This document shows, piece after piece, positions 1-43,835 of a DNA stretch of 43,835 bases; positions within the stretch are counted from its first letter, which is position 1, and each line of letters starts with the position of its first letter. Source of the stretch: Alphaproteobacteria bacterium. Its GTDB lineage: Bacteria > Pseudomonadota > Alphaproteobacteria > Geminicoccales > Geminicoccaceae. Below the pieces are notes generated by a model. That model was given only the letters and a program-made list of their open reading frames with translations, did no database searches and was not told where the DNA came from. Location of the stretch: NCBI GenBank assembly GCA_026984595.1, contig JALSRW010000405.1, positions 1 to 43,835 on the forward strand. The letters run 5' to 3'. A program made the translations under genes and the position numbers.

Positions 1-711
1 GTAGTAGCCGTCGAGGCGCACGTGGCAACGCATGAACAGGCTGTAGATGTCTTCATGCAGTTCGCGCACGCTGGGGCGGTAGTCGTCAGAACGGTATTCC
101 TCCTCGAGCGCAGCCAGCACGGCTTCGGAGGCCTTGGCGGTGAGCAGGTGCTTGCCGTGGGCGGCGGTGAGCTCGCCGCGGCGCACGAGGTCTTGGGCCC
201 AGTCGGGCAATTCGGCCAGGCGCATGAGGTTCGAGATCTGCGGGCGCGACATTCGGATGCCGTGCCCGGCCAGCGCCTCCTCGACTTCGGCCAGGCTGCG
301 CTTGCCGTGCTGTTCGCGCATCCGGCGCAGTACCTTCGCCCATTCCATGGGATTGAGGTCGCGGCGCAGGTGGTTCTCCTTCACCTGGTTCAGCAAACGG
401 GCGAGCGGGTCGCTTTCGTCGTCTTCGCTGAGCAGGGCGGGGATGGTTTCCTTGCCGGCGACGACGCAGGCGCGGCAGCGGTTCTCGCCGTACTTGATGA
501 TGTAGCGGCCCGGTTTTTTCGGGTTGGGCCGCACGGTGACGGGCTGCAGCACGCCGTGCGCGGCGATGTCCTCGGCCAGCTCGGCGATGAAGGCCTCGTC
601 GAAATCCTTGCGCGGCTGGTCCGGGTCCACGTCGATGAGCTTGAGCGGCAGCTCGGTGACGACGCCGGGTTGCAGCTCGAAGGGTTGGGGTTTTCTGGCG
701 GTGGCGGGCAT
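1..711 (-). CDS. ParB/Spo0J-like nuclease-domain protein (3' end cut by window edge)
   Basis: Absent from the ORF track because there is no stop in the window. My translation from ATG 711-709 (GGAGG 5 nt upstream) reads MPATARKPQPFELQPGVVTELPLKLIDVDPDQPRKDFDEAFIAELAEDIAAHGVLQPVTVRPNPKKPGRYIIKYGENRCRA..., which has typical ParB N-terminal boxes. The listed 22-756(+) ORF is its shadow frame. Confidence 0.8.
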   Translation of the reverse strand, partial: MPATARKPQPFELQPGVVTELPLKLIDVDPDQPRKDFDEAFIAELAEDIAAHGVLQPVTVRPNPKKPGRYIIKYGENRCRACVVAGKETIPALLSEDDESDPLARLLNQVKENHLRRDLNPMEWAKVLRRMREQHGKRSLAEVEEALAGHGIRMSRPQISNLMRLAELPDWAQDLVRRGELTAAHGKHLLTAKASEAVLAALEEEYRSDDYRPSVRELHEDIYSLFMRCHVRLDGYY

Positions 712-742
712 GGCGACCTCCGGTTTTCAGGGTTTTCGTGGT

Positions 743-771
743 TTGTTTTTGTGTAGCCTGTAGGCTACAAT
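743..771 (+). promoter_or_regulatory. Putative promoter/operator of the toxin-antitoxin pair
   Basis: TTGTTT (743-748), 17-nt spacer, TACAAT (766-771). Inverted repeat TAGCCT-gt-AGGCTA (754-767) overlaps the -10. The toxin ATG at 778 is only 6 nt past the -10, so the mRNA may be leaderless. Confidence 0.5.
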
Positions 772-777
772 CAGGAC

Positions 778-1086
778 ATGGGGTTCGAGATCCGCACCAC
801 GCCGGTGTTCGACAGGTGGCTCAAGAGCGTGAAGGACCAGCAAGCCGTTCGGGCCATCGCCATGCGGATTGCGCGGGCGGAAGCCGGACATCTCGGTGAT
901 GTCGAGCCGGTCGGCGATGGCGTGTGCGAAATGCGGATCTTCATCGGCAAGGGGTATCGAATCTATTTCGCCCGCCGGGGCGACGCGATATTGCTGTTGC
1001 TCAATGGCGGCATCAAGAGCAACAAGAAACAGCAGCAAGCCGATATTCAGCGAGCCCGCGAAATCCTGGCGCAAATCGAGGAGTAG
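778..1086 (+). CDS. RelE/ParE-superfamily toxin (addiction module killer protein, HigB-like)
   Basis: 102 aa. The pattern F..WL..V.D..A...I..RI.R...G..GD..PVGDGV.E.RI..G.GYRIYF...G..I.LLL.GG.K..Q..DI..A is the killer-protein family signature as I recall it. The antitoxin gene follows 3 nt downstream. Confidence 0.85.
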   Translation: MGFEIRTTPVFDRWLKSVKDQQAVRAIAMRIARAEAGHLGDVEPVGDGVCEMRIFIGKGYRIYFARRGDAILLLLNGGIKSNKKQQQADIQRAREILAQIEE

Positions 1087-1089
1087 GCC

Positions 1090-1365
1090 ATGAAGACGAA
1101 GCCCTTCAACCCGTTCGATTACATGGAAACGCAGGCGGAAATCGACGCCTACCTGCTCGAATGCTTCAACGACGATGATCCGCAGGTGTTCGTGAATGCT
1201 CTCGGCCACTTGGCCAGGCACTATGGCGTGAGCGAGGTGGCCGAGGCCGCCGGCCTCAATCGGGAAAGCCTGTACAAGATCATCAACGGCAAGTCCAAGC
1301 CAAGATGGGAAACGGTGCGACGGCTGATGAAAGCCATGCACGTCGATCTGACCATCGCCGCCTGA
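1090..1365 (+). CDS. HTH antitoxin (addiction module antidote protein, HigA-like)
   Basis: 91 aa. N-terminal F.P..Y......I.AYL motif and an HTH segment GVSEVAEAAGLNRESLYKIINGKSKP. Lies immediately downstream of the toxin. Confidence 0.85.
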   Translation: MKTKPFNPFDYMETQAEIDAYLLECFNDDDPQVFVNALGHLARHYGVSEVAEAAGLNRESLYKIINGKSKPRWETVRRLMKAMHVDLTIAA

Positions 1366-1442
1366 ACGCGGCGTTTCCCGGGTAACGGTATTTCCCTCAT
1401 TCATTCCCGCTCTCCTGCGCCATGGCGCGCGATCTCCCCCGT

Positions 1443-1643
1443 TCAATTCGGGATGCGGCTGTGCAGGCGGTGCACGCAGCAGGTGCACAGCATGACGGGG
1501 CCGGTGTCGGGGCGGGTTTCGCTGCGCCAGGGTTCGAGCTGGCCGGGCCAGACGTAGCGGCCGCAGAGGTCGCATTGGTCCAGGTCGATGGCGAGCGGCG
1601 CAGAGGGGCGCCCGGGTTGGCGTTCCGTTCTCGTCGCGTTCAT
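1443..1643 (-). CDS. Small Cys-rich (putative zinc-ribbon) protein, translationally coupled to csrA
   Basis: 66 aa with CDLCGRY...CTCCVHRL. Its ATG overlaps the csrA stop (ATGA). AAGGAGGA lies 6 nt upstream. Confidence 0.6.
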
Positions 1644-1819
1644 GGCGTTTCCTCCTTGGCGCGGATGCGCTGGTAGATTTCCTCGCGGTGCACGGACACG
1701 TGGGCGGGGGCGTCGATGCCCAGGCGCACGTTGCCGTGCGGGTCGACGCCCAGGATGCGCACGCGGATGTCGTGACCGATCCGGATGTCTTCTCCAATCT
1801 TGCGTCCCAGTACGAGCAT
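1640..1819 (-). CDS. csrA: CsrA/RsmA-family RNA-binding translational regulator, phage-borne
   Basis: 59 aa from the internal Met of the 94-aa ORF: [57 protein letters not shown]. This aligns with the canonical MLILTRRVGE...[12 protein letters not shown] of CsrA. SD AAGGAGGA at 1825-1832. Confidence 0.9.
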
Positions 1820-1849
1820 GGGTTTCCTCCTTGCGGGTGGTAGGTCGAG

Positions 1850-1875
1850 AGGCGTTTCCCGGGAAACGAACGCCT
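1850..1875 (-). promoter_or_regulatory. Palindromic hairpin in the csrA leader
   Basis: AGGCGTT-TCCCGGGAAACG-AACGCCT, containing the perfect 16-nt palindrome CGTTTCCCGGGAAACG (1853-1868). A GGGA would sit in or near the loop, and a second GGA lies in the SD. Confidence 0.45.
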
Positions 1876-2081
1876 TAAATTGCGTTCTCGTCGAGTTTGT
1901 GATCTCCACACCAGTCGGTTTCAAATACCACCGGATATCCGTTCATCGTGGGAGCATGACGTCGGCAGCGGCCAATTGGCGCGGTATTTTCAGATGACTC
2001 AGATTTGGCCTTGATCACGAACCACATGCATGTGGCGCACGCCATGTTCTTGTTACGGTGTTTCCATGGATCAGGGTTCAT
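1875..2081 (-). CDS. Hypothetical small Cys-containing protein (68 aa)
   Basis: Natural-looking composition ([26 protein letters not shown]...), four Cys residues, and AAGGAGAG upstream of the ATG. Confidence 0.65.
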
Positions 2082-2114
2082 ATCTCTCTCCTTTTAAGCT
2101 GCGTTGAAAAAACG

Positions 2115-2399
2115 TCACCATTCGATGAGCCGGTATTTCACGCCCGCCTTGTTGAGCCCCTGGTCCCGCTGTTCCGTGGAGGACTGGTGGGACAGGTACA
2201 AGGTGAGGCGGCCGGCGCGATAACCGGCTTCGATGGTGCCGATGGGGTTGTTCCAGCGCTGGATGCGGCCATCGGCGCGCTGCAGGCGGATGTCGTCGCT
2301 CGGCAGGTGCAGGCCGATGCCGATGTCCACGTAGAACAGGCCGGCGAGGAGGATGGCGCTCATGGCGCCGGCTTTGCGGTTACGCGACGGAACGGGCAT
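2115..2399 (-). CDS. PagL-like (lipid A deacylase / acyloxyacyl hydrolase family) C-terminal-half protein; start 2399 or 2363
   Basis: The tail ...GRLTLYLSHQSSTEQRDQGLNKAGVKYRLIEW resembles the PagL C-terminus (..RAIHYSNAGLKQPNDGIESYSLFYKI) recalled from memory, including the H-x-S catalytic motif. At only 82-94 aa it looks truncated relative to full PagL. The upstream part of the 183-aa ORF is a shadow frame. Confidence 0.4.
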   Translation of the reverse strand: MPVPSRNRKAGAMSAILLAGLFYVDIGIGLHLPSDDIRLQRADGRIQRWNNPIGTIEAGYRAGRLTLYLSHQSSTEQRDQGLNKAGVKYRLIEW

Positions 2400-2682
2400 G
2401 GTTCTTCTCCAGTTTGTCCAGGTAATCGAAAATGCCCTGGTTGGCGCGAAACAGCCACAGGTCGCGCAGGGCGCGCGCATCGTCCAATACAGGCCACCAG
2501 GCCGGGTTGGTGTCTGCGGCAAGGCGCATGGCTTCGCACCAGCCGGCCAGCCAGCCGGAAAAGGTGTCGTCGCGCGTCTGGCGGCGCAGCATGTTGCCGT
2601 TGGCCTCGTATTCGTCCACCAGAGCGCAGTTGTTGCGCCACTCCTGGTACAGCACGCTCCTGGCATGGTCGTAGATGTTCAT
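2380..2682 (-). CDS. Hypothetical early protein (100 aa)
   Basis: Balanced composition (MNIYDHARSVLYQEWRNNCALVDEYEANG...). AAGGAGGAAACC lies upstream. ATGA overlap with the upstream ORF. Confidence 0.7.
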   Translation of the reverse strand: MNIYDHARSVLYQEWRNNCALVDEYEANGNMLRRQTRDDTFSGWLAGWCEAMRLAADTNPAWWPVLDDARALRDLWLFRANQGIFDYLDKLEKNHARSVA

Positions 2683-2870
2683 GGTTTCCTCCTTTTCCTT
2701 GCGAGGGTTCGAAAACGCCGGCGCAGGTGAAACTCCACGCCGCGGCCCAAGCCGGCGCCGGCATGGCAGCGGCGCAGAAAGGTGCGGTGGCGCTGCGGGC
2801 GCGGGAGCCTGTGCCGCGCATCCCGCCGCCAGAGCCGCCTGGCCGCGAGCCGGATGCGCAGGTCACTCAT
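2679..2870 (-). CDS. Hypothetical very basic Arg-rich protein (63 aa)
   Basis: GGAGGAAGACG upstream of the ATG. Coupled at both ends: ATGAGTGA with the upstream peptide ORF and ATGA with the downstream ORF. The composition is extreme, so the call is uncertain. Confidence 0.4.
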   Translation of the reverse strand: MSDLRIRLAARRLWRRDARHRLPRPQRHRTFLRRCHAGAGLGRGVEFHLRRRFRTLARKRRKP

Positions 2871-2976
2871 CGTCTTCCTCCAGCCGGTTGATGCCGCTCA
2901 TGGTGGCGAGCACGGCGAGCAGGCCCAGCACGAACAGGCCGCCGACGGCGAGCAGGAGCAGGACGAGCGTGGCCAT
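2863..2976 (-). CDS. 37-aa hydrophobic membrane peptide (too short for the ORF track)
   Basis: My translation is MATLVLLLLAVGGLFVLGLLAVLATMSGINRLEEDDE. It has a single TM segment with an acidic tail, and its stop overlaps the next start. Confidence 0.4.
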   Translation of the reverse strand: MATLVLLLLAVGGLFVLGLLAVLATMSGINRLEEDDE

Positions 2977-2985
2977 GTCCACGGC

Positions 2986-3150
2986 TCAGGCCCTCGCTAG
3001 CTCGAGCGGGAAGCGCAGGGTGCGGCCTACGGCCCGGGCCTGCAGGTACATGTCGCGCCGGCAGAGCCAGCGGCCGTAGCGGGCGGCGTTGCGGCGGGTC
3101 TGGATATCAGGCTGGTGTTGGCGGATCACGAATGACTGAAGTGGGTTCAT
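2986..3150 (-). CDS. First gene of the leftward early operon, 54 aa hypothetical
   Basis: My translation is MNPLQSFVIRQHQPDIQTRRNAARYGRWLCRRDMYLQARAVGRTLRFPLELARA. CAGGAGGAACCGCC precedes the ATG at 3150-3148, directly downstream of the PL-like promoter. Confidence 0.55.
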   Translation of the reverse strand: MNPLQSFVIRQHQPDIQTRRNAARYGRWLCRRDMYLQARAVGRTLRFPLELARA

Positions 3151-3178
3151 GGCGGTTCCTCCTGATGACTATGGGAGA

Positions 3179-3221
3179 AACATAGCAACCGAAAGTTGCT
3201 ATGTCAACAACCGTGGGTTGT
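3179..3221 (-). promoter_or_regulatory. PL-like early-left promoter with two operator palindromes
   Basis: On the minus strand: TTGACA (3207-3202), 17-nt spacer, TATGTT (3184-3179). The spacer contains GCAACTTTCGGTTGC (3185-3199). A second related palindrome, ACAACCGTGGGTTGT, is at 3207-3221. Confidence 0.7.
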
Positions 3222-3296
3222 GTTTTTATGTGCAATAAGGCATATATGTGCTTTTGGTGGGCTGGAGGGGGAGGGCTGTGGGGGTGGTGTGGGAAG

Positions 3297-3345
3297 CGGA
3301 TATACTGATAGAGATAGAGTTTTTGTTGCGTTATTCGGATATACT
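3297..3345 (+). repeat. Direct repeat CGGATATACT x2 (39-bp spacing) in an AT-rich spacer upstream of the methyltransferase gene
   Basis: Copies at 3297-3306 and 3336-3345. Each contains a TATACT -10-like hexamer. A G-rich tract at 3256-3293 precedes them. Confidence 0.5.
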
Positions 3346-3419
3346 CGCAGCACTCAATAAAGTAATACTCTTATTCTGGTTTTTGTCTGAACAGTTTCGC
3401 CACAACAACAAAAAAGTGG

Positions 3420-4541
3420 ATGACGTTTCGTGAGTATCGAACGAAGACGGCTCATGAACGGACGATGCGACCGAAAAACGACATGAAGAAAATCGCTTGC
3501 GTCGATCTCTATTGCGGCGTAGGCGGACTTTCCTATGGCCTGAAGAAGGCCGGGGTGAACGTCGTTGCCGGAATCGACGTGGACGAGAGCTGCAAGTGGG
3601 GATACGAGCGCAACGTCGAGGCGCGTTTCGTGCGGGCCGACGTCGCCGATCTGAGCGGAGACGATCTGTGCGAGCTCTTCCCTCCGGCCGAACATCGTCT
3701 GCTCGCCGGATGTGCGCCGTGCCAGCCGTTTTCCACTTACGGCAGAACGCGGCAGGGTTCCGACGACAGGTGGTCGTTGTTGCGCGAGTTCTCGCGCCTG
3801 GTCGAAGAGACGAAGCCGGAGTTCGTGACCATGGAGAACGTGGAAGGACTCGCCTCTCATCGCGTGTTCGGCGAATTCCTGGAAACGTTGGAAGAATGTG
3901 GTTATGCCGTCGCTCATGGTGTGCTGGCGTGCGAACGGTTCGGCGTTCCGCAGCGGCGGCGGCGTCTGGTGCTCGTGGCGTCACGCATCGGCGACGCCGT
4001 CCTTCCAGAACCTGATGGCGGGTCGCCGCGGACGGTAAGGGATACGATCGAACGATTGCCGCCAATCGCCGCAGGCGGCGGGCCTTGCGATAGCGACCGT
4101 TTTCACGTCGCCGCCGGTCTTTCCGAGCTGAATCTGCGTCGCATCCGCAATTCCGTCGAGGGTGGTTCATGGCGGGATTGGCCGAAAGAGCTTCGGGCTC
4201 CGTGCCACCGGCGCGAAACCGGCGCCACGTATCCGTCCGTGTACGGCAGGATGCGCTGGGACGAGCCTGCGCCGACCATCACCACCCAGTGTTATGCCTA
4301 CGGCAGCGGTCGTTTCGGACATCCTGAGCAGGATCGCGCCATCTCGCTGCGCGAGGCGGCCATGCTCCAGTCGTTCCCGTCGAACTGGGAGTTCGTGCCG
4401 CCGGGAGAGGAGATCCATTTCGCCACCATCGGCCGCGCCATCGGCAACGCCGTGCCGCCGAAGCTCGCCGAGGCCGTCGGCCGCACGATCATCACGCTTT
4501 CGGAAGCTGGAAGATCGCCGCGAGCCGATGCCGTAGCGTGA
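3420..4541 (+). CDS. DNA (cytosine-5)-methyltransferase (start possibly 3465 or 3483)
   Basis: Motif I DLYCGVGGLS, motif IV GCAPCQPFS, motif VI TMENVEGL, QRRRR, and C-terminal GNAVPP. Confidence 0.92.
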   Translation: MTFREYRTKTAHERTMRPKNDMKKIACVDLYCGVGGLSYGLKKAGVNVVAGIDVDESCKWGYERNVEARFVRADVADLSGDDLCELFPPAEHRLLAGCAPCQPFSTYGRTRQGSDDRWSLLREFSRLVEETKPEFVTMENVEGLASHRVFGEFLETLEECGYAVAHGVLACERFGVPQRRRRLVLVASRIGDAVLPEPDGGSPRTVRDTIERLPPIAAGGGPCDSDRFHVAAGLSELNLRRIRNSVEGGSWRDWPKELRAPCHRRETGATYPSVYGRMRWDEPAPTITTQCYAYGSGRFGHPEQDRAISLREAAMLQSFPSNWEFVPPGEEIHFATIGRAIGNAVPPKLAEAVGRTIITLSEAGRSPRADAVA

Positions 4542-4905
4542 GCAAATCCCGGGTTTCGCATTCCCAGATCGTTTCCACCCGCCATCCGGCGTCGCGCAGC
4601 GCCTGCGCCACGCGCGCATCGCGCGCGACGTTTTCCTCGAACTTCGGTATCCAGTAGTCTCGCCGCGTCTTCGGCGTCGTGGCTTTGCCGCAGCCGGGAT
4701 GCCGATGCCAGAAACAGCCGTGAACGAAGAGGCAGACGCGGTGTTTCGGAAACACCAGGTCCGGCGTGCCGGGCAGATCCTTGCGGTGCAGGCGGAAGCG
4801 GAGTCCGAGGGCGTGCGCGGCCTTGCGCACGGCGATTTCAGGCGCAGTGCCTTCGCGGCGGACGGCGCGCATGATTTCGCTGCGGGTCTTCTTTTGACTG
4901 ATCAA
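4492..4905 (-). CDS. vsr: Very short patch repair endonuclease
   Basis: Matches to E. coli Vsr: TRSEIMRAV (TRSKNMRAI), PGTPDLVF, FVHGCFWHRH, W..KF..NV.RD, GWRV..IWECE. TTG start at 4905 overlaps the upstream stop (TTGA). The 3' end overlaps the MTase 3' end by 50 nt. Confidence 0.92.
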   Translation of the reverse strand: MISQKKTRSEIMRAVRREGTAPEIAVRKAAHALGLRFRLHRKDLPGTPDLVFPKHRVCLFVHGCFWHRHPGCGKATTPKTRRDYWIPKFEENVARDARVAQALRDAGWRVETIWECETRDLLTLRHRLAAIFQLPKA

Positions 4906-6833
4906 GAGAGAACGTCGTCGATGAAGTCGATTTCCTTCGTGCGTTCCAAGTATTCGGAATAGGCCTGCTTCGCCTTGACGATCAATTCGTCGTAGGTAAA
5001 GACCTTCGAACCGGGCATGATCGATGCGATCGGGGTTTCCACATCACGGGTTCGCTCTCCAAGAACGATGATCACCTCGAATCGTTCGTGCGGGAACTTT
5101 CTTTCGAGCGCCACCTTGTATTTTTCCACCTGGTCGAGAAGCGTTCCGGTCGTGGGTCTGACGCTGGCGCGTTTCAGTTCCACGATGAGGTGCTTTCCGG
5201 AGACCGCTTTGTAACGAATGTCGATGCGGCCGTATTCGTCGTTCGTGCCTTCATCTCCGGAGAATTCCGGTAGCAGCCGGATGCGCTCTTCCATGCTCGT
5301 GTCGTCCGTGGCGCGATCCCATGAAGGGTCGAGCAACCACAGATGGTCGAACAGATATTTCTGCAGCGCCCTTTCCTTCTGATTCTCGTCGACCAGACTG
5401 GCGAATTCCGTCACCGCTTCCAGGCGGTTTCGGGCGATGTCGCGGTACATGGACGCCTCGAGGGCGTCTCGATCCGCGAGCAACTTGAGAAGGGCGTCAA
5501 CGCCTTCGGCGAGTGCCTGCTCGAGCGATTCCGCGTCGCCGCGCATGCGCAGCCGCTCGAAACCGTAAATTGCGTGGCGAACGAGGTCCTTGCGCGCCTC
5601 GGCCGGTTCCGTTTCTTCGGGCAGAGGCATGGCCGCGATACGGCCGAGAAGCGTTTCAGCCTTTCTTCGCCAGCCGGAGTCGAGTCGGCCTAGCCAGTCG
5701 TCGATTCGCGGATATTGCTCACGCAGTTCGTCGGCCTTGTCGGAAACGCGCAATTCGCTCCAACGGTTCGCGATCTCGCGCAAACGAGATGACAGGAACG
5801 AGACGAGTTCGTTCACTCGCGGATCATCCTCACGAAGTCGTTGTCGGTCGCTGGTCACGATGTCGTCGCCGGTGCTGTCGTCCAGCCAATCGGCTTCGAT
5901 CTGGCCGGTGACGTAGCTTGCGAAGATGCCGGCGTCATGCAATTTCGGCAGGATGTCTTCCTGTACGAGCCGGCCGCGGCTCATGACCACGATGGAATTG
6001 AGATTCCCTTCCGGCGTGGAGAGTTGTTTGGGTCTGTCCACGGTACCGATCCAACCACGCACGACACGCTCTTGCGGCCATCCCGGGGCACGGGCATGCA
6101 TATCGAACCGTTTCAACAGATTGGGTGGTTCGTCCACATCGCTGCCTTCCATCACCCAGAGGTACTGAACGAATTTCAGGTCTTCGCGATCGGCAGATCT
6201 GACCTCGGTACCGTTGACGAAGACCCTGAACTCATTTCCTCCGATCACCGAGAATCGACGCGCCAGCCTGCGACGCAGCGATTCCGGGCGCGCGTCTCGC
6301 AACCTGGGCTTGAGCCGTGAAAGGCGAATCAGGGTACCGCTATCGGCCAGTTCCGAATCGTGTTCCGGCGTCACGGCAGGCGGCTCGTAACGGTTGGACG
6401 TTCCATCTTCCATTCGATCACGTAGCTCCGGCACGTCGATGACGAGCGCGGCGACGTCGCCACCTTCGCGCCGCGTCTCCAGGCGGATTTCGTCGGCGAT
6501 GGAGAAGAGAGACAGTTTGCCGATGCCCTTGCGGCCCATGACCGGGCGGCGGAGTCTTTCCGAAACGTCACCGACGGTTCGACGGCGGTAGCCGACGCGA
6601 AGGTACCTGTCGTTCACCTCGGCCGGCGTCATTCCGATGCCGTCGTCGCGGATGACGATGACGTCGTTCGCGATATCGAGGTCGAGGTGCACGTTGCGTG
6701 CGTCGGCGTCCCAGGCGTTCGCGACGGCCTCGGTAAGCACGGCGGCCACGCTGCTGTACAGACCGTCGGCAAGATGGTCGAGTACGGTGAGGTCGATCGT
6801 CAGGCTGTAGGTCGGGGCGTTTTCCGGCGGCAT
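4902..6833 (-). CDS. GHKL (Bergerat-fold) ATPase fused to a C-terminal PD-(D/E)xK-type nuclease-like domain; defence/restriction candidate
   Basis: N-box EAVANAWDA, G1 IRDDGIGM, G2 GRKGIGKLSLFS. The C-terminal GRIDIRY...LIVELKR, preceded by LFDHLWLLDPSW, resembles DUF4263/Shedu-type nucleases as I recall them and needs an HMM check. The start is 9 nt after the upstream ORF stop. Confidence 0.8.
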   Translation of the reverse strand: MPPENAPTYSLTIDLTVLDHLADGLYSSVAAVLTEAVANAWDADARNVHLDLDIANDVIVIRDDGIGMTPAEVNDRYLRVGYRRRTVGDVSERLRRPVMGRKGIGKLSLFSIADEIRLETRREGGDVAALVIDVPELRDRMEDGTSNRYEPPAVTPEHDSELADSGTLIRLSRLKPRLRDARPESLRRRLARRFSVIGGNEFRVFVNGTEVRSADREDLKFVQYLWVMEGSDVDEPPNLLKRFDMHARAPGWPQERVVRGWIGTVDRPKQLSTPEGNLNSIVVMSRGRLVQEDILPKLHDAGIFASYVTGQIEADWLDDSTGDDIVTSDRQRLREDDPRVNELVSFLSSRLREIANRWSELRVSDKADELREQYPRIDDWLGRLDSGWRRKAETLLGRIAAMPLPEETEPAEARKDLVRHAIYGFERLRMRGDAESLEQALAEGVDALLKLLADRDALEASMYRDIARNRLEAVTEFASLVDENQKERALQKYLFDHLWLLDPSWDRATDDTSMEERIRLLPEFSGDEGTNDEYGRIDIRYKAVSGKHLIVELKRASVRPTTGTLLDQVEKYKVALERKFPHERFEVIIVLGERTRDVETPIASIMPGSKVFTYDELIVKAKQAYSEYLERTKEIDFIDDVLS

Positions 6834-6842
6834 GCGTGATTC

Positions 6843-7271
6843 TCAAAACGGTTCGTTGCGCGGTGCGCCGCAGTCGTCGGTGGTGCAGATGCGCCAGTCG
6901 GGGAAGCCGGAGCGGACTTCGGGGTAGGGTGGGGGAAGGTCGCGGATGGGGGCGGCGGCGGTGTGGTAGTCGGCCAGGCGTTTTTCGAGGGTGGCGGTGT
7001 ACCGGCGCAGGTCCTGGAGCTGGGCCGCCTGGCGCTCGAGGGCGGCGACGCTGACGGCGAAGGCGAGGGCCGAGCCGAAGCCGATCAGCAGGAGCGAGGA
7101 GGCGCTGACGAGGAGGGGGCGGCGCAGGTTGGCGAGGATGCGGTCGGCGCGTTTCCCGGGGAACGGTTGGGATGACGGTGGTGCTTCATCCGCTTCGGAT
7201 ACAATGTTGGCAATTTGTTCGACGAGGTTTTGCTGCTCTTTACGCAGCGCGTCGTTTTTTCTTGAGGGCAT
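6843..7271 (-). CDS. Single-pass membrane protein (142 aa), first gene downstream of the repressor
   Basis: TM segment LLVSASSLLLIGFGSALAFAVSV followed by a coiled-coil-like stretch and a C-terminal CTTDDC. Overlaps the repressor 3' end by 32 nt. Confidence 0.6.
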   Translation of the reverse strand: MPSRKNDALRKEQQNLVEQIANIVSEADEAPPSSQPFPGKRADRILANLRRPLLVSASSLLLIGFGSALAFAVSVAALERQAAQLQDLRRYTATLEKRLADYHTAAAPIRDLPPPYPEVRSGFPDWRICTTDDCGAPRNEPF

Positions 7272-7824
7272 GCTCCTTCACCTTCTCTATAGATATCAGG
7301 TTGTCGAAGTCGCCAAAATACGGTTCGTGTCGCTTGATTTCATCTTCGTCCATCTCCGACATCAGCTCTAGCTCGATCATCAAATAGCGGTAGATCAGAC
7401 TTTCTAGTTTGGCGCGCTGGCGTGCGATGAATCGTTTACCTGTCCGCTCCTGGAGTTCGTCTACAGCCTCAATGGCCATGGCGAGGATGTCAACTTCATT
7501 TTCTGCGCCAAAATCTAAAGCAGGAAAAGCAGGAGTTTGCTGCTCAGTAACATGATTTTGTCGTGTTATAGGTGACTCTTGCATTGGCCCGATTCCGGTT
7601 AACAGCCACTCGCCACGCACACCTAGTTTCTTGGCTATTTCTGGAATTCTTTTTGTATCTGGTATAGAAAAGCCATCAAGCCACTTTCTGGCTGACTCCC
7701 CTGAAACCCCAAACATTCTCGCCAATTCGGCGCGTCGCCCACGGCCTTTCACTATACCGGCAAGGTCGCATGCGGCATGAAGTCGCTTCGAGAATTCTTG
7801 TTTTTCATCAATCATGGCAACCAT
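7240..7824 (-). CDS. CI-like phage repressor, XRE-family HTH, no S24 peptidase domain (start 7824 or 7815)
   Basis: HTH segment RAELARMFGVSGESARKWLDGFSIPDTKRIPEIAKKLGVRGEWLLTG. The C-terminal half is helical and acidic with no Ser/Lys S24 motif. Divergent from the cro-like gene. The track start at 7896 would run through PR. Confidence 0.8.
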   Translation of the reverse strand: MVAMIDEKQEFSKRLHAACDLAGIVKGRGRRAELARMFGVSGESARKWLDGFSIPDTKRIPEIAKKLGVRGEWLLTGIGPMQESPITRQNHVTEQQTPAFPALDFGAENEVDILAMAIEAVDELQERTGKRFIARQRAKLESLIYRYLMIELELMSEMDEDEIKRHEPYFGDFDNLISIEKVKEHALKKKRRAA

Positions 7825-7860
7825 AAGTTGTAATTTAGATTTTTCCACCGCACTTATCAG
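7817..7860 (-). promoter_or_regulatory. PRM-like promoter with operator over the repressor start
   Basis: On the minus strand: CTGATA (7860-7855), 17-nt spacer, TAAATT (7837-7832), then 7 nt to ATG 7824. Palindrome GCAACCATAAGTTGT (7817-7831) covers the predicted start site and start codon. Confidence 0.45.
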
Positions 7861-7863
7861 GTG

Positions 7864-7893
7864 TTGACAAGCGCAACTTTCGGTTGCTAATCT
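7864..7893 (+). promoter_or_regulatory. PR-like early-right promoter with operator in the spacer
   Basis: TTGACA (7864-7869), 18-nt spacer containing GCAACTTTCGGTTGC (7873-7887), TAATCT (7888-7893). The cro-like ATG at 7900 is 6 nt downstream. Confidence 0.7.
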
Positions 7894-7899
7894 CATTTC

Positions 7900-8148
7900 A
7901 TGAACCAGATTCAGAGAGTGAAAGTGATCTTCGGGAGCTATTCAGCCGTCGGTGCGGCGCTTGGCGTATCTGGCGAAGCGGTTCGCAAATGGGAGCTGCA
8001 TGGCGTTCCCGCAGAGCGCGTCCTCGCCATCGAGGCCGCCACCGATTACCAGGTCAGCCGCCACGAGCTGCGCCCGGACCTCTATCCGAAGGAGTCCTGG
8101 TGCCAGTGCCCGGCTTGCCGCCGGCGGCAGGAGGACGATGCCGCATGA
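7900..8148 (+). CDS. Cro-like / YdaS-type HTH regulator
   Basis: 82 aa. The segment FGSYSAVGAALGVSGEAVRKWELHGVPAERVLAIEAAT matches the YdaS/Cro-type HTH pattern. Divergent from the repressor. Confidence 0.75.
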   Translation: MNQIQRVKVIFGSYSAVGAALGVSGEAVRKWELHGVPAERVLAIEAATDYQVSRHELRPDLYPKESWCQCPACRRRQEDDAA

Positions 8149-8312
8149 GCCGCCGGGCCGCGATTCTCCCTCCTCCCCGAGGCCGCGATACGGCGGTTTC
8201 CGGGGCGGCTTCGCCGCCGCGGCGCGGCGGCGCCCTTTCTTCCCTGCCGCCTCGCATGGTGCCGGGCGGCGCTTTCCCCATGCAACACACGATCGCAGGA
8301 GGTGCGAGATGA
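8145..8312 (+). CDS. Possible 55-aa Pro/Arg/Gly-rich ORF coupled at both ends
   Basis: ATGA overlap with the cro-like stop and ATGA overlap with the next start. The composition is poor, so this may instead be a structured GC-rich spacer. Confidence 0.3.
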   Translation: MSRRAAILPPPRGRDTAVSGAASPPRRGGALSSLPPRMVPGGAFPMQHTIAGGAR

Positions 8313-8755
8313 ACCGGTACGTGGACGGCTACGAGGCGCTGCGCCAGATGTGCTGGGGCCATGACGCCTACGCCATCGCCTATCACCTGGCGGAGGTGGA
8401 CGGGATCTGGAAGGGCCGCGATCCGGAGCGGGGCGCGGGGCGGGTGCGGTCCTGCCTGTCGCGCGAGAAGAAGGAGTTCTTCCGCATGTCGGAGATCATC
8501 GCGATCACGCGCCTGACGCGCCAGTACGACGCCATCTGGTTCATGTGCGACGAGCTTGGCCTGTCGCGGCCCCAGCCAACGGATGTGGCGGCCCAGGTGG
8601 CGCAGTTGCGCGAGACCATCGACGACGCGGCGCGCCGTCTGGCCGGCGCCAGCGATTCGCTGTCGCGCCTTTCGGGCGATGCGCCGCCGGCGATCCGGGG
8701 ACGCGCGCCGGCGCCCCGGCCGGCTTCGCATTTCCGGTCGGAGACGCGCCATTGA
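8309..8755 (+). CDS. Hypothetical protein in the cII position (148 aa)
   Basis: AGGAGGTG upstream of ATG 8309. Begins MNRYVDGYEALRQMCWGHDAYAIAYHL.... The track start at 7952 is an upstream shadow extension. Confidence 0.65.
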   Translation: MNRYVDGYEALRQMCWGHDAYAIAYHLAEVDGIWKGRDPERGAGRVRSCLSREKKEFFRMSEIIAITRLTRQYDAIWFMCDELGLSRPQPTDVAAQVAQLRETIDDAARRLAGASDSLSRLSGDAPPAIRGRAPAPRPASHFRSETRH

Positions 8756-8937
8756 GGGCGGCCTTCCGCGATCCGGTGTTCGAACAGGTGTTGCGCATGC
8801 AGATCCGGGAGCGGGGCTGCCGGTGCTGCGCACGGCGCGTCGAGCTGGCTTCCGGGGATGTGCGCTGCGGCAACGGCCGGCGCTTTCCATCCTGCCGCGG
8901 CCAGCGCGGCGGTTTCGTGCTGGAGGAGGATGGATGA
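8752..8937 (+). CDS. Possible small Cys-rich protein (TTG start)
   Basis: CRCC...C...C pattern. The start overlaps the previous stop, and its stop overlaps the next ATG (ATGA). Confidence 0.35.
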   Translation: MRAAFRDPVFEQVLRMQIRERGCRCCARRVELASGDVRCGNGRRFPSCRGQRGGFVLEEDG

Positions 8938-9902
8938 TCACGCAGTGGAACGATGATGAGGATGCGGCGTTGCAGGGACTGCCGCATTTCGCGCAACTGC
9001 TCTATCTGCGCGTGTTGCGTCGATATATGGATTACCGTGATGGCGTCGTCGGACTCAGGCGCAGGATCTCGTATCAGATGATCCGGGAGACGCTTGCCGT
9101 CGAGCGCGACAGGGGCAGCAGGACGCGGGACGATGAGCATGTCAGCCAGAAGAAGATCCGGGTGGCCATGGATCAGTTGACGAAGGCGGGGCTGGTGCAG
9201 TGGCCACAGGCGCGTGAGAAGTTCAGCGCCATGGTCATGCGCCTGCCGATGGCTTCGATCGACCCGAATTTTTGCGAGGGATCGGCAGACATAGGGGAGA
9301 TCTGTCTTCAGGAGGAAGGGCATGAGAAGGGCATGGAAGGAAGGGCACGGGTAGGGCGTGGCGAAAATGTAGTGTTCATGCGGTCTCGCGCGGGTTTTCC
9401 ACAGGCGGGAGGGGCACGAGAGGGGCATGGGAGGAAGGGCATACCTCCGGATCTCCGGATAGATAGACAGATAGATGCGCGATCGTCCCCGAGTTATCCA
9501 CAGCCCGCCGTTTCCAGCGAAACCGGCGGCAAGGCGCCGGACGAGGTGCCGGCCCTGGGAGAGGCGATCGCGATGCTGGTGGATGCGGGGGTGCGTTCCT
9601 CTGCAGCGACGAGCGTGGATCACCGCCTGCTGCTGGCGGATCTGCTGCAGGCGGGGGCGACGCGGGCGATGCTCGCCGAGGCGATTCGCAAGGCGCAGCA
9701 GGCGAAGCAGGGCAGGCCGTGGAGCGTGTTCTATCTCGAGCCCATCGTGCGAGAACTGCTTTCCCCATCCACGACGAACGAGGCCGCGAGGCCGGGAGGT
9801 TCCCATGCCGCACATCAGCTACGCCGCAAAAGCGGCGCAGGATTCATTGCGCAAGGGTTCGAGCAACATTGCCAGGGGACGGCGGAAGGCGAGGAGGGCT
9901 GA
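8934..9902 (+). CDS. Replication initiator, lambda O-like (winged-helix N-terminus, iterons inside the gene)
   Basis: N-terminus MITQWNDDEDAALQGLPHFAQLLYLRVLRRYMDYRDGVVGLRRRISYQMIRETL.... The central part is encoded by the iteron array. Position is upstream of the P-like gene. The 3' end overlaps the next gene by 89 nt. Confidence 0.6.
   Translation: MITQWNDDEDAALQGLPHFAQLLYLRVLRRYMDYRDGVVGLRRRISYQMIRETLAVERDRGSRTRDDEHVSQKKIRVAMDQLTKAGLVQWPQAREKFSAMVMRLPMASIDPNFCEGSADIGEICLQEEGHEKGMEGRARVGRGENVVFMRSRAGFPQAGGAREGHGRKGIPPDLRIDRQIDARSSPSYPQPAVSSETGGKAPDEVPALGEAIAMLVDAGVRSSAATSVDHRLLLADLLQAGATRAMLAEAIRKAQQAKQGRPWSVFYLEPIVRELLSPSTTNEAARPGGSHAAHQLRRKSGAGFIAQGFEQHCQGTAEGEEG
9314..9442 (+). repeat. 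Origin iterons: two 35-bp clusters of three GRAGGGGCAY/GGAAGGGCAY repeats
   Basis: Iterons at 9314-9323, 9324-9334, 9339-9348 and again at 9408-9417, 9418-9428, 9433-9442, plus a degenerate copy at 9351-9359. They are followed by the palindrome CCGGATCTCCGG and the A/T-richer GATAGATAGACAGATAGAT (9449-9476). Confidence 0.7.
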
Positions 9903-10305
9903 GGTGGACGTGAAGCGCATCCACAAGCTCTTCGCGCGGTTCAACGGGGCCTACGGGCATTCGTGGTCGAGCCGGTTCGCGTCGGAGGCGATGTACGAGC
10001 TGACGGTGCAGGAGTGGGCGCAGGACCTGGCGCATTTCAGCGACGGCGAGCTGGAGGAGGCCTACGCGGAGTGCAAGAAGCGCTACACGCTGGCGCCGAC
10101 GCTGCCGCAGTTCAGAGAGCTGGCGAAGCTAGCGCATTACCGGCGGGGGCGCCATCCGGCGCCGGCGCCCTCCGGGCCGCGCAACGTGGCGCTGGCGCGC
10201 GAGCATCTGGCGCAGATGTACCGGCTGCTGGGGCGCGTGGAACGGGCGCTGGAGGGCGAAGAGCCGATGCCGGGCGCGCAGGACGCGGCGCGGGACGGTT
10301 CGTGA
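9814..10305 (+). CDS. Replication protein P-like (helicase loader family)
   Basis: IHKLFARFNGAYGHSWSSRF...WAQDLAHFSDGELEEAYAECKKRYTLAPTLPQFRELAKL matches the lambda P family pattern as I recall it. GGGAGG upstream of ATG 9814. Confidence 0.65.
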   Translation: MSYAAKAAQDSLRKGSSNIARGRRKARRAEVDVKRIHKLFARFNGAYGHSWSSRFASEAMYELTVQEWAQDLAHFSDGELEEAYAECKKRYTLAPTLPQFRELAKLAHYRRGRHPAPAPSGPRNVALAREHLAQMYRLLGRVERALEGEEPMPGAQDAARDGS

Positions 10306-10340
10306 TCGGGTTTGATCGGGAAACGCGAGAGGAGGCGACG

Positions 10341-10571
10341 ATGTCTGACCAGACGATGCAAGCGCTGCACGAGCTGATGCGGAAAATCCGGCCGTATCTG
10401 GCCATGGCCGGCGAATCGCTGGCCGTCGACCGGCGCGAGGATGCGACGGGCGTGGAGGTGACCTTCGCGCTCGATGAGCGACCGGACGTGCGGCCCGGCC
10501 GGCGCTACGTGATGCTGCTGGTGGAAATCGACGACGACGAGGCCTGCGTGCCGGCCGGGGAGGACGCATGA
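10341..10571 (+). CDS. Hypothetical protein (76 aa)
   Basis: GAGGAGG upstream of the ATG. ATGA coupling to the next ORF. Confidence 0.6.
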   Translation: MSDQTMQALHELMRKIRPYLAMAGESLAVDRREDATGVEVTFALDERPDVRPGRRYVMLLVEIDDDEACVPAGEDA

Positions 10572-10894
10572 GCATCGCGCAGGACGTGTTCGAGGCGTTG
10601 CACTACATGCCGGGGCCGGTGTCGGCGAAGGCGAACGAGGCGGCAGAGACGGGCGCAGGCGGTGCGTGCGAGGCGAAGGTGGTGCCGTTGGCGCACAAGG
10701 ACGGGAAAGCCGCCGAGAACGTCTCTGAGGCGGTCTCGCAAGATTCCGGCCGGGGAGGGTTCATGGTGGTTCTGTGCCGGGGGAAGCTCGACGAGTCGAT
10801 TCGGGATGCGATCGTGCGCCGCGGTTTCCGCATGGCCGGGATCGACTGCTACCACGGGCATTCGGCGTATCACTTCGAGTGCCGGGGAGAGTGA
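10568..10894 (+). CDS. Hypothetical protein (108 aa)
   Basis: Coupled to both neighbours. The C-terminal part is plausibly folded (FMVVLCRGKLDESIRDAIVRRGFRMAGIDCYHGHSAYHFEC). Confidence 0.6.
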   Translation: MSIAQDVFEALHYMPGPVSAKANEAAETGAGGACEAKVVPLAHKDGKAAENVSEAVSQDSGRGGFMVVLCRGKLDESIRDAIVRRGFRMAGIDCYHGHSAYHFECRGE

Positions 10895-10896
10895 CG

Positions 10897-11382
10897 ATGT
10901 CGGCGCCGGCGGAGTTGGTGGAGCGGTTGGCGAATCCGGTGCGGCTGGTCGCGGACGACGGTCATCCGGAGGTGCCGGGATGGCACTGCGCGGGGATGCC
11001 GGACCACTGGTTCGCGGCGATGCGGATGAAGTGGGCGAACGACTGGTCGGGCGCGAACCTGCTGGAATACCGCCTGTGGATGGCGGCGGTGGACATGGCC
11101 ATCGAGGGTCGCTGGCGCGTGCCGTCCGGCGGGGAGCGCCTGCGGCGCATGGCGGGGCTGGCGATCGCGGAGCTGGCCGATCCGGAACGGTATCGCGCCA
11201 CGGATGCCTGGCAGCTCAAGGCGGCGTGGGTCGGTGTGACGAAGTCGCGCTGGTTCGAGACGTGGCAGCCACGTTACGAGGCGCTATACCGGGTGCTGGA
11301 CGACTGGAGCAACGCGGCCTGGCGGTTCGTGAAGGCGCGCCAGAACGGGATGGTTTCAGCAGACTTGCAAAACCGGGACTGA
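10897..11382 (+). CDS. Hypothetical protein in the Q (late regulator) position (161 aa)
   Basis: Last early-right gene, followed by a hairpin and an intrinsic terminator and then the packaging genes. The function is suggested by position only. Confidence 0.6.
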   Translation: MSAPAELVERLANPVRLVADDGHPEVPGWHCAGMPDHWFAAMRMKWANDWSGANLLEYRLWMAAVDMAIEGRWRVPSGGERLRRMAGLAIAELADPERYRATDAWQLKAAWVGVTKSRWFETWQPRYEALYRVLDDWSNAAWRFVKARQNGMVSADLQNRD

Positions 11383-11463
11383 GCGGCTACGATTTTTCCA
11401 TACTCGGACAAATGCCCCCAGGGCATTTCTCCCCAGCCGGGTATCCGCGCAAATCCATGAACA

Positions 11464-11494
11464 GAACCCCGCCTCGGCGGGGTTCTTTCGTTTT
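11464..11494 (+). terminator. Intrinsic terminator between early and late genes
   Basis: GAACCCCGCC-tc-GGCGGGGTTC followed by TTTCGTTTT. An 8-bp hairpin AAATGCCC-cca-GGGCATTT lies upstream at 11410-11428. Confidence 0.75.
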
Positions 11495-11505
11495 CGGGAG
11501 ATGAA

Positions 11506-11790
11506 ATGCATCTGGGCGATCCGAGCAACTGGCTGCCGTTCTTCCTGACCGCGGGGTCGAGCCGGCTGAACGTGCAGCGCATCATCGAGGCGGTGATCAT
11601 CGCCGGCATCAGCGGCGGCGTGACGATGTACGGCGCGCAGAAGATGCTGGTGACCCGCCTCGAGAACATGGACCGCAACATCATGCGCCTGGAAAAACGC
11701 CAGGAGCGCATGTTCAACGATCTGTACCGGCCGCGCGTGTCGCCGCTGGAGCAGCGGTGGCAACACCTGGAGCGGTCCGGCGGGCGATGA
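11506..11790 (+). CDS. Small membrane/coiled-coil protein (94 aa)
   Basis: TM segment IIEAVIIAGISGGVTMYGA followed by a charged helix. GGGAGA upstream. Confidence 0.6.
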   Translation: MHLGDPSNWLPFFLTAGSSRLNVQRIIEAVIIAGISGGVTMYGAQKMLVTRLENMDRNIMRLEKRQERMFNDLYRPRVSPLEQRWQHLERSGGR

Positions 11791-11814
11791 GCGAATTTTT
11801 CCCGGAGAACCACG

Positions 11815-12396
11815 GTGGCGAGACGAAACATCAACGGCCTGACGCCGAAGCAGCAGGTCTTCTGCGATCTGTTTCGCGCCAGCGAGGATCCGTCCGTGCG
11901 GGGCAATGCCAAGGCCTGCTACATGCTGGCCTACGGGGCGTCGGACAAGAGCGCTGAGGCCAACGGGCCGCGCCTGCTGAAGAATCCGCACGTGGCCGAG
12001 TATCTGGCCACCAAGCGGCAGGCGGCGGAGGAGAAGGCCGACGTGAGCGAGGAGCGCATTCTGCGCGAGGTGGCGGCCATCGCGTTCCTGGACCCGGCGG
12101 AGTATTTCGACCCGCACGGCAATCTGTTGCCCATCCACGAGATGCCGGAACGGGCACGCCGGGCTCTGGCCTCGGTGGAGGTGACGACGATGGGCAAGGA
12201 TGCCGAGGCCCTGGTGACGAAGATCCGGAACTGGGACAAGAAGGGCTCCCTCGAACTGCTGATGAAGCACAAGAAGATGCTCACCGACAAGGTGGAGCAC
12301 GGCGGGGAGATCAAGACCGGCGGCGTGCTCGTGGCGCCGGGTGACGTGAGCCTGGACGAATGGCTGAACCAGCATTACGGCAAGAACAAGAAGTAG
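11815..12396 (+). CDS. Terminase small subunit
   Basis: GTG start. N-terminus NGLTPKQQVFCDLF...AYMLAYG...A..NG.RLLKN..V..YL is the Terminase_2-type pattern. Lies directly upstream of terL. Confidence 0.85.
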   Translation: MARRNINGLTPKQQVFCDLFRASEDPSVRGNAKACYMLAYGASDKSAEANGPRLLKNPHVAEYLATKRQAAEEKADVSEERILREVAAIAFLDPAEYFDPHGNLLPIHEMPERARRALASVEVTTMGKDAEALVTKIRNWDKKGSLELLMKHKKMLTDKVEHGGEIKTGGVLVAPGDVSLDEWLNQHYGKNKK

Positions 12397-14609
12397 AAGT
12401 CGTCTGGCAGCCGTTCCCGGGCGGCCAGACGCGCTTTCTGTCCTGCCCGGTGCGGGAGATCTTCGCGGAGGGGAACCGGGGCGGGGGAAAGACCGAAACC
12501 CTGCTCATGAAATACCTGCGCTACGTGGGGACGGGGTTCGGGGCGGCGTGGACGGGGATCATCTTCCGCCGGGAGTACAAGCACCTCGACGACGTGGTGA
12601 AGAAGTGCAAGCGCTGGATCCCGCAAATCTTCCCCGAGGCCCGCTGGCTGAGCGCGAAAAGCGACTACAAGTGGGTGTTCCCCGACGGCGAAGAGCTGTT
12701 CCTGCGAGCGATGAAGGACCCGGACGATTACTGGAACTACCACGGCCACGAGTATCCCTTCATCGCCTGGGAGGAGCTGACCAACTGGCCGAGCAACGAT
12801 TGCTACGAGGTGATGAAGAGCTGCAATCGCTGTTCGGTGAAGGGCGTGCCGCGCTTCTACGTTTCCACGGGAAACCCCTACGGGGCCGGCCACGGCTGGG
12901 TGAAGGAGCATTTCATCGACATCGGGCCGGAAGGGACGGTGGCGACGGACGACCAGGGCAACGCCCGGGTGCGCATCCATGTGGACCTGGAAGACAACCG
13001 GGCGATGATGGAGAACGACCCGGAGTACGTGAAGCAGCTCGACGGGATCGAGAACCCGGAGCTGCGCAAGGCCTGGCGCGAGGGCGACTGGGATATCGTG
13101 GTCGGCGGGTTCCTGCAGGGGATCTGGAACCCGAAGGTGCACGTGGTCGAGCCGTTCGAGATTCCGCTCGACTGGCCGCGCTGGCGGGCCATGGACTGGG
13201 GCTTCGCGGCGCCGTATTCCATCGGCTGGTACGCGATCAGCCCGGAGGGGGTGGTGTACCGCTACCGGGAACTCTACGGCTACGGCGGCAAGGCGGGGGT
13301 GGGCACCCGGGAGTCGGCCACGGAGGTGGCCAGGAAGGTGCTGGCGGCGGAGAAGCGCGAGCGGGATGCCGGGGTGGTGTTCCGGCGCAATCCGGCCGAC
13401 AGCCAGATCTTCGCCAACGACGGGCGCGAGAAGACCATCGAGGAGTATTTCCGCCGCGAGGGCGTGCGCTGGGTGAAGGCCACGAAAGGGCCCGGGTCTC
13501 GCGTGAACGGGGCGCAGGCCATCATCCAGGCGCTGCAGCAGGAGAAGTTCAAGGTCTTCGACACTTGCGTGCACTTCATCCGCACCGTGCCGGTGCTGAT
13601 GCCCGATCCGCACAACTGGGAGGATGTGGATACGGAGATGGAGGACCATTGCTTCGTCGGCGATACGCAGGTGATGACGGACGAAGGGCCTGTGGCCATC
13701 CGGGACCTGGTCGGGCGGTCCGGCAGGGTGGTGTCGGTCGACGGCTTGCGGCGGTTCGCGCATTGCAGGATGACACGCAGGACCGCCAGCGTGGTCACGG
13801 TCAGGTTCGAGGATGGCACGCAGGTGACATGCACGCCTGACCACAGGTTCGTTGGAGTGAACGGGTGGATCGAGGCAAGATATCTGACGGGAAGAAGCGT
13901 GTGCATGTTGTCTCGGACACGATCCAGGAGTTCATGGGCGTCCGATACTACCTGTGCGGGAGATACTTCCAAAGGCGTGGCAGACGGCTTCATCGTGTCG
14001 TATGGGAAGCGCATCGCGGCAAGATTCCTTCGGGCTATCAAATCCATCATGTCGACGGCGACAAGCGCAACAATCAGATCGAGAATCTACAGTGTTTGCC
14101 GATCACCATCCATCAGCGTCATCACGCCAGGGAAAGAAGACTGCACGAGATCGGACGCAAGGCGGGTGCAACCGCCGCTGCGGCAAATTGGCACGGAAGC
14201 GAGGAAGGACGGCGATGGCACCGGGAGCACTACGAGAAGCATTTGCGCGCCATTCACACCGATCGCACGGTGGAAAAACAATGTCAGTTCTGTGGTGCGC
14301 CGTTTTTTACGACCAGGGCAGCGGCCGGACGTGCCATGTATTGCTCGAGACGCTGTGCGGCCGCTGCGGGTCGTCGCCGTAGAGCCGGCAGGCAAGTCTG
14401 ATGTGTATTGCCTGTCCGTGCCGGTGACGCACGCGTTTTCGCTGGCCAACGGGGTTTTGGTCTCGAACTGCTGGGACGAGGCAATGTATTCGCTGCGTTC
14501 CCGGCACAGGGCCTTGCGGCTGGATGAGGAGAACAGGGAACCGAAGCCGGGCACCTACGACTGGCTGATCAAGGTGACGTCGGAGAAACGGCGCACCATT
14601 CGCATCTGA
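12360..14609 (+). CDS. Terminase large subunit, interrupted by an intein (exteins 12360-13649 and 14469-14609)
   Basis: Walker A GNRGGGKT, WEELTNWP, a nuclease region, and the junction ...MEDH|C...N|CWDEAMY. Continuous 749-aa ORF, 476 aa after removing the intein. Confidence 0.9.
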   Translation: MAEPALRQEQEVEVVWQPFPGGQTRFLSCPVREIFAEGNRGGGKTETLLMKYLRYVGTGFGAAWTGIIFRREYKHLDDVVKKCKRWIPQIFPEARWLSAKSDYKWVFPDGEELFLRAMKDPDDYWNYHGHEYPFIAWEELTNWPSNDCYEVMKSCNRCSVKGVPRFYVSTGNPYGAGHGWVKEHFIDIGPEGTVATDDQGNARVRIHVDLEDNRAMMENDPEYVKQLDGIENPELRKAWREGDWDIVVGGFLQGIWNPKVHVVEPFEIPLDWPRWRAMDWGFAAPYSIGWYAISPEGVVYRYRELYGYGGKAGVGTRESATEVARKVLAAEKRERDAGVVFRRNPADSQIFANDGREKTIEEYFRREGVRWVKATKGPGSRVNGAQAIIQALQQEKFKVFDTCVHFIRTVPVLMPDPHNWEDVDTEMEDHCFVGDTQVMTDEGPVAIRDLVGRSGRVVSVDGLRRFAHCRMTRRTASVVTVRFEDGTQVTCTPDHRFVGVNGWIEARYLTGRSVCMLSRTRSRSSWASDTTCAGDTSKGVADGFIVSYGKRIAARFLRAIKSIMSTATSATIRSRIYSVCRSPSISVITPGKEDCTRSDARRVQPPLRQIGTEARKDGDGTGSTTRSICAPFTPIARWKNNVSSVVRRFLRPGQRPDVPCIARDAVRPLRVVAVEPAGKSDVYCLSVPVTHAFSLANGVLVSNCWDEAMYSLRSRHRALRLDEENREPKPGTYDWLIKVTSEKRRTIRI
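13650..14468 (+). mobile_element. Intein (273 codons) in terL
   Basis: Block A CFVGDTQVMT, block B TCTPDHRF, C-terminal VYCLSVPVTHAFSLANGVLVSN followed by Cys+1. The middle portion has no in-frame endonuclease domain. Confidence 0.85.
13865..14401 (+). CDS. HNH homing endonuclease encoded in the +2 frame inside the intein (likely start ATG 13934)
   Basis: LHRVVWEAHRGKIPSGYQIHHVDGDKRNNQIENLQCLPITIHQRHH (HNH_3-type) plus CQFCG...YCSRRC. AGGAG lies 3 nt before ATG 13934. Its own TGA is at 14399-14401. Confidence 0.75.
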   Translation: MDRGKISDGKKRVHVVSDTIQEFMGVRYYLCGRYFQRRGRRLHRVVWEAHRGKIPSGYQIHHVDGDKRNNQIENLQCLPITIHQRHHARERRLHEIGRKAGATAAAANWHGSEEGRRWHREHYEKHLRAIHTDRTVEKQCQFCGAPFFTTRAAAGRAMYCSRRCAAAAGRRRRAGRQV

Positions 14610-14632
14610 CCCGGCTCCGGCCGGGTTTTTTT
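14609..14632 (+). terminator. Intrinsic terminator right after terL
   Basis: ACCCGGC-tccg-GCCGGGT followed by a run of 7 T (the first T is paired). Confidence 0.75.
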
Positions 14633-14660
14633 CACCGGTGAAAACGACAGGAGAAAGACC

Positions 14661-14960
14661 ATGAGCCTCAATGTGAAGACCATCGCTTCCGCGCAGGGCG
14701 TGGGCAGTTCCGCGGCCGTGCGCATGGATACCACGCCCCACATGGCCAAGGATTCCGGCGTGGCCGTGATCCAGCCGGCCGCCGGCTCTGATCGCAACTG
14801 GGCGCTGGAGAAGTCGGTCGACGATGGCGCCACCTGGACCGCGGTGCTCTCGGGTTCCGGCGCGGCGCTGAAGATCGCCGAGGTGCAGATGGCCGAGCAG
14901 ATGCGCCTGACCGTGTCGGGCGGGACCGCCGGCACCGTCGATGCGCTGGTGATGGCCTGA
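14661..14960 (+). CDS. Small Asp-box (BNR-like) protein (99 aa)
   Basis: AGGAGAAAG upstream. Contains the motif SVDDGATW (SxDxGxTW). Confidence 0.65.
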   Translation: MSLNVKTIASAQGVGSSAAVRMDTTPHMAKDSGVAVIQPAAGSDRNWALEKSVDDGATWTAVLSGSGAALKIAEVQMAEQMRLTVSGGTAGTVDALVMA

Positions 14961-14973
14961 TCGAGGGCATGAC

Positions 14974-16959
14974 GTGAAGGATGCCGCCGACCGCGACCGG
15001 GACGGGATGACGGACGAGCCTGAACGCCGTCCGCATCGCGACCTGGTGCGGCGGTGGAACGGCCGCATCGACGAGGCGAAGAAGGGCAACCGGCGCCTCT
15101 ACGCGCAGATCGAGGAACACCGGCGCTACGTGCGCGGGACCCGCCGCTCGGAGTTGGGCGACGAGGAGCAGGTTCGCACGAATCTGATCTACGCGACGCT
15201 GGCCTCGATGCTGCCGCACATCTATGCGAAGAATCCGGAGATCGCGGTCACGCCCACGGAGGCGGTGGACCCCGCACAGTATCCGGCGGTGAAGGGCTTT
15301 GCGCGCACGCTGGAGATCGTGCTGAACCGCTCGCTCGAGGACGCCAGCCTCAAGAAGCGGGCCAAGGGCGCGGTGCGCTCGGCGATGACCACGAAGCTCG
15401 GCTGGGTGAAGGTGATCTACCAGCGCGACATTCGGACCGATCCGGTCATCCAGGGCCGGATCAACGATGCGCAGGAGAACATCCGGCGGATCGAGTACCT
15501 GATCGAGGCCTGCGAGGACGAGGCGGAGCGCCGGCACAACGAGGCGCTGAAGGCCGAGCTGATCCAGCAGGTGGCGGCGCTCGAGGAGCAGGTGGAGGTG
15601 AGCGCGGCCGAGGGCGTGGTGATCGACCGCCTGCTCACCGAGGACGTGCTCGTCGATCCGAGCATCAAGGATTTCGACTGCTACGCCGACGCGGAGTGGA
15701 TCGCGCACCGGATCTGGTACCGGCCCGACCGCTACGAGGAGGCCTTCGGCAAGGCGGCCGGCAGCAAGGCGAAGCTCTATTCGGCGGACGGCGCAGAGAA
15801 TGCCGGCGCCAAACGCTCGGACGACGACGCCTATCTGGCGGTGTGGGAGATCTGGCACAAGGGGTCGAACACGGTTTACACCCTCTGCGAAGGGGAGGAG
15901 GACTGGGCCAGGGCGCCGTATCGGCCGCAGAAGCTCGGCGAGCAGTGGTATCCGCTGTTCCCGCTGGGGCTGCACTTGGTGGACGGGCAGTTCCTGCCCA
16001 TGTCCACGGTGGAGATGCTCAAGGGCCTGCAGGACGAGTACGAGCAGACCCGGGCCGACTACGCGGAGCTGCGCGCCAAGAACAAGCCGCACTACGTGAC
16101 CAGCTCGGAGACGCCCGAGCGGGACATTCAGCGCAAGGTGGTGGCCGGGATCGGCGAGGTGGTGATCGTGGACGCCAACGGCCGGCCGATCCGCGAGGTG
16201 TTCGACGTGGCGCAGCAGTTGCCCATCGATCCGGCGCAATACGACACCAGCCAGATCCGGGCCGACATGGAGTGGATGTCGGGCCTGGGCGATGCGGCGC
16301 GCGGCTCGGTGATGCGGGCCAAGACCGCGACCGAGGCGGAGATCATGCAGGCTGGCCTGGCGAGCCGCACCACGGAGATGCAGGACGCCATCGAGGACTG
16401 GATCCGGGACATCGCGCAGTACGTGGCCGAAATCCTGCTGCAGGAGCTGACGCCGCCGCAGGTGCAGCGCATGGCCGGGGAAGGCGCGGTCTGGCCGCAG
16501 ATGCGCAAGGACGAGATCTTCGACCTGGTGCAGATCGAGATCCGCGCCGGGACCACCGGCAAGCCGAACAAGATCCAGGAGCAGAAGAACTGGCTGGAGT
16601 TCATGCCGCAACTGCGGGAGCTGATCGCGCAGGTGAGCGAGCTGCGCAAGGCGGGCGATGCGGAGACGGCGGACGCGCTGGTGCGCGTGGCCCGGGAAAC
16701 CATCCGCCGCTTCGACGAGCGCTTCGACGTGGAGGAGTTCCTGCCCCAGGCCGCGCAGGACGGCGGGCAGAACGCGCAGTTGCAGCAGATCCAGCAGCAG
16801 ATGGCGGAGATGCGCAAGCAAATGGAGTTGCTGGATGCGCAGATCCGCAAGACCAATGCCGAGGCGATGAAGTCGGAGGCGGAGGCGGCGGCCACGGCGC
16901 AGGGCGTCGGCATGCCCCTGCCTGCATCGCCGAGGCCCAGTGACGGGATGTTGCCATGA
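14974..16959 (+). CDS. Portal protein
   Basis: 661 aa, positioned after terL, with an acidic/helical C-terminus. GTG start with GAGGG upstream. The family was judged from size, position and general pattern. Confidence 0.8.
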   Translation: MKDAADRDRDGMTDEPERRPHRDLVRRWNGRIDEAKKGNRRLYAQIEEHRRYVRGTRRSELGDEEQVRTNLIYATLASMLPHIYAKNPEIAVTPTEAVDPAQYPAVKGFARTLEIVLNRSLEDASLKKRAKGAVRSAMTTKLGWVKVIYQRDIRTDPVIQGRINDAQENIRRIEYLIEACEDEAERRHNEALKAELIQQVAALEEQVEVSAAEGVVIDRLLTEDVLVDPSIKDFDCYADAEWIAHRIWYRPDRYEEAFGKAAGSKAKLYSADGAENAGAKRSDDDAYLAVWEIWHKGSNTVYTLCEGEEDWARAPYRPQKLGEQWYPLFPLGLHLVDGQFLPMSTVEMLKGLQDEYEQTRADYAELRAKNKPHYVTSSETPERDIQRKVVAGIGEVVIVDANGRPIREVFDVAQQLPIDPAQYDTSQIRADMEWMSGLGDAARGSVMRAKTATEAEIMQAGLASRTTEMQDAIEDWIRDIAQYVAEILLQELTPPQVQRMAGEGAVWPQMRKDEIFDLVQIEIRAGTTGKPNKIQEQKNWLEFMPQLRELIAQVSELRKAGDAETADALVRVARETIRRFDERFDVEEFLPQAAQDGGQNAQLQQIQQQMAEMRKQMELLDAQIRKTNAEAMKSEAEAAATAQGVGMPLPASPRPSDGMLP

Positions 16960-17294
16960 GCCTGGCGCCGCAGACGTTTACCGGATTGCTCGACGAGTTC
17001 GGGAACCTGGTTCCGATCCTGGCCCTGCAACCGACGCACGCGAGCCTGAGCGTGAGCGGTGCGTCGGCGAGGGTGGCCCTGCCCGGCAACGGGGTCGTGT
17101 ACCGCCTGTCGGCCAGCAAGGATTGCTGGCTCCAGTTCGGCGACGCCAATGTGGTGGCGGGCGTCGGCGACATGCTGTTCCTGCAGGGAACAGAAATCGT
17201 GCGCTTGCCGACGGCGGCGACGCACATCGCGGCGATCACGGTGGACGGAACCAGCGCCCAGCTGGGCATCACCGAAATGCTAGGGGAGAACTGA
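16956..17294 (+). CDS. Hypothetical beta-rich protein (112 aa)
   Basis: ATGA overlap with the portal stop. Confidence 0.6.
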   Translation: MSLAPQTFTGLLDEFGNLVPILALQPTHASLSVSGASARVALPGNGVVYRLSASKDCWLQFGDANVVAGVGDMLFLQGTEIVRLPTAATHIAAITVDGTSAQLGITEMLGEN

Positions 17295-17296
17295 TC

Positions 17297-17581
17297 ATGT
17301 GGCCGTTCAAGCGGAAGTCGAAGCCGGAGCCGGCTGTGGGGTACACGGGCCAGCCGGTGCACGTGAATCTGTCGCCAGACGACAGCCGGGCCATCGTGCG
17401 TCATCTGTCTCGGATCCGGGCTTGCCGGCAGGCCTGCCGAAAGTCGAGCGCGACGCCGGAGCGGATCGCGCGGCTGCACGAGGAGATCCGCCGGCGCGCG
17501 AATCTGCTGGCGGCAGCCGGGATCGAGACGCCGACCGACGCCGATGCGCTCGAGCAACTCATTCGACGTTACGGGGGATAG
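17297..17581 (+). CDS. Hypothetical basic helical protein (94 aa)
   Basis: The ATG is 2 nt after the previous stop. Begins MWPFKRKSKPEP.... Confidence 0.55.
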   Translation: MWPFKRKSKPEPAVGYTGQPVHVNLSPDDSRAIVRHLSRIRACRQACRKSSATPERIARLHEEIRRRANLLAAAGIETPTDADALEQLIRRYGG

Positions 17582-17584
17582 GCG

Positions 17585-18028
17585 ATGCCCTGGAATCTCT
17601 ACGATGCGTTCCGCGAGGGCCAACAGGATGCGCGGCAGATCAATCTGGATGCGGTGAATCTCTACATCGCTATCGTGTCCTCGCTGTATACGCCGGATCA
17701 GAATCTGCACGAGTACTTCAGCGATATTACGAACGAGGTGTCCGGCGGCGGCTACACGGCCGGCGGCAATGCGTGTCTGAACCCCATCGTGTCGATGGAT
17801 ACGGCAGGCCTGGTGACTTTCGATGCGGACGATCCGGCGGTGTGGGCCCAGGATGCGACCGGATTCACCAACGGCCGCCGGTTCATCGCCTATGACCGGA
17901 CCGGGGTGGATGCCACGGCATGGAGACTGATCGCCTTCACCGATCCGGAAGCGGCGGATTTCGGCAACGTGGCCGGGCCGCTGACGTTCCAGTTGTCGGC
18001 GTCCGGCCTGTTCACGAGCCCGAGGTAA
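17585..18028 (+). CDS. Hypothetical protein (147 aa)
   Basis: Tightly packed with its neighbours and of balanced composition. Confidence 0.65.
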   Translation: MPWNLYDAFREGQQDARQINLDAVNLYIAIVSSLYTPDQNLHEYFSDITNEVSGGGYTAGGNACLNPIVSMDTAGLVTFDADDPAVWAQDATGFTNGRRFIAYDRTGVDATAWRLIAFTDPEAADFGNVAGPLTFQLSASGLFTSPR

Positions 18029-18033
18029 GACGC

Positions 18034-18456
18034 ATGGCCTGGTACGCGGTCTATCAGGTGGCCGACGGGACATTGGTCAGCATCGGCAGCCGCGTTCCGG
18101 ATTCGACGCAGCTGTCGAAGAAGGGGCTGGCGAGCAAGGCCTTCGCCTTCGATCCTCGCAACGGGTACACATGGAATCCCGTTACCCTCGCCTTCGATGC
18201 GGTCGCACGACGGCGCGCACCGATCTCGACCCAGGCGTTCTTCGACAGGTTCACCGACGCGGAACTGGGTGCGATCATCGATGCGCGGGACAATGGCGCG
18301 GACCCGCAGGTAAGGCTGATCCTGAAGGCGTTCTTCGAGCGTTTGTGGGCGGCCAACGAGGTCCATCTCGATTCGCAGCGGGTGGCCGATGGACTGGCGT
18401 TTCTCGAAGCGCAGGGGTTGATCGCGGCAGGCCGGGCGGCAGAGATCCGATCGTGA
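18034..18456 (+). CDS. Hypothetical protein (140 aa)
   Basis: Internal ATG of the track ORF 17920-18456. Begins MAWYAVYQVADGTLVSIG.... Confidence 0.6.
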   Translation: MAWYAVYQVADGTLVSIGSRVPDSTQLSKKGLASKAFAFDPRNGYTWNPVTLAFDAVARRRAPISTQAFFDRFTDAELGAIIDARDNGADPQVRLILKAFFERLWAANEVHLDSQRVADGLAFLEAQGLIAAGRAAEIRS

Positions 18457-19280
18457 GTCGTCTCGATCTCCAGGCGCGTATCGTCAACCACGGCAATTAC
18501 GGCCTCGACTACGCAACGAGCCTCGGAACGGTCGTCAGTGGCGCTTCCGGCGTTTGGGGAAACTGGGTGGAGATCATTCCCGCGCTGCCCGCGACTGTGA
18601 ACGGGTTCTTCGTCATTTGCGGTCCGCAGTTTCAAAACCCGGCCTACGGTGGTTTTCTGCGGATCGGCGCCGGCGCGACCGGGTCAGAGCGGCAAATCTC
18701 CAGGGAGTTTTTGATCACCGCAGACGCTTCGGGCAAGGAGGTGCAGTTCGTAAAGGCGCACGCGAACGCGGGCGAGCGGATTTCCGTCAGTCTCGTCACC
18801 GCGCCCAACACGTATCTGTCTCTCATTCCGGTGTTCGTGCAAGGGGCGCCGCTTGCGGAGATCGTCCATTCCTCGATGGCGGAATTGGGCGGGGTCGGGT
18901 CGGATACGGCGATCGCATTCCCTTATCCGACCGCAGACAACGCGTCGACGGCGTGGACGGAAATCTGCGCCGCCTGCCCAGCCGAGGTTGATTTGGCTCT
19001 CGTGGGGCTCGCCAACGTAGCAGGAGACAGAACCGGTGGCGAAGGTGACGAGAGCATCATCGTCGAGCTGGGCGTGGGGGCGGCCGGGAGCGAGACGAGG
19101 GTGTCGGCTTTTCATACGCGCATACAGAGCTGGTCGGATTCCTTCAACCCGTCCATGTTCGAGATCCCGGTGGCGTTTTCGAAAGGAGACAGGGTTTCCG
19201 TGCGTTGGCAATCGGATGCGGCCACGCTGCACACGCCATGGACTCTGGGTATGCGGTACACGTTCAAGAAGGTGCGGTAA
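18453..19280 (+). CDS. Hypothetical two-domain beta protein (275 aa, internal duplication)
   Basis: GTG start overlapping the previous TGA. The two halves share W.EI...PA.V / G.GA.GSE...S / G.R.SV. Confidence 0.6.
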   Translation: MSRLDLQARIVNHGNYGLDYATSLGTVVSGASGVWGNWVEIIPALPATVNGFFVICGPQFQNPAYGGFLRIGAGATGSERQISREFLITADASGKEVQFVKAHANAGERISVSLVTAPNTYLSLIPVFVQGAPLAEIVHSSMAELGGVGSDTAIAFPYPTADNASTAWTEICAACPAEVDLALVGLANVAGDRTGGEGDESIIVELGVGAAGSETRVSAFHTRIQSWSDSFNPSMFEIPVAFSKGDRVSVRWQSDAATLHTPWTLGMRYTFKKVR

Positions 19281-19627
19281 TGGCAGTCATCGCAAGCGGC
19301 ACGATTACGCCGGTCGCCATCGGGACCGAGGAGTTGGTGACGAGCCAGACGGCGGCGGGATACTACCTGGCGTCGTTCAATCTGGCGAACATGGCTGATG
19401 GAGACGAGGTCGAGTTCACGATTCGGATGAAGGTGTTACCGACCGAGACGCTGGCCGTCGGTGCCAGTGCCGGCATCGTCTACCGACTGCCGGTTACCTA
19501 CCAGGATGCGCTGGCGAATCCGGTGATCCTGCTGCCGCCGTTGCATTCGGAGCATGAGTTCATGCTCGCCATCAACCAGACGGCGGGGGTCGCGAAGGCG
19601 TTCGCCTGGTCGGTCGACAGCCCATGA
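19280..19627 (+). CDS. Hypothetical beta-rich protein (115 aa)
   Basis: TAATG overlap with the previous ORF. Confidence 0.6.
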   Translation: MAVIASGTITPVAIGTEELVTSQTAAGYYLASFNLANMADGDEVEFTIRMKVLPTETLAVGASAGIVYRLPVTYQDALANPVILLPPLHSEHEFMLAINQTAGVAKAFAWSVDSP

Positions 19628-20136
19628 CCTTCTACTGGTTTTCGAGCGCCGCCGCCCAGTCCGTGCTTGTTGGCGGCGGTGCCGTCACGATTTCGGCGTC
19701 GCCGGCGACGTTCGCGCATGCCGGACAGGCGACTTCGCTGAGCGCCGCGACGATTATCCAGGCAGCGGGTGCCACAGTGTCGTTCCTCGGGCAGGGGTAT
19801 TCGCTCACGCAGGGGGCGCTGATCGTGGCGCCCGCTGCAGTGCTGTCGCAGGTCGGGCGGGTGTATGCGGTCAGCGCCGCGACGCTGATCGTGGCAGCAA
19901 GCGGAACGCTGTCCTGGCTCGGGCAGGCCTACCAGGTAGCTGCTGAAACGCGCCTGCTGGCCGCCACGGCGACGCTGCGTCTGCTTGGGCAGGCGATGTC
20001 GATCATCCGAGAAACCGTCACGACCGCCACCACGGCCGCAATGCGGTTTTTCGGGCAGACGGCGCAGTTGCCAGGCACGGCGCAGGTCGTGCGCGGCACG
20101 CGCAGGATGATGTTGGCCGGGTTCTTCCGGCGATAG
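19624..20136 (+). CDS. Repeat protein: six tandem 22-aa Ala/Gly/Thr-rich repeats (170 aa)
   Basis: Repeats ATFAHAGQATSLSAATIIQAAG / ATVSFLGQGYSLTQGALIVAPA / AVLSQVGRVYAVSAATLIVAAS / GTLSWLGQAYQVAAETRLLAAT / ATLRLLGQAMSIIRETVTTATT / AAMRFFGQTAQLPGTAQVVRGT (nt about 19705-20100). Confidence 0.6.
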   Translation: MTFYWFSSAAAQSVLVGGGAVTISASPATFAHAGQATSLSAATIIQAAGATVSFLGQGYSLTQGALIVAPAAVLSQVGRVYAVSAATLIVAASGTLSWLGQAYQVAAETRLLAATATLRLLGQAMSIIRETVTTATTAAMRFFGQTAQLPGTAQVVRGTRRMMLAGFFRR

Positions 20137-20157
20137 TTGAATCTACAGGAGATCCCC

Positions 20158-21225
20158 ATGAATACAAAAGACGAAGGCGGGCAGAATCCGCAGCCTGCGC
20201 CCGGGAACGCGCCGGAGGCAGAGAACGACGACGGCGTTGGCGGGACGGATGGCGAAGGCGGGAACGAGCCGACCAGCCTGCTCGATGCGCTGACCGAGGA
20301 GCTGGGCGGGGAGGATGACGACGCGGCAGGCGAGCCGGTTTCCCGGGAAACGGAGGGCGACGGTTCGGCAGACGATGAAGAGGGCGATGACGATGATGAA
20401 CAGGAAACCGAAGAAGCCGGCGAAGGGGCGCAGGAAGAAGCGCCGGTAACGGACGAGGAGGACCTCTACGCGCCCCTGCCCGAGGATGTGAAGGAGAAGA
20501 CCCGGGAGCGCTTCGAGAAGCTGGTGGAGTCGCACAAGGCGGTGACGCGGCAGCTGGAGACCTTCCGCGAGGAGAACGAGGGGTTCCGGGAGGTCATCCG
20601 CTATTCGCAGGCCACCCCCGAGGAGTTCAACCAGCTCGTCGAGTATTCCCATCTGGTCAAGAGCGGCGATCCGGAGAACCTGAAGGCCGCGCTGAAGATC
20701 CTCGACGAGCAGCGGGCGGCCATCGCGCGCCTGGTCAACGAGCCGGTGGCCGGCGTCGACCAGCTCGCCGAGTTTCCCGATCTGCGCGAACGGGTGGAGC
20801 GCATGGAGCTGGGCGAACAGGATGCGATCGAGATCGCGGCGCTGCGCCGCCGGGAGGCGGCCATCCAGGCCCAGCAGCAGGCGGCCGCGCAGCAGCGGCA
20901 GCAGGCGGAGTCGCTCCAGCAGCAGGCGGCCGCCGCGCAGCAGGAAATCGTGGCCCTCGCCAGCCAGTGGCAGGCCAACGACATCGACTATCCGAAGAAG
21001 CACGAGCGGCTGATGGCCAAGGCGCAGGAGATCGCCGCTACCTATCCGCCGCATCTGTGGAAGCAGGCGCTGGCGGATTACTACGACGCCATGCAGGTGG
21101 CCGCGCCGCCGGCGCCACCGCCGCAGGAGAATCCGCCGCAACCGCTCCGGCCCCGACCGGGCGGGGGTGGCAAACCGGTTCCGCAGAGCATGTTGCAGGC
21201 TGTGGAACAGGCGCTGGGCGACTGA
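20158..21225 (+). CDS. Scaffolding protein
   Basis: Very acidic N-terminus and a long Q/A/E coiled coil. Lies immediately upstream of the major capsid gene. CAGGAG upstream of ATG 20158. Confidence 0.75.
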   Translation: MNTKDEGGQNPQPAPGNAPEAENDDGVGGTDGEGGNEPTSLLDALTEELGGEDDDAAGEPVSRETEGDGSADDEEGDDDDEQETEEAGEGAQEEAPVTDEEDLYAPLPEDVKEKTRERFEKLVESHKAVTRQLETFREENEGFREVIRYSQATPEEFNQLVEYSHLVKSGDPENLKAALKILDEQRAAIARLVNEPVAGVDQLAEFPDLRERVERMELGEQDAIEIAALRRREAAIQAQQQAAAQQRQQAESLQQQAAAAQQEIVALASQWQANDIDYPKKHERLMAKAQEIAATYPPHLWKQALADYYDAMQVAAPPAPPPQENPPQPLRPRPGGGGKPVPQSMLQAVEQALGD

Positions 21226-21354
21226 TCGCCCGGCATCAGCACTAGCCGTATCGCCGGAGTCGCGCCCGGCAGGACAGTATCGAGGCCTCGTCTCCCTCAA
21301 GTGCTGGGAAAAACATCGCGTTTCGTGTTCAACCCACACTGAAGGAGTATCGCC

Positions 21355-22425
21355 ATGCCTTTCACCGCAGAAGAGATCGCGGCCGCCGGCAAGATCAGTC
21401 TGGATTATTACCAGAAGAACAAGCCGGTCGACCAGGTCAACACCGAGCGTCCGCTGCTGAAGACCCTCAAGGCCAAGCAGAAGACCGCGCCGGGCAACAA
21501 GCAGTTCATCGTGGAGCAGCTGCGCAAGTCCAACGGCTCCAATTTCCAGTGGTTCAACGGCTCGGAAGTCGTCACCTACAACAAGCGGCGCAACATCGAG
21601 CAGGCGCAGTACGCCTGGCGCTCCGCCCACGACGGCTTCGCGCTGGACGAGGACCGGCTGATCCAGAACGGGATCACCATCGACGAGTCCGGCAAGGGCA
21701 AGAACCACACCCAGGCCGAGCGGGTCCAGCTCACCAATCTGCTGGAAGAGGAGATCGAGGCGCTGGATCTGGGCTTTGAGGAGAAGTTCGATCAGGCCCT
21801 GCACCTGGATGGCACCCAGGATGCCGACGCCGTCATCGGCCTCGACGCCCTCGTTTCGCTGACCCCGGCCACCGGCACCGTCGGCGGCATCGATGCGGCC
21901 GCCAACGCCTTCTGGCGCAACCACGCCGCCACCGGCCTCACCGTGGCCACCACCACCGGCAACATCCTCACCCAGATGGAGCTGGCCTGGCGGGCCTGCA
22001 TCCGCAACGGCGGCGTGCCGGATTTCATTCTGGTGGGTTCCGATTTCCTCGACGGGTACCGGAACTTCATGATGAACACCTACGGAAGGGTGAACTACAC
22101 GCCCACCGGCGCCAAGAACATCGACGGCGGGTCCGGGCACAAGGAAGGCGTGAGCACCGGCATCTACTTCAACGGGGTGGAGCTGGTCTGGGACCCGGTG
22201 TTCAGCGAGTTGGACACGCTGTATGCGCCGGCCACGCCCTGGGAGAAGCGCTGCTACTTCATCAACACCCGCCACATGCGGTTGCGGCCCATCGACGGCC
22301 AGGACATGGTGACCCGCAAGCCGCCCCGGGCCTATGACAAGTACGAGTACTACTGGGGCCTGACCTGGCGCGGCGCCGTGTGCTGCAACCGCCGCAACGC
22401 CCACGCCGTGCTGGCCATCGCCTGA
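21355..22425 (+). CDS. Major capsid protein
   Basis: 356 aa with a strong RBS (GAAGGAG), positioned after the scaffold gene, with typical composition and high coding bias. Confidence 0.8.
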   Translation: MPFTAEEIAAAGKISLDYYQKNKPVDQVNTERPLLKTLKAKQKTAPGNKQFIVEQLRKSNGSNFQWFNGSEVVTYNKRRNIEQAQYAWRSAHDGFALDEDRLIQNGITIDESGKGKNHTQAERVQLTNLLEEEIEALDLGFEEKFDQALHLDGTQDADAVIGLDALVSLTPATGTVGGIDAAANAFWRNHAATGLTVATTTGNILTQMELAWRACIRNGGVPDFILVGSDFLDGYRNFMMNTYGRVNYTPTGAKNIDGGSGHKEGVSTGIYFNGVELVWDPVFSELDTLYAPATPWEKRCYFINTRHMRLRPIDGQDMVTRKPPRAYDKYEYYWGLTWRGAVCCNRRNAHAVLAIA

Positions 22426-22514
22426 CGCATGGGGGCCACGCCGGTCGTGTGGGCCCGTGCGGCCGGCGTGGTACGTCAACGGGCCACCTTTCCCCAACGC
22501 ACGAGGAGAATGAC

Positions 22515-23090
22515 ATGAGCGAGATTCACGCGAAGCGCGTGCACGTGGTGGTGGACCGCGGGCCGATGGAGAAGATCCCGACCACGATCTATGCGCACGA
22601 GGTGCCCTGCCTGGAGATCCAGCATGGCGAGGGCTCGGTGCATGTGCCTGAGCAACTGCCAGACGGGATGGACTACGCCGAGAACGGGGCGGTGGTGACG
22701 CTGGATCTGGACGAGGAGTGGGCGCGCCTGATCGGCAAGTACGGTCGCCACCCGGACATGAACGTGTCGGTGTGCGAGTACGTGTTCCAGGGGCAGAAGG
22801 CGAACCTGGCCAGGGCCTGCGCCGAGAGCGCGACGCGGGACGAGACGCGCGGCACCGCCGGCGTCGATGCCGACGGCGACGGCAACATGGCCAAGGCGGA
22901 GATCCAGGCGGCCCTGGCCGAGATGGCGATCCCGTTCCACAAGAACGCCACCAAGGCGGTGCTGCTGGAGACGCTGCGCGACGGCCTGAGCCAGATCCTC
23001 GACGAGGCCGGCGTGGACCATGACGTGGACGCGCCGGTGGAGGTGCTCTACCGGCAGGCCCGGGATCTGATGACCGAGGGTAGCGACTGA
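22515..23090 (+). CDS. Virion-module protein with a C-terminal HeH/SAP-like motif (191 aa)
   Basis: GAGGAG upstream. The segment KAEIQAALAEMAIPFHKNATKAVLLETL resembles an HeH/SAP helix-extension-helix. Confidence 0.6.
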   Translation: MSEIHAKRVHVVVDRGPMEKIPTTIYAHEVPCLEIQHGEGSVHVPEQLPDGMDYAENGAVVTLDLDEEWARLIGKYGRHPDMNVSVCEYVFQGQKANLARACAESATRDETRGTAGVDADGDGNMAKAEIQAALAEMAIPFHKNATKAVLLETLRDGLSQILDEAGVDHDVDAPVEVLYRQARDLMTEGSD

Positions 23091-23752
23091 TGGCGTTGCC
23101 CGGGAAACCGACCCTGGGCGAGTTGCGGGCCGAGGTGCTGGCGCGCCTCGGCTTCGCGGCCCAGGGCGCCGCGGCCGGGAATCTGATCACGACGGTCGAT
23201 TCCTATCTGAAGCGGGCGCAGGACTATCTGTACTGGAAGTACGATTTCCGCGAGCTGCGGCGGGTGCGGGACATCACGGTCAACCCCGGGCAAACCCTGT
23301 ACGACTGGCCGGACGACATGGAGCCGCGGCGCCTGGTGTCGGTGCAGGTGCTGGATCACGGGATCTGGGTGCCGCTGGAGGAGGGCATCGAGTATTTCCA
23401 CGATACGGTCGCTGACACGCGCTTCCATCCCCGGCGGTTCGACCGGCGCGACCAGCTCGAGATCTGGCCGCAGCCGGATGCGAGCTACACGCTGCGCGTC
23501 GAGTATTACCGGCGACTGGGGCGGTTCGCCCAGGACGGCGACCGCTGCACCATCGACGATGCGCTGCTGTTCAACTACGCCCTGGCCAAGGCCAAGCGGC
23601 ATTACAACCAGCCCGACGCGCAGGACTACTTCGACGAGGTGGCCGATCTGCTGCGTCGGCTGAAGAGCGGGGAGCACGGCCAGCGCCGCTACGTGGTCGG
23701 CGACAAGCCGGGAACGCCGATGCCGCGGCCGAAGGTGATCGACTACCCATGA
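23090..23752 (+). CDS. Head-tail adaptor candidate (220 aa)
   Basis: Lies between the capsid-associated genes and the large tail protein. Function is assigned by position only. Confidence 0.5.
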   Translation: MALPGKPTLGELRAEVLARLGFAAQGAAAGNLITTVDSYLKRAQDYLYWKYDFRELRRVRDITVNPGQTLYDWPDDMEPRRLVSVQVLDHGIWVPLEEGIEYFHDTVADTRFHPRRFDRRDQLEIWPQPDASYTLRVEYYRRLGRFAQDGDRCTIDDALLFNYALAKAKRHYNQPDAQDYFDEVADLLRRLKSGEHGQRRYVVGDKPGTPMPRPKVIDYP

Positions 23753-25137
23753 CCCGCGCGATCACCTTCGACCGCTTCGAGGTGGGCCTCGATCTGCGCA
23801 AGGGGCCGAGCGTCTCCGACGCGAACCGCCTGCGGCAGTTGAAGAACGCCTACGTGACCACCGGCAAGGTGGTGCGCAAGCGCCCGGGCCTGCGCAAGGT
23901 GGCGACGCTGGAGGCCGGCACGAAAGGCCTGGTGGCGGGACTGGGCAAGCTGCACACCTTCTACGAGTCCGGGAACATCACGCACGCCGATCCGCTGTTC
24001 CAGGCCAACCCGGTGGCGCATCCCGACACGTCGCAACCGGTGGTGCGGGTGCACAAGGGCGACGTGTTCGAGGGGTTTCTGTACGTGTCGGTGGAATACG
24101 CCGACGGGAGCATCTGGCATCACTATCTGGATGGCGCGCTGCCGTCGCACATCGCGGACGTCAACTGTCCGCAGACGGCTTCCTGGATCAAGATGTCTTC
24201 CAAGATCTGGGCGGTGGACGGCGACGTGGTGCGCTTTTCCGCCACCAGTCTGCCGCGCGACTGGACGACGGCCGAGGATGCCGGTTTCCTGCCCACGGGC
24301 CTGCAGCAGGCCGGCGCCCTCGAGGCCCTGGCCCTCGGCCAGCAGGAGCGGGACCTGGTGGTGTACTTCGCCGACAGCGCGCAGATCTGGGTGCCGGATC
24401 CGGACCCGGCCCTGCACGTGTTCAAGAAGCCGATCAACGGTGTCGGCACGCGCTGGCCGCGCAGCGTGAACAACGTCTCCGGCGACAGCTTCTTCCTGTC
24501 GGATTACGGGTTCCGCTCCATCAGCATGCGCGGGGCCACCGACAACCTGACCGACGTGGACGTGGGCAGTCCGATCGATTCGCTGGTGACGCCGCTGCTG
24601 ACGAGCGGGATCGATCCGGTGTCGGCCTATTACGCCGGCGGCGGGCAGTACTGGTGCGCCATCGGCGGGACGGTGTTCACCTACACCTTCTCCCGGACCA
24701 TGAAGATCAGCGCCTGGGCGCAATACGACCTCGGGGTGCCCATCGACGACATGGCCGAGCTGGCCGGCAAGCTCTATGTCCGCTCGGCGGACGAGGTCTA
24801 CCAGGTGGACGAGTCGGTGCATACCGACGACGGCGCCATGTACGAGATGGTGATGGAGATGCCGTTCCTGGACTTCAAGCTGCCGGGCGTGATGAAGCGG
24901 ATCGTCGGGGTCGATGCGGTGATTCAGGGCGAGGCCGATTTGCGGCTGCGGTGGGATCCGCGGGATACGAGCCGGATCACGGAGCCGGTGCCGCTCGGCG
25001 GCGATACCCGTCCGGGGGCCATGACGCCCGTCGAGGTGACGGCCACGTCGGTGGCGCCGGTGATCACCTCGACCACCGATCAGCCGGTGCAGATCGATGC
25101 GCTCACGTTCTACTACGACGCCTTGGGGGTGATCTGA
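23749..25137 (+). CDS. Tail tubular/nozzle-like protein candidate (462 aa)
   Basis: Large beta-rich protein after the adaptor candidate, as in podoviruses. ATGA overlap with the previous ORF. Confidence 0.5.
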   Translation: MTRAITFDRFEVGLDLRKGPSVSDANRLRQLKNAYVTTGKVVRKRPGLRKVATLEAGTKGLVAGLGKLHTFYESGNITHADPLFQANPVAHPDTSQPVVRVHKGDVFEGFLYVSVEYADGSIWHHYLDGALPSHIADVNCPQTASWIKMSSKIWAVDGDVVRFSATSLPRDWTTAEDAGFLPTGLQQAGALEALALGQQERDLVVYFADSAQIWVPDPDPALHVFKKPINGVGTRWPRSVNNVSGDSFFLSDYGFRSISMRGATDNLTDVDVGSPIDSLVTPLLTSGIDPVSAYYAGGGQYWCAIGGTVFTYTFSRTMKISAWAQYDLGVPIDDMAELAGKLYVRSADEVYQVDESVHTDDGAMYEMVMEMPFLDFKLPGVMKRIVGVDAVIQGEADLRLRWDPRDTSRITEPVPLGGDTRPGAMTPVEVTATSVAPVITSTTDQPVQIDALTFYYDALGVI

Positions 25138-25328
25138 TGTGGGATGTCCACGTGTACCAGATCTGTTTGCTCGATCCCGTGCCGCGGCGGGAGCGTGTGG
25201 AGATCCGCACCTTCCGCCGGCGATGGCAGGCGCTGGCCTACGCCTGGTGGGTGAGGCTGCCTTTCGGGCTGACGCTGTTCGTGCAGGCAGGAGAGGTGCA
25301 TGAGCACCCGGCTGACGACGCTGCTTGA
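25137..25328 (+). CDS. Hypothetical small protein (63 aa)
   Basis: ATGA-type overlap with the previous stop. Overlaps the next ORF by 29 nt. Confidence 0.4.
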   Translation: MWDVHVYQICLLDPVPRRERVEIRTFRRRWQALAYAWWVRLPFGLTLFVQAGEVHEHPADDAA

Positions 25329-25767
25329 CGCGGCGGCCGCGACCGGGCCGGGCACCGCGCTGGATCTCTCCGCGGAGCCTCGCTACCAGGGCGGCGCCCA
25401 CAGCTTCGAGGTGAGCGGCACGTTCGTGGGCAGCGTGGCCATTGAGGCCTCGGTGGATGGCGGCACGGTCTGGCATCCGCTCGGGACGTTCACCGACGGC
25501 GGCGGCCTGCTGAACGCCGGTGGCGCATACACGCAACTGCGCGGCAACGTGACGGCCTACACCAGCGGAGCGATCACCCTGACGGTGCGGTACGGGCTGC
25601 TGCAGGACCTGAAGGCCGATCTCGACACGCTGCTCGGCCGCCTGACGCAGCCCCGCGCCGGCTATCTCGACAACCTGGTGCGGCTCGACACGAAGGTCTC
25701 CGGCGTGTCGGCCAAGGCCAACATCGACAATCTGATCAAGCAACTGCGGGCGCAGGTGCCGGTGTGA
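25300..25767 (+). CDS. Asp-box (BNR-like) protein (155 aa)
   Basis: Contains the motif SVDGGTVW. Related in style to the 14661-14960 product. Confidence 0.6.
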   Translation: MSTRLTTLLDAAAATGPGTALDLSAEPRYQGGAHSFEVSGTFVGSVAIEASVDGGTVWHPLGTFTDGGGLLNAGGAYTQLRGNVTAYTSGAITLTVRYGLLQDLKADLDTLLGRLTQPRAGYLDNLVRLDTKVSGVSAKANIDNLIKQLRAQVPV

Positions 25768-26225
25768 TCGCGCCGCTGACCATCGACCAGGCGCTGTACG
25801 TTGCGCGGCGCATGCGCGAGGTCGATTTCGCGGAGGTGATGGCGACCCGCTGGGACGACGATCCGGACCGGTTCGCCGTCGATTCGTTCCGGTTGCCCGG
25901 CGTGGCTTGGGCCGCCACGACCGCGGTCGGGGAGCCGGCGGCCATCGGCGGCGTGGCGCTGCACACGCCGGGCGTCGGTACGGCCTGGCTCGTGACCACC
26001 GAGGCGTTTCCGCAGGTGGCGCTGTCGGTCACGCGGCACGTGCGGCAGGTCGTCGACAGGCTGCTCGCCGGGGAGCTGCGCCGGATCCACGCCTGGTCGG
26101 CGGCCTTTCACGTGGAGGCGCACCGTTGGATGGAGCGGGTCGGGATGCGCCGCGAGGCGGTGCTGCGGGCCCTGGGCAAGGATGGCGAGGATTTCTTCAT
26201 GTACGCGATCACGCGGGAGGAGTGA
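25764..26225 (+). CDS. GNAT-like acetyltransferase-fold protein within the internal-virion-protein block
   Basis: The C-terminus RRIHAWSAAFHVEAHRWMERVGMRREAVLRALGKDGEDFFMYAI resembles the GNAT C-terminal signature. GTG start overlapping the previous TGA. Confidence 0.5.
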   Translation: MIAPLTIDQALYVARRMREVDFAEVMATRWDDDPDRFAVDSFRLPGVAWAATTAVGEPAAIGGVALHTPGVGTAWLVTTEAFPQVALSVTRHVRQVVDRLLAGELRRIHAWSAAFHVEAHRWMERVGMRREAVLRALGKDGEDFFMYAITREE

Positions 26226-26228
26226 GTC

Positions 26229-26984
26229 ATGTGTGGAGGCGGAGGCGGCGACGGCGGCGCGGCGGCCCGCGAGGCGGAGCGGCAGCGCAAGCAGAACGAG
26301 GCCATCGCGCGCGTCAACCGGTTGTTCGGGGTGTACACGGAAACGCCCAAACCGCGCGAGGAGGATTTCTACTATACCGACAATACCGGCGATGGCGGCA
26401 GGGTCTTCGACAAGGCGGCCTACGACCGCGCCCTGCAGGCGTGGGAGGCCGAGAACGCGCGGTTGCGGGCCGCGGCGGACGAGAACGCCCAGGCGCGCAC
26501 GCAGCTCTACGACCGGACCCGGCAGGACGTGCGCGACTACTACATGAACGATTTGAACCGCCAACGGCAGGACACGGAACGCCAGGCCCGCTTCGGCCTG
26601 GCACGGCGGGGCGTGATCGGCGGCTCTTCCGAGCTGGATGTGGGAGACAACATCCTCGAGCAGTACAACCGCGGGGTGCTCGACATCGGCAACCGGGCCG
26701 ACGCGGCCGCCACGCGCCTGCGCACGGCGGACGAGCAGGCGCGACTGGATCTGATTTCCCGGATCCGTTCCGGCATGTCCGCCGGCAACGCGGTGCAAAG
26801 CGCCACGACCACGCTGCAGAACAATCTCGAGGCGGCCCGCAGCAACGCGATGGCCGATGCCCTGGGGCAGGTGTTCTCGGACTACGGCTATTACGTGACC
26901 GAGCAGGCCAGGAACCGTGGTTACCGCCGTGGCAGAGGCGGCACCTTCTACGCCAACCCGCGCAGCTACTACGGGAGGACATGA
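26229..26984 (+). CDS. Internal virion protein candidate (251 aa)
   Basis: Charged, helical and Q/R/A-rich. Begins MCGGGGGDGG. Confidence 0.6.
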   Translation: MCGGGGGDGGAAAREAERQRKQNEAIARVNRLFGVYTETPKPREEDFYYTDNTGDGGRVFDKAAYDRALQAWEAENARLRAAADENAQARTQLYDRTRQDVRDYYMNDLNRQRQDTERQARFGLARRGVIGGSSELDVGDNILEQYNRGVLDIGNRADAAATRLRTADEQARLDLISRIRSGMSAGNAVQSATTTLQNNLEAARSNAMADALGQVFSDYGYYVTEQARNRGYRRGRGGTFYANPRSYYGRT

Positions 26985-27679
26985 GCATGTGCGAACCGAG
27001 CCTGATCATGATGGGCGTCGGCATGGCGCTGCAGTACAAGGCGCAACAGGATGCCCAGGCGCGGGTGCGCCGGGCGCTGGGTCTGGCCGAGGATCGCAAC
27101 GACCGCTACAACCAGCAGGTGATCGACATTACCGACGAGAACGCGCAGCAGTACGACGCCAAACAGCGCCTCGAGGCGAGCGACCAGGCCGGCGAGGCGG
27201 CGACACGGTCTCTGACGGCGTATCTGCAACAGGCGCGCGATGCGGGCATGGGCGAGGTGAGCGCGGCCACGCAGGGGCGCACCAGCCAGGTCTTCGATGC
27301 GGAGCGCGCCAGGCGCACCGCGGCGCAGGCCGATTCCGCCGTGCGCCTGGCGCAGCTCATGGGCCGGGTGCGCGGGCCGATGGATCTGCGCACCGAGGAG
27401 GGCTTCGCCAACGCCGATGCCGCCAGCCGCCTGGGCCTGATCGGCCAGGAGCAACTGGCGATGGCCCGCGCCGGGCTGGCCGACGCGCGACTGGCCGGCA
27501 CGCCCGATCCGTTTCTGACAACGGTCGGCGGCGCCCTGCGTGGCTATGGCGCCGGCATGGCCGCATCGGGCGGCACGACCACAACAGCCACGGGCAAGCC
27601 GGTGGCGCAAAGCACCTATGGCCCGGTCTATTCCGGCAAGCGGGGTCCGTACATTCCACGTTCACTGTTCAAGGGGTGA
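26981..27679 (+). CDS. Internal virion protein candidate (232 aa)
   Basis: ATGA overlap with the previous ORF. N-terminal hydrophobic segment LIMMGVGMAL. Confidence 0.6.
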   Translation: MSMCEPSLIMMGVGMALQYKAQQDAQARVRRALGLAEDRNDRYNQQVIDITDENAQQYDAKQRLEASDQAGEAATRSLTAYLQQARDAGMGEVSAATQGRTSQVFDAERARRTAAQADSAVRLAQLMGRVRGPMDLRTEEGFANADAASRLGLIGQEQLAMARAGLADARLAGTPDPFLTTVGGALRGYGAGMAASGGTTTTATGKPVAQSTYGPVYSGKRGPYIPRSLFKG

Positions 27680-27682
27680 GTC

Positions 27683-28708
27683 ATGGCGCAACGAAACTAC
27701 GCTCCCATGGCGCGAGGCGCCTACGAGCTGGCCAGGGCCTTCGCCATGGCGCCGGCCGTCGAGCGGCGCGCCTCGCGCGCGGCGATGCAGGATGCGCTCG
27801 ACGGCGCGCTGGCGCAGGCGCGGATCGACAAGTACCGAACCGACGCAGAACTCGGGCGCCAGCGCCTGGCCGGGATGGAGGAAGGGCGCAACCGGTTCCT
27901 CGCCGGGGCCACCGGCCTGACGCAGCCCCAGCTCGACGAGCTGAACCGGGCCATGAACGAAGGCTGGCTGCGGCAGGCCGAGGGCCCGCCGACGCCGGCC
28001 GGCGAATACCCCGTGATGGACGGGCGGCCGGACTGGGCCACCCCGGAGGTGGAGGACCGCTTTCGCCAGGCGAATCTGGCCCTGGGCGCGAATCTGATCG
28101 GCACGGGCAAGACCAACGCGAATCAGCTCGTCGCGGCGCTTCAGGGCGCCCTGAATCTCGGCCTGCAGCGCAAGCTGCTGGACGGGAAGGCGCAACCGGA
28201 AGCCGTCGCCCGGGTCATGGGGGCCATGGCCGGGAAGCCGACGGTGGACGTGACCGGCAGCGGCATCGCTTTCGACCCCTACGGGAACAAGACCGATCTG
28301 AACGTGGAGCCGTTCATGGCCAAGGCGCAGGCCGCGGGCGGGGCCGGCGGAAGCGGCGCCGGTGGCGGGGCGCGTCTGCCGAACACGGCCCGGATGATCG
28401 AGTACTACCAGCGGCTCGGTTACCCGCAGGAGGAGGCCGTGCGCCTGGCGAACACCGCCAAGCGGCAACCGGTGAGCAATCTGCTGATGAACGCCTACAT
28501 GCAGGCCGCCGAGACGGTGAACATGATGCCGCCGCCCGAGGGGATCGAGATGGGCTCGCCTGAGTACCAGGCCTGGCGCGAGCGGATGATCGAGACGATC
28601 GCGCGGCGGGCCTACGAGTTTTCGCAGCGGTTCGGATCGCCGGAGGCCTCCGCCATGCCCGGCACCGGGCCGTCCGATCCGGCCGATCCGCTGGGGCTGC
28701 GCCGGTGA
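27683..28708 (+). CDS. Internal virion protein candidate (341 aa)
   Basis: Tightly packed with its neighbours; helical and charged. Confidence 0.6.
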   Translation: MAQRNYAPMARGAYELARAFAMAPAVERRASRAAMQDALDGALAQARIDKYRTDAELGRQRLAGMEEGRNRFLAGATGLTQPQLDELNRAMNEGWLRQAEGPPTPAGEYPVMDGRPDWATPEVEDRFRQANLALGANLIGTGKTNANQLVAALQGALNLGLQRKLLDGKAQPEAVARVMGAMAGKPTVDVTGSGIAFDPYGNKTDLNVEPFMAKAQAAGGAGGSGAGGGARLPNTARMIEYYQRLGYPQEEAVRLANTAKRQPVSNLLMNAYMQAAETVNMMPPPEGIEMGSPEYQAWRERMIETIARRAYEFSQRFGSPEASAMPGTGPSDPADPLGLRR

Positions 28709-28800
28709 GTCTCGAGGCCTTCCGCCAGCGCTATCCGCAGTACGGCGACATGAGCGACGAGCAGCTCGCCTCGGCGCTGTACGAGTAGTTCTACGCCGAC

Positions 28801-31800
28801 ATGCCCAAGGAGACGTTTCGCGCGCGTCTGGGGCTCGCCGCGGACGGGAAGACGCCGCCGGCCACCGAGCCGCCGGGCCGTGCGCTGGCCGAGGCGTTCG
28901 CCGCGGCGCTGCCGCCGGGGCTGAAGGTGCCGACGGCCTTGCCGGGAGCGCCTGCGCCGCTCGACCTGCCGCCGGTGACGGTGGCGCCCTCCGAGCTGGG
29001 GAACCGCGCCTATTACGGCAACCCGCGGGAAGGGCTGACGCCGGATCTGCCGCGGCTGCCGGCCTTCGCGCCGAAGGTGACGATCAAGGATTACGATACG
29101 TCCACCCCGGCGGGGTTGAGGGCGATGCAGGCGGACGAGACCGCCGGCGTGCCGGGGCCGGTGGCGAAGCCGATGCCGCCGGAGACGCCGGTCGATCTGG
29201 CGCTGAACCTGGCCACCCTGCAGGCCGGCAAGGGCGAGAAGACGCCGAAGGCGATGGCCCAGGCGGACGTGTACGCCATCGATCGGAACGCGGCGCGCGA
29301 GCGCGGCATGTCGCTGAAGGCCTGGCGCGAGGCCACCGGGCCGCGCACAGGCCCGCTGGCGCGGGCCGGCAAGGATGTGGCCGCCGGGGCGCTGGCCACT
29401 TGGCAGGGCATGACCGGCTACCTGGCGCGCCTGGCCGGCGGCGATCCGCGCCTGCGTTCGCTGCAGGCCGACATGGGCGCGAAGGTGGCGGATCTGATGC
29501 CGGCCGATCCCAATTTCTTCGACGATCTGGCGGCGGGCTTCGGCTCCACCGCGGCCTTCTTCGTGCCCGGCGTCGGCATCGTGCGCGGCGCGCAGGCCTT
29601 CGCGCAGACGGCGCCGCGCATGGCCCTGTGGCTCGGCGCCGGGGCGGCCGGCGGCATGGAGGCGGCGGCCGAGGCCGGCGGGGTTTACGAGCGGCTGCTG
29701 GCCGAGGGCAAAAGCCCGGAGGAGGCGGCCGCCATGGCCGACAGGGTGTTCTGGGCCAACACCGCGCTGGTGACGCTCACGGACCGCTACGGCCTGTTCG
29801 CGGAGAAGGGCGGCCAGGTCCTGCGCCGCGCGCTCGGCGCGGTGAACGAGGGCATGCTGCAGGAAGGGCCGCAGCAGATCGTCTCCAACCTGGCCACCGG
29901 TCGCCCGTGGTACGAGGGCGTGCCCCGCTCGGTGGCCATCGGCGGCATCGTCGGCGGCGGCCTGGCCGGCTCGGTGCGCTCGCCGCAGGCGCGGCTCGGC
30001 GCGGCGCTTGACCAGGCGGTGGACGAGCGGCAATTGCCGGACGCCGAGGCCATGGCCCGGCAGGCCCTGATGCCGGAGCGGGCCGCCGCCGTGACGGCGG
30101 GGCGTCCCGGCGTGGCCGGCCAGGCCCGGTCGCCGGGCGTCGAACCGGGCGGCGCTTCCCGGGAAACGCCGCTTCCCGCCACTGCGCCGGCGGCGCCGCT
30201 TTTCTCTCGCGAATCGCCGCCGAACGGCTATACTGCGGTACATGGACGAGACGAAACCCAACAGGATCGTGACCCTGCAGCCGCGCCCGGAAGATTGGGA
30301 ACGGGTGCGCCGGGAAGTGTGCTCCCGAATGCAGCCGGCCGTGCCGGGCACGCCGGTGACGGACGAGGAGGCCATGACTCTGCCGCAGCCCAAAATGATG
30401 ACGGAAGAGGAGTTCCGGCGGCTGAAGGCGAAATTCAGGTCGATGATCTAGACGCCCAGGCCTTCGTCGCCGGCCTCACCCCGCAGGAACTGCAAAACCC
30501 CAACATCGTCGCCTACGCCAGGCAGGAGTGGCGAGCCCGAGGCTGGGACTCGCCCTTCTTCCGCAAGTGGTTCGGCGATGGCTATTTCCGCCAGCCCGAC
30601 GGCGAGCCGCAGATCATGTATCACGGCACGCCGGCGGTGTTCGAGGCCTTCGACAAGGCGAAGATCGGGGCGAGCGGCCACGCCGCCTCCGGCCTCGGCT
30701 TCTTCCTCACCACCAACCGCGACCAGGCCGATCACTACCGCGACGGCGGCCAGGTGATGGAACTGGTCACCAACATCCGCAATCCCTACCGCATGAGCCT
30801 CGCCGAGTTCGCCGGCTTCGAGTCGGTCGAACAGGCCCGGGCGCGGGCCGCCGAGCTGCAGGCGCAGGGTTACGACGGAATCTATGTCGAGACGCCGAAG
30901 GTGCCGGGCGAGCGGCCACAGACCTACGTGATCGCCTTCGAGCCGACGCAGATCAAGAGCGTGGACAATCGCGACACCTTCGACGCGGCGGCCGACAACA
31001 TCTATCTCTCCCGCCAGCGGCCTCCCGGGCGGCAGACGGCCGCCGCGCAGCAGCAAAGCCCCGCGCAAGCGGGGCTTTCCGTCTCCGCGGTCGAGAAAAT
31101 CATCGCCGGCGTGATCCTGAAGTGGGGCGGCAACGCGCCGCGGGTGCAGGTGGTCGCCAGCATGGCGGATCTGCCGGCGCACGTGCAGGCCCAGGCCGAT
31201 GCCCAGGAGGGCATCGGCACCGTGCAGGGCGTGCACGATCCGGAAACGAACGCCATCTACCTGGTGGCGTCGGGCCTGCGGGATCGCACGGCGGTCCTGC
31301 GCACCCTGGCTCACGAAGCCGTGGGCCATTACGGCCTCGAGGCGATCCTCGGCCGCCGTCTCGACAGCGTGCTCGAACGGGTCCAGTGGCTGCGCAAGCA
31401 GGGCGATCCTGTCATCGTGCGCCTCGCCGCGGCGGTGGACGCCGCCTACGGCGAGCTGTCTCCCCATACGCAGGCGCGCGAAATCATCGCCCGCCTGGCG
31501 GAAGAGGGCGTGCGCCATCCGCTGCTGGTGCGCCTGCTCGATGCGCTGCGCGCCTTCCTGCGCAAGCTGGGCTTTTCGATCCGCTTCTCGGTCGCCGATC
31601 TGCGCGCCATGCTCGTGAAGGCCGCCCGCCATCTCGAGTCGGACCGGCCGTCGGCCGCCCAGCGGACGCGGATCGATGAGCGGATGTTTTCGCGCGGAAC
31701 CCGCTTCAGCGAGGTGCCGGTGCCGCCGCGCACGGCGCGCTGGATGGGCTTCGAGGGACCGATCCGCCTGTTCGCGGACTTCGCCGCCCTGCAGCGGCGT

Positions 31801-34800
31801 CACGCGGAATACTACCGCTCGGCGGACGAGGTGAGAAAGGATGTCGAATACGTGCTGGCGAGCCCCGACGACTGGTTCCCGCATGCGGACGGGCGGATCA
31901 CGATCTTCCGGCAGGGCGCAGGCGGGGTGCCTTCGCTGAGGATCGACTTCCGGTTCGAGCGAAAGGGCATGGGCGGTTACCGGATCGTGTCCGTCTATCC
32001 GATGACGCGCCGGTCGATCGCCGGGAAGATGAAAAAGAAGAGTGGGGACCTGGGCCGGGACGGACGCATCTCAGAGCGTATCGTGAGCAGCATGAAACCC
32101 GGATACCTCTCCATTGCCGAGTACCTCGGCGAGGCACAGGGAAACGGGTCTTCGGCTCCTGCCTCCCCCTCCGGGGAAGCTCACCAGGCCCCGGCGGAAA
32201 ATATAGCCGCCGATCCGGCGGGGCGCAACGGTGAAGGGGTTTCCCGGGAAACGGCGGAAGCGAATCGCCGCGATGTGCAGGTGCCGGTGAAGGATAGTTC
32301 CGTGCCTGAAAAAAACAAGGCGCGCGAGACGGGCAAGGGCGGGAACGGACCGTCGTTCTCGCGCGCCGAGCCGGAAATGCTCGACGCGCTCGAGACCGCC
32401 GCGCAGGAAACGCTGCGCGATCGCGCCGGCGTGGCCCTGGATCGGCTCAAGGCCGAGTCCTACGGGCTGCTCACCCGCCAGATGCTGGCCGACGTGGGCA
32501 AGGGGGTGCTGCCGCAGATCGGAACATACGTGAAGATCGCTTCGCAGATGGATGCGGATCGCAACGCCCTGCTCAATGAGGCCGGCGAGCTGGCCAACCG
32601 CTGGGTGGCCTTCCTCTCGCAGGACCGCGAGGCGGCCAATCGTCTGGCCGGCCTGATGCACGAGGCCACCGTGGCCGGGGTGGATCCGAGCGAGGACTAT
32701 GCGCCGGTGATCGACATCGCCGAGGGCCGCAGGAAGGTGGCCATCCTCAAGCAGAAGGCGCGGGGCCGCGGCGGCGAGGGCACGGCGAAGTTCCTGCAGG
32801 AAATCGAGGAAACCCTGGCCACCATGCGTTTCGAGGAAGGCCGGCGCGAGGCCTGGCCGGCGCTGCGCCGCCGCTACGAGGCGCTGCCCGCCGAGGCCAA
32901 GGCCCTGTTCGCGGCCGTGCGCGACATGTACCGCCAGCGCTTCGAGGCCACTCAGCAGGCCCTGCAGGAGCGGATCGACCGGGCCGAGCTGTCGGCCAGC
33001 GAGCAGCGGGCGCTGAAGGCGAAGCTGCGCCAGCATTTCGAGAAGGTCACCGTCCAGGGGCCCTACTTCCCGCTGGCCCGCTTCGGCGAGTTCTGGGTGA
33101 GCGCGAAGAAGGGCGAGGGCGAGGGCGCCGAGACGCGCTTCTACATGTTCGAGGGCAGCGATCAGCAGCGCCGCCAGGCCGCCGCGCTGCGCCGGGCCGG
33201 CTACAAGGTCACCGTCGGAAAGAAGCTCGAGAACGCCCCGGCCCTGCAGGGCGCCAGCGCGGGCTTCGTGGCGGACGTGGTCGACATCATCGAAAAGACC
33301 GGCGGCAGCGGCACCATCGCGGAGAAGGTCAAGGACGAGATCTACCAGCTCTACCTCTCCACGTTGCCGGATCTGTCGCTGCGCAAGCGCTTCATCCATC
33401 GCAAGAAAACGAAAGGCTACAGCCAGGACGCGCTGCGGGCCTTCGCCCGCGACATGTTCCACGGCGCCCATCAGCTCGCCAGGCTGCGCCATGCCGACAA
33501 GCTCGAGACGCTGCTCGAAAACATGCGCGAGTCGGTGCCGGCGTCGTCCGATCCGAACAAGGCGGCCGACATCTTCAACGAGCTGCAGAAGCGCCACCAA
33601 TGGTTGATGAACCCGCAGAGCCACTGGCTGGCCCAGTTCCTCACCAGCGCCGGGTTCGTCTTCTATCTCGGCCTCACTCCGGCCGCGGCGCTGGTCAACA
33701 CGTTGCAGACGCCGCTGGTGGCGTTTCCGGTGCTGGGCGCCGAGTTCGGCATGGGCAAGGCCTTCCGGGCGCTGGAGAAGGCCGGCCGGGACTATTTCGC
33801 CGGCGGCATGGACATCGAGGCCGCCCTGAGCGACGAGGAGCGTCGCGCCTACCAGGTGCTGGTGGACGCGGGGGTCATCGAAAAGACCCTGGCGCACGAC
33901 CTCGCCGGTCTGTCCGAAACGCCGTCGTCCATCTATTCCACGCGCGCGGCGAAGGCCATGCAGGTGGTGACCTTCCTGTTCCATCGCGCCGAAGTCTTCA
34001 ACCGCCAGGTGACGGCCATGGCGGCCTACCGGCTGGCCAGGGCAAGCGGTCTGGGCGTGGAGGCGGCCGTCGACAAGGCCCGCGAGCTGACCCTGGAGAG
34101 CCACTTCGAGTACAGCAACGCCAACCGCGCCCGTTTCATGCAGAGCAACGGCGCCAAGGTGCTGCTGCTGTTCAAGCAGTACAGCCTCAACATGGCCTGG
34201 CTGCTGGGTCGCAACCTGCAGCTCGCCACCGCCCCGGCCCGCGCCGGGGCCCGCAACGCGCTGGCCCGGGCAACCGGCATCGAGGCGCTGCGCAAGCAGG
34301 TGGACGTGGACGTCGAAACCGCCCGCCTGGCCCGGCGCAAGCTGGCCGGGATCCTGTTCATGACGGCGCTGGCCGGCGGGATGAACGCCATGCCGTTGCT
34401 GTGGCTGGTCGAGCTGGTGCTCGAAGCGCTGTTCGACGACGAGGACGACCCCTGGTCGTTCGAAACCGAGGTGCGCAACTTCCTCTACGATCATCTCGGC
34501 GCCAGGGCGGCCGACGCCGTGTACCGCGGCCCGGTCGAGGCGTTGACCGGCGTCGGGATCAGCGATCGGATCAGCCTGAACGAGCTGTTCTTCCGCAGCC
34601 CGGATCGGGATCTCGAGGGCAAGGCCGCCGCCGACTACTGGCTGGAACAGCTCGCCGGCCCGGTCGCGGCCATCGGCGTCAACACCTGGCGCGGCACGCA
34701 ACTGGTGCGCGAGGGGCATCTGTACCGCGGCATCGAGGCGATGATGCCCAAGGTCGCGAAAGACGCCATGAAGGCCTGGCGCTACGCGAGCGAGGGCCTG

Positions 34801-35190
34801 CAGAACCTGCGCGGCGACGTGCTGATCGGCGAGCTCTCGCCCTACGAGATCGGCCTGCAGGCCAGCGGCTTCACGCCCGGCCGGGTGGCGAAGCGCTACG
34901 ACGCCAACCGCGCCTTTTACAACTACGACGACCGGATCGCGAAACGCCGGGCCCGCCTCGTCAACCGCTGGGCGATGGCCATGATGACCGGAGACGGCGA
35001 CGGGATCCGCGAAGCCCTGGCCGCCATCCAGCGCTTCAACGGCAAGAACCCGTCGTTCCGGATCGGCCAGGAACATCTGAAAGGCTCCCTGAAGCGGCGC
35101 CTGCAGTATTCCACGCGCAACCGGGGCGGCGTCTACGTGACGAAACGCAACCTCGGCACGCTGAACCGGATCCGGTTCGCCAACGAATAG
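28801..35190 (+). CDS. Giant polyvalent virion/ejection protein (2129 aa): ART-like, HExxH metallopeptidase-like and PLxRFG domains
   Basis: ART-like MYHGTPAVFEAF...GLGFFLTT...GYDGIYVE...PTQIKS (nt about 30480-30960). TLAHEAVGHYG (HExxH at 31312-31329). YFPLARFGEFW (33070-33087). C-terminal TM segments. The reading frame actually opens at GTG 28705 but contains a TAG at 28786-28788. Confidence 0.85.
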   Translation: MPKETFRARLGLAADGKTPPATEPPGRALAEAFAAALPPGLKVPTALPGAPAPLDLPPVTVAPSELGNRAYYGNPREGLTPDLPRLPAFAPKVTIKDYDTSTPAGLRAMQADETAGVPGPVAKPMPPETPVDLALNLATLQAGKGEKTPKAMAQADVYAIDRNAARERGMSLKAWREATGPRTGPLARAGKDVAAGALATWQGMTGYLARLAGGDPRLRSLQADMGAKVADLMPADPNFFDDLAAGFGSTAAFFVPGVGIVRGAQAFAQTAPRMALWLGAGAAGGMEAAAEAGGVYERLLAEGKSPEEAAAMADRVFWANTALVTLTDRYGLFAEKGGQVLRRALGAVNEGMLQEGPQQIVSNLATGRPWYEGVPRSVAIGGIVGGGLAGSVRSPQARLGAALDQAVDERQLPDAEAMARQALMPERAAAVTAGRPGVAGQARSPGVEPGGASRETPLPATAPAAPLFSRESPPNGYTAVHGRDETQQDRDPAAAPGRLGTGAPGSVLPNAAGRAGHAGDGRGGHDSAAAQNDDGRGVPAAEGEIQVDDLDAQAFVAGLTPQELQNPNIVAYARQEWRARGWDSPFFRKWFGDGYFRQPDGEPQIMYHGTPAVFEAFDKAKIGASGHAASGLGFFLTTNRDQADHYRDGGQVMELVTNIRNPYRMSLAEFAGFESVEQARARAAELQAQGYDGIYVETPKVPGERPQTYVIAFEPTQIKSVDNRDTFDAAADNIYLSRQRPPGRQTAAAQQQSPAQAGLSVSAVEKIIAGVILKWGGNAPRVQVVASMADLPAHVQAQADAQEGIGTVQGVHDPETNAIYLVASGLRDRTAVLRTLAHEAVGHYGLEAILGRRLDSVLERVQWLRKQGDPVIVRLAAAVDAAYGELSPHTQAREIIARLAEEGVRHPLLVRLLDALRAFLRKLGFSIRFSVADLRAMLVKAARHLESDRPSAAQRTRIDERMFSRGTRFSEVPVPPRTARWMGFEGPIRLFADFAALQRRHAEYYRSADEVRKDVEYVLASPDDWFPHADGRITIFRQGAGGVPSLRIDFRFERKGMGGYRIVSVYPMTRRSIAGKMKKKSGDLGRDGRISERIVSSMKPGYLSIAEYLGEAQGNGSSAPASPSGEAHQAPAENIAADPAGRNGEGVSRETAEANRRDVQVPVKDSSVPEKNKARETGKGGNGPSFSRAEPEMLDALETAAQETLRDRAGVALDRLKAESYGLLTRQMLADVGKGVLPQIGTYVKIASQMDADRNALLNEAGELANRWVAFLSQDREAANRLAGLMHEATVAGVDPSEDYAPVIDIAEGRRKVAILKQKARGRGGEGTAKFLQEIEETLATMRFEEGRREAWPALRRRYEALPAEAKALFAAVRDMYRQRFEATQQALQERIDRAELSASEQRALKAKLRQHFEKVTVQGPYFPLARFGEFWVSAKKGEGEGAETRFYMFEGSDQQRRQAAALRRAGYKVTVGKKLENAPALQGASAGFVADVVDIIEKTGGSGTIAEKVKDEIYQLYLSTLPDLSLRKRFIHRKKTKGYSQDALRAFARDMFHGAHQLARLRHADKLETLLENMRESVPASSDPNKAADIFNELQKRHQWLMNPQSHWLAQFLTSAGFVFYLGLTPAAALVNTLQTPLVAFPVLGAEFGMGKAFRALEKAGRDYFAGGMDIEAALSDEERRAYQVLVDAGVIEKTLAHDLAGLSETPSSIYSTRAAKAMQVVTFLFHRAEVFNRQVTAMAAYRLARASGLGVEAAVDKARELTLESHFEYSNANRARFMQSNGAKVLLLFKQYSLNMAWLLGRNLQLATAPARAGARNALARATGIEALRKQVDVDVETARLARRKLAGILFMTALAGGMNAMPLLWLVELVLEALFDDEDDPWSFETEVRNFLYDHLGARAADAVYRGPVEALTGVGISDRISLNELFFRSPDRDLEGKAAADYWLEQLAGPVAAIGVNTWRGTQLVREGHLYRGIEAMMPKVAKDAMKAWRYASEGLQNLRGDVLIGELSPYEIGLQASGFTPGRVAKRYDANRAFYNYDDRIAKRRARLVNRWAMAMMTGDGDGIREALAAIQRFNGKNPSFRIGQEHLKGSLKRRLQYSTRNRGGVYVTKRNLGTLNRIRFANE
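30242..30451 (+). CDS. Embedded 69-codon ORF in the +1 frame of the giant gene
   Basis: MDETKPNRIVTLQPRPEDWERVRREVCSRMQPAVPGTPVTDEEAMTLPQPKMMTEEEFRRLKAKFRSMI. By hand count, third-position G+C is about 59/69 in this frame versus about 32/71 in the giant-gene frame over the same nucleotides. TATACT (30229-30234) lies 7 nt upstream of the ATG. Confidence 0.5.
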   Translation: MDETKPNRIVTLQPRPEDWERVRREVCSRMQPAVPGTPVTDEEAMTLPQPKMMTEEEFRRLKAKFRSMI

Positions 35191-35198
35191 GAGGACAC

Positions 35199-37253
35199 AT
35201 GGCCCAGCCCACACCCTACGATCCGACCACCGACTTCAGCCAGGAGGAAGCCAACGCCGTCGCCGGGCGCAGCACCGTGCGCACCGCCGCACTCGACGCC
35301 GAGCTGTCGGCCATCGCGCTCACCCTGAGCCAGGTGCTCGCCAACCTGGCGCTCCTGCAGCGCGACGACACGAAAGTCGCCAACGAGATCATTCACCCCG
35401 ATTCGCTGGATCCCAACACCAAGGCGTTGATGACGGGGAAGTGGAATCCGCGCGGCGCCTGGTCGTCGGGGACCGAATACGTCAATGCGGATCTGGTCAC
35501 CATGAACGGCGATAGCTGGGTCTGCGCGGTCGCGCACGTGGCCGCCGCCAGCTTCGCGGCGGACGAGGCGGCCGGTCGCTGGGTGCGGGTGGCCGGCGTC
35601 TCCCATGACGAACTCGGTTCCACGCTCACCGGCGCGGGTGCCTCGCTCGTGGCCATCGAGGACGCCGGCAACCTGTTCGCGGCCGGCGACGTGGAGGCGG
35701 CTCTTGCCGAGATCCTGAGCCGCCTGGCCGCCACCACGACAGGCGATGGCGCCAGCATGGTGGCCATCGAAGATGCCGGCAATCTGTTCACGGCCACGGA
35801 TGTGGAGGCGGCCCTGGCCGAGATCCTCACGCGGCTCGCCTCGGTCTCGGCAGGCGATGGCGCCAGTCTGGTCGGCGTCGAAGATGCCATGGGCTATTTC
35901 ACGGGTGCCAACGTGGAAGAACTGCTGGCCGAGATCGGCGCGCAGCTCGTTCCGGCGTCGACCACGGCCCAGGGCTTCGTGGAGCTGGCGACGGTCGATG
36001 AAGCCGCCGCCGGCACCGATGCCTCGCGGGCGGTGACGGCAGAGGCGCTGGCCGGCGCGTTGTCGATGGATGCGCTGCTCAAGTCGATGGGATTCAACCG
36101 TGAAACGAAGATCCTCGGCCTGGCCCTGTCCAGCGTCAATTTCGGCAAAGCCGTGGCCATCAGCGCCGATGGCATCACGCTGATTCTGGCGCGGAATCAG
36201 CGGATCTACGAATATCGCAAGAGCGGCGGCGGCTGGGCGCAGCAGGCCGAATTCTATGCCACCGATGCGAATATCGGCTATGTGAGCGATGTGGCCGTCA
36301 GCGCGGACGGCAACACCGTGGTCGTCGGCTATTACACCGCGAACGATGGCTCGAACATGGGCGTCGCCTATGTGTTCGTGCGCTCGGGCGGCGGCTGGTC
36401 CCAGCAGGCGAAGTTGTCGGCCAGCGACGGTCTCGGTGCCTATTTCGGAGAACGAGTCGCGATTTCCGCCGATGGCGACACGGTCGCTTGCGGATCGAGA
36501 TTGACCGACTATTCGACGACGACCGATACGGGTGCCGTCTATGTCTACTCGCGTACCGGAACCACATGGACTGAGCAGGCCATCCTGAAAGATTCGTTTC
36601 TGTCAGCCTATGACTACTTCGGTAGCGATGTCGCCCTCTCGGCAGACGGGAACGTGCTCGCAGTCGGGGTGCCGGGCAGAGCCTATACCACGAACGCCGA
36701 TCAGGGACAGGTCTGGGTGTACGAGCGCAGCGGCACGGCATGGTCCGGGCCGACGTATGTCACCGCGAGCGACGGCGCGGCCGGAGACCAGCTCGGTTCC
36801 TCGGTGACCCTCTCGGCCGATGGCCAGACGCTGGCGGCCGGGGCGCCCTATGCCGATCCCAGCGAAACGGATCGCGGGGCGGTCTACGTTTTCACCCGGA
36901 ATCAATCGGGCTGGTATCAGCGGCAGAAGCTGACCTCATATCCTGGCGATCTGTATTTCGGCAAGCGCGTCGCCCTGTCCGCCGATGGCCGGCATCTCGT
37001 GTCGACCAGCAGCGGAGCACCGGTCAACGGTGTCAGCGGCGTGGGCAAGGTCTACTGGCACCGTCTACAGTATGGGTCGTGGACGGAAAAACGGAAGTTC
37101 GCGGCCGCCGATGCGGCTACGGGGGACGCCGGCTACGGCGACAAGCTCGCGATCACGCCCGCAGGGCACATCGTCGTCATCGGCGCGCCCGGGTTCGACG
37201 AAACGTACGGGGATCAGGGCGCGGTCTATGTTCATGAAAAAACGGTATTTTGA
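35199..37253 (+). CDS. Tail fibre / receptor-binding protein with three 37-aa repeats and a 7-blade FG-GAP-like beta-propeller
   Basis: GGAGGA upstream. N-terminus MAQPTPYDPTTDFSQEEANAV. Seven repeats of ..(A/T)(I/L/V)SADG...G......G.VYV(F/Y).R.G..W.Q in the C-terminal half. Confidence 0.8.
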   Translation: MAQPTPYDPTTDFSQEEANAVAGRSTVRTAALDAELSAIALTLSQVLANLALLQRDDTKVANEIIHPDSLDPNTKALMTGKWNPRGAWSSGTEYVNADLVTMNGDSWVCAVAHVAAASFAADEAAGRWVRVAGVSHDELGSTLTGAGASLVAIEDAGNLFAAGDVEAALAEILSRLAATTTGDGASMVAIEDAGNLFTATDVEAALAEILTRLASVSAGDGASLVGVEDAMGYFTGANVEELLAEIGAQLVPASTTAQGFVELATVDEAAAGTDASRAVTAEALAGALSMDALLKSMGFNRETKILGLALSSVNFGKAVAISADGITLILARNQRIYEYRKSGGGWAQQAEFYATDANIGYVSDVAVSADGNTVVVGYYTANDGSNMGVAYVFVRSGGGWSQQAKLSASDGLGAYFGERVAISADGDTVACGSRLTDYSTTTDTGAVYVYSRTGTTWTEQAILKDSFLSAYDYFGSDVALSADGNVLAVGVPGRAYTTNADQGQVWVYERSGTAWSGPTYVTASDGAAGDQLGSSVTLSADGQTLAAGAPYADPSETDRGAVYVFTRNQSGWYQRQKLTSYPGDLYFGKRVALSADGRHLVSTSSGAPVNGVSGVGKVYWHRLQYGSWTEKRKFAAADAATGDAGYGDKLAITPAGHIVVIGAPGFDETYGDQGAVYVHEKTVF
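35631..35963 (+). repeat. Three tandem 111-bp coding repeats in the tail fibre gene
   Basis: Units start at 35631, 35742 and 35853. They encode G(A/D)GAS.VAIEDAGNLF.A.DVEAALAEIL.RLA. The third copy is diverged. Confidence 0.85.
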
Positions 37254-37255
37254 TT

Positions 37256-37801
37256 ATGAGTCGATTCAATTTGGCGATTGATACCGTCCTCGAACACGAG
37301 GGCGGCTACGTGAACGATCCGGACGATCCCGGGGGCGCCACCAATTTCGGCATCAGCCTGCGCTATCTTCGCAAGGCCGGCGAGCTGGACGGAGAACTGA
37401 TCGGCGACATCGACGCCGATGGCGACGTGGACATCGACGACATCCGCGCCATGTCGCGCGAGGATGCCGAACACATCTACAAGGTGATGTGGTGGGACCG
37501 TCATCGCTATGCCCGCATCCGGGACCAGGCACTGGCGACGAAGGTCTTCGACCTGGCCGTGAACATGGGCGCGCGCCAGGCGCACCGCCTGCTGCAGCGG
37601 GCCTGCCGCGCCGCCGGCCGGCCGCTCGTCGAAGACGGCATCATCGGCCGCAACACGCTGGCGGCTGTCAACGGCCTCGATGCCGAGGTCCTGCTCGCCG
37701 CCCTGCGCAGCGAGGCCGCGGGATTTTATCGCGTCCTCATCGCCAGGGATCCCGTGCGCAAGAAATGGGAAACCGGCTGGTTGCGCCGGGCCTATTCGTA
37801 A
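37256..37801 (+). CDS. Endolysin, glycoside hydrolase family 108 with C-terminal peptidoglycan-binding region
   Basis: TVLEHEGGYVNDPDDPGGATNFGIS is the GH108 signature. Contains an inserted Asp-rich stretch GDIDADGDVDIDDI. Confidence 0.88.
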   Translation: MSRFNLAIDTVLEHEGGYVNDPDDPGGATNFGISLRYLRKAGELDGELIGDIDADGDVDIDDIRAMSREDAEHIYKVMWWDRHRYARIRDQALATKVFDLAVNMGARQAHRLLQRACRAAGRPLVEDGIIGRNTLAAVNGLDAEVLLAALRSEAAGFYRVLIARDPVRKKWETGWLRRAYS

Positions 37802-37822
37802 ACGAGTAACGAGGAACGACGC

Positions 37823-38329
37823 ATGAACTGGAAAGACCTGGTGAAATCGGTCGCCCCGGTGCTCGGCACCGCCCTCGGTGGCCCCTTCGGGGGCATGGCC
37901 ACCCGCTGGCTCGCCGGCAGGCTGCTGGGCGACGAAAACGCAAACGAAGCCGAGCTGGAAAGCGCCATCGCCACCGCCAGCCCGGACACCTTCGCCCGGC
38001 TGCGAGAGCTGGACAACGAGTTCCGCCTGGAGATGAAACGGATCGGCATCGAGGAGAAACAGCTCGAGGCGCAGGATCGCGCCAGCGCCCGAAGCCTGGC
38101 CAAGGTCAACATGCTGCCGCACATCGTCATCAGCGGCATCTACGTCGTCGCCTTCGCCATCGTCCTCTACCTCGTGTTCACCGCCACCATCGACATGACC
38201 CAGATGCAGGAGCGCGTCATGATGTACCTGCTCGGCATCCTCTCCGCCGGCCTCCTCCAGATCATGAATTTCTGGTTCGGCTCCAGCAGCGGCTCCAAGC
38301 AGAAAGACGCAAAACTCGCGCCGCGATGA
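37823..38329 (+). CDS. Holin (3-TM, GTA_holin_3TM-like)
   Basis: N-terminus MNWKDLVKSVAPVLGTALGGPFGGMA, hydrophobic C-terminal segments, and the ending FGSSSGSKQK, all typical for this holin family as I recall it. Confidence 0.8.
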   Translation: MNWKDLVKSVAPVLGTALGGPFGGMATRWLAGRLLGDENANEAELESAIATASPDTFARLRELDNEFRLEMKRIGIEEKQLEAQDRASARSLAKVNMLPHIVISGIYVVAFAIVLYLVFTATIDMTQMQERVMMYLLGILSAGLLQIMNFWFGSSSGSKQKDAKLAPR

Positions 38330-38482
38330 GCGACGCATCACGCCCGCCGGATCCTTCTACAATCGCCGAAACGCCATCAAGAAAATCAAAGGTTTGCGAA
38401 AACCGCGAAGACGGGGTTTGTAGAAACGCCGATTCCGAATATCCTTTTTCGATCAAAGCGCAACGTCCATGTCCGCCGCTGC

Positions 38483-38527
38483 TTCGTAATCAGTAGGTCG
38501 GAGGTTCGACTCCTCTCGTCGGCACCA
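38483..38527 (+). tRNA. tRNA-Thr(CGU) 3'-terminal fragment (partial; probable attR core), not a complete tRNA
   Basis: Reads as anticodon loop TTCGTAA, stem TCAGT, variable loop AGGTC, T-arm GGAGG-TTCGACT-CCTCT, acceptor strand CGTCGGC, discriminator A, CCA. No complementary 5' acceptor strand (GCCGACG) or D-arm is present upstream. Confidence 0.7.
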
Positions 38528-38601
38528 CTTCCCTGTTCCATCGGTTTCCGCCCAACCGCCCCGGGTGCTATTCTCGGACTGTTTCCCCCAAGCGGTCCGC
38601 C

Positions 38602-40344
38602 ATGAAACTGTTCGCCAGAAACGATGCCGGCCTGATTTCGCCCGCCCTGCTGCGGCGGGCGGATCTGGCGGCCTTCGCCAATCTGCCCCGTGCCTACCGG
38701 AACCCCGATCGGACCCTGGCGGAACCGGAGGCGGTGCGCGCCCGTCTCGAGGCTCTGACCCATCAGCCGGAACGCCTGCTTGAGGATGCCCGGCACCTGC
38801 TGGCCGGCTACAACCTCCAGCGGTTGCGGCCCGAGAAACGCGAGGCGCTGGCCCGCCAGATCCTGCAGATCGTCTATCCCGTGGTGGCGCGAATCCACGA
38901 CAAGGCCCGGGATCGGGTCAGCAGCCTCCCCGAGAGCCCGTCCCGCCGGGCGCATCTCACGGCTGCCATCGGGGTGCTGGAACAGCTGGCCATTGCCTGG
39001 AAGCATCTGTACCGGGAAACCTGGCATCGCGACGTCCGGCGTTATCGCAAGCAGCGGGATGCCATCTACCGCCATGGCTTTCGCGCGCTCGAGATGCTGT
39101 TCCTCGAACAGCGGTTGCGTGCCCTGCGTTTCCAGAAGTTGCCGCGCAACGCCTGGGTGGACGTGAACCACGTCTTCTTCGCCCAGATCCTGCATGACGA
39201 CATCGAAGCTCCCCTGCCGCTGACCGGCTTCGTGGGCCTGCGCCGGCGCAGCGGGCAGAGCGGGGCGACGTCCCGGCCGCAGACCAGCCTGCAGCGCCTG
39301 TATCTGTCCATCCAGTTGTTCGGCGTGCTCGACGTGAGCAGCTGGCCGACCAGCCTGTTCACGGTGCCCGACGCCTATCTCGATTCCCTCGATACCGGCA
39401 TCGAGTTGCGGCGCGACGATGGCGAGCCGCTGGCGCCCGGCACCCTCATTACCTGGCTGAATCACGATGCGCCGCCGGTTTTCGAGCGGCCGGCGGAGCT
39501 GGCCGAACCGGCCCTGCAACTGGATTACACGGCGTACTACAACCGCCTGATGCAGGATTACGAGACGATTGCGGAGATGCGATTCCTCGACGACTTCGAT
39601 CCCCGTCGGATCAGCACCCCCCTGCGGCGGCTCGAGGACGAAGATCGCGTGCCGGTGCTGCAGCTCATGCTGAGCGCCCTGCACAAACGGGAACGTCGGT
39701 CCCGCCGTCATGCAGTGGTGGGGGAGAACCACATCCGGGTCTGGTTCGGCCTGGGGGAGGTGGCGGCCCGGCTGCTGGAGACGGCGACGCCGGAATGGCG
39801 CCATCGCCTGCGCTCGCGGGAGTTTCGCGAGGCCCTGGGCCAGGCTGCGAAACTGGCGCTTGGCGATGCGCGGGGCGAGTCCGGCGGCCATTGGCAACTG
39901 GTCAACTTCAGTGCCGGCGGCATCCTGATCAGCGCCCTGGATGGCGAGTTCGGCCAGCCGGTCGCCCTTGGCCAGCTGGTGGCCTTCCTGCCTTCCGACG
40001 AAGCCGGAGCGCCCTCGATCGGGTATGTCTGCCGGCTGAACCGGCCCCAGGATCGGGTCGTCGAGGTGGGAATCACCCGCCTGGCCACCGCGGCCGAGCT
40101 GGTCATTCTCGACATCCCGGACACCGACGGTCAGGCGCGGATCCCGGCAATGCTGCTGCACGATCAGGACGGTGCAGGGTACGTGGTGTGCGAACCGGAC
40201 GACCGCCTGCAACCCGGCCTGCCGCTGAAATTGCAGCGGGGCGATGGCGAGCATCCCGCCCGCCTGGGCGAGCTGCGCCTGTCGAAACCGGAATTCAACC
40301 TGTTCGAACTGCGCTCGCCGGGGTTGGGCCGCGCGCCGCGCTGA
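38602..40344 (+). CDS. Host hypothetical protein with a PilZ-like C-terminal region (580 aa)
   Basis: RRSRRH followed by WQLVNFSAGGILI (RxxxR ... D/NxSxxG pattern). First gene beyond attR. Confidence 0.6.
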   Translation: MKLFARNDAGLISPALLRRADLAAFANLPRAYRNPDRTLAEPEAVRARLEALTHQPERLLEDARHLLAGYNLQRLRPEKREALARQILQIVYPVVARIHDKARDRVSSLPESPSRRAHLTAAIGVLEQLAIAWKHLYRETWHRDVRRYRKQRDAIYRHGFRALEMLFLEQRLRALRFQKLPRNAWVDVNHVFFAQILHDDIEAPLPLTGFVGLRRRSGQSGATSRPQTSLQRLYLSIQLFGVLDVSSWPTSLFTVPDAYLDSLDTGIELRRDDGEPLAPGTLITWLNHDAPPVFERPAELAEPALQLDYTAYYNRLMQDYETIAEMRFLDDFDPRRISTPLRRLEDEDRVPVLQLMLSALHKRERRSRRHAVVGENHIRVWFGLGEVAARLLETATPEWRHRLRSREFREALGQAAKLALGDARGESGGHWQLVNFSAGGILISALDGEFGQPVALGQLVAFLPSDEAGAPSIGYVCRLNRPQDRVVEVGITRLATAAELVILDIPDTDGQARIPAMLLHDQDGAGYVVCEPDDRLQPGLPLKLQRGDGEHPARLGELRLSKPEFNLFELRSPGLGRAPR

Positions 40345-40352
40345 CGAGATGC

Positions 40353-41198
40353 TTATCCGTCGTCCTCGAAACGCAGGGACAGATCCACCGCCTTCACATC
40401 CTTGGTCAGGCTGCCTATGGAGATGAAGTCCACGCCGGTTTCGGCCACGGCGCGCACGTTGTCGAGGGTGATGCCGCCGGAGGCTTCCAGGGGCACGCGG
40501 CCGGCGGTGAGGGCCACGGCTTCGCGCAGGCGGGCGCAGTCCATGTTGTCGAGCAGGATGCGATCCACCCCGGCGTCGATGGCCTCGCGCAACTGGTTCA
40601 TGTCCTCCACTTCCACTTCGACGGGAATGTCCGGGTCCTGCCGCCGCGCGGCGTCCACGGCCTTGCCGATGCTCCCGGCCGCGGCGATGTGGTTTTCCTT
40701 GATCAGCACCATGTCGAACAGCCCGAAGCGGTGATTGTATCCCCCGCCGCAGGTGACGGCGTATTTCTGGGCCCGGCGCAGGCCGGGCAGGGTCTTGCGG
40801 GTGTCGAGGATCCGGCAGCCGGTGCCGGCCACGGCCTCCACGTAGCGCCGGGTGACGGTGGCGGTGGCCGAGAGGGTTTGCAGAAAGTTGAGCGCGGTGC
40901 GCTCCGCGGTCAGCAGGGCACGGGCCGGCCCGTGCAGGGTGCACAGCAGGGTGTCAGGGCCGACCCGGTCGCCGTCGGCCACCCGCCAGTCGAGCACGAC
41001 CTCGCCGGCGCACTGGTGAAAGGTTTCCCCGACCCAGGAAATACCGCAGATCACGGCCGATTCCCGGCACCACAAAGCGGCACGCGCCCGACGTTCTTGC
41101 GGAATCAGCGCCGCGCTCACGTCTCCCGTGCCCACGTCCTCGGCCAGTGCCAGGCGAACCTGTTCCCGGATCAGGGCCTCATCGATGACGGGCTTCAT
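40353..41198 (-). CDS. nadC: Nicotinate-nucleotide pyrophosphorylase (quinolinate phosphoribosyltransferase)
   Basis: LTAERTALNFLQ..S..AT, ILDTRKT.PGLR...KYAV.CGGG.NHR.GL.D..LIKENH, ...EVEVE....L..A...G.D.ILLDNM. Confidence 0.93.
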   Translation of the reverse strand: MKPVIDEALIREQVRLALAEDVGTGDVSAALIPQERRARAALWCRESAVICGISWVGETFHQCAGEVVLDWRVADGDRVGPDTLLCTLHGPARALLTAERTALNFLQTLSATATVTRRYVEAVAGTGCRILDTRKTLPGLRRAQKYAVTCGGGYNHRFGLFDMVLIKENHIAAAGSIGKAVDAARRQDPDIPVEVEVEDMNQLREAIDAGVDRILLDNMDCARLREAVALTAGRVPLEASGGITLDNVRAVAETGVDFISIGSLTKDVKAVDLSLRFEDDG

Positions 41199-42565
41199 GT
41201 GCGCTCTCCGGCCAGGCGCTGGAAATAGTCGTTGCGCAAGCGGCGGACGACGCCGGCAAGCAGGATGAGGCTGATCAGGTTGGGAATGGCCATGAACATG
41301 TTGGCGATGTCGGCGAAGTTCCAGACCAGCTTCAGCGGTACCGCGGCACCGACCACCACCAGTACCGTATAGACGATCCGGTAGGGCAGCACTGCCCGGC
41401 TGCCGAACAGGAATTCGGCACTGCGATCCCCGTAGTACGACCAGGCGATGATGGTCGAATAGGCAAAGAACATCAGGCCGAAGCCCACCACCCAGCTGCC
41501 GGCCTGTCCCAGTGCCTGTTCGAAGGCGAAGGCGGAAAGGGCCGCGCCGGTGAGTTCCGCCGGGCGCTGTTCACCCCAGGCGCCCATGATCACGATCACC
41601 AGAGCGGTCATGGTGCAAATCACCAGGGTATCGATGAACGGCCCGAGCATGGCCACCAGCCCTTCGCGCACCGGCTCCCGGGTGCGGGCGGCCGCATGGG
41701 CCATCGGCGCCGATCCCAGCCCGGCTTCGTTGGAGAACACGCCCCGTGCCACGCCATAGCGCATGGCCTCGCCGATGGCCGCACCGCCCACGGCCCAGGG
41801 ATTGAGGGCCATTTCGAAAATGGTGGCGAAGGCGGCGGGGATGCGATCCAGATGCAGCAGGAGGATCAGGATGGCCGCCGCGCAATAGGCCACGGCCATG
41901 AAAGGCACGATGCGAGACGTGACCCGGGCAATACGGCGGATCCCGCCGATGATCACCAGGCCCACCAGGATGGCCAGCACCACGCCGATGAACAGGCCAT
42001 GCTCGCGCGCGGCCGGAAAGATGTAGGCCAGCCCGTCGGCGACCGAGTTGGCCTGGACCATGTTGCCGATCCCGAAGGAGGCCAGCAGGGCGAAAACCGC
42101 AAAGGCGGCGCCGGTGCGGTGCATGCCCAGGCCCCTGGCCAGGGTGTACATGGGGCCGCCGGAGACACTGCCATCGGGATGCATCTGGCGATAGCGCAGG
42201 GCCAGGGTGCAGGAGGTGAACTTGGTGGCCATCCCGAACAGGGCGGTGATCCACATCCAGAACACGGCGCCGGGCCCGCCGAGGGCAATGGCCGTGGCCA
42301 CCCCGGCGATGTTGCCGGTGCCGATGGTGGCCGAAAGGGCAGTGGACAAGGCCTGGAAATGGGTGACTTCGCCCGGGTCGTCGTGCCGGTCGTAGCGACC
42401 GCTGACCAGCCCCCAGGCATGCCGAAAGCCCCGGAACTGGATGAACCCCAGCCGCAGGGTGAGCCAGACGCCGGTGCCGACCAGCAACACGATGGCCGGC
42501 AGGCCCCAGACCTGGCCGGCGACCACGCCGCTGAGATGGGTCAACTGTTCAAGCATGCTGGACAT
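41195..42565 (-). CDS. Alanine/glycine:cation symporter (AGCS family)
   Basis: Signature segments ...FRGFRHAW...[38 protein letters not shown]... in a multi-TM protein. ATGA overlap with nadC. Confidence 0.9.
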
Positions 42566-42809
42566 GGGGAGTTTCCGTTTTGCGCGGATGGTAGCACGCC
42601 TCGACAGGCCGTTGAAAAAGCCCCGGCATGGGCCGTTTGTCCCCGGGGAAGGGAATGCGCGGTTTTCCCTTTCCTTGCGTTTTCAATCCCCTGGCGTCGT
42701 GGACAATGGCGAGGCATTCCTGCATCGCACACCGCCCGTCGATCATGGCCGGTTCCCGGGCCCCGGTGATGATGGTAAGGTAGGCGGAGCCTGGTGGTGC
42801 GACCGTGCC

Positions 42810-43547
42810 GTGAAAGAGTATCTTCTGCCCCTGCTGCGATCCCTGTTCGAAAGCCTGCGCGATCTGCTGCCGATTCTGCTGGTGATCGCCTTCTTCCAGC
42901 TGGTGGTTCTGCACCAGCCCATTCCCCATCTTGGGGAGTTGCTGTGGGGCACGGCCCTGGTGGTACTGGGGTTGACCTTGTTCGTGCAGGGGCTGGCAAT
43001 GGGCCTGTTTCCGCTGGGCGAGGGCATGGCCTACGATTTCGCCCGCAAGGGCAGTCTGGTCTGGCTGCTGGTCTTCTCCTTTGCCCTCGGTTTCGGTACC
43101 ACGGTGGCCGAGCCCGCACTCATCGCCGTGGCCGACGAGGCCGCCCAGGTGGCCGCCAGCGGGGGCAGCATCGAGAACGACGACGCGGCCCGCAAGCGCT
43201 ACGCCACCGGTCTGCGCCTGACCGTTGCGCTCTCGGTGGGCATTGCCATCCTCATCGGCGTGCTGCGCATCCTGCGTGGCTGGCCCATCCAGTATCTGAT
43301 CATCGGGGGCTATCTGGGCGTGGTGATCATGACCATCTTCGCCCCGCCCGAGATCATCGGCATCGCCTACGATTCGGGCGGGGTGACCACCTCCACCATC
43401 ACGGTGCCCCTGGTCACGGCGCTGGGCGTGGGCCTGGCTTCGAGCATCCGGGGCCGCAATCCCATGACCGACGGCTTCGGCCTGATTGCCTTCGCCTCGC
43501 TCACGCCCATGATCTTCGTCATGGGCTACGGGATGCTGATCGGATGA
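42810..43547 (+). CDS. DUF1538-family membrane protein (start uncertain)
   Basis: [15 protein letters not shown]...[18 protein letters not shown]...[23 protein letters not shown] at 42810 was chosen as the start. The upstream part of the track ORF overlaps the symporter gene on the other strand. Confidence 0.7.
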
Positions 43548-43835
43548 ACGGTCACTTCCTCCAGGCCCTGGCCGGCACGCTGCTCGACGTGCTGCCCATC
43601 GCCGCCATCATCTTCGGCTTCCAGGTGTTCGTGATCCGGCGGCCCATCGCCAACCTGCGCCGGGTGCTGCTCGGCTTTCTCTATGTGCTGCTGGGGCTGG
43701 CCCTGTTCCTCGACGGCCTGGAACAGGCGCTCTTCCCGCTCGGCCGCCTGATGGCCGAGCAGCTCACGGATCCGGGCTTCCTGCACGGGGGAGGCATGGC
43801 GCTCGACTGGCGTGACTACCTGTACGTTTACCTGT
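43544..43835 (+). CDS. Second DUF1538-family membrane protein (3' end beyond window)
   Basis: ATGA overlap with the previous gene. My translation is [34 protein letters not shown]...[14 protein letters not shown]. Confidence 0.7.

Follow-up and report, generated by a model that had tools for sequence, protein, structure and literature searches.

A type II restriction–modification cassette of the HgiDII/BbrUII kind as putative defence cargo beside the repressor of a temperate phage

Gene content of the immunity region

The window, meaning the whole analysed stretch of 43,835 nucleotides, contains the immunity region of a temperate phage, in which genes for a C5-cytosine methyltransferase, a Vsr protein and a 643-aa endonuclease lie between a PL-like promoter and a small membrane protein gene that adjoins a CI-like repressor (Table 1). 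The open reading frames are found where the initial annotation had placed them, together with the overlaps it described. The repressor ORF and the 142-aa ORF share 32 nt (7240-7271), a gap of 9 nt separates the 142-aa gene from the endonuclease gene, and the endonuclease and Vsr genes overlap by 4 nt. At this last junction, stop and start codon share TTGA (minus strand, ...CTCTCTTGATCAGTC). The TTG start thereby assigned to Vsr is supported by the family profiles, which begin to align at residue 4 of the ORF. The methyltransferase gene converges on the others, as had been noted, and its 3' end overlaps that of Vsr. A convergent overlap of this type is kept in related cassettes, with 53 nt in locus L003 and 89 nt in locus L005.

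Table 1. Features of the immunity region and its cargo (window coordinates)
Feature	Position	Strand	Basis
PL-like sigma-70 consensus promoter, TTGACA-17-TATGTT, TG-extended	3179..3207	-	consensus scan, pattern match only
Intergenic region upstream of the methyltransferase gene, G+C 45.5%	3208..3482	.	composition
C5-cytosine DNA methyltransferase, modification subunit	3483..4541 (ORF from 3420)	+	PF00145, TIGR00675, PADLOC MTase_II
Methyltransferase/Vsr 3' overlap	4492..4541	.	50 nt; ORF coordinates and related cassettes
Vsr very-short-patch-repair endonuclease	4492..4905	-	TIGR00632, PF03852, PADLOC Vsr
Restriction endonuclease, BbrUII/HgiDII family (= paraMORC3 architecture), 643 aa	4902..6833	-	NF050001, REase_II, phrog_6203
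142-aa single-pass membrane protein, phage backbone	6843..7271	-	homologues in syntenic phages; no family match
CI-like HTH repressor	7240..7824 (ORF to 7896)	-	phrog_4, weak HTH_3, weak Phage_CI_repr
PR-like promoter TTGACA-17-TAATCT and Cro-like gene (7900-8148)	7866..8148	+	P22_Cro and YdaS Pfam matches; sequence

The repressor matches phrog_4 (transcriptional repressor, E 5.8e-13) and, weakly, HTH_3 and Phage_CI_repr. Its start is probably M25 (7824) or M28 (7815) and not 7896, since the latter would leave only 3 nt before cro. It appears to be the first gene of a leftward immunity operon that continues through the membrane protein gene, the endonuclease gene and Vsr. Given the short gap and overlap with which the endonuclease and Vsr genes follow the repressor and the membrane protein gene, both are probably co-transcribed with this operon in lysogens. 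The methyltransferase gene would be transcribed from the opposite side, out of its own upstream region of low G+C content, which presumably holds its promoter; a consensus scan identified neither a methyltransferase promoter nor one inside the endonuclease gene. The PL-like promoter points into the leftward early operon and delimits the cargo slot on the left. The gene order (early-left operon, PL, cargo, repressor, cro) resembles that around rex, and the position recalling rexAB that had been proposed is confirmed: the cargo lies downstream of the repressor and in the same orientation.

The block of about 3.9 kb had also been described as visibly lower in G+C. It is lower, but only marginally: region 3420-7271 has 62.4%, the window 66.0% and positions 1-3200 have 63.4%. 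The individual values are 64.2% for the methyltransferase gene, 65.0% for Vsr, 66.7% for the 142-aa gene and 60.2% for the endonuclease gene. Truly low G+C is confined to the intergenic region upstream of the methyltransferase gene and to the repressor gene (47.5%), which lies beyond that block.

The methyltransferase and Vsr

The identities proposed for these two proteins hold. The methyltransferase matches PF00145 (E 1.7e-60), TIGR00675 (144 bits) and PADLOC MTase_II (E 1.1e-89) and contains all of the motifs FxGxG (CGVGG), PCQ, ENV, QRR and GNAVPP. For its start, gene callers and homologues prefer 3465 or 3483 to the opening of the ORF, and the genes as called encode 352 and 358 aa. Vsr reaches 148.8 bits with TIGR00632 (cutoff 97.85) and also matches PF03852 (E 4e-27) and the PADLOC Vsr model.

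The endonuclease

The 643-aa protein had been read as the fusion of a GHKL ATPase with a PD-(D/E)xK-type nuclease, and this architecture is borne out. The motifs EAVANAWDA, DDGIGM, GRKGIGKLS, HLWLLDPSW and GRIDIRY...VELKR are all present, and the profile search suggested at the time yields HATPase_c_3 (E 4e-16). The domains comprise the GHKL ATPase (residues ~10-135), an Hsp90/MORC-like middle domain (~165-315), a helical linker (~338-480) and the nuclease (~500-640). Across 46 homologues, the ATPase residues E35, N39, D42, D63, G65, G67 and G100-K106 and the nuclease residues D538, E552 and K554 (D-ExK) are invariant. In an AF2 model (pLDDT 83.6), the N-terminal and middle domains resemble TRAP1/Hsp90 and MORC2/3 (Foldseek, E 1e-14 to 1e-12).

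By its sequence, the protein is a member of the known restriction-enzyme family HgiDII/BbrUII. For the NCBIfam equivalog NF050001 ("BbrUII/HgiDII family restriction enzyme"), where the cutoff is 550, it reaches 693 bits, residues 9-642 aligning with model positions 1-656 of 659; it is labelled REase_II (PDLC03419, E 4.9e-98) by PADLOC and matches phrog_6203 (E 1.3e-171). The initial annotation had set this ATPase-nuclease fusion against a conventional type II endonuclease, but the contrast falls away: the fusion does not stand in for a missing enzyme, since it belongs itself to a named family of type II endonucleases.

Such proteins were described in 2008. R.HgiDII combines an N-terminal GHKL domain with a C-terminal domain (PMC2441816), and paraMORC3 proteins, with GHKL, S5 and RE-fold E-D-ExK domains, occur in Dcm/Vsr neighbourhoods (PMC2292703). 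The paraMORC3 family goes back to Iyer, Abhiman and Aravind (2008), whom the initial annotation had cited for the computational prediction of GHKL (MORC-like) ATPases linked to restriction–modification genes.

NF050001 also gives ~860 bits on homologues from another type of operon, which encodes an MmeI-like N6-methyltransferase and an SF2 helicase, with a KAP NTPase (L021) or an unassigned 535-aa protein (L027) as a further member. Family membership alone is therefore no guarantee of a simple type IIP mechanism. A conserved GHKL ATPase, which would imply a role for ATP, is not an obvious requirement of a type II enzyme.

The nuclease domain and its relation to Shedu

The best structural matches of the modelled C-terminus are all PD-(D/E)xK nucleases, namely EndoMS/NucS (probability 0.96), XisH and Nt.BspD6I, but they are weak: Foldseek returned no match at E<=1e-3 for this domain, and a profile search against the PDB found NucS with E 0.68 only. 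NucS_C matches are seen in 15 of the 46 homologues (best E 3.2e-5). These weak matches tentatively suggest a NucS-like PD-(D/E)xK fold.

A resemblance of the C-terminus to DUF4263/Shedu had been proposed, but it is not detectable in the window's protein. The possibility arises, nevertheless, that the protein is a stand-alone, ATP-regulated, infection-sensing nuclease of the Shedu type (type 1D, VcSduA-like), with the methyltransferase and Vsr independent of it or merely self-protective. This resembles the "methylation-gated restriction or abortive infection" of the initial annotation. VcSduA, an experimentally validated single-gene defence, has the same architecture, in which a C-terminal PD-(D/E)xK nuclease is probably under the control of a GHKL ATPase, and proteins related to it had been "previously annotated as paraMORC3" (PMC12137116). 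Both GHKL-fused Shedu proteins and Shedu genes within restriction–modification loci are included in the list of Gu et al., and SduA_C matches, all sub-threshold, occur in 15 of the 46 homologues (best E 0.011). The window's protein, however, gives no Pfam match to DUF4263/SduA_C, also when the C-terminus is searched by itself at a threshold of E<=10, and the PADLOC run that had been proposed called REase_II, MTase_II and Vsr but matched no Shedu model. No Shedu structure is among the top Foldseek matches of the C-terminus, the protein scores above the cutoff curated for an equivalog of restriction enzymes, and its homologues are usually linked to a closely related C5-methyltransferase (see below). 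In contrast to VcSduA, a single gene with a bona fide DUF4263, the window's protein is nearer to NucS_C and is the cognate partner of a C5-methyltransferase. A Shedu-type role is therefore unlikely.

Recurrence in genomes and phages

The endonuclease–Vsr–methyltransferase unit is found again, identically arranged, in L003 (90% identity) and in L005 and L007 (67-68%). A survey of homologue neighbourhoods, as had been recommended, found a C5-methyltransferase close to the nuclease in 46 of the 68 genome loci with adequate flanks, and Vsr as well in 22 of these 46. Relatives are present on 127 IMG/VR contigs, and the methyltransferase accompanies the nuclease in 77 of 80 IMG/VR loci. This linkage in genomes and viruses is the signature of a cognate restriction–modification pair. 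Carriage by phages is not new, P2-like phages in GenBank being annotated with "ParaMORC3 + Dcm". With a named family and a paraMORC3/Dcm/Vsr neighbourhood published in 2008, the ATPase-nuclease can no longer be regarded as uncharacterised.

The 142-aa membrane protein and the cargo slot

The 142-aa ORF is gene-like (GC3 0.80, AAGGAG 4 nt ahead of the ATG), and its product has one hydrophobic stretch (residues ~52-78), in agreement with the single transmembrane segment attributed to it. Searches against Pfam, PADLOC, NCBIfam and PHROG gave no family match, and among 1.84 billion representatives only 5 relatives were found at E<1e-10.

It had been counted as a member of a four-gene arrangement, in which it could act, in the manner of RexA/RexB, as sensor or effector partner of the methyltransferase, Vsr and the ATPase-nuclease. 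The tight packing between the repressor and the endonuclease gene would suit this role, as would the closest copy of the cassette (L003/L004, 90% identity), which likewise has the 142-aa gene upstream. Homologues of the protein, however, are found in the syntenic phages L088-L093, where other cargo takes the place of the cassette. Conversely, L005 and L007, which are non-phage cassettes, lack the gene, and no homologue of it accompanies the cassette at 80 genome and 80 viral loci. Nor does the protein show similarity to RexA/RexB or any defence model. A four-gene system is thus barely credible. The gene is part of the phage backbone, outside the three-gene restriction–modification cassette, and delimits the slot on its right side.

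Synteny with L088 is lost at about window position 3155 and regained at 6839. The slot is occupied by PDC-M41A/B in L088; in L091 and L092 it holds MTase_II together with a HerA-like ATPase. No homologue of the repressor exists in L088 or L091; related phages are heteroimmune. In sequence comparison, the site between the membrane protein gene and the PL-like promoter is a slot for exchangeable cargo, a rex-like defence hotspot of a temperate phage.

Proposed role of the cassette

Positions 3483-6833 very probably constitute a three-gene type II restriction–modification cassette of the HgiDII/BbrUII kind, carried as exchangeable defence cargo beside the phage repressor. The methyltransferase would mark the cognate site on resident DNA, the endonuclease would cut unmethylated incoming DNA, and the Vsr nickase would mend T:G mismatches resulting from deamination of the m5C made by the methyltransferase. 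Because the ATPase-nuclease belongs to a known family, the set can be read as an ordinary restriction–modification cassette with a Vsr repair gene. A methylation-gated or abortive-infection mechanism, as envisaged at first, is not needed, since ordinary restriction, with protection by cognate m5C, is enough to account for the anatomy. The reading as defence cargo is retained; restriction activity is predicted, and the cassette may protect the lysogen.

Alternatively, the cassette could mainly serve the phage, with the methyltransferase self-methylating phage DNA so that it evades restriction by the host, while the endonuclease and Vsr form a selfish addiction module that stabilises the prophage. 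Post-segregational killing is a known activity of type II restriction–modification systems, and the methyltransferase gene has its own divergent upstream region adjoining the early promoter. Among the other products of the phage is a 2129-aa DarB-like anti-restriction protein, which implies that restriction evasion matters to the phage. Such service is compatible with a defence role rather than exclusive of it, however, and the catalytic residues of the endonuclease are all intact. Moreover, the slot of related phages holds defence candidates other than restriction–modification (PDC-M41, the HerA system), which argues for selection on defence. As the main function, it is quite improbable.

Comparison with known systems

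The likeness to HgiDII (Herpetosiphon) and BbrUII (Bifidobacterium breve UCC2003), judged by profile and published descriptions, consists of the full-length NF050001 match above cutoff, of a C5-cytosine methyltransferase partner and, for R.HgiDII, of an N-terminal GHKL domain and a separate C-terminal domain. Unlike these prototypes, the window's cassette adds a Vsr gene and resides in the immunity region of a temperate phage. BbrUII recognises GTCGAC. The same site is documented for the m5C methyltransferase M.HgiDII, of which M.BbrUII is a homologue (PMC5867850). For the window's cassette, the family prototype GTCGAC would be a candidate site. This sequence occurs 15 times in the window, against 17.5 expected by shuffling and 27.4 under a Markov model (z = -2.4), so it is not clearly avoided.

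The paraMORC3 proteins share the GHKL, middle (S5-like) and C-terminal RE-fold domains with D-ExK, as well as the Dcm/Vsr neighbourhood. Lambda rexAB, other immunity-region morons and the P2/P4 hotspots offer a parallel in the variable slot, with defence cargo downstream of, and co-oriented with, a maintenance repressor. The window's cargo is nevertheless unrelated to RexA/RexB in sequence and mechanism, being restriction–modification and not abortive infection. In P2-like phages, as in the window's phage, a paraMORC3-type nuclease is prophage hotspot cargo, but the phage lineages differ, the P2-like slot lies between gpQ and gpA instead of downstream of the repressor, and no Vsr gene appears in the annotation of the P2-like flanks, in contrast to the window's cassette. 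The "ParaMORC3" of the P2-like Escherichia phage PhiR44_1 is 37.7% identical to the window's endonuclease and scores 751 bits with NF050001; that of Yersinia phage P37 scores 329 bits, below the cutoff.

Organisation of the immunity region

All ORFs named in the initial annotation were recovered at their positions, which are collected in the table, and the junctions between them were confirmed. A TTGA is common to the stop of the endonuclease gene and the TTG start of vsr, the gene of the single-TM protein (TM gene), preceded by AAGGAG, overlaps the end of the repressor ORF by 32 nt, and the convergent MTase and vsr genes share 50 nt at their 3' ends. The MTase matches PF00145 (E 1.7e-60), and all canonical C5 motifs can be read from its sequence. 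Vsr scores 148.8 bits on TIGR00632 (cutoff 97.85) and 94.3 bits on PF03852 (cutoff 27).

The placement of the cassette in a position like that of rex was borne out as well. Since the PL-like promoter points leftward, the order is early-left operon, PL, cargo, repressor and cro. The visibly lower G+C content ascribed to the whole block fared less well: 3420-7271 has 62.4% against 66.0% for the window, and the one gene of the block that departs noticeably is that of the endonuclease (60.2%). Clearly AT-richer are the repressor gene, with 47.5% G+C, and the intergenic region 3208-3482, with 45.5%.

The repressor probably starts at M25 (7824) and not at 7896, because the latter start leaves only 3 nt to cro, and the TTGACA-17-TAATCT promoter lies in this part of the ORF. 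As the -10 element of this PR-like promoter ends about 7 nt ahead of the cro ATG, the cro mRNA may be leaderless. Close copies of the cassette all share such a 3' overlap of MTase and vsr genes, of 50-89 nt (window 4492-4541; L003, a locus with a 90%-identical endonuclease, 2393-2445; L005, a more distant non-phage locus, 4231-4319), and it may serve transcriptional interference or antisense control.

Features of the phage in the window and of the compared loci
Locus	Feature	Position	Strand	Basis or remark
Window	Gp49/HigB-like protein, 102 aa	778-1086	+	
Window	HTH protein dnstrm_HI1420, 91 aa	1090-1365	+	
Window	CsrA homologue	1640-1924	-	
Window	PL-like consensus promoter, leftward	3207..3179	-	consensus scan
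Window	C5-cytosine methyltransferase	ORF from 3420, likelier start 3465 or 3483, to 4541	+	gene callers and homologues
Window	Vsr	4492-4905	-	TTG start
Window	Endonuclease, 643 aa	4902-6833	-	ORF and family searches
Window	TM protein, 142 aa	6843-7271	-	ORF
Window	Repressor-like ORF	7240-7896	-	PHROG 'transcriptional repressor', E 6e-13
Window	PR-like promoter TTGACA-17-TAATCT	7866-7902	+	sequence
Window	Cro-like gene	7900-8148	+	P22_Cro/YdaS matches
Window	Large terminase, 749 aa	12360-14609	+	weak Intein_splicing match
Window	DarB-like protein, 2129 aa	28801-35190	+	phrog_10089, E 1.3e-181
L088	Cargo slot	10975-12523		PDC-M41A/B, E 1.8e-78 and 1e-114
L088	CsrA homologue	16458-16637		
L091	Cargo slot	8421-12834		type II N6/N4 MTase, HerA-like ATPase, 449-aa protein without matches
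L091	CsrA homologue	15644-15823		
L092	Cargo slot	1586-5872		type II N6/N4 MTase, HerA-like ATPase
L021	N6-MTase/helicase operon	256-11925		
L027	N6-MTase/helicase operon	1656-11934		
L040	N6-MTase/helicase operon	1613-11955		

Family of the endonuclease and related systems

The 643-aa protein is not an uncharacterised fusion: it clears the curated cutoff of NF050001, the NCBIfam equivalog 'BbrUII/HgiDII family restriction enzyme', with 693.3 bits (E 3.6e-208) against 550, its residues 9-642 align with model positions 1-656 of 659, and its architecture is already in the literature. PADLOC calls it REase_II (E 4.9e-98), and in PHROGs it falls into phrog_6203 (function unknown; E 1.3e-171). R.HgiDII has been described as an N-terminal GHKL domain with a then-unassigned C-terminal domain (Orlowski and Bujnicki 2008, PMC2441816). 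M.HgiDII is a GTCGAC m5C methyltransferase, to which M.BbrUII is homologous (PMC5867850). A GHKL domain, an S5 domain and a C-terminal RE-fold with E-D-ExK motifs define paraMORC3, the gene neighbourhoods of which include cytosine methylases and Vsr (Iyer, Abhiman and Aravind 2008, PMC2292703).

Matched against this description, the endonuclease shows the paraMORC3 architecture: GHKL, a middle domain, a putative C-terminal RE-fold with E487, E515, D538 and E552-x-K554, and Dcm/Vsr neighbours. The GenBank entry 'ParaMORC3' of Escherichia phage PhiR44_1 is 37.7% identical to it and scores 751 bits on NF050001, and the databases hold more than 5,900 relatives of the HgiDII/paraMORC3 family. Among known systems, the cassette comes nearest to HgiDII/BbrUII R-M, the family cutoff of which the endonuclease passes, to the paraMORC3-type R-M operons and to the 'ParaMORC3 + Dcm' pairs that P2-like phages carry as cargo, among them PhiR44_1 and, more distantly, Yersinia phage P37. 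The source names for the MTase offer no link to M.HgiDII, being the generic 'DNA cytosine methyltransferase'.

Enzyme family, combination of GHKL and nuclease, pairing with Dcm and Vsr, and carriage by phages are thus all on record, and the cassette carries little weight as a discovery. What remains of mild interest is its setting in a well-defined hotspot of an uncultured phage lineage, and the retention of an intact GHKL ATPase by 'type II' enzymes of the very large HgiDII/paraMORC3 family.

Three other assignments were considered and rejected. DISARM and Druantia were suggested by the top PADLOC matches of the MTase (DrmMII, DruM), but DrmA/B/C and DruA-E/DruH are absent and the neighbours are REase_II and Vsr. 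For MZA, the MzaB match reaches just 16-21 bits and the other core genes are absent.

Domains and predicted fold of the endonuclease

The GHKL assignment of the N-terminus held, with a HATPase_c_3 match at E 4.3e-16. An alignment of 46 homologues with 44-71% identity revealed two sets of invariant residues: E35, N39, D42, D63, G65, G67, G100, K102, G103, G105 and K106 in the GHKL domain, and E487, E515, R536, D538, E552, K554, Q568 and Y572 in the C-terminal region. The full AlphaFold2 model (pLDDT 83.6) predicts an N-terminal Bergerat fold, a middle domain, a long helical linker (about 338-480) and a small alpha/beta C-terminal domain. In Foldseek, the N-terminal and middle domains match TRAP1/Hsp90 and MORC2/MORC3 (E 1e-14 to 1e-12), and these domains swamp the full-length search, leaving it mute on the nuclease. 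The C-terminus was therefore modelled separately. A sequence search of the PDB for a solved structure of the family yielded just weak GHKL matches to Hsp90 and MutL.

In the separate model (pLDDT 83.3), D538 and E552-x-K554 lie on adjacent strands of a predicted beta-hairpin. Its PDB fold matches are weak (E >= 0.012), and the top ones are PD-(D/E)xK nucleases in every case: EndoMS/NucS (E 0.012, probability 0.96), an XisH-family protein and Nt.BspD6I/R.BspD6I. A C-terminal profile searched against the PDB found nothing significant; its match to NucS, which spans the D...ExK region, has E 0.68. A Pfam scan of the 46 homologues detects NucS_C 15 times (best E 3.2e-5), and SduA_C, once called DUF4263, likewise comes up in 15/46, below threshold (best E 0.011). 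As the weak fold matches, the NucS profile match and the scan of the homologues agree, a putative C-terminal nuclease domain has moderate support, and 'NucS-like PD-(D/E)xK' appears to fit this domain better than 'Shedu/DUF4263'.

The latter label, proposed in the initial annotation, found no backing in the window's protein: Pfam does not match it to the full protein, the isolated C-terminal and middle regions give nothing at E<=10 (neither NucS_C nor SduA_C), PADLOC reports no Shedu match, and Shedu structures are absent from the Foldseek matches of the C-terminus. Shedu type 1D, represented by VcSduA, is an architectural analogue, but the SduA_C domain that defines VcSduA and its single-gene nature are missing here. 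Measured against a single-gene system such as Shedu, the endonuclease gene is tightly and recurrently tied to a C5 MTase.

Gene neighbourhoods of the homologues

That the endonuclease belongs with the MTase and Vsr was upheld by a neighbourhood survey, in which its homologues do recur with such genes. The complete endonuclease-Vsr-MTase unit, in the same convergent geometry, is found with the 90%-identical endonuclease of L003 and with the 67-68%-identical endonucleases of two non-phage loci, L005 and L007. The former of these also encodes a second MTase together with a RES-domain protein and an integrase, and the latter is a Methylothermaceae MAG. The four closest members of the clade (the window's own contig, L003, L005 and L007) all have both MTase and Vsr.

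The genome survey covered 80 species-representative loci, 68 of them with adequate flanks. A close homologue of the C5 MTase accompanies the endonuclease gene in 46/68 loci, with Vsr in 22 and without it in 24; Vsr alone lies nearby in four, and neither gene in the remaining 18. Relatives are also encoded on 127 viral contigs in IMG/VR. Among the best 80 of these 127 loci, 77 have an adjacent C5 MTase, 15 of them together with Vsr.

The loci lacking a C5 MTase were first read as 'stand-alone' homologues. This reading was abandoned for two of the three inspected, L021 and L027, which Pfam places in MmeI-like MTase and helicase operons. In both, the GHKL-nuclease gene is flanked on one side by that of an MmeI/Eco57I-like N6-MTase and on the other by that of an SF2 helicase of 1321 aa, and the MTase is separated from the endonuclease homologue by a KAP NTPase in L021 and, in L027, by a 535-aa protein to which no domain could be assigned. 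The operon appears to be conserved in L040, a third such locus, with an N6-MTase of 975-1457 aa, a KAP NTPase or other protein, the GHKL-nuclease and an SF2 helicase of 1321-1334 aa across the three loci; the domain calls come from the proteins of L021 and L027. Homologues in these operons reach about 860 bits on NF050001. Because the model scores high on members of a different operon type, a uniform function across the family is an assumption, and the name of this equivalog may promise more uniformity of mechanism than it can deliver.

The TM gene and the cargo slot

The initial annotation counted the TM protein as a fourth component of the system. It has no match in Pfam, PHROG, NCBIfam or PADLOC, and a search of 1.84 billion representative proteins yielded only five relatives at E<1e-10. 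These relatives (P0241 and P0242) are encoded by phages syntenic with the window that lack the R-M cassette. These phages share the order small terminase, replication genes, Cro homologue (52-57% identity), non-homologous repressor, TM gene, cargo and a CsrA-containing early-left operon. In the comparison with L088, one of the syntenic phages, synteny is lost at about 3155 and regained at 6839, which corresponds exactly to the cassette and the PL-proximal intergenic region. In the heteroimmune relatives L088, L091 and L092, the slot holds other defence candidates (see the table), and the 449-aa protein is present at least in L091. Outside the phage lineage of the window, no TM homologue lies beside the endonuclease gene in the 80 genome loci or in the best 80 of the 127 IMG/VR loci. 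The four-gene system thus falls: the TM gene is kept in related phages with other cargo, and the cassette occurs elsewhere without it. On this distribution, the TM gene is part of the phage backbone and borders a defence hotspot. The likeness to lambda RexAB is positional only, as the 142-aa protein has no RexA or RexB homology and is backbone, not cargo.

In this uncultured, high-GC temperate phage lineage, the immunity region has a defined slot, between the TM gene and PL, that lends itself well to mining for defence systems. The low G+C content of the repressor gene, in a phage of 66% G+C, and the lack of a homologue in the otherwise syntenic L088 and L091 suggest that the immunity module was recently swapped. 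Gene callers cut the repressor to 79 aa, and family searches found no S24 peptidase domain in it. In a second sample (L002; Logan SRR7968113, 1-1305), the products of the cassette, the TM gene, the repressor gene and cro are all 100% identical by tblastn. Past cro, the genes differ from those of the window, which shows that the replication module is mosaic.

Proposed mode of action

In the proposed mechanism, the MTase would methylate the cognate site, and the endonuclease would use its D-ExK site to cleave unmethylated incoming DNA. Dimerisation with clamping or looping of DNA, or else gating of the nuclease, is the probable role of the invariant GHKL ATPase and the middle domain. A role of this kind was put forward by Iyer et al. 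(PMC2292703), and comparable gating or clamping has been modelled for the analogous VcSduA (PMC12137116). Vsr would mend the T:G mismatches arising from deamination of m5C.

The endonuclease and Vsr are probably co-transcribed with the repressor in lysogens, since only 9 nt separate the TM gene from the endonuclease gene and no minus-strand terminator-like site was detected between them. Convergent transcription of the MTase would start in the AT-rich region that precedes its gene next to PL. A further-reaching reading, conceivable but improbable, is that the endonuclease gene has shed both its own promoter and C-protein control and is slaved to the operon of the repressor, the TM gene, the endonuclease and Vsr, with the MTase firing separately beside the early promoter. 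If this were true, restriction would come on only after lysogeny is established and the genome already methylated, and the phage would offer a controller-free, lysogeny-coupled route to install a toxic R-M system. On the same reading, the invariant ATPase could make the 'type II' enzyme an ATP-dependent nuclease that clamps or loops DNA, nearer in mechanism to Shedu type 1D than to orthodox type IIP.

The prototype site GTCGAC occurs 15 times in the window, against 17.5 expected from shuffling or 27.4 from a Markov model, which is no significant depletion, and counts over 43.8 kb are uninformative on the recognition site. GAGCTC and CTAG are more depleted than GTCGAC, in a stretch too short to conclude from.

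Other features of the phage

No close cultured phage was found; among deposited phages, the most similar portal protein is 27% identical. The contig ends 32 nt past the left edge of the window, and no tRNA was found in the window. The large terminase is considerably longer than its 474-475-aa counterparts in L088 and L091 and probably contains an intein insertion. A Gp49/HigB-like gene and an HTH gene form a toxin-antitoxin-like pair, inserted in the early-left region in opposite orientation, and a CsrA homologue is present in the early-left operon of each related phage seen. The phage carries a giant anti-restriction protein besides its R-M cassette, as its 2129-aa ORF, which also has a helicase-like region, matches DarB-like proteins.

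Follow-up and report, generated by a model that had tools for sequence, protein, structure and literature searches.

The comparisons described here confirmed that the terminase large subunit gene (terL) in the window (the whole 43,835-nt stretch of DNA analysed, with a GC content of 66%) carries an intein through whose middle a complete, separate HNH gene runs in another reading frame, and that this arrangement is real and widespread. The element is very probably a composite selfish one, made of a mini-intein and a free-standing HNH gene overprinted on it. The features of the locus are as follows:

12360..13649, + strand: terL N-extein, 430 aa, with the ATPase and most of the nuclease domain, ending in ...DTEMEDH (PHROG terminase large subunit matches)
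13650..14468, + strand: class-1 intein in the terL frame, 273 codons, from Cys1 to Asn273 and followed by Cys+1 (819 nt absent from the intein-less locus L007; NCBIfam models)
13650..13910, + strand: Hint N-lobe, 87 aa, with Cys1 and block B TPDH (TIGR01445 match, residues 1-67; 4o1r alignment)
13854..13867, + strand: candidate internal HNH start, inferred from GGAG (13854-13857), a 7-nt spacer and GTG 13865
13901..14401, + strand: HNH_3 homing-endonuclease gene in the +2 frame, 166 aa from GTG 13901 (Pfam HNH_3, family alignments, AlphaFold)
13911..14348, + strand: terL-frame linker of 146 codons, the HNH gene read through, S/R/T-rich (Pfam, GC3, family comparison)
14349..14468, + strand: Hint C-lobe, blocks F and G, ending in ...DVYCLSVPVTHAFSLANGVLVSN (TIGR01443 match; alignment with 4o1r and the Npu DnaE intein)
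14469..14609, + strand: terL C-extein, CWDEAMYSLRS..., and stop codon (joined to the N-extein in L007)
14608..14637, + strand: terminator-like hairpin and T-run, overlapping the last two bases of the terL stop codon

The terL intein and the HNH gene within it

The terL ORF (12360-14609) was translated into 749 aa with no internal stop, as the preliminary description of this DNA had claimed. In this frame the protein reads ...DTEMEDH^CFVGDTQV...TCTPDH... and later ...VLVSN^CWDEAMYSLRS (^ marks the junctions), and the canonical Hint blocks named in that description (Cys1, TxxH and a terminal Asn followed by Cys+1) could be read directly as C431, TPDH, N703 and C704, with Cys+1 sitting within a conserved nuclease motif of the terminase. 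A Hint-profile search, which had been suggested there, placed both NCBIfam models above their cut-offs in the terL frame of 13650-14468, intein_Nterm (TIGR01445) with 40.8 bits (cut-off 24.5) and intein_Cterm (TIGR01443) with 19.4 bits (cut-off 15.6); Pfam Intein_splicing (PF14890) scored marginally below its own cut-off (35.0 vs 35.8). When the linker was removed, the alignment with solved mini-inteins covered the full length of the intein (E=1.9e-6 for the DnaB mini-intein 4o1r). At the penultimate position of the intein, Ser replaces the usual His, as in many relatives.

Furthermore, the boundaries of the insertion were fixed exactly by an empty-site allele. The terL of L007 (94% identity) reads DTEMEDH^CWDEAMY and lacks exactly the 819 nt of the insertion, and neither of the two terL genes closest to that of the window (94 and 92% identity) has the intein or the HNH at the site. 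The N-extein is 94% identical to that of the intein-less P0023/L007 and was modelled by AlphaFold with high pLDDT. Identity between the window and the empty-site allele stays at about 0.90-0.93 up to the junction, the sole dip (0.68) falls in the variable C-terminal tail, and no co-conversion tract beside the insertion was evident in this comparison. By its residues, its profile matches and its insertion site, the 273-residue insert is a class-1 intein.

Between the Hint halves, the 148-aa terL-frame linker peptide matched no Pfam family at E<=1, which agrees with the earlier remark that this stretch holds no recognisable domain. The terL-frame GC3 is 0.82 in the Hint N-lobe, close to that of the host genes, 0.62 in the linker and 0.83 in the Hint C-lobe. 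In the AlphaFold model of the full 749-aa precursor the extein was confident and the whole intein, including the Hint lobes, fell below a pLDDT of 50, so that the model is uninformative on linker disorder versus Hint folding.

The +2-frame ORF 13865-14401, previously assigned to an HNH endonuclease, was recognised as such by Pfam HNH_3 (PF13392; E=2.8e-19, 68.9 bits, cut-off 24.8) and also matched PHROG HNH families. Its frame, the -1 (+2) frame of terL, is already open at 13841, before any start codon. The gene begins within the end of Hint-N and extends about 50 nt into Hint-C, its stop codon (TGA, 14399-14401) lying inside the Hint-C coding segment as already noted. All of the invariant columns of the family are present (H31, H49, H50, N58, H71, H75, C128, C131 and C148), the AlphaFold model reached a mean pLDDT of 95.2, and the N- and C-termini of the ORF coincide with those of free-standing homologues. 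The top Foldseek match of this model was I-HmuI (1u3e), which was not significant (E=0.17, TM 0.22), and the HNH profile gave zero matches among PDB sequences. A second copy of the HNH or of the intein was not found in the window, and blastn of 13400-14700 against 50,697 phage genomes returned no match.

The start originally proposed for this gene, ATG 13934 with its AGGAG, does lie in the HNH frame, but it is probably not the start codon: the AGGAG is only 3 nt upstream, and initiation there would delete the conserved N-terminus VxV(V/I)SxTIQEF, where the free-standing homologues begin. The gene likely starts at a GTG, either 13901 or 13865, with a predicted product of 166 or 178 aa, respectively, instead of the ~155 aa first announced. 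In relatives an ATG is conserved 12 codons ahead of the FxG anchor and is often preceded by GGAGG or AGGAGG. The window HNH is without this conserved ATG and has only GTG candidates with modest Shine-Dalgarno sequences; hence, it may be poorly expressed or on its way to decay. RNA folding near the start was unremarkable (z=-0.53). The sole promoter-like site found in the search (14253-14282) is within the HNH ORF and thus not placed to drive it, and separate translation of the HNH would occur by internal initiation.

Distribution of the family and selection on the two frames

The 99 loci of the family were gathered by HNH similarity alone, using the narrower HNH alignment A2, as the broad alignment A1 had no stretch conserved enough. 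The HNH was embedded out of frame in a terL intein in 78 of these loci, whereas about 12 were split-intein ("fractured") terL genes and about 6 were free-standing HNH genes; hence about 90 of the 99 members are linked to an intein, whole or split, at one and the same site in terL. An in-frame HNH was found in none of the 99 loci, nor was one present in 8 further terL genes or in the best 150 of 1.84 billion representative proteins. Comparison with the homologous terL inteins, likewise suggested in the preliminary description, thus placed the HNH out of frame wherever it was embedded in a contiguous intein.

The host genes of the embedded loci are terL, with junctions EDH^C...(H/S)N^C, and both frame offsets occur, 26 relatives using the one opposite to that of the window. 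The +2 offset of the window recurs in L006 and L110-L112, L112 having a shortened HNH remnant, and the same +2 arrangement was found in four annotated phages, TJE1, phiCDHM19, Highwayman and LS06-2018-MD07 (GC 0.31-0.58). In the fractured relatives (the state met in L031, L034, L047, L057, L062, L070, L081, L089 and L098) IntN ends in a stop and is followed by the HNH and by an ATG-initiated IntC overlapping the HNH stop, whereas the terL frame of the window is continuous. Members of the HNH_3/terL-intein family occur in phages and prophages from many phyla, and in Brevundimonas phage Poludnitsa the nearest free-standing relative is placed between the terL and portal genes.

The open host frame was evaluated with synonymous shuffles. 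In 35 type-1 loci 80.2 host-frame stops were expected and none was observed, and in 14 type-2 loci the corresponding figures were 141.4 and none; for Clostridium phage phiCDHM19 and Acinetobacter phage Highwayman the open host frame had P<1/3000. In the window alone, with the HNH protein held fixed, a stop-free terL frame would arise by chance with P=0.13-0.46, which is not significant. The earlier caution that an open terL frame by itself is weak evidence in GC-rich DNA was therefore correct, and the significance comes only from the relatives.

Across the overlap, nucleotide differences were highest at HNH-frame position 3 (0.64 vs 0.45 and 0.42), and in the HNH frame the family showed coding periodicity, with amino-acid conservation of 42-69%. 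The host-frame amino-acid identity of the overlap was 0.236 vs 0.249 for the non-coding frame in type 1, and 0.401 vs 0.403 in type 2. Family-wide, the substitutions in Hint-N and Hint-C follow the host frame. By these substitution patterns, the HNH is under frame-specific purifying selection, and the terL-frame linker shows no more conservation than a non-coding frame does, its constraint being the absence of stops. Additionally, the likeness between loci was 0.43 for Hint, 0.42 for HNH and 0.34 for the exteins; the higher conservation of Hint and HNH fits horizontal spread.

Proposed mechanism and alternative readings

The following mechanism is proposed from these comparisons. A class-1 mini-intein would occupy the conserved terL nuclease motif EDH^CxDExxY, and a complete HNH_3 gene, equipped with a start and a stop of its own, would lie in its endonuclease-insertion loop in the -1 (+2) frame. 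Ribosomes translating terL would pass through the HNH gene and produce a linker of ~146 residues, probably unstructured and constrained only to contain no stops, after which the Hint lobes would excise all 273 residues to leave a 476-aa terminase. Since terL is an essential gene and the splicing residues are conserved, protein splicing of the intein is predicted. The HNH protein would be made apart by internal initiation at GTG 13901 or 13865, and would presumably cut an intein-less terL, such as that of L007, near the junction of GAGGACCAT and TGCTGGGACGAG. Repair of the cut allele would then copy the intein and the HNH into it (homing). Cleavage of the intein-less allele is predicted because of the sporadic distribution of the HNH and its tight link to the terL intein site.

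The preliminary description had listed four explanations for the two frames, and the one matched by the data is a free-standing homing-endonuclease gene overprinted in a mini-intein: the HNH ORF matches free-standing homologues over its whole length, stops are avoided throughout the family and the host-frame translation is not conserved. Two indels could in principle yield the same geometry, if a former in-frame Hint-HNH-Hint intein had been frameshifted by one and restored by another, leaving the HNH as a dead remnant. Such a relic is very improbable. The window does lack the canonical ATG of the family and L112 bears a shortened remnant, but an in-frame relative was absent from the 99 loci, from the 8 additional terL genes and from the 150 best-matching representative proteins; moreover, the HNH frame retains its periodicity and its 42-69% conservation, every invariant catalytic and zinc-binding residue is kept in the window, and the ends of the ORF match those of free-standing genes. 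The same pair of indels as errors of the contig, that is, an assembly or sequencing artefact, can be practically dismissed, as the layout recurs in the isolate phages TJE1, phiCDHM19, Highwayman and LS06-2018-MD07, as well as in metagenomic and MAG contigs from dozens of independent assemblies.

Recoding would require a -1 shift into the HNH frame after Hint-N and a +1 shift back before Hint-C, or a single -1 shift giving a terL-N/Hint-N/HNH fusion. The HNH frame is indeed the -1 frame of terL and is open upstream of any start, from 13841. Nevertheless, no X XXY YYZ heptamer is present in 13800-13935, the RNA structure there is not unusual (z=-0.53), and the 26 relatives with the opposite offset would need +1 and then -1 shifts. 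In relatives the HNH also retains an ATG, a Shine-Dalgarno sequence and a stop codon of its own, and the split versions have the same HNH as a separate gene, which makes recoding scarcely credible. The HNH might instead be a domesticated packaging accessory, like the terminase-adjacent HNH proteins that aid cos cleavage, and be merely housed in the intein. Terminase-adjacent HNH genes are common in cos phages according to PMC3592412, and the position of the Poludnitsa relative between terL and portal would suit such a role; yet the closest terL relatives (94 and 92%) have no HNH at the site, about 90 of the 99 members are bound to an intein or split intein at a single terL site, the Pfam family (HNH_3) is of the I-HmuI-like homing type, and the intein and HNH are better conserved than the exteins, as fits horizontal spread. 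A packaging role is accordingly judged quite unlikely.

Known systems and implications

The out-of-frame nuclease architecture is already published (2025-26), with nucleases of other families. A "frame 3" layout of Endonuclease VII-like nucleases in actinophage inteins was described by Gosselin et al. (2025), who called it rare and possibly transitional and proposed that it originated from a free-standing HEN invading an intein. As in the window, an unbroken intein frame accommodates a same-strand HEN ORF in frame 3 (+2), flanked by the splicing blocks; read in the intein frame, the HEN region yields no recognisable structure, and free-standing phage HENs are among the relatives of the nuclease. 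The terminase large subunit appears in that paper's list of four hosts for its non-canonical inteins as a whole. The out-of-frame layout was confirmed in their Keitabear sequence, whose frame-3 ORF is an Endonuclease_7 (PF02945, E=8.9e-20), whereas that of the window is HNH_3 (PF13392). The possibility that the published nuclease belonged to the family of the window was rejected on this difference and on tblastn, in which no phage of the usual SEA-PHAGES host genera appeared among the matches listed for the window and TJE1 HNH sequences. The actinophage cases also differ from the HNH_3 family in their hosts, since the latter is found in phages and prophages of many phyla, and in their rarity, as 78 of the 99 HNH_3 loci are out of frame, with two offsets, and none is in frame.

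A similar separation of splicing and endonuclease into overlapping frames is found in the cyanobacterial dnaX intein, for which purifying selection on the HE was reported and a secondary invasion of a mini-intein was proposed. Its host gene is dnaX of cellular cyanobacteria, unlike the phage terL of the window, and the paper makes no mention of HNH or terminase; the Synechocystis dnaX HEN was described by Gosselin et al. (2025) as an antisense LAGLIDADG. The fractured genes of Dassa et al. (2009; PMC2677866) are split inteins with a free-standing HEG between the halves, GIY-YIG and Vsr-like, fracturing with HNH having been predicted only. They share with the window a free-standing HEG at the endonuclease-insertion point, the 3' end of which runs into the sequence coding for the C-terminal half of the intein, but the host frame of the window has no stop and its contiguous intein would splice in cis. 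In ShiLan (Arsenault et al., 2025; PMC11855218), an out-of-frame HNH is hidden in a phage DNA methylase. There too the insertion contains no stops in the host frame and encodes a GTG-initiated HNH ORF in a different one; it has no detectable Hint or splicing domain, while both intein halves are clear in the window. Canonical HNH or LAGLIDADG inteins likewise have a homing nuclease inserted into Hint at the standard site and a sporadic distribution with empty-site alleles, but their nuclease is a domain of the same polypeptide and not a separate ORF in another frame.

Since the concept has been published for other nuclease families, the terL/HNH_3 case adds breadth and numbers and no new principle. 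For annotation, it means that gene callers see terL only and the HNH gene is invisible to them; it is unannotated in the GenBank records of TJE1, phiCDHM19, Highwayman and LS06-2018-MD07. As an example of overlapping genes it is a clean case, in which one frame is selected only against stops (0 observed vs >200 expected), and for engineering it suggests that Hint domains tolerate ~150 arbitrary linker residues at the standard insertion point. The family also supports the view of intein origins in which splicing came first and the nuclease invaded later, as one and the same nuclease occurs in it side by side as a free-standing gene, in split inteins and overprinted in contiguous ones.

Whether overprinting is a long-term stable, selected state of the HNH_3/terL-intein family, and not a brief step toward in-frame fusion, is rated at about even chances. 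This reading is based on the majority of 78 in 99 loci, on ~42% HNH identity with a stop-free host frame, on the occurrence of both offsets, and on the fact that the HNH is never in frame and the arrangement coexists with free-standing and fractured terL forms. If it is true, in-frame fusion of the HNH_3 nuclease would be selected against, possibly because a separately translated nuclease can have its own dosage or timing, or because Hint folding would not tolerate the extended HNH_3 fold, and the family would be a natural series of intermediates for the origin of split and mobile inteins.

Layout of the terL intein and its nuclease gene

The preliminary description, which placed an HNH endonuclease gene out of frame within an intein of the terminase large subunit gene (terL), was correct in layout and coordinates.

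Features of the window (forward strand)
11815-12396: 193-aa ORF overlapping the terL start by 37 nt, assigned as the small terminase subunit by synteny with relatives L007 and L009, where the equivalent ORF hits Terminase_2
12360-14609: terL, 749 aa, terminase-large-subunit homology, zero internal stops
13650-14468: intein, terL residues 431-703
13841-14401: open +2 frame encoding an HNH_3 endonuclease (E=2.8e-19)
14280-14398: C-terminal CxxC...CxxxC module of the HNH, residues ~127-166
14608-14637: hairpin (GACCCGGC...GCCGGGTT) and T-run resembling a terminator, sharing two bases with the end of the terL stop codon
14661-14960: 99-aa ORF
14974-16959: large ORF, putative portal by position

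The intein begins with Cys, contains TPDH and ends with Asn followed by Cys. Its segment passed the NCBIfam cut-offs for intein_Nterm (40.8 bits, cut-off 24.5) and intein_Cterm (19.4 bits, cut-off 15.6), and the match to Pfam Intein_splicing was marginal (35.0 vs 35.8). Once the middle was removed, it aligned over its full length with mini-inteins of known structure (DnaB 4o1r, E=1.9e-6; Npu DnaE); the terL-frame translation of that middle matched no Pfam family. The boundaries were confirmed by the empty site of L007, which encodes the nearest terL among 5.8 billion proteins (P0023, 474 aa, 94% identity, without an intein) and reads DTEMEDH|CWDEAMYSLRS, the window being an exact 819-nt insertion relative to it. 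The nuclease-motif site was likewise empty in P0024, encoded at L009 (92% identity to the window terL). An unrelated LAGLIDADG-containing intein was present in the Walker A P-loop of terL in L009 (3001-5424) and also in L010 (NRGGGK|RLANDQ...FIVTHN|TETL); since its first residue is Arg, a non-nucleophile, it may be a class-3-type intein.

The window HNH kept all His, Asn and Cys residues that are invariant in its family, and its AlphaFold model had a mean pLDDT of 95.2. The C-terminal module resembled the YacG zinc finger in a fold search (probability 0.97, TM 0.58-0.67 normalised to target) and is probably a DNA-binding module. The GC3 of the gene in its own frame (13901-14398) was 0.63, against ~0.90 in neighbouring genes and 0.82 in the Hint lobes; either the gene is compositionally foreign or stop avoidance in the overlapping frame constrains it.

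The start previously proposed, ATG 13934, is probably wrong, as the conserved N-terminal strands would be lost and the spacer is only 3 nt. Free-standing homologues start 2-5 residues ahead of VxV(V/I)SxTIQEF, and most embedded relatives have an ATG exactly 12 codons ahead of the FxG anchor, often with GGAGG or AGGAGG upstream. The candidates in the window are GTG 13901 (10 codons ahead of the anchor) and GTG 13865 (GGAG 7 nt upstream). The stop codon (14399-14401) lies ~50 nt into the Hint-C coding region; therefore, two functional proteins would be encoded by the same stretch. We infer that the HNH is made as a separate product from its own start.

Embedded, split and free-standing relatives

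When phage genomes were searched by tblastn with the HNH ORF, homologues were found beneath the annotated terL genes of Rhodobacteraceae phage LS06-2018-MD07, Tetrasphaera phage TJE1, Clostridium phage phiCDHM19 and Acinetobacter phage Highwayman. In all four, terL was unbroken, the intein ends were Cys...(S/H)N|C/S and the HNH was at offset +2. The embedded genes carry no annotation in the deposited genomes (L002-L005; OP947163, HQ225832, LK985322, OZ038341). Four diverged loci of the window's own terL clade (L006, L110, L111 and L112) also had an uninterrupted terL with such intein ends and the HNH at +2. The L112 intein is shorter (terL of 671 aa), with an HNH-frame remnant of only 110 codons (1985-2314) that matched profile positions 17-101 and lacked the zinc-finger tail; this remnant looks like an HEG in decay within that lineage.

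A survey of IMG/VR and GTDB genomes, seeded by HNH similarity only, yielded 99 loci. The terL (host) frame was at HNH+1, as in the window, in 52 embedded loci (type 1) and at HNH+2 in 26 (type 2), with 21 others. The host ORFs were terL, and their junctions read ...EDH|C...(H/S)N|CxDExRY or, one residue later in type 2, DHA|C...HN|CDALRY (L038, L039, L041, L052, L054, L056, L064, L065, L074, L078, L085-L087 and L107 among them). Across type-1 loci, Hint (0.43) and HNH (0.42) resembled their counterparts more closely than the exteins did (0.34), which is consistent with horizontal spread.

Among the 21 other loci, approximately 12 were recognized as fractured terL genes using HMMs for the two Hint halves of this family. 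The reading frame of terL-N and IntN closes shortly past the Hint "GD" strand in these genes; the HNH follows with a start codon of its own, and the last part, IntC and terL-C, opens at an ATG that overlaps the stop codon of the HNH gene (preceded by AAGGAGG in L070). In nine of them (L031, L034, L047, L057, L062, L070, L081, L089 and L098), most with the HNH near positions 3500-4000, the intein would be of the split kind, with an HEG of the HNH type. About six loci were truly free-standing, including the best phage match, an unannotated gene of Brevundimonas phage Poludnitsa that is flanked by terL and portal (L001, ON529862, 3001-3444).

Selection on the two frames and alternative explanations

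The HNH protein was held fixed and synonymous codons were shuffled. In the window, the terL frame would be open by chance with P=0.13-0.46, bearing out the earlier caution that this open frame alone is weak evidence. In AT-rich relatives, 5-12 host-frame stops were expected and none observed (P<1/3000); the totals expected were 80.2 over 35 type-1 loci and 141.4 over 14 type-2 loci, whose host frame is intrinsically stop-rich (6-12 per locus), with zero observed in both. The test is not circular, because the loci were collected without reference to the host frame.

Nucleotide differences in the overlap peaked at the third HNH-frame position (0.449/0.419/0.644), while Hint-N and Hint-C had their third-position excess in the host frame. 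Conservation of the HNH, host and remaining frames was 0.436, 0.236 and 0.249 in type 1 and 0.649, 0.401 and 0.403 in type 2, and terL-frame GC3 in the window was 0.90 in the extein, 0.82-0.83 in the Hint lobes and 0.62 in the overlap. These results indicated that coding constraint switches frame twice. Since the host frame was no better conserved than the remaining one, yet stop-free, selection on the terL-frame linker acts only to keep stops out.

An assembly artefact was ruled out by the recurrence of the layout in the four annotated phages, L006/L110-L112 and the survey loci. A relic of an in-frame HNH was excluded as well: homologous terL inteins had been proposed as the check, and none of the 99 loci had the HNH in frame or a long HNH-frame ORF. 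Homologues called as genes were all within 155-289 aa (22 of 22), and the best 150 matches of 1.84 billion representative proteins, with no Hint fusion, spanned 157-395 aa with one exception of 721 aa. This protein, with eight matched stretches, was rejected as a Hint-HNH fusion, the best stretch covering only profile positions 123-208 (the C-terminal, zinc-finger region). Recoding was discarded because neither a slippery heptamer nor unusual RNA structure was found at the frame junction in the window. The out-of-frame HNH is real, and the reading already suggested, a free-standing HEG overprinted in a mini-intein, is well supported. Its splicing, independent translation and homing are predicted from sequence.

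Relation to described systems

Gosselin, Arsenault and Gogarten (bioRxiv 10.1101/2025.01.02.630785) described actinophage inteins, with terL among the hosts, whose nuclease is antisense or "in reading frame 3 relative to the intein", and proposed a free-standing nuclease invading an intein as the origin. Their Keitabear intein, translated here, has a layout like that of the window, but its frame-3 ORF is Endonuclease_7 (PF02945) rather than HNH_3. The window is thus a further case of this recently described architecture, alike in frame and with a published host gene, but differing in its nuclease family and in a far broader range of hosts. Among the tblastn matches listed for the window and TJE1 HNHs, there was no phage from the usual SEA-PHAGES host genera. 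An out-of-frame nuclease in a cyanobacterial dnaX intein (2026 preprint) and a methylase insertion with an out-of-frame HNH but without Hint (Arsenault et al., 2025; PMC11855218) have also been reported. The split-intein arrangement was described by Dassa et al. (2009; PMC2677866), who predicted gene fracturing by HNH genes; an HNH-type HEG in a split intein, as in the fractured terL relatives, was predicted there but not observed.

The present analysis adds that overprinting is the majority state of the HNH family, that the frame offset takes both values and no in-frame fusion is seen, that stop avoidance is strongly significant, and that contiguous, split and free-standing forms exist side by side within this family.

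Follow-up and report, generated by a model that had tools for sequence, protein, structure and literature searches.

A probable small gene nested out of frame in an inter-domain spacer of a giant phage polyvalent protein gene

Which protein is encoded by a stretch of about 210 nucleotides that lies within one very long open reading frame and carries the coding signature of another? This question is raised by a phage locus within the 43.8-kb stretch of DNA analyzed here (hereafter, the window; 43,835 nucleotides), for which the original prediction described a 69-codon ORF in the +1 frame, running from an ATG to a TAG inside a 2129-aa ORF. The ORF and its limits are confirmed (Table 1), and our analysis indicates that this segment is probably a real nested coding gene, with the giant frame serving as a passive spacer. 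The conserved 69-codon gene would add a new case to those in which a single piece of DNA codes for two proteins, one that gene finders miss: no long assembly has the nested ORF annotated, its only call being on a fragment of 1.1 kb.

The host gene encodes a phage polyvalent protein, that is, a very large, multidomain protein with polyvalent-associated domains, encoded in a virion module, a family described in PMC5512222. Pfam searches with the giant protein detected the ART-PolyVal domain (PF18760, 2e-21, aa 600-724) and LPD39 (PF18858, 9e-37, aa 1203-1423); the protein further contains a conserved N-terminal domain and a HEAVGH metallopeptidase motif, and homologues matching its C-terminal region are annotated as “PLxRFG domain-containing protein”. 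The N-domain is common to other polyvalent proteins, occupying the N-terminal position in many multidomain ones. The neighbors of the giant gene are an SU10-adaptor gene and FG-GAP/endolysin genes, a late structural operon setting, and the element is a prophage, with host genes beginning at ~40.3 kb and continuing onwards. The FSR motif that had been noticed just before the nested segment was located at a domain boundary; an [FL]SR motif occurs again at giant aa 736, 963 and 1186, and the FSR motif might be a processing site.

Table 1. Features of the nested ORF and its surroundings (positions in the window)
Feature	Position	Strand	Details
Giant host gene	28801..35190	+	2129 aa phage polyvalent virion protein
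FSR motif (TTC TCT CGC, giant aa 468-470)	30202..30210	+	domain boundary just upstream of the overlap
CGGCTATACT, candidate -10 element	30225..30234	+	TATACT at 30229-30234, G at -14
Box-to-ATG spacer, 7 nt, GCGGTAC (orthologues CCGGAAC)	30235..30241	+	length conserved
Giant-frame reading, aa 481-550, spacer with the FSR motif before it and the conserved pre-ART segment after it	30241..30450	+	
Predicted nested gene, 69 codons + TAG, +1 frame, ATG start	30242..30451	+	G+C profile, codon-usage LL, orthologues
Invariant 28-nt block AGGCGAAATTCAGGTCGATGATCTAGAC	30426..30453	+	DNA alignment, all lineages

The coding signal changes frame in this segment. By codon position, the G+C content of 30241-30450 is 0.857/0.600/0.443 in the giant frame and 0.609/0.449/0.855 in the nested frame, the profile of the whole gene being 0.71/0.49/0.89; the third-position values previously counted by hand (~45% and ~86%, respectively) are reproduced by the computation. 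In terms of codon usage, the likelihood difference, LL(giant frame) minus LL(+1 frame), is -47.4 in the overlap. The reference for this comparison consisted of 5,691 in-frame 69-codon windows from 18 confident genes of the 43.8-kb stretch, among which the true frame won every time (minimum +30.9, mean 89.9, sd 19.5). A codon-periodicity check of the kind proposed along with the original prediction thus prefers the +1 frame by 47 nats. This frame is also the best of all six in the overlap, by a margin of at least 34 nats, and the same six-frame LL rules out antisense coding. The G+C profile and the codon-usage LL flip to the +1 frame at this position only. The G+C content of the nested ORF as a whole (0.638, vs 0.66 for the 43.8-kb stretch) and its codon usage are typical. 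The length of the ORF is no evidence on its own, given that the giant gene contains 12 +1-frame open stretches of at least 60 codons, 4 of which are open in the orthologue too.

A coding-like signal might conceivably be produced by some non-coding constraint, be it an internal element with a regulatory role as DNA or RNA or the odd composition of a low-complexity linker. Mild inversions favoring the +1 frame (LL differences of -11 to -16) indeed occur in P/A/G-rich, low-complexity linkers of other polyvalent genes, in which no convincing ORF is found, and the palindrome and hairpin upstream of the overlap speak for this reading as well. However, the inversion is ~3x stronger here, the +1 product is not of low complexity, Rfam yielded no match, ordinary genes have the same G+C profile over the three codon positions, and the substitution pattern tracks the +1 codon positions, all of which makes a non-coding origin of the signal highly improbable.

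Relatives of the locus were found in two phage lineages with giant proteins 64-66% identical, represented by five independent assemblies from different samples (GCA_011321775.1, GCA_026992915.1, SRR7787533, ERZ23491057 and JGI 3300028400). The comparison thus covers three lineages in all, two of them close to each other, and its counts are small. Orthologous ORFs of 76 aa, with the ATG and the TAG aligned with those of the nested ORF, are present in the contigs designated L001-L003, L005 and L004. None of the 51 substitutions and four 3n indels closes either frame in any of the five assemblies, and the ATG, the TAG, the upstream box and its 7-nt spacing are conserved. The orthologue comparison that had been suggested for this locus therefore finds the segment present, in the same arrangement, in two other phage lineages. 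All lineages that have this junction (3/3) contain the nested ORF, and no relative without the ORF was found; scans of metagenomes, GTDB and IMG/VR with the ART segment for further junction orthologues returned already known contigs only.

These comparisons bear directly on the suspicion, voiced in the original prediction, that two indels had created the excursion. Two compensating 1-nt sequencing or assembly errors could put an in-frame segment out of frame, and the excursion does start and end cleanly, with a length compatible with a frame-restoring pair. Sequencing indels are nevertheless excluded because the same arrangement, with both frames open, recurs in the five independent assemblies, and the limits of the segment are exactly the ATG and the TAG; the probability that we assign to an artefact is negligible.

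The orthologues also carry the signature of selection. In L001, the minimum LL difference (-37.7) falls at the homologous ORF, and the nested-frame G+C content in L001 and L004 is 0.57/0.41/0.86-0.91, so that the second positions of the nested frame are AT-rich against the GC pressure of the genome in separate lineages. Nei-Gojobori omega values are 0.52 and 0.28 for the +1 frame vs 1.7 and 2.8 for the giant frame, and OLGenie-style estimates are 0.34-0.76 and 1.4-1.7, respectively. Between L001 and L004, 2 of the 11 substitutions in the overlap fall at giant-frame third positions, compared to 177 of the 279 elsewhere (Fisher p=0.0036); for the window vs L001 alone, whose alignment was guided by the +1 frame, the positional chi-square does not reach significance ([15,13,23]). 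Protein identity over the overlap is 58% in the +1 frame vs 49% in the giant frame, and only 64% of the codons are identical between lineages at conserved residues. The invariant block at the end of the overlap (Table 1) codes for the C-terminus of the nested product, (A)KFRSMI followed by the stop, and for GEIQVDDLD in the giant frame. On the sequence evidence, then, the locus has the makings of a nested out-of-frame overlapping gene: an ORF within a gene, conservation of the open frames and of the boundaries, and apparent purifying selection in the +1 frame, with small counts.

The same data have to be weighed against the possibility that the +1 signal is a fossil, that is, the decaying relic of a once free-standing small gene that was swallowed through ORF fusion or cassette insertion and is not expressed any longer, its DNA having been left with the role of a spacer only. 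Such a history would agree with the need to read through the giant frame, which has neither a stop upstream nor a start downstream of the overlap, with the lack of a Shine-Dalgarno sequence in front of the +1 ORF, with the commonness of chance-open +1 stretches in the giant gene, and with the fast divergence of the nested protein (58% identity, four indels). The lineages have, however, diverged to 64% protein identity, and yet the G+C content of the nested second and third positions stays at 0.41-0.45 and 0.855-0.91, a periodicity that an unconstrained spacer under GC pressure should lose. Omega is below 1 in the +1 frame and at least 1.4 in the giant frame, and the ATG, the TAG and the unstructured start are all conserved. 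A fossil thus appears unlikely. The codon signature tells which frame is now constrained, not which frame is older, and no relative with separate genes flanking a free small gene, as expected of ancestral split genes, was found.

If the nested ORF is a functional gene, as we consider probable, the giant protein would be translated straight through the overlap, yielding a spacer of ~70 residues that is rich in G, A, D and R and probably disordered. The composition of the spacer is G14 A13 D7 R6 P5 of 64 residues; its frame is kept open and its sequence is not conserved. The amino-acid sequence of the spacer would be dictated by the nested gene because the giant-frame codons begin on the G/C-rich third positions of the nested codons. 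By chance, the relative frame of the spacer is open in 80% of 70-codon windows taken from real genes. For any gene of a GC-rich phage, reading from one base upstream almost always gives an open frame, and translating across a small gene as a spacer would therefore cost a giant gene little. An AF2 model of giant aa 441-760 from a single sequence (mean pLDDT 42) is too poor to show disorder of the spacer specifically. As the original prediction had pointed out, the giant frame offers no start downstream of the overlap before the ART-like domain: the first ATG, GTG or TTG is the ATG at 30616, within that domain, and the other candidates, TTG 30295 and GTG 30319, both lie within the overlap. The proposal of an overprinted gene in a disordered linker, with obligatory read-through in frame 0, is supported by the conserved ORF with its ATG, TAG and TATACT and by the selection in the +1 frame.

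Programmed frameshifting, likened to phage G/GT or dnaX-type recoding, would produce the second reading differently: ribosomes would shift by +1 before 30242 and terminate at the TAG (30449-30451), resulting in a truncated N-domain protein with a 69-residue tail, or, in a variant, would return to frame 0 at the end of the overlap, as in the +1/-1 recoding pair considered originally. The +1 frame is in fact open for ~50 codons upstream of the ATG (up to a stop at 30092), and a cluster of rare giant-frame codons (TAT ACT GCG GTA CAT GGA CGA) could pause ribosomes. But neither junction shows an X_XXY_YYZ heptamer or a stop-assisted +1 site, present or conserved; upstream of the ATG, the +1 frame reads as an R-rich string without coding signature, the LL switch beginning at ~30150-30240; and in L004, the +1 frame has stops ~35 codons upstream. 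A frameshift product would have no need of the conserved ATG, nor would a recoding pair need the TAG. We therefore regard frameshifting as very unlikely, and the recoding pair is disfavored on the same grounds.

The nested gene would be expressed by independent initiation at the ATG 30242, without a Shine-Dalgarno sequence: no GGAG-like motif precedes this ATG, whereas other genes in the 43.8-kb stretch show GGAG/AGGAG upstream of their starts. In L001 and L004, no other 50-nt window of the giant gene has less structure than the start region (-20..+30; top 0.1%), which in the 43.8-kb stretch itself ranks in the top 4.3%. The TATACT reported to precede the ATG by 7 nt was found at that position, and the box CGGCTATACT is identical in all orthologues. 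In the giant frame, it is read as TAT-ACT, two rare codons (ACT, 1.3% of Thr codons; TAT, 23% of Tyr codons); the probability that two A/T-ending codons are conserved by chance is ~0.14. TATACT occurs 3 times only in the 43.8 kb, the other two copies both being CGGATATACT, in a 44%-GC intergenic control region (3297-3345), so that the only other two copies of the decamer are in the AT-rich control region of the prophage. No -35 element was matched upstream of the box, a scan with the sigma70 consensus was negative, and L011 and L012, two syntenic phages that are more distantly related, do not have CGGATATACT in their early regions.

With a candidate -10 element ~7 nt before the AUG and no Shine-Dalgarno sequence, the nested ORF resembles a leaderless gene at the sequence level. 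Because the Shine-Dalgarno sequence is missing, the start region is unstructured, CGGCTATACT is conserved and the decamer recurs in the control region, an internal promoter and a leaderless mRNA suggest themselves, a possibility that we entertain tentatively. The likeliest route of expression would start from an internal sigma70-type promoter (CGGCTATACT) and yield a leaderless or near-leaderless mRNA, which would allow the product to be made while the late operon is silent, for example, in a lysogen. Alternatively, SD-independent initiation could take place on the late mRNA, where the region around the start is unusually free of structure. A terminator-like site was not found on the + strand downstream of 30451, and a terminator-like hairpin at 30184-30196 does not exceed chance, 4.9 such hairpins being expected and 5 found. 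Just upstream of the overlap are a palindrome specific to the clade and a hairpin.

The product of the nested ORF, MDETKPNRIVTLQPRPEDWERVRREVCSRMQPAVPGTPVTDEEAMTLPQPKMMTEEEFRRLKAKFRSMI (8.2 kDa), is hydrophilic, with helices at residues 16-30 and 55-68. The AF2 model has a mean pLDDT of 75.8 and a pTM of 0.27, and the product is best read as an orphan 8-9 kDa hydrophilic protein, predicted to be mostly helical with two main helices. Tryptic peptides of the nested frame, derived from the sequence, are IVTLQPRPEDWER, MQPAVPGTPVTDEEAMTLPQPK and MMTEEEFR. A database search with the 69-aa product, as originally proposed, recovered it in the same phage clade and found no homologue elsewhere. Tblastn against GenBank phages gave noise only (E of at least 3), a profile search of 5.8e9 protein clusters identified only P0050, which is the L001-type copy, and IMG/VR pattern and tblastn scans as well as comparisons with Pfam, PHROGs, PADLOC, NCBIfam and PDB sequences produced no matches. 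An exhaustive HMM search of 1.84e9 representatives added one match, P0051, which was rejected as a repeat artefact. The designations “moron” and “anti-defence”, offered originally as possibilities, thus find no support in these searches. We also considered that the nested gene could be a cassette traveling with ART-PolyVal; a cassette common to ART lineages is not supported, as tblastn detected no homologue in the giant genes that contain the closest ART domains (P0013 and P0042) or in any of the other loci. Because the nested protein has no homologue elsewhere, there is no independent evidence of a protein family. As to its role, we can only guess at a partner-binding accessory factor, which would be either a moron-like protein expressed in the lysogen or one that serves the neighboring ART domain as chaperone or antidote; the nested gene immediately precedes the ADP-ribosyltransferase module of an injected virion protein, a position at which an accessory or regulatory partner would naturally be expected. 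A single mutation that is synonymous in the host gene, T30243C, would knock out the nested gene.

Gene callers do not allow nested genes, and conserved small proteins of the type predicted here therefore escape notice systematically in the genomes of GC-rich phages. The present case is unusually clean: with the giant frame free to act as a spacer, the codon signature of the nested frame stays normal, and scanning for frame likelihood is a simple means of finding it. A second candidate, L018:2844-3035 (63 aa), lies in another, unrelated polyvalent gene, where it represents the most extreme LL inversion, and has a canonical AGGAGG Shine-Dalgarno sequence. This candidate supports the broader, rather doubtful notion that inter-domain spacers of polyvalent genes are recurrent hosts of nested small genes with products functionally tied to the host gene or to lysogeny; such a product might, for instance, neutralize or chaperone the ART toxin domain next to it as an antidote or chaperone, or be a lysogen factor expressed from an internal leaderless promoter. 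If the second candidate is genuine, a systematic scan of polyvalent-gene linkers could uncover a hidden class of small phage proteins.

Several known systems resemble parts of this arrangement. Morons of lambdoid and other temperate phages (Hendrix, Juhala and colleagues) are located between genes, usually have a terminator and an atypical composition, and show a presence/absence pattern among relatives. By analogy, the nested ORF is a small accessory ORF that lies among the late structural genes of a prophage, may have its own promoter and could be expressed while the prophage is repressed. Unlike morons, it lies inside a gene rather than between genes, is typical in composition, has no detectable downstream terminator and is present in every junction-bearing relative. 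The lambda cI gene transcribed from PRM is leaderless, and the nested ORF shares with it a -10-like hexamer 7 nt before the AUG and the lack of a Shine-Dalgarno sequence; however, the candidate promoter considered here has no -35 element and would lie inside a translated gene. The terL intein in the window, to which the excursion had been likened, is a loose parallel because an intein is read in frame.

The Rz1 gene of lambda is nested within Rz in the +1 frame. In phiX174, likewise, E within D and B within A are internal, out-of-frame overlapping genes (PMC8227390). Like these, the nested ORF is a small same-strand gene candidate wholly inside a larger gene, in another frame, with a start and a stop of its own, and production of both proteins is to be presumed. 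In those overlaps, both frames are constrained and functional, whereas here the host frame is passive (omega of at least 1.4) and the nested frame has the normal codon signature of the genome. The host gene belongs to a tailed prophage and encodes a polyvalent virion protein of 2129 aa; there is no sequence relationship to the phiX174 and lambda cases, and the nested product shows neither lipoprotein nor membrane features such as those of Rz1 or E.

In hepatitis B virus (HBV), the spacer domain of the polymerase overlaps the PreS/S gene, and it has been proposed that a short gene was located between two genes, which were fused into a multi-domain protein by a de novo frame across it (PMC8227390). 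The virus, its genome size and its proteins are unrelated to those discussed here, so the comparison is an analogy only, in which the linker joining domains of a multi-domain protein appears to be read from a small gene in its alternative frame and the codon-usage asymmetry would fit the same logic. Because the multi-domain architecture of polyvalent proteins, with the N-domain and variable modules, is ancestral, insertion of a small gene into the linker or its de novo birth there is at least as likely as fusion. Whichever the route, the nested gene would give the HBV spacer/PreS arrangement a parallel in a bacterial virus.

Over the nested ORF, the coding signature of the genome resides in the +1 frame of the giant gene. 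G+C content by codon position across 30241-30450 is 0.857/0.600/0.443 in the giant frame and 0.609/0.449/0.855 in the nested frame, the latter fitting the profile of ordinary genes in the window (0.71/0.49/0.89), so that the third-position values originally given for both frames are correct. Under a codon-usage model trained on 18 confident genes, the log-likelihood (LL) difference between the two frames (giant minus +1) is -47.4 over the nested ORF, whereas among 5,691 in-frame 69-codon windows of the same genes this difference never fell below +30.9 (mean 89.9, sd 19.5); the frame test proposed in the original prediction thus came out in favor of the +1 frame. The +1 frame outscores each of the other five by at least 34 nats, which rules out antisense coding, and the overall G+C of the segment, 0.64, rules out a low-GC insert. 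The length of the ORF by itself means nothing in this genome: the giant gene contains 12 open +1 stretches of at least 60 codons, one third of which are also open in the orthologue.

Features of the giant gene, the prophage and related loci (positions in the window unless stated otherwise)
Feature	Location	Strand	Remarks
Giant ORF	28801-35190	+	2129 codons; phage polyvalent protein
ART-PolyVal	giant protein aa 600-724		domain match
LPD39	giant protein aa 1203-1423		domain match
Nested ORF	30242-30451	+	69 codons; +1 frame; wholly within giant gene
Second candidate +1 ORF	L018:2844-3035	+	63 codons; inside giant gene 1001-10231 (P0042)
Second giant-gene linker	32116-32325	+	no frame switch
Large terminase gene	12360/12450-14609	+	719-749 aa
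GC hairpin	30184-30209	+	GCGCCGGCGGCGC then CGCTTTTCTCT
CsrA homologue	~1640-1819
Divergent control region	3150-3420		AT-rich (44% GC); two CGGATATACT boxes
Dcm-type C5 methyltransferase gene	3420-4905		after control region; GC3 0.73 (lower)
Palindrome (C)GTTTCCCGGGAAAC(G)	1856, 20340, 30156, 32241
Palindrome, related phage L001	11380, 13504
Palindrome, distant syntenic phage L011	1515, 3891, 8314, 12927, 20696
Palindrome, distant syntenic phage L012	1019, 8268, 11888

The window, which makes up the left 43.8 kb of a metagenomic contig of 99 kb, bears a prophage, with Cro-like, CsrA, Dcm/Vsr, terminase, portal, SU10-type adaptor and endolysin genes in its left part and chromosomal genes (nadC, a Na/Ala symporter, cobalamin genes) from ~40.3 kb on. 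The giant protein belongs to the described polyvalent protein family (PMC5512222), and its homologues are annotated as “PLxRFG domain-containing protein”. It contains a HEAVGH metallopeptidase motif and [FL]SR motifs at residues 468, 736, 963 and 1186, that is, at every apparent domain boundary; (auto)processing at these candidate sites would set free the modules of the protein. In a second linker, the giant-frame GC3 drops to 0.60-0.70; this linker contains AATATAGCCG, and its minus strand (32200-32221) reads CGGCTATATT, one mismatch from the decamer CGGNTATACT and adjoining a minus-strand terminator-like hairpin. The large terminase is ~245 residues longer than those of syntenic relatives (474-475 aa) and matches Pfam Intein_splicing with 32.2 bits, just under the gathering score of 35.8, consistent with the terL intein suggested previously.

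Two proteins are closely related to the giant protein, P0002 (64% identical over the full length; three assemblies, L001-L003) and P0003 (66% identical; encoded in L004 and truncated solely by a 100-N scaffold gap). In L001-L004, as in L005 (an independent JGI contig of 1.1 kb), a 76-codon +1 ORF occupies the same place, with its ATG and TAG aligned to those of the window ORF (alignment: MDSKKTPTTKVVSIQPTPEEWREIIARMNEESRRTRGYQEVIPNPVTEEEALTRPQPQKITDEEFLDLQAKFRSMI), and the giant frame is likewise open across the overlap in all relatives. Between the window and L001, the overlap accumulated 51 substitutions and four indels, all of them multiples of three. Given that the arrangement recurs with both frames open, the two-indel artefact considered at the outset is eliminated. 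Of the outcomes originally envisaged for the orthologues, neither absence of the segment nor its coding in frame with the giant gene was observed.

These lineages retain the coding signature, with a G+C of 0.57/0.41/0.855 (L001) and 0.57/0.41/0.91 (L004) in the nested frame, and the nested ORF is where the LL difference reaches its lowest value in the whole L001 gene (-37.7). Free positions in this genome drift to ~90% G+C, so that holding the nested second positions at 41-45% in diverged lineages requires that selection still act on the amino acids of the +1 frame; in our judgment, no other single argument against a fossil signature is as strong. The Nei-Gojobori omega is 0.28 in the nested and 2.8 in the giant frame for L001 vs L004 (no indels), and 0.52 and 1.7, respectively, for the window vs L001; OLGenie-style estimates for all pairs are 0.34-0.76 and 1.4-1.7, all these ratios, from small counts in three lineages, indicating direction rather than precise value. 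From the same DNA, the window and L001 share 58% protein identity in the nested frame and 49% in the giant frame. Between L001 and L004, 2 of the 11 substitutions in the overlap are at giant-frame third positions, vs 177 of 279 outside (Fisher p=0.0036).

Ribosomal frameshifting, the recoding pair of the original prediction, is disfavored as the source of the +1 product. No slippery heptamer or stop-assisted +1 site was found at either junction, the +1 frame upstream of the ATG is an R-rich string with no coding signature that is interrupted by stops in L004, and a frameshift product would have no need of a conserved ATG.

Three signs, namely, an unstructured start, the TATACT box and copies of this box in a control region, point to a putative independent start of the nested ORF. 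Among the 50-nt windows of the entire giant gene, none has less structure than the region from -20 to +30 relative to the ATG in L001 and L004 (top 0.1%); in the window copy, this region ranks in the top 4.3%. TATACT lies exactly 7 nt 5' of the ATG in all lineages; the giant frame spells it with two rare codons, TAT (23% of Tyr codons) and ACT (1.3% of Thr codons), although the conservation of two A/T-ending codons (0.37 squared) is only mildly improbable. The 43.8 kb contain three TATACT copies, each preceded by CGGN; the remaining two are CGGATATACT at 3297 and 3336, in a divergent intergenic region (44% GC) 5' of the Dcm methylase gene, an obvious promoter region. TATACT might be a -10 element with a G at -14, in which case the transcript would begin at or next to the AUG, yielding a leaderless mRNA that would permit expression of the nested gene in the prophage while the late operon is off. 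We consider such an internal promoter possible, if somewhat short of probable. No -35 element was found, a sigma70 consensus scan was negative, and the decamer was not found in the early regions of L011 and L012. Several window genes carry GGAG/AGGAG 5' of the start and the nested ORF does not; the alternative to the leaderless promoter is Shine-Dalgarno-independent initiation on the late mRNA.

The surroundings hold further sequence elements. A GC hairpin lies ~20 nt 5' of the TATACT box, with a different palindrome, CACCGGCGCCGGTG, at the equivalent place in orthologues; terminator-like sites in our scan, this hairpin included, were as numerous as expected by chance. The palindrome (C)GTTTCCCGGGAAAC(G), 14-16 nt long and specific to the clade, occurs repeatedly in intergenic and coding DNA of this phage and its relatives (7 matches to the core with at most one mismatch vs 1.4 expected), and was not found in adjacent host DNA or unrelated polyvalent loci. 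Two of the copies lie in the giant gene, where they are translated as “(A/V)SRET” in linkers that precede FSR motifs; one is ~66 nt 5' of the TATACT box. The palindrome may serve as an operator or regulator site, form a hairpin, or be a target of methylation/restriction (CCCGGG). Besides the Dcm-type methyltransferase gene, with which a Vsr-like gene is convergent, the prophage carries a gene for a CsrA homologue.

The predicted nested product is an 8.2 kDa, hydrophilic protein (GRAVY -0.95). AF2 with a two-sequence alignment predicts helices at 16-30 and 55-68 (mean pLDDT 75.8, pTM 0.27) and no compact fold, as is typical of partner-binding peptides. The database search originally suggested for this product gave no match outside its own clade in any library searched, nor was a homologue found in giant genes bearing the closest ART-PolyVal domains.

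Giant-frame codons start at the nested third position, which is 85% G/C, and stops start with T and are accordingly rare in the giant frame: 80% of the 70-codon windows taken from real genes of the window are open in this relative frame, as are 28-32% of random synonymous recodings of the nested protein. Because its codons start with G or C, the spacer, that is, the same DNA read in the giant frame, is rich in G, A, D, R, P, H and Q (G14, A13, D7, R6 and P5 of 64 residues) and looks like a by-product of the nested gene, not vice versa. Double constraint is confined to the two ends, where AACGGCTATACT.CGG.ACATG (5') and a 28-nt block, 30426-30453 (3'), are invariant across lineages. In other polyvalent proteins, ~20 residues separate the ART module from a preceding FSR/LSR-type motif or short linker, compared to ~130 at the corresponding place in the giant protein; the giant-gene clade has therefore gained extra DNA at this junction.

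The frame-likelihood scan was repeated on four other polyvalent genes. Three (L015, L016, L017) showed only mild LL inversions, in P/A-rich linkers with a +1 translation that is not protein-like. In the fourth, L018, the most extreme inversion (-17.9 vs a null minimum of -4.6) marks an ORF unrelated to the window nested ORF, with a canonical AGGAGG 6 nt 5' of the ATG, a G+C profile that fits its host gene (0.70/0.35/0.81) and a spacer that is also G/A/D/R-rich. No homologues of its product were found on searching, and this candidate nested gene is a lead only.

Taken together, the conserved ORF, the selection on the +1 frame and the orthologous ATG and TAG indicate that the finding is real and that the first interpretation, an overprinted gene in a linker, is right: on comparative evidence, this is a putative conserved nested gene within the spacer of a polyvalent virion-protein gene. 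In the literature searched, no described counterpart was found for this nested gene, its host gene or the passive-spacer arrangement; internal out-of-frame overlap in phages is of a known kind. By the classical codon-usage criterion, the genome-like frame would be ancestral (PMC8227390) and the spacer frame would have arisen de novo, a scenario proposed for the polymerase spacer of hepatitis B virus (HBV), which overlaps the PreS/S gene (PMC8227390, section 8). In our view, the codon signature shows the presently constrained frame and gives no indication of age. The N-domain-plus-modules architecture is ancestral in the polyvalent protein family, and a small gene inserted into a permissive linker, or born in an expanded one, is as plausible an origin as a fusion of two genes.
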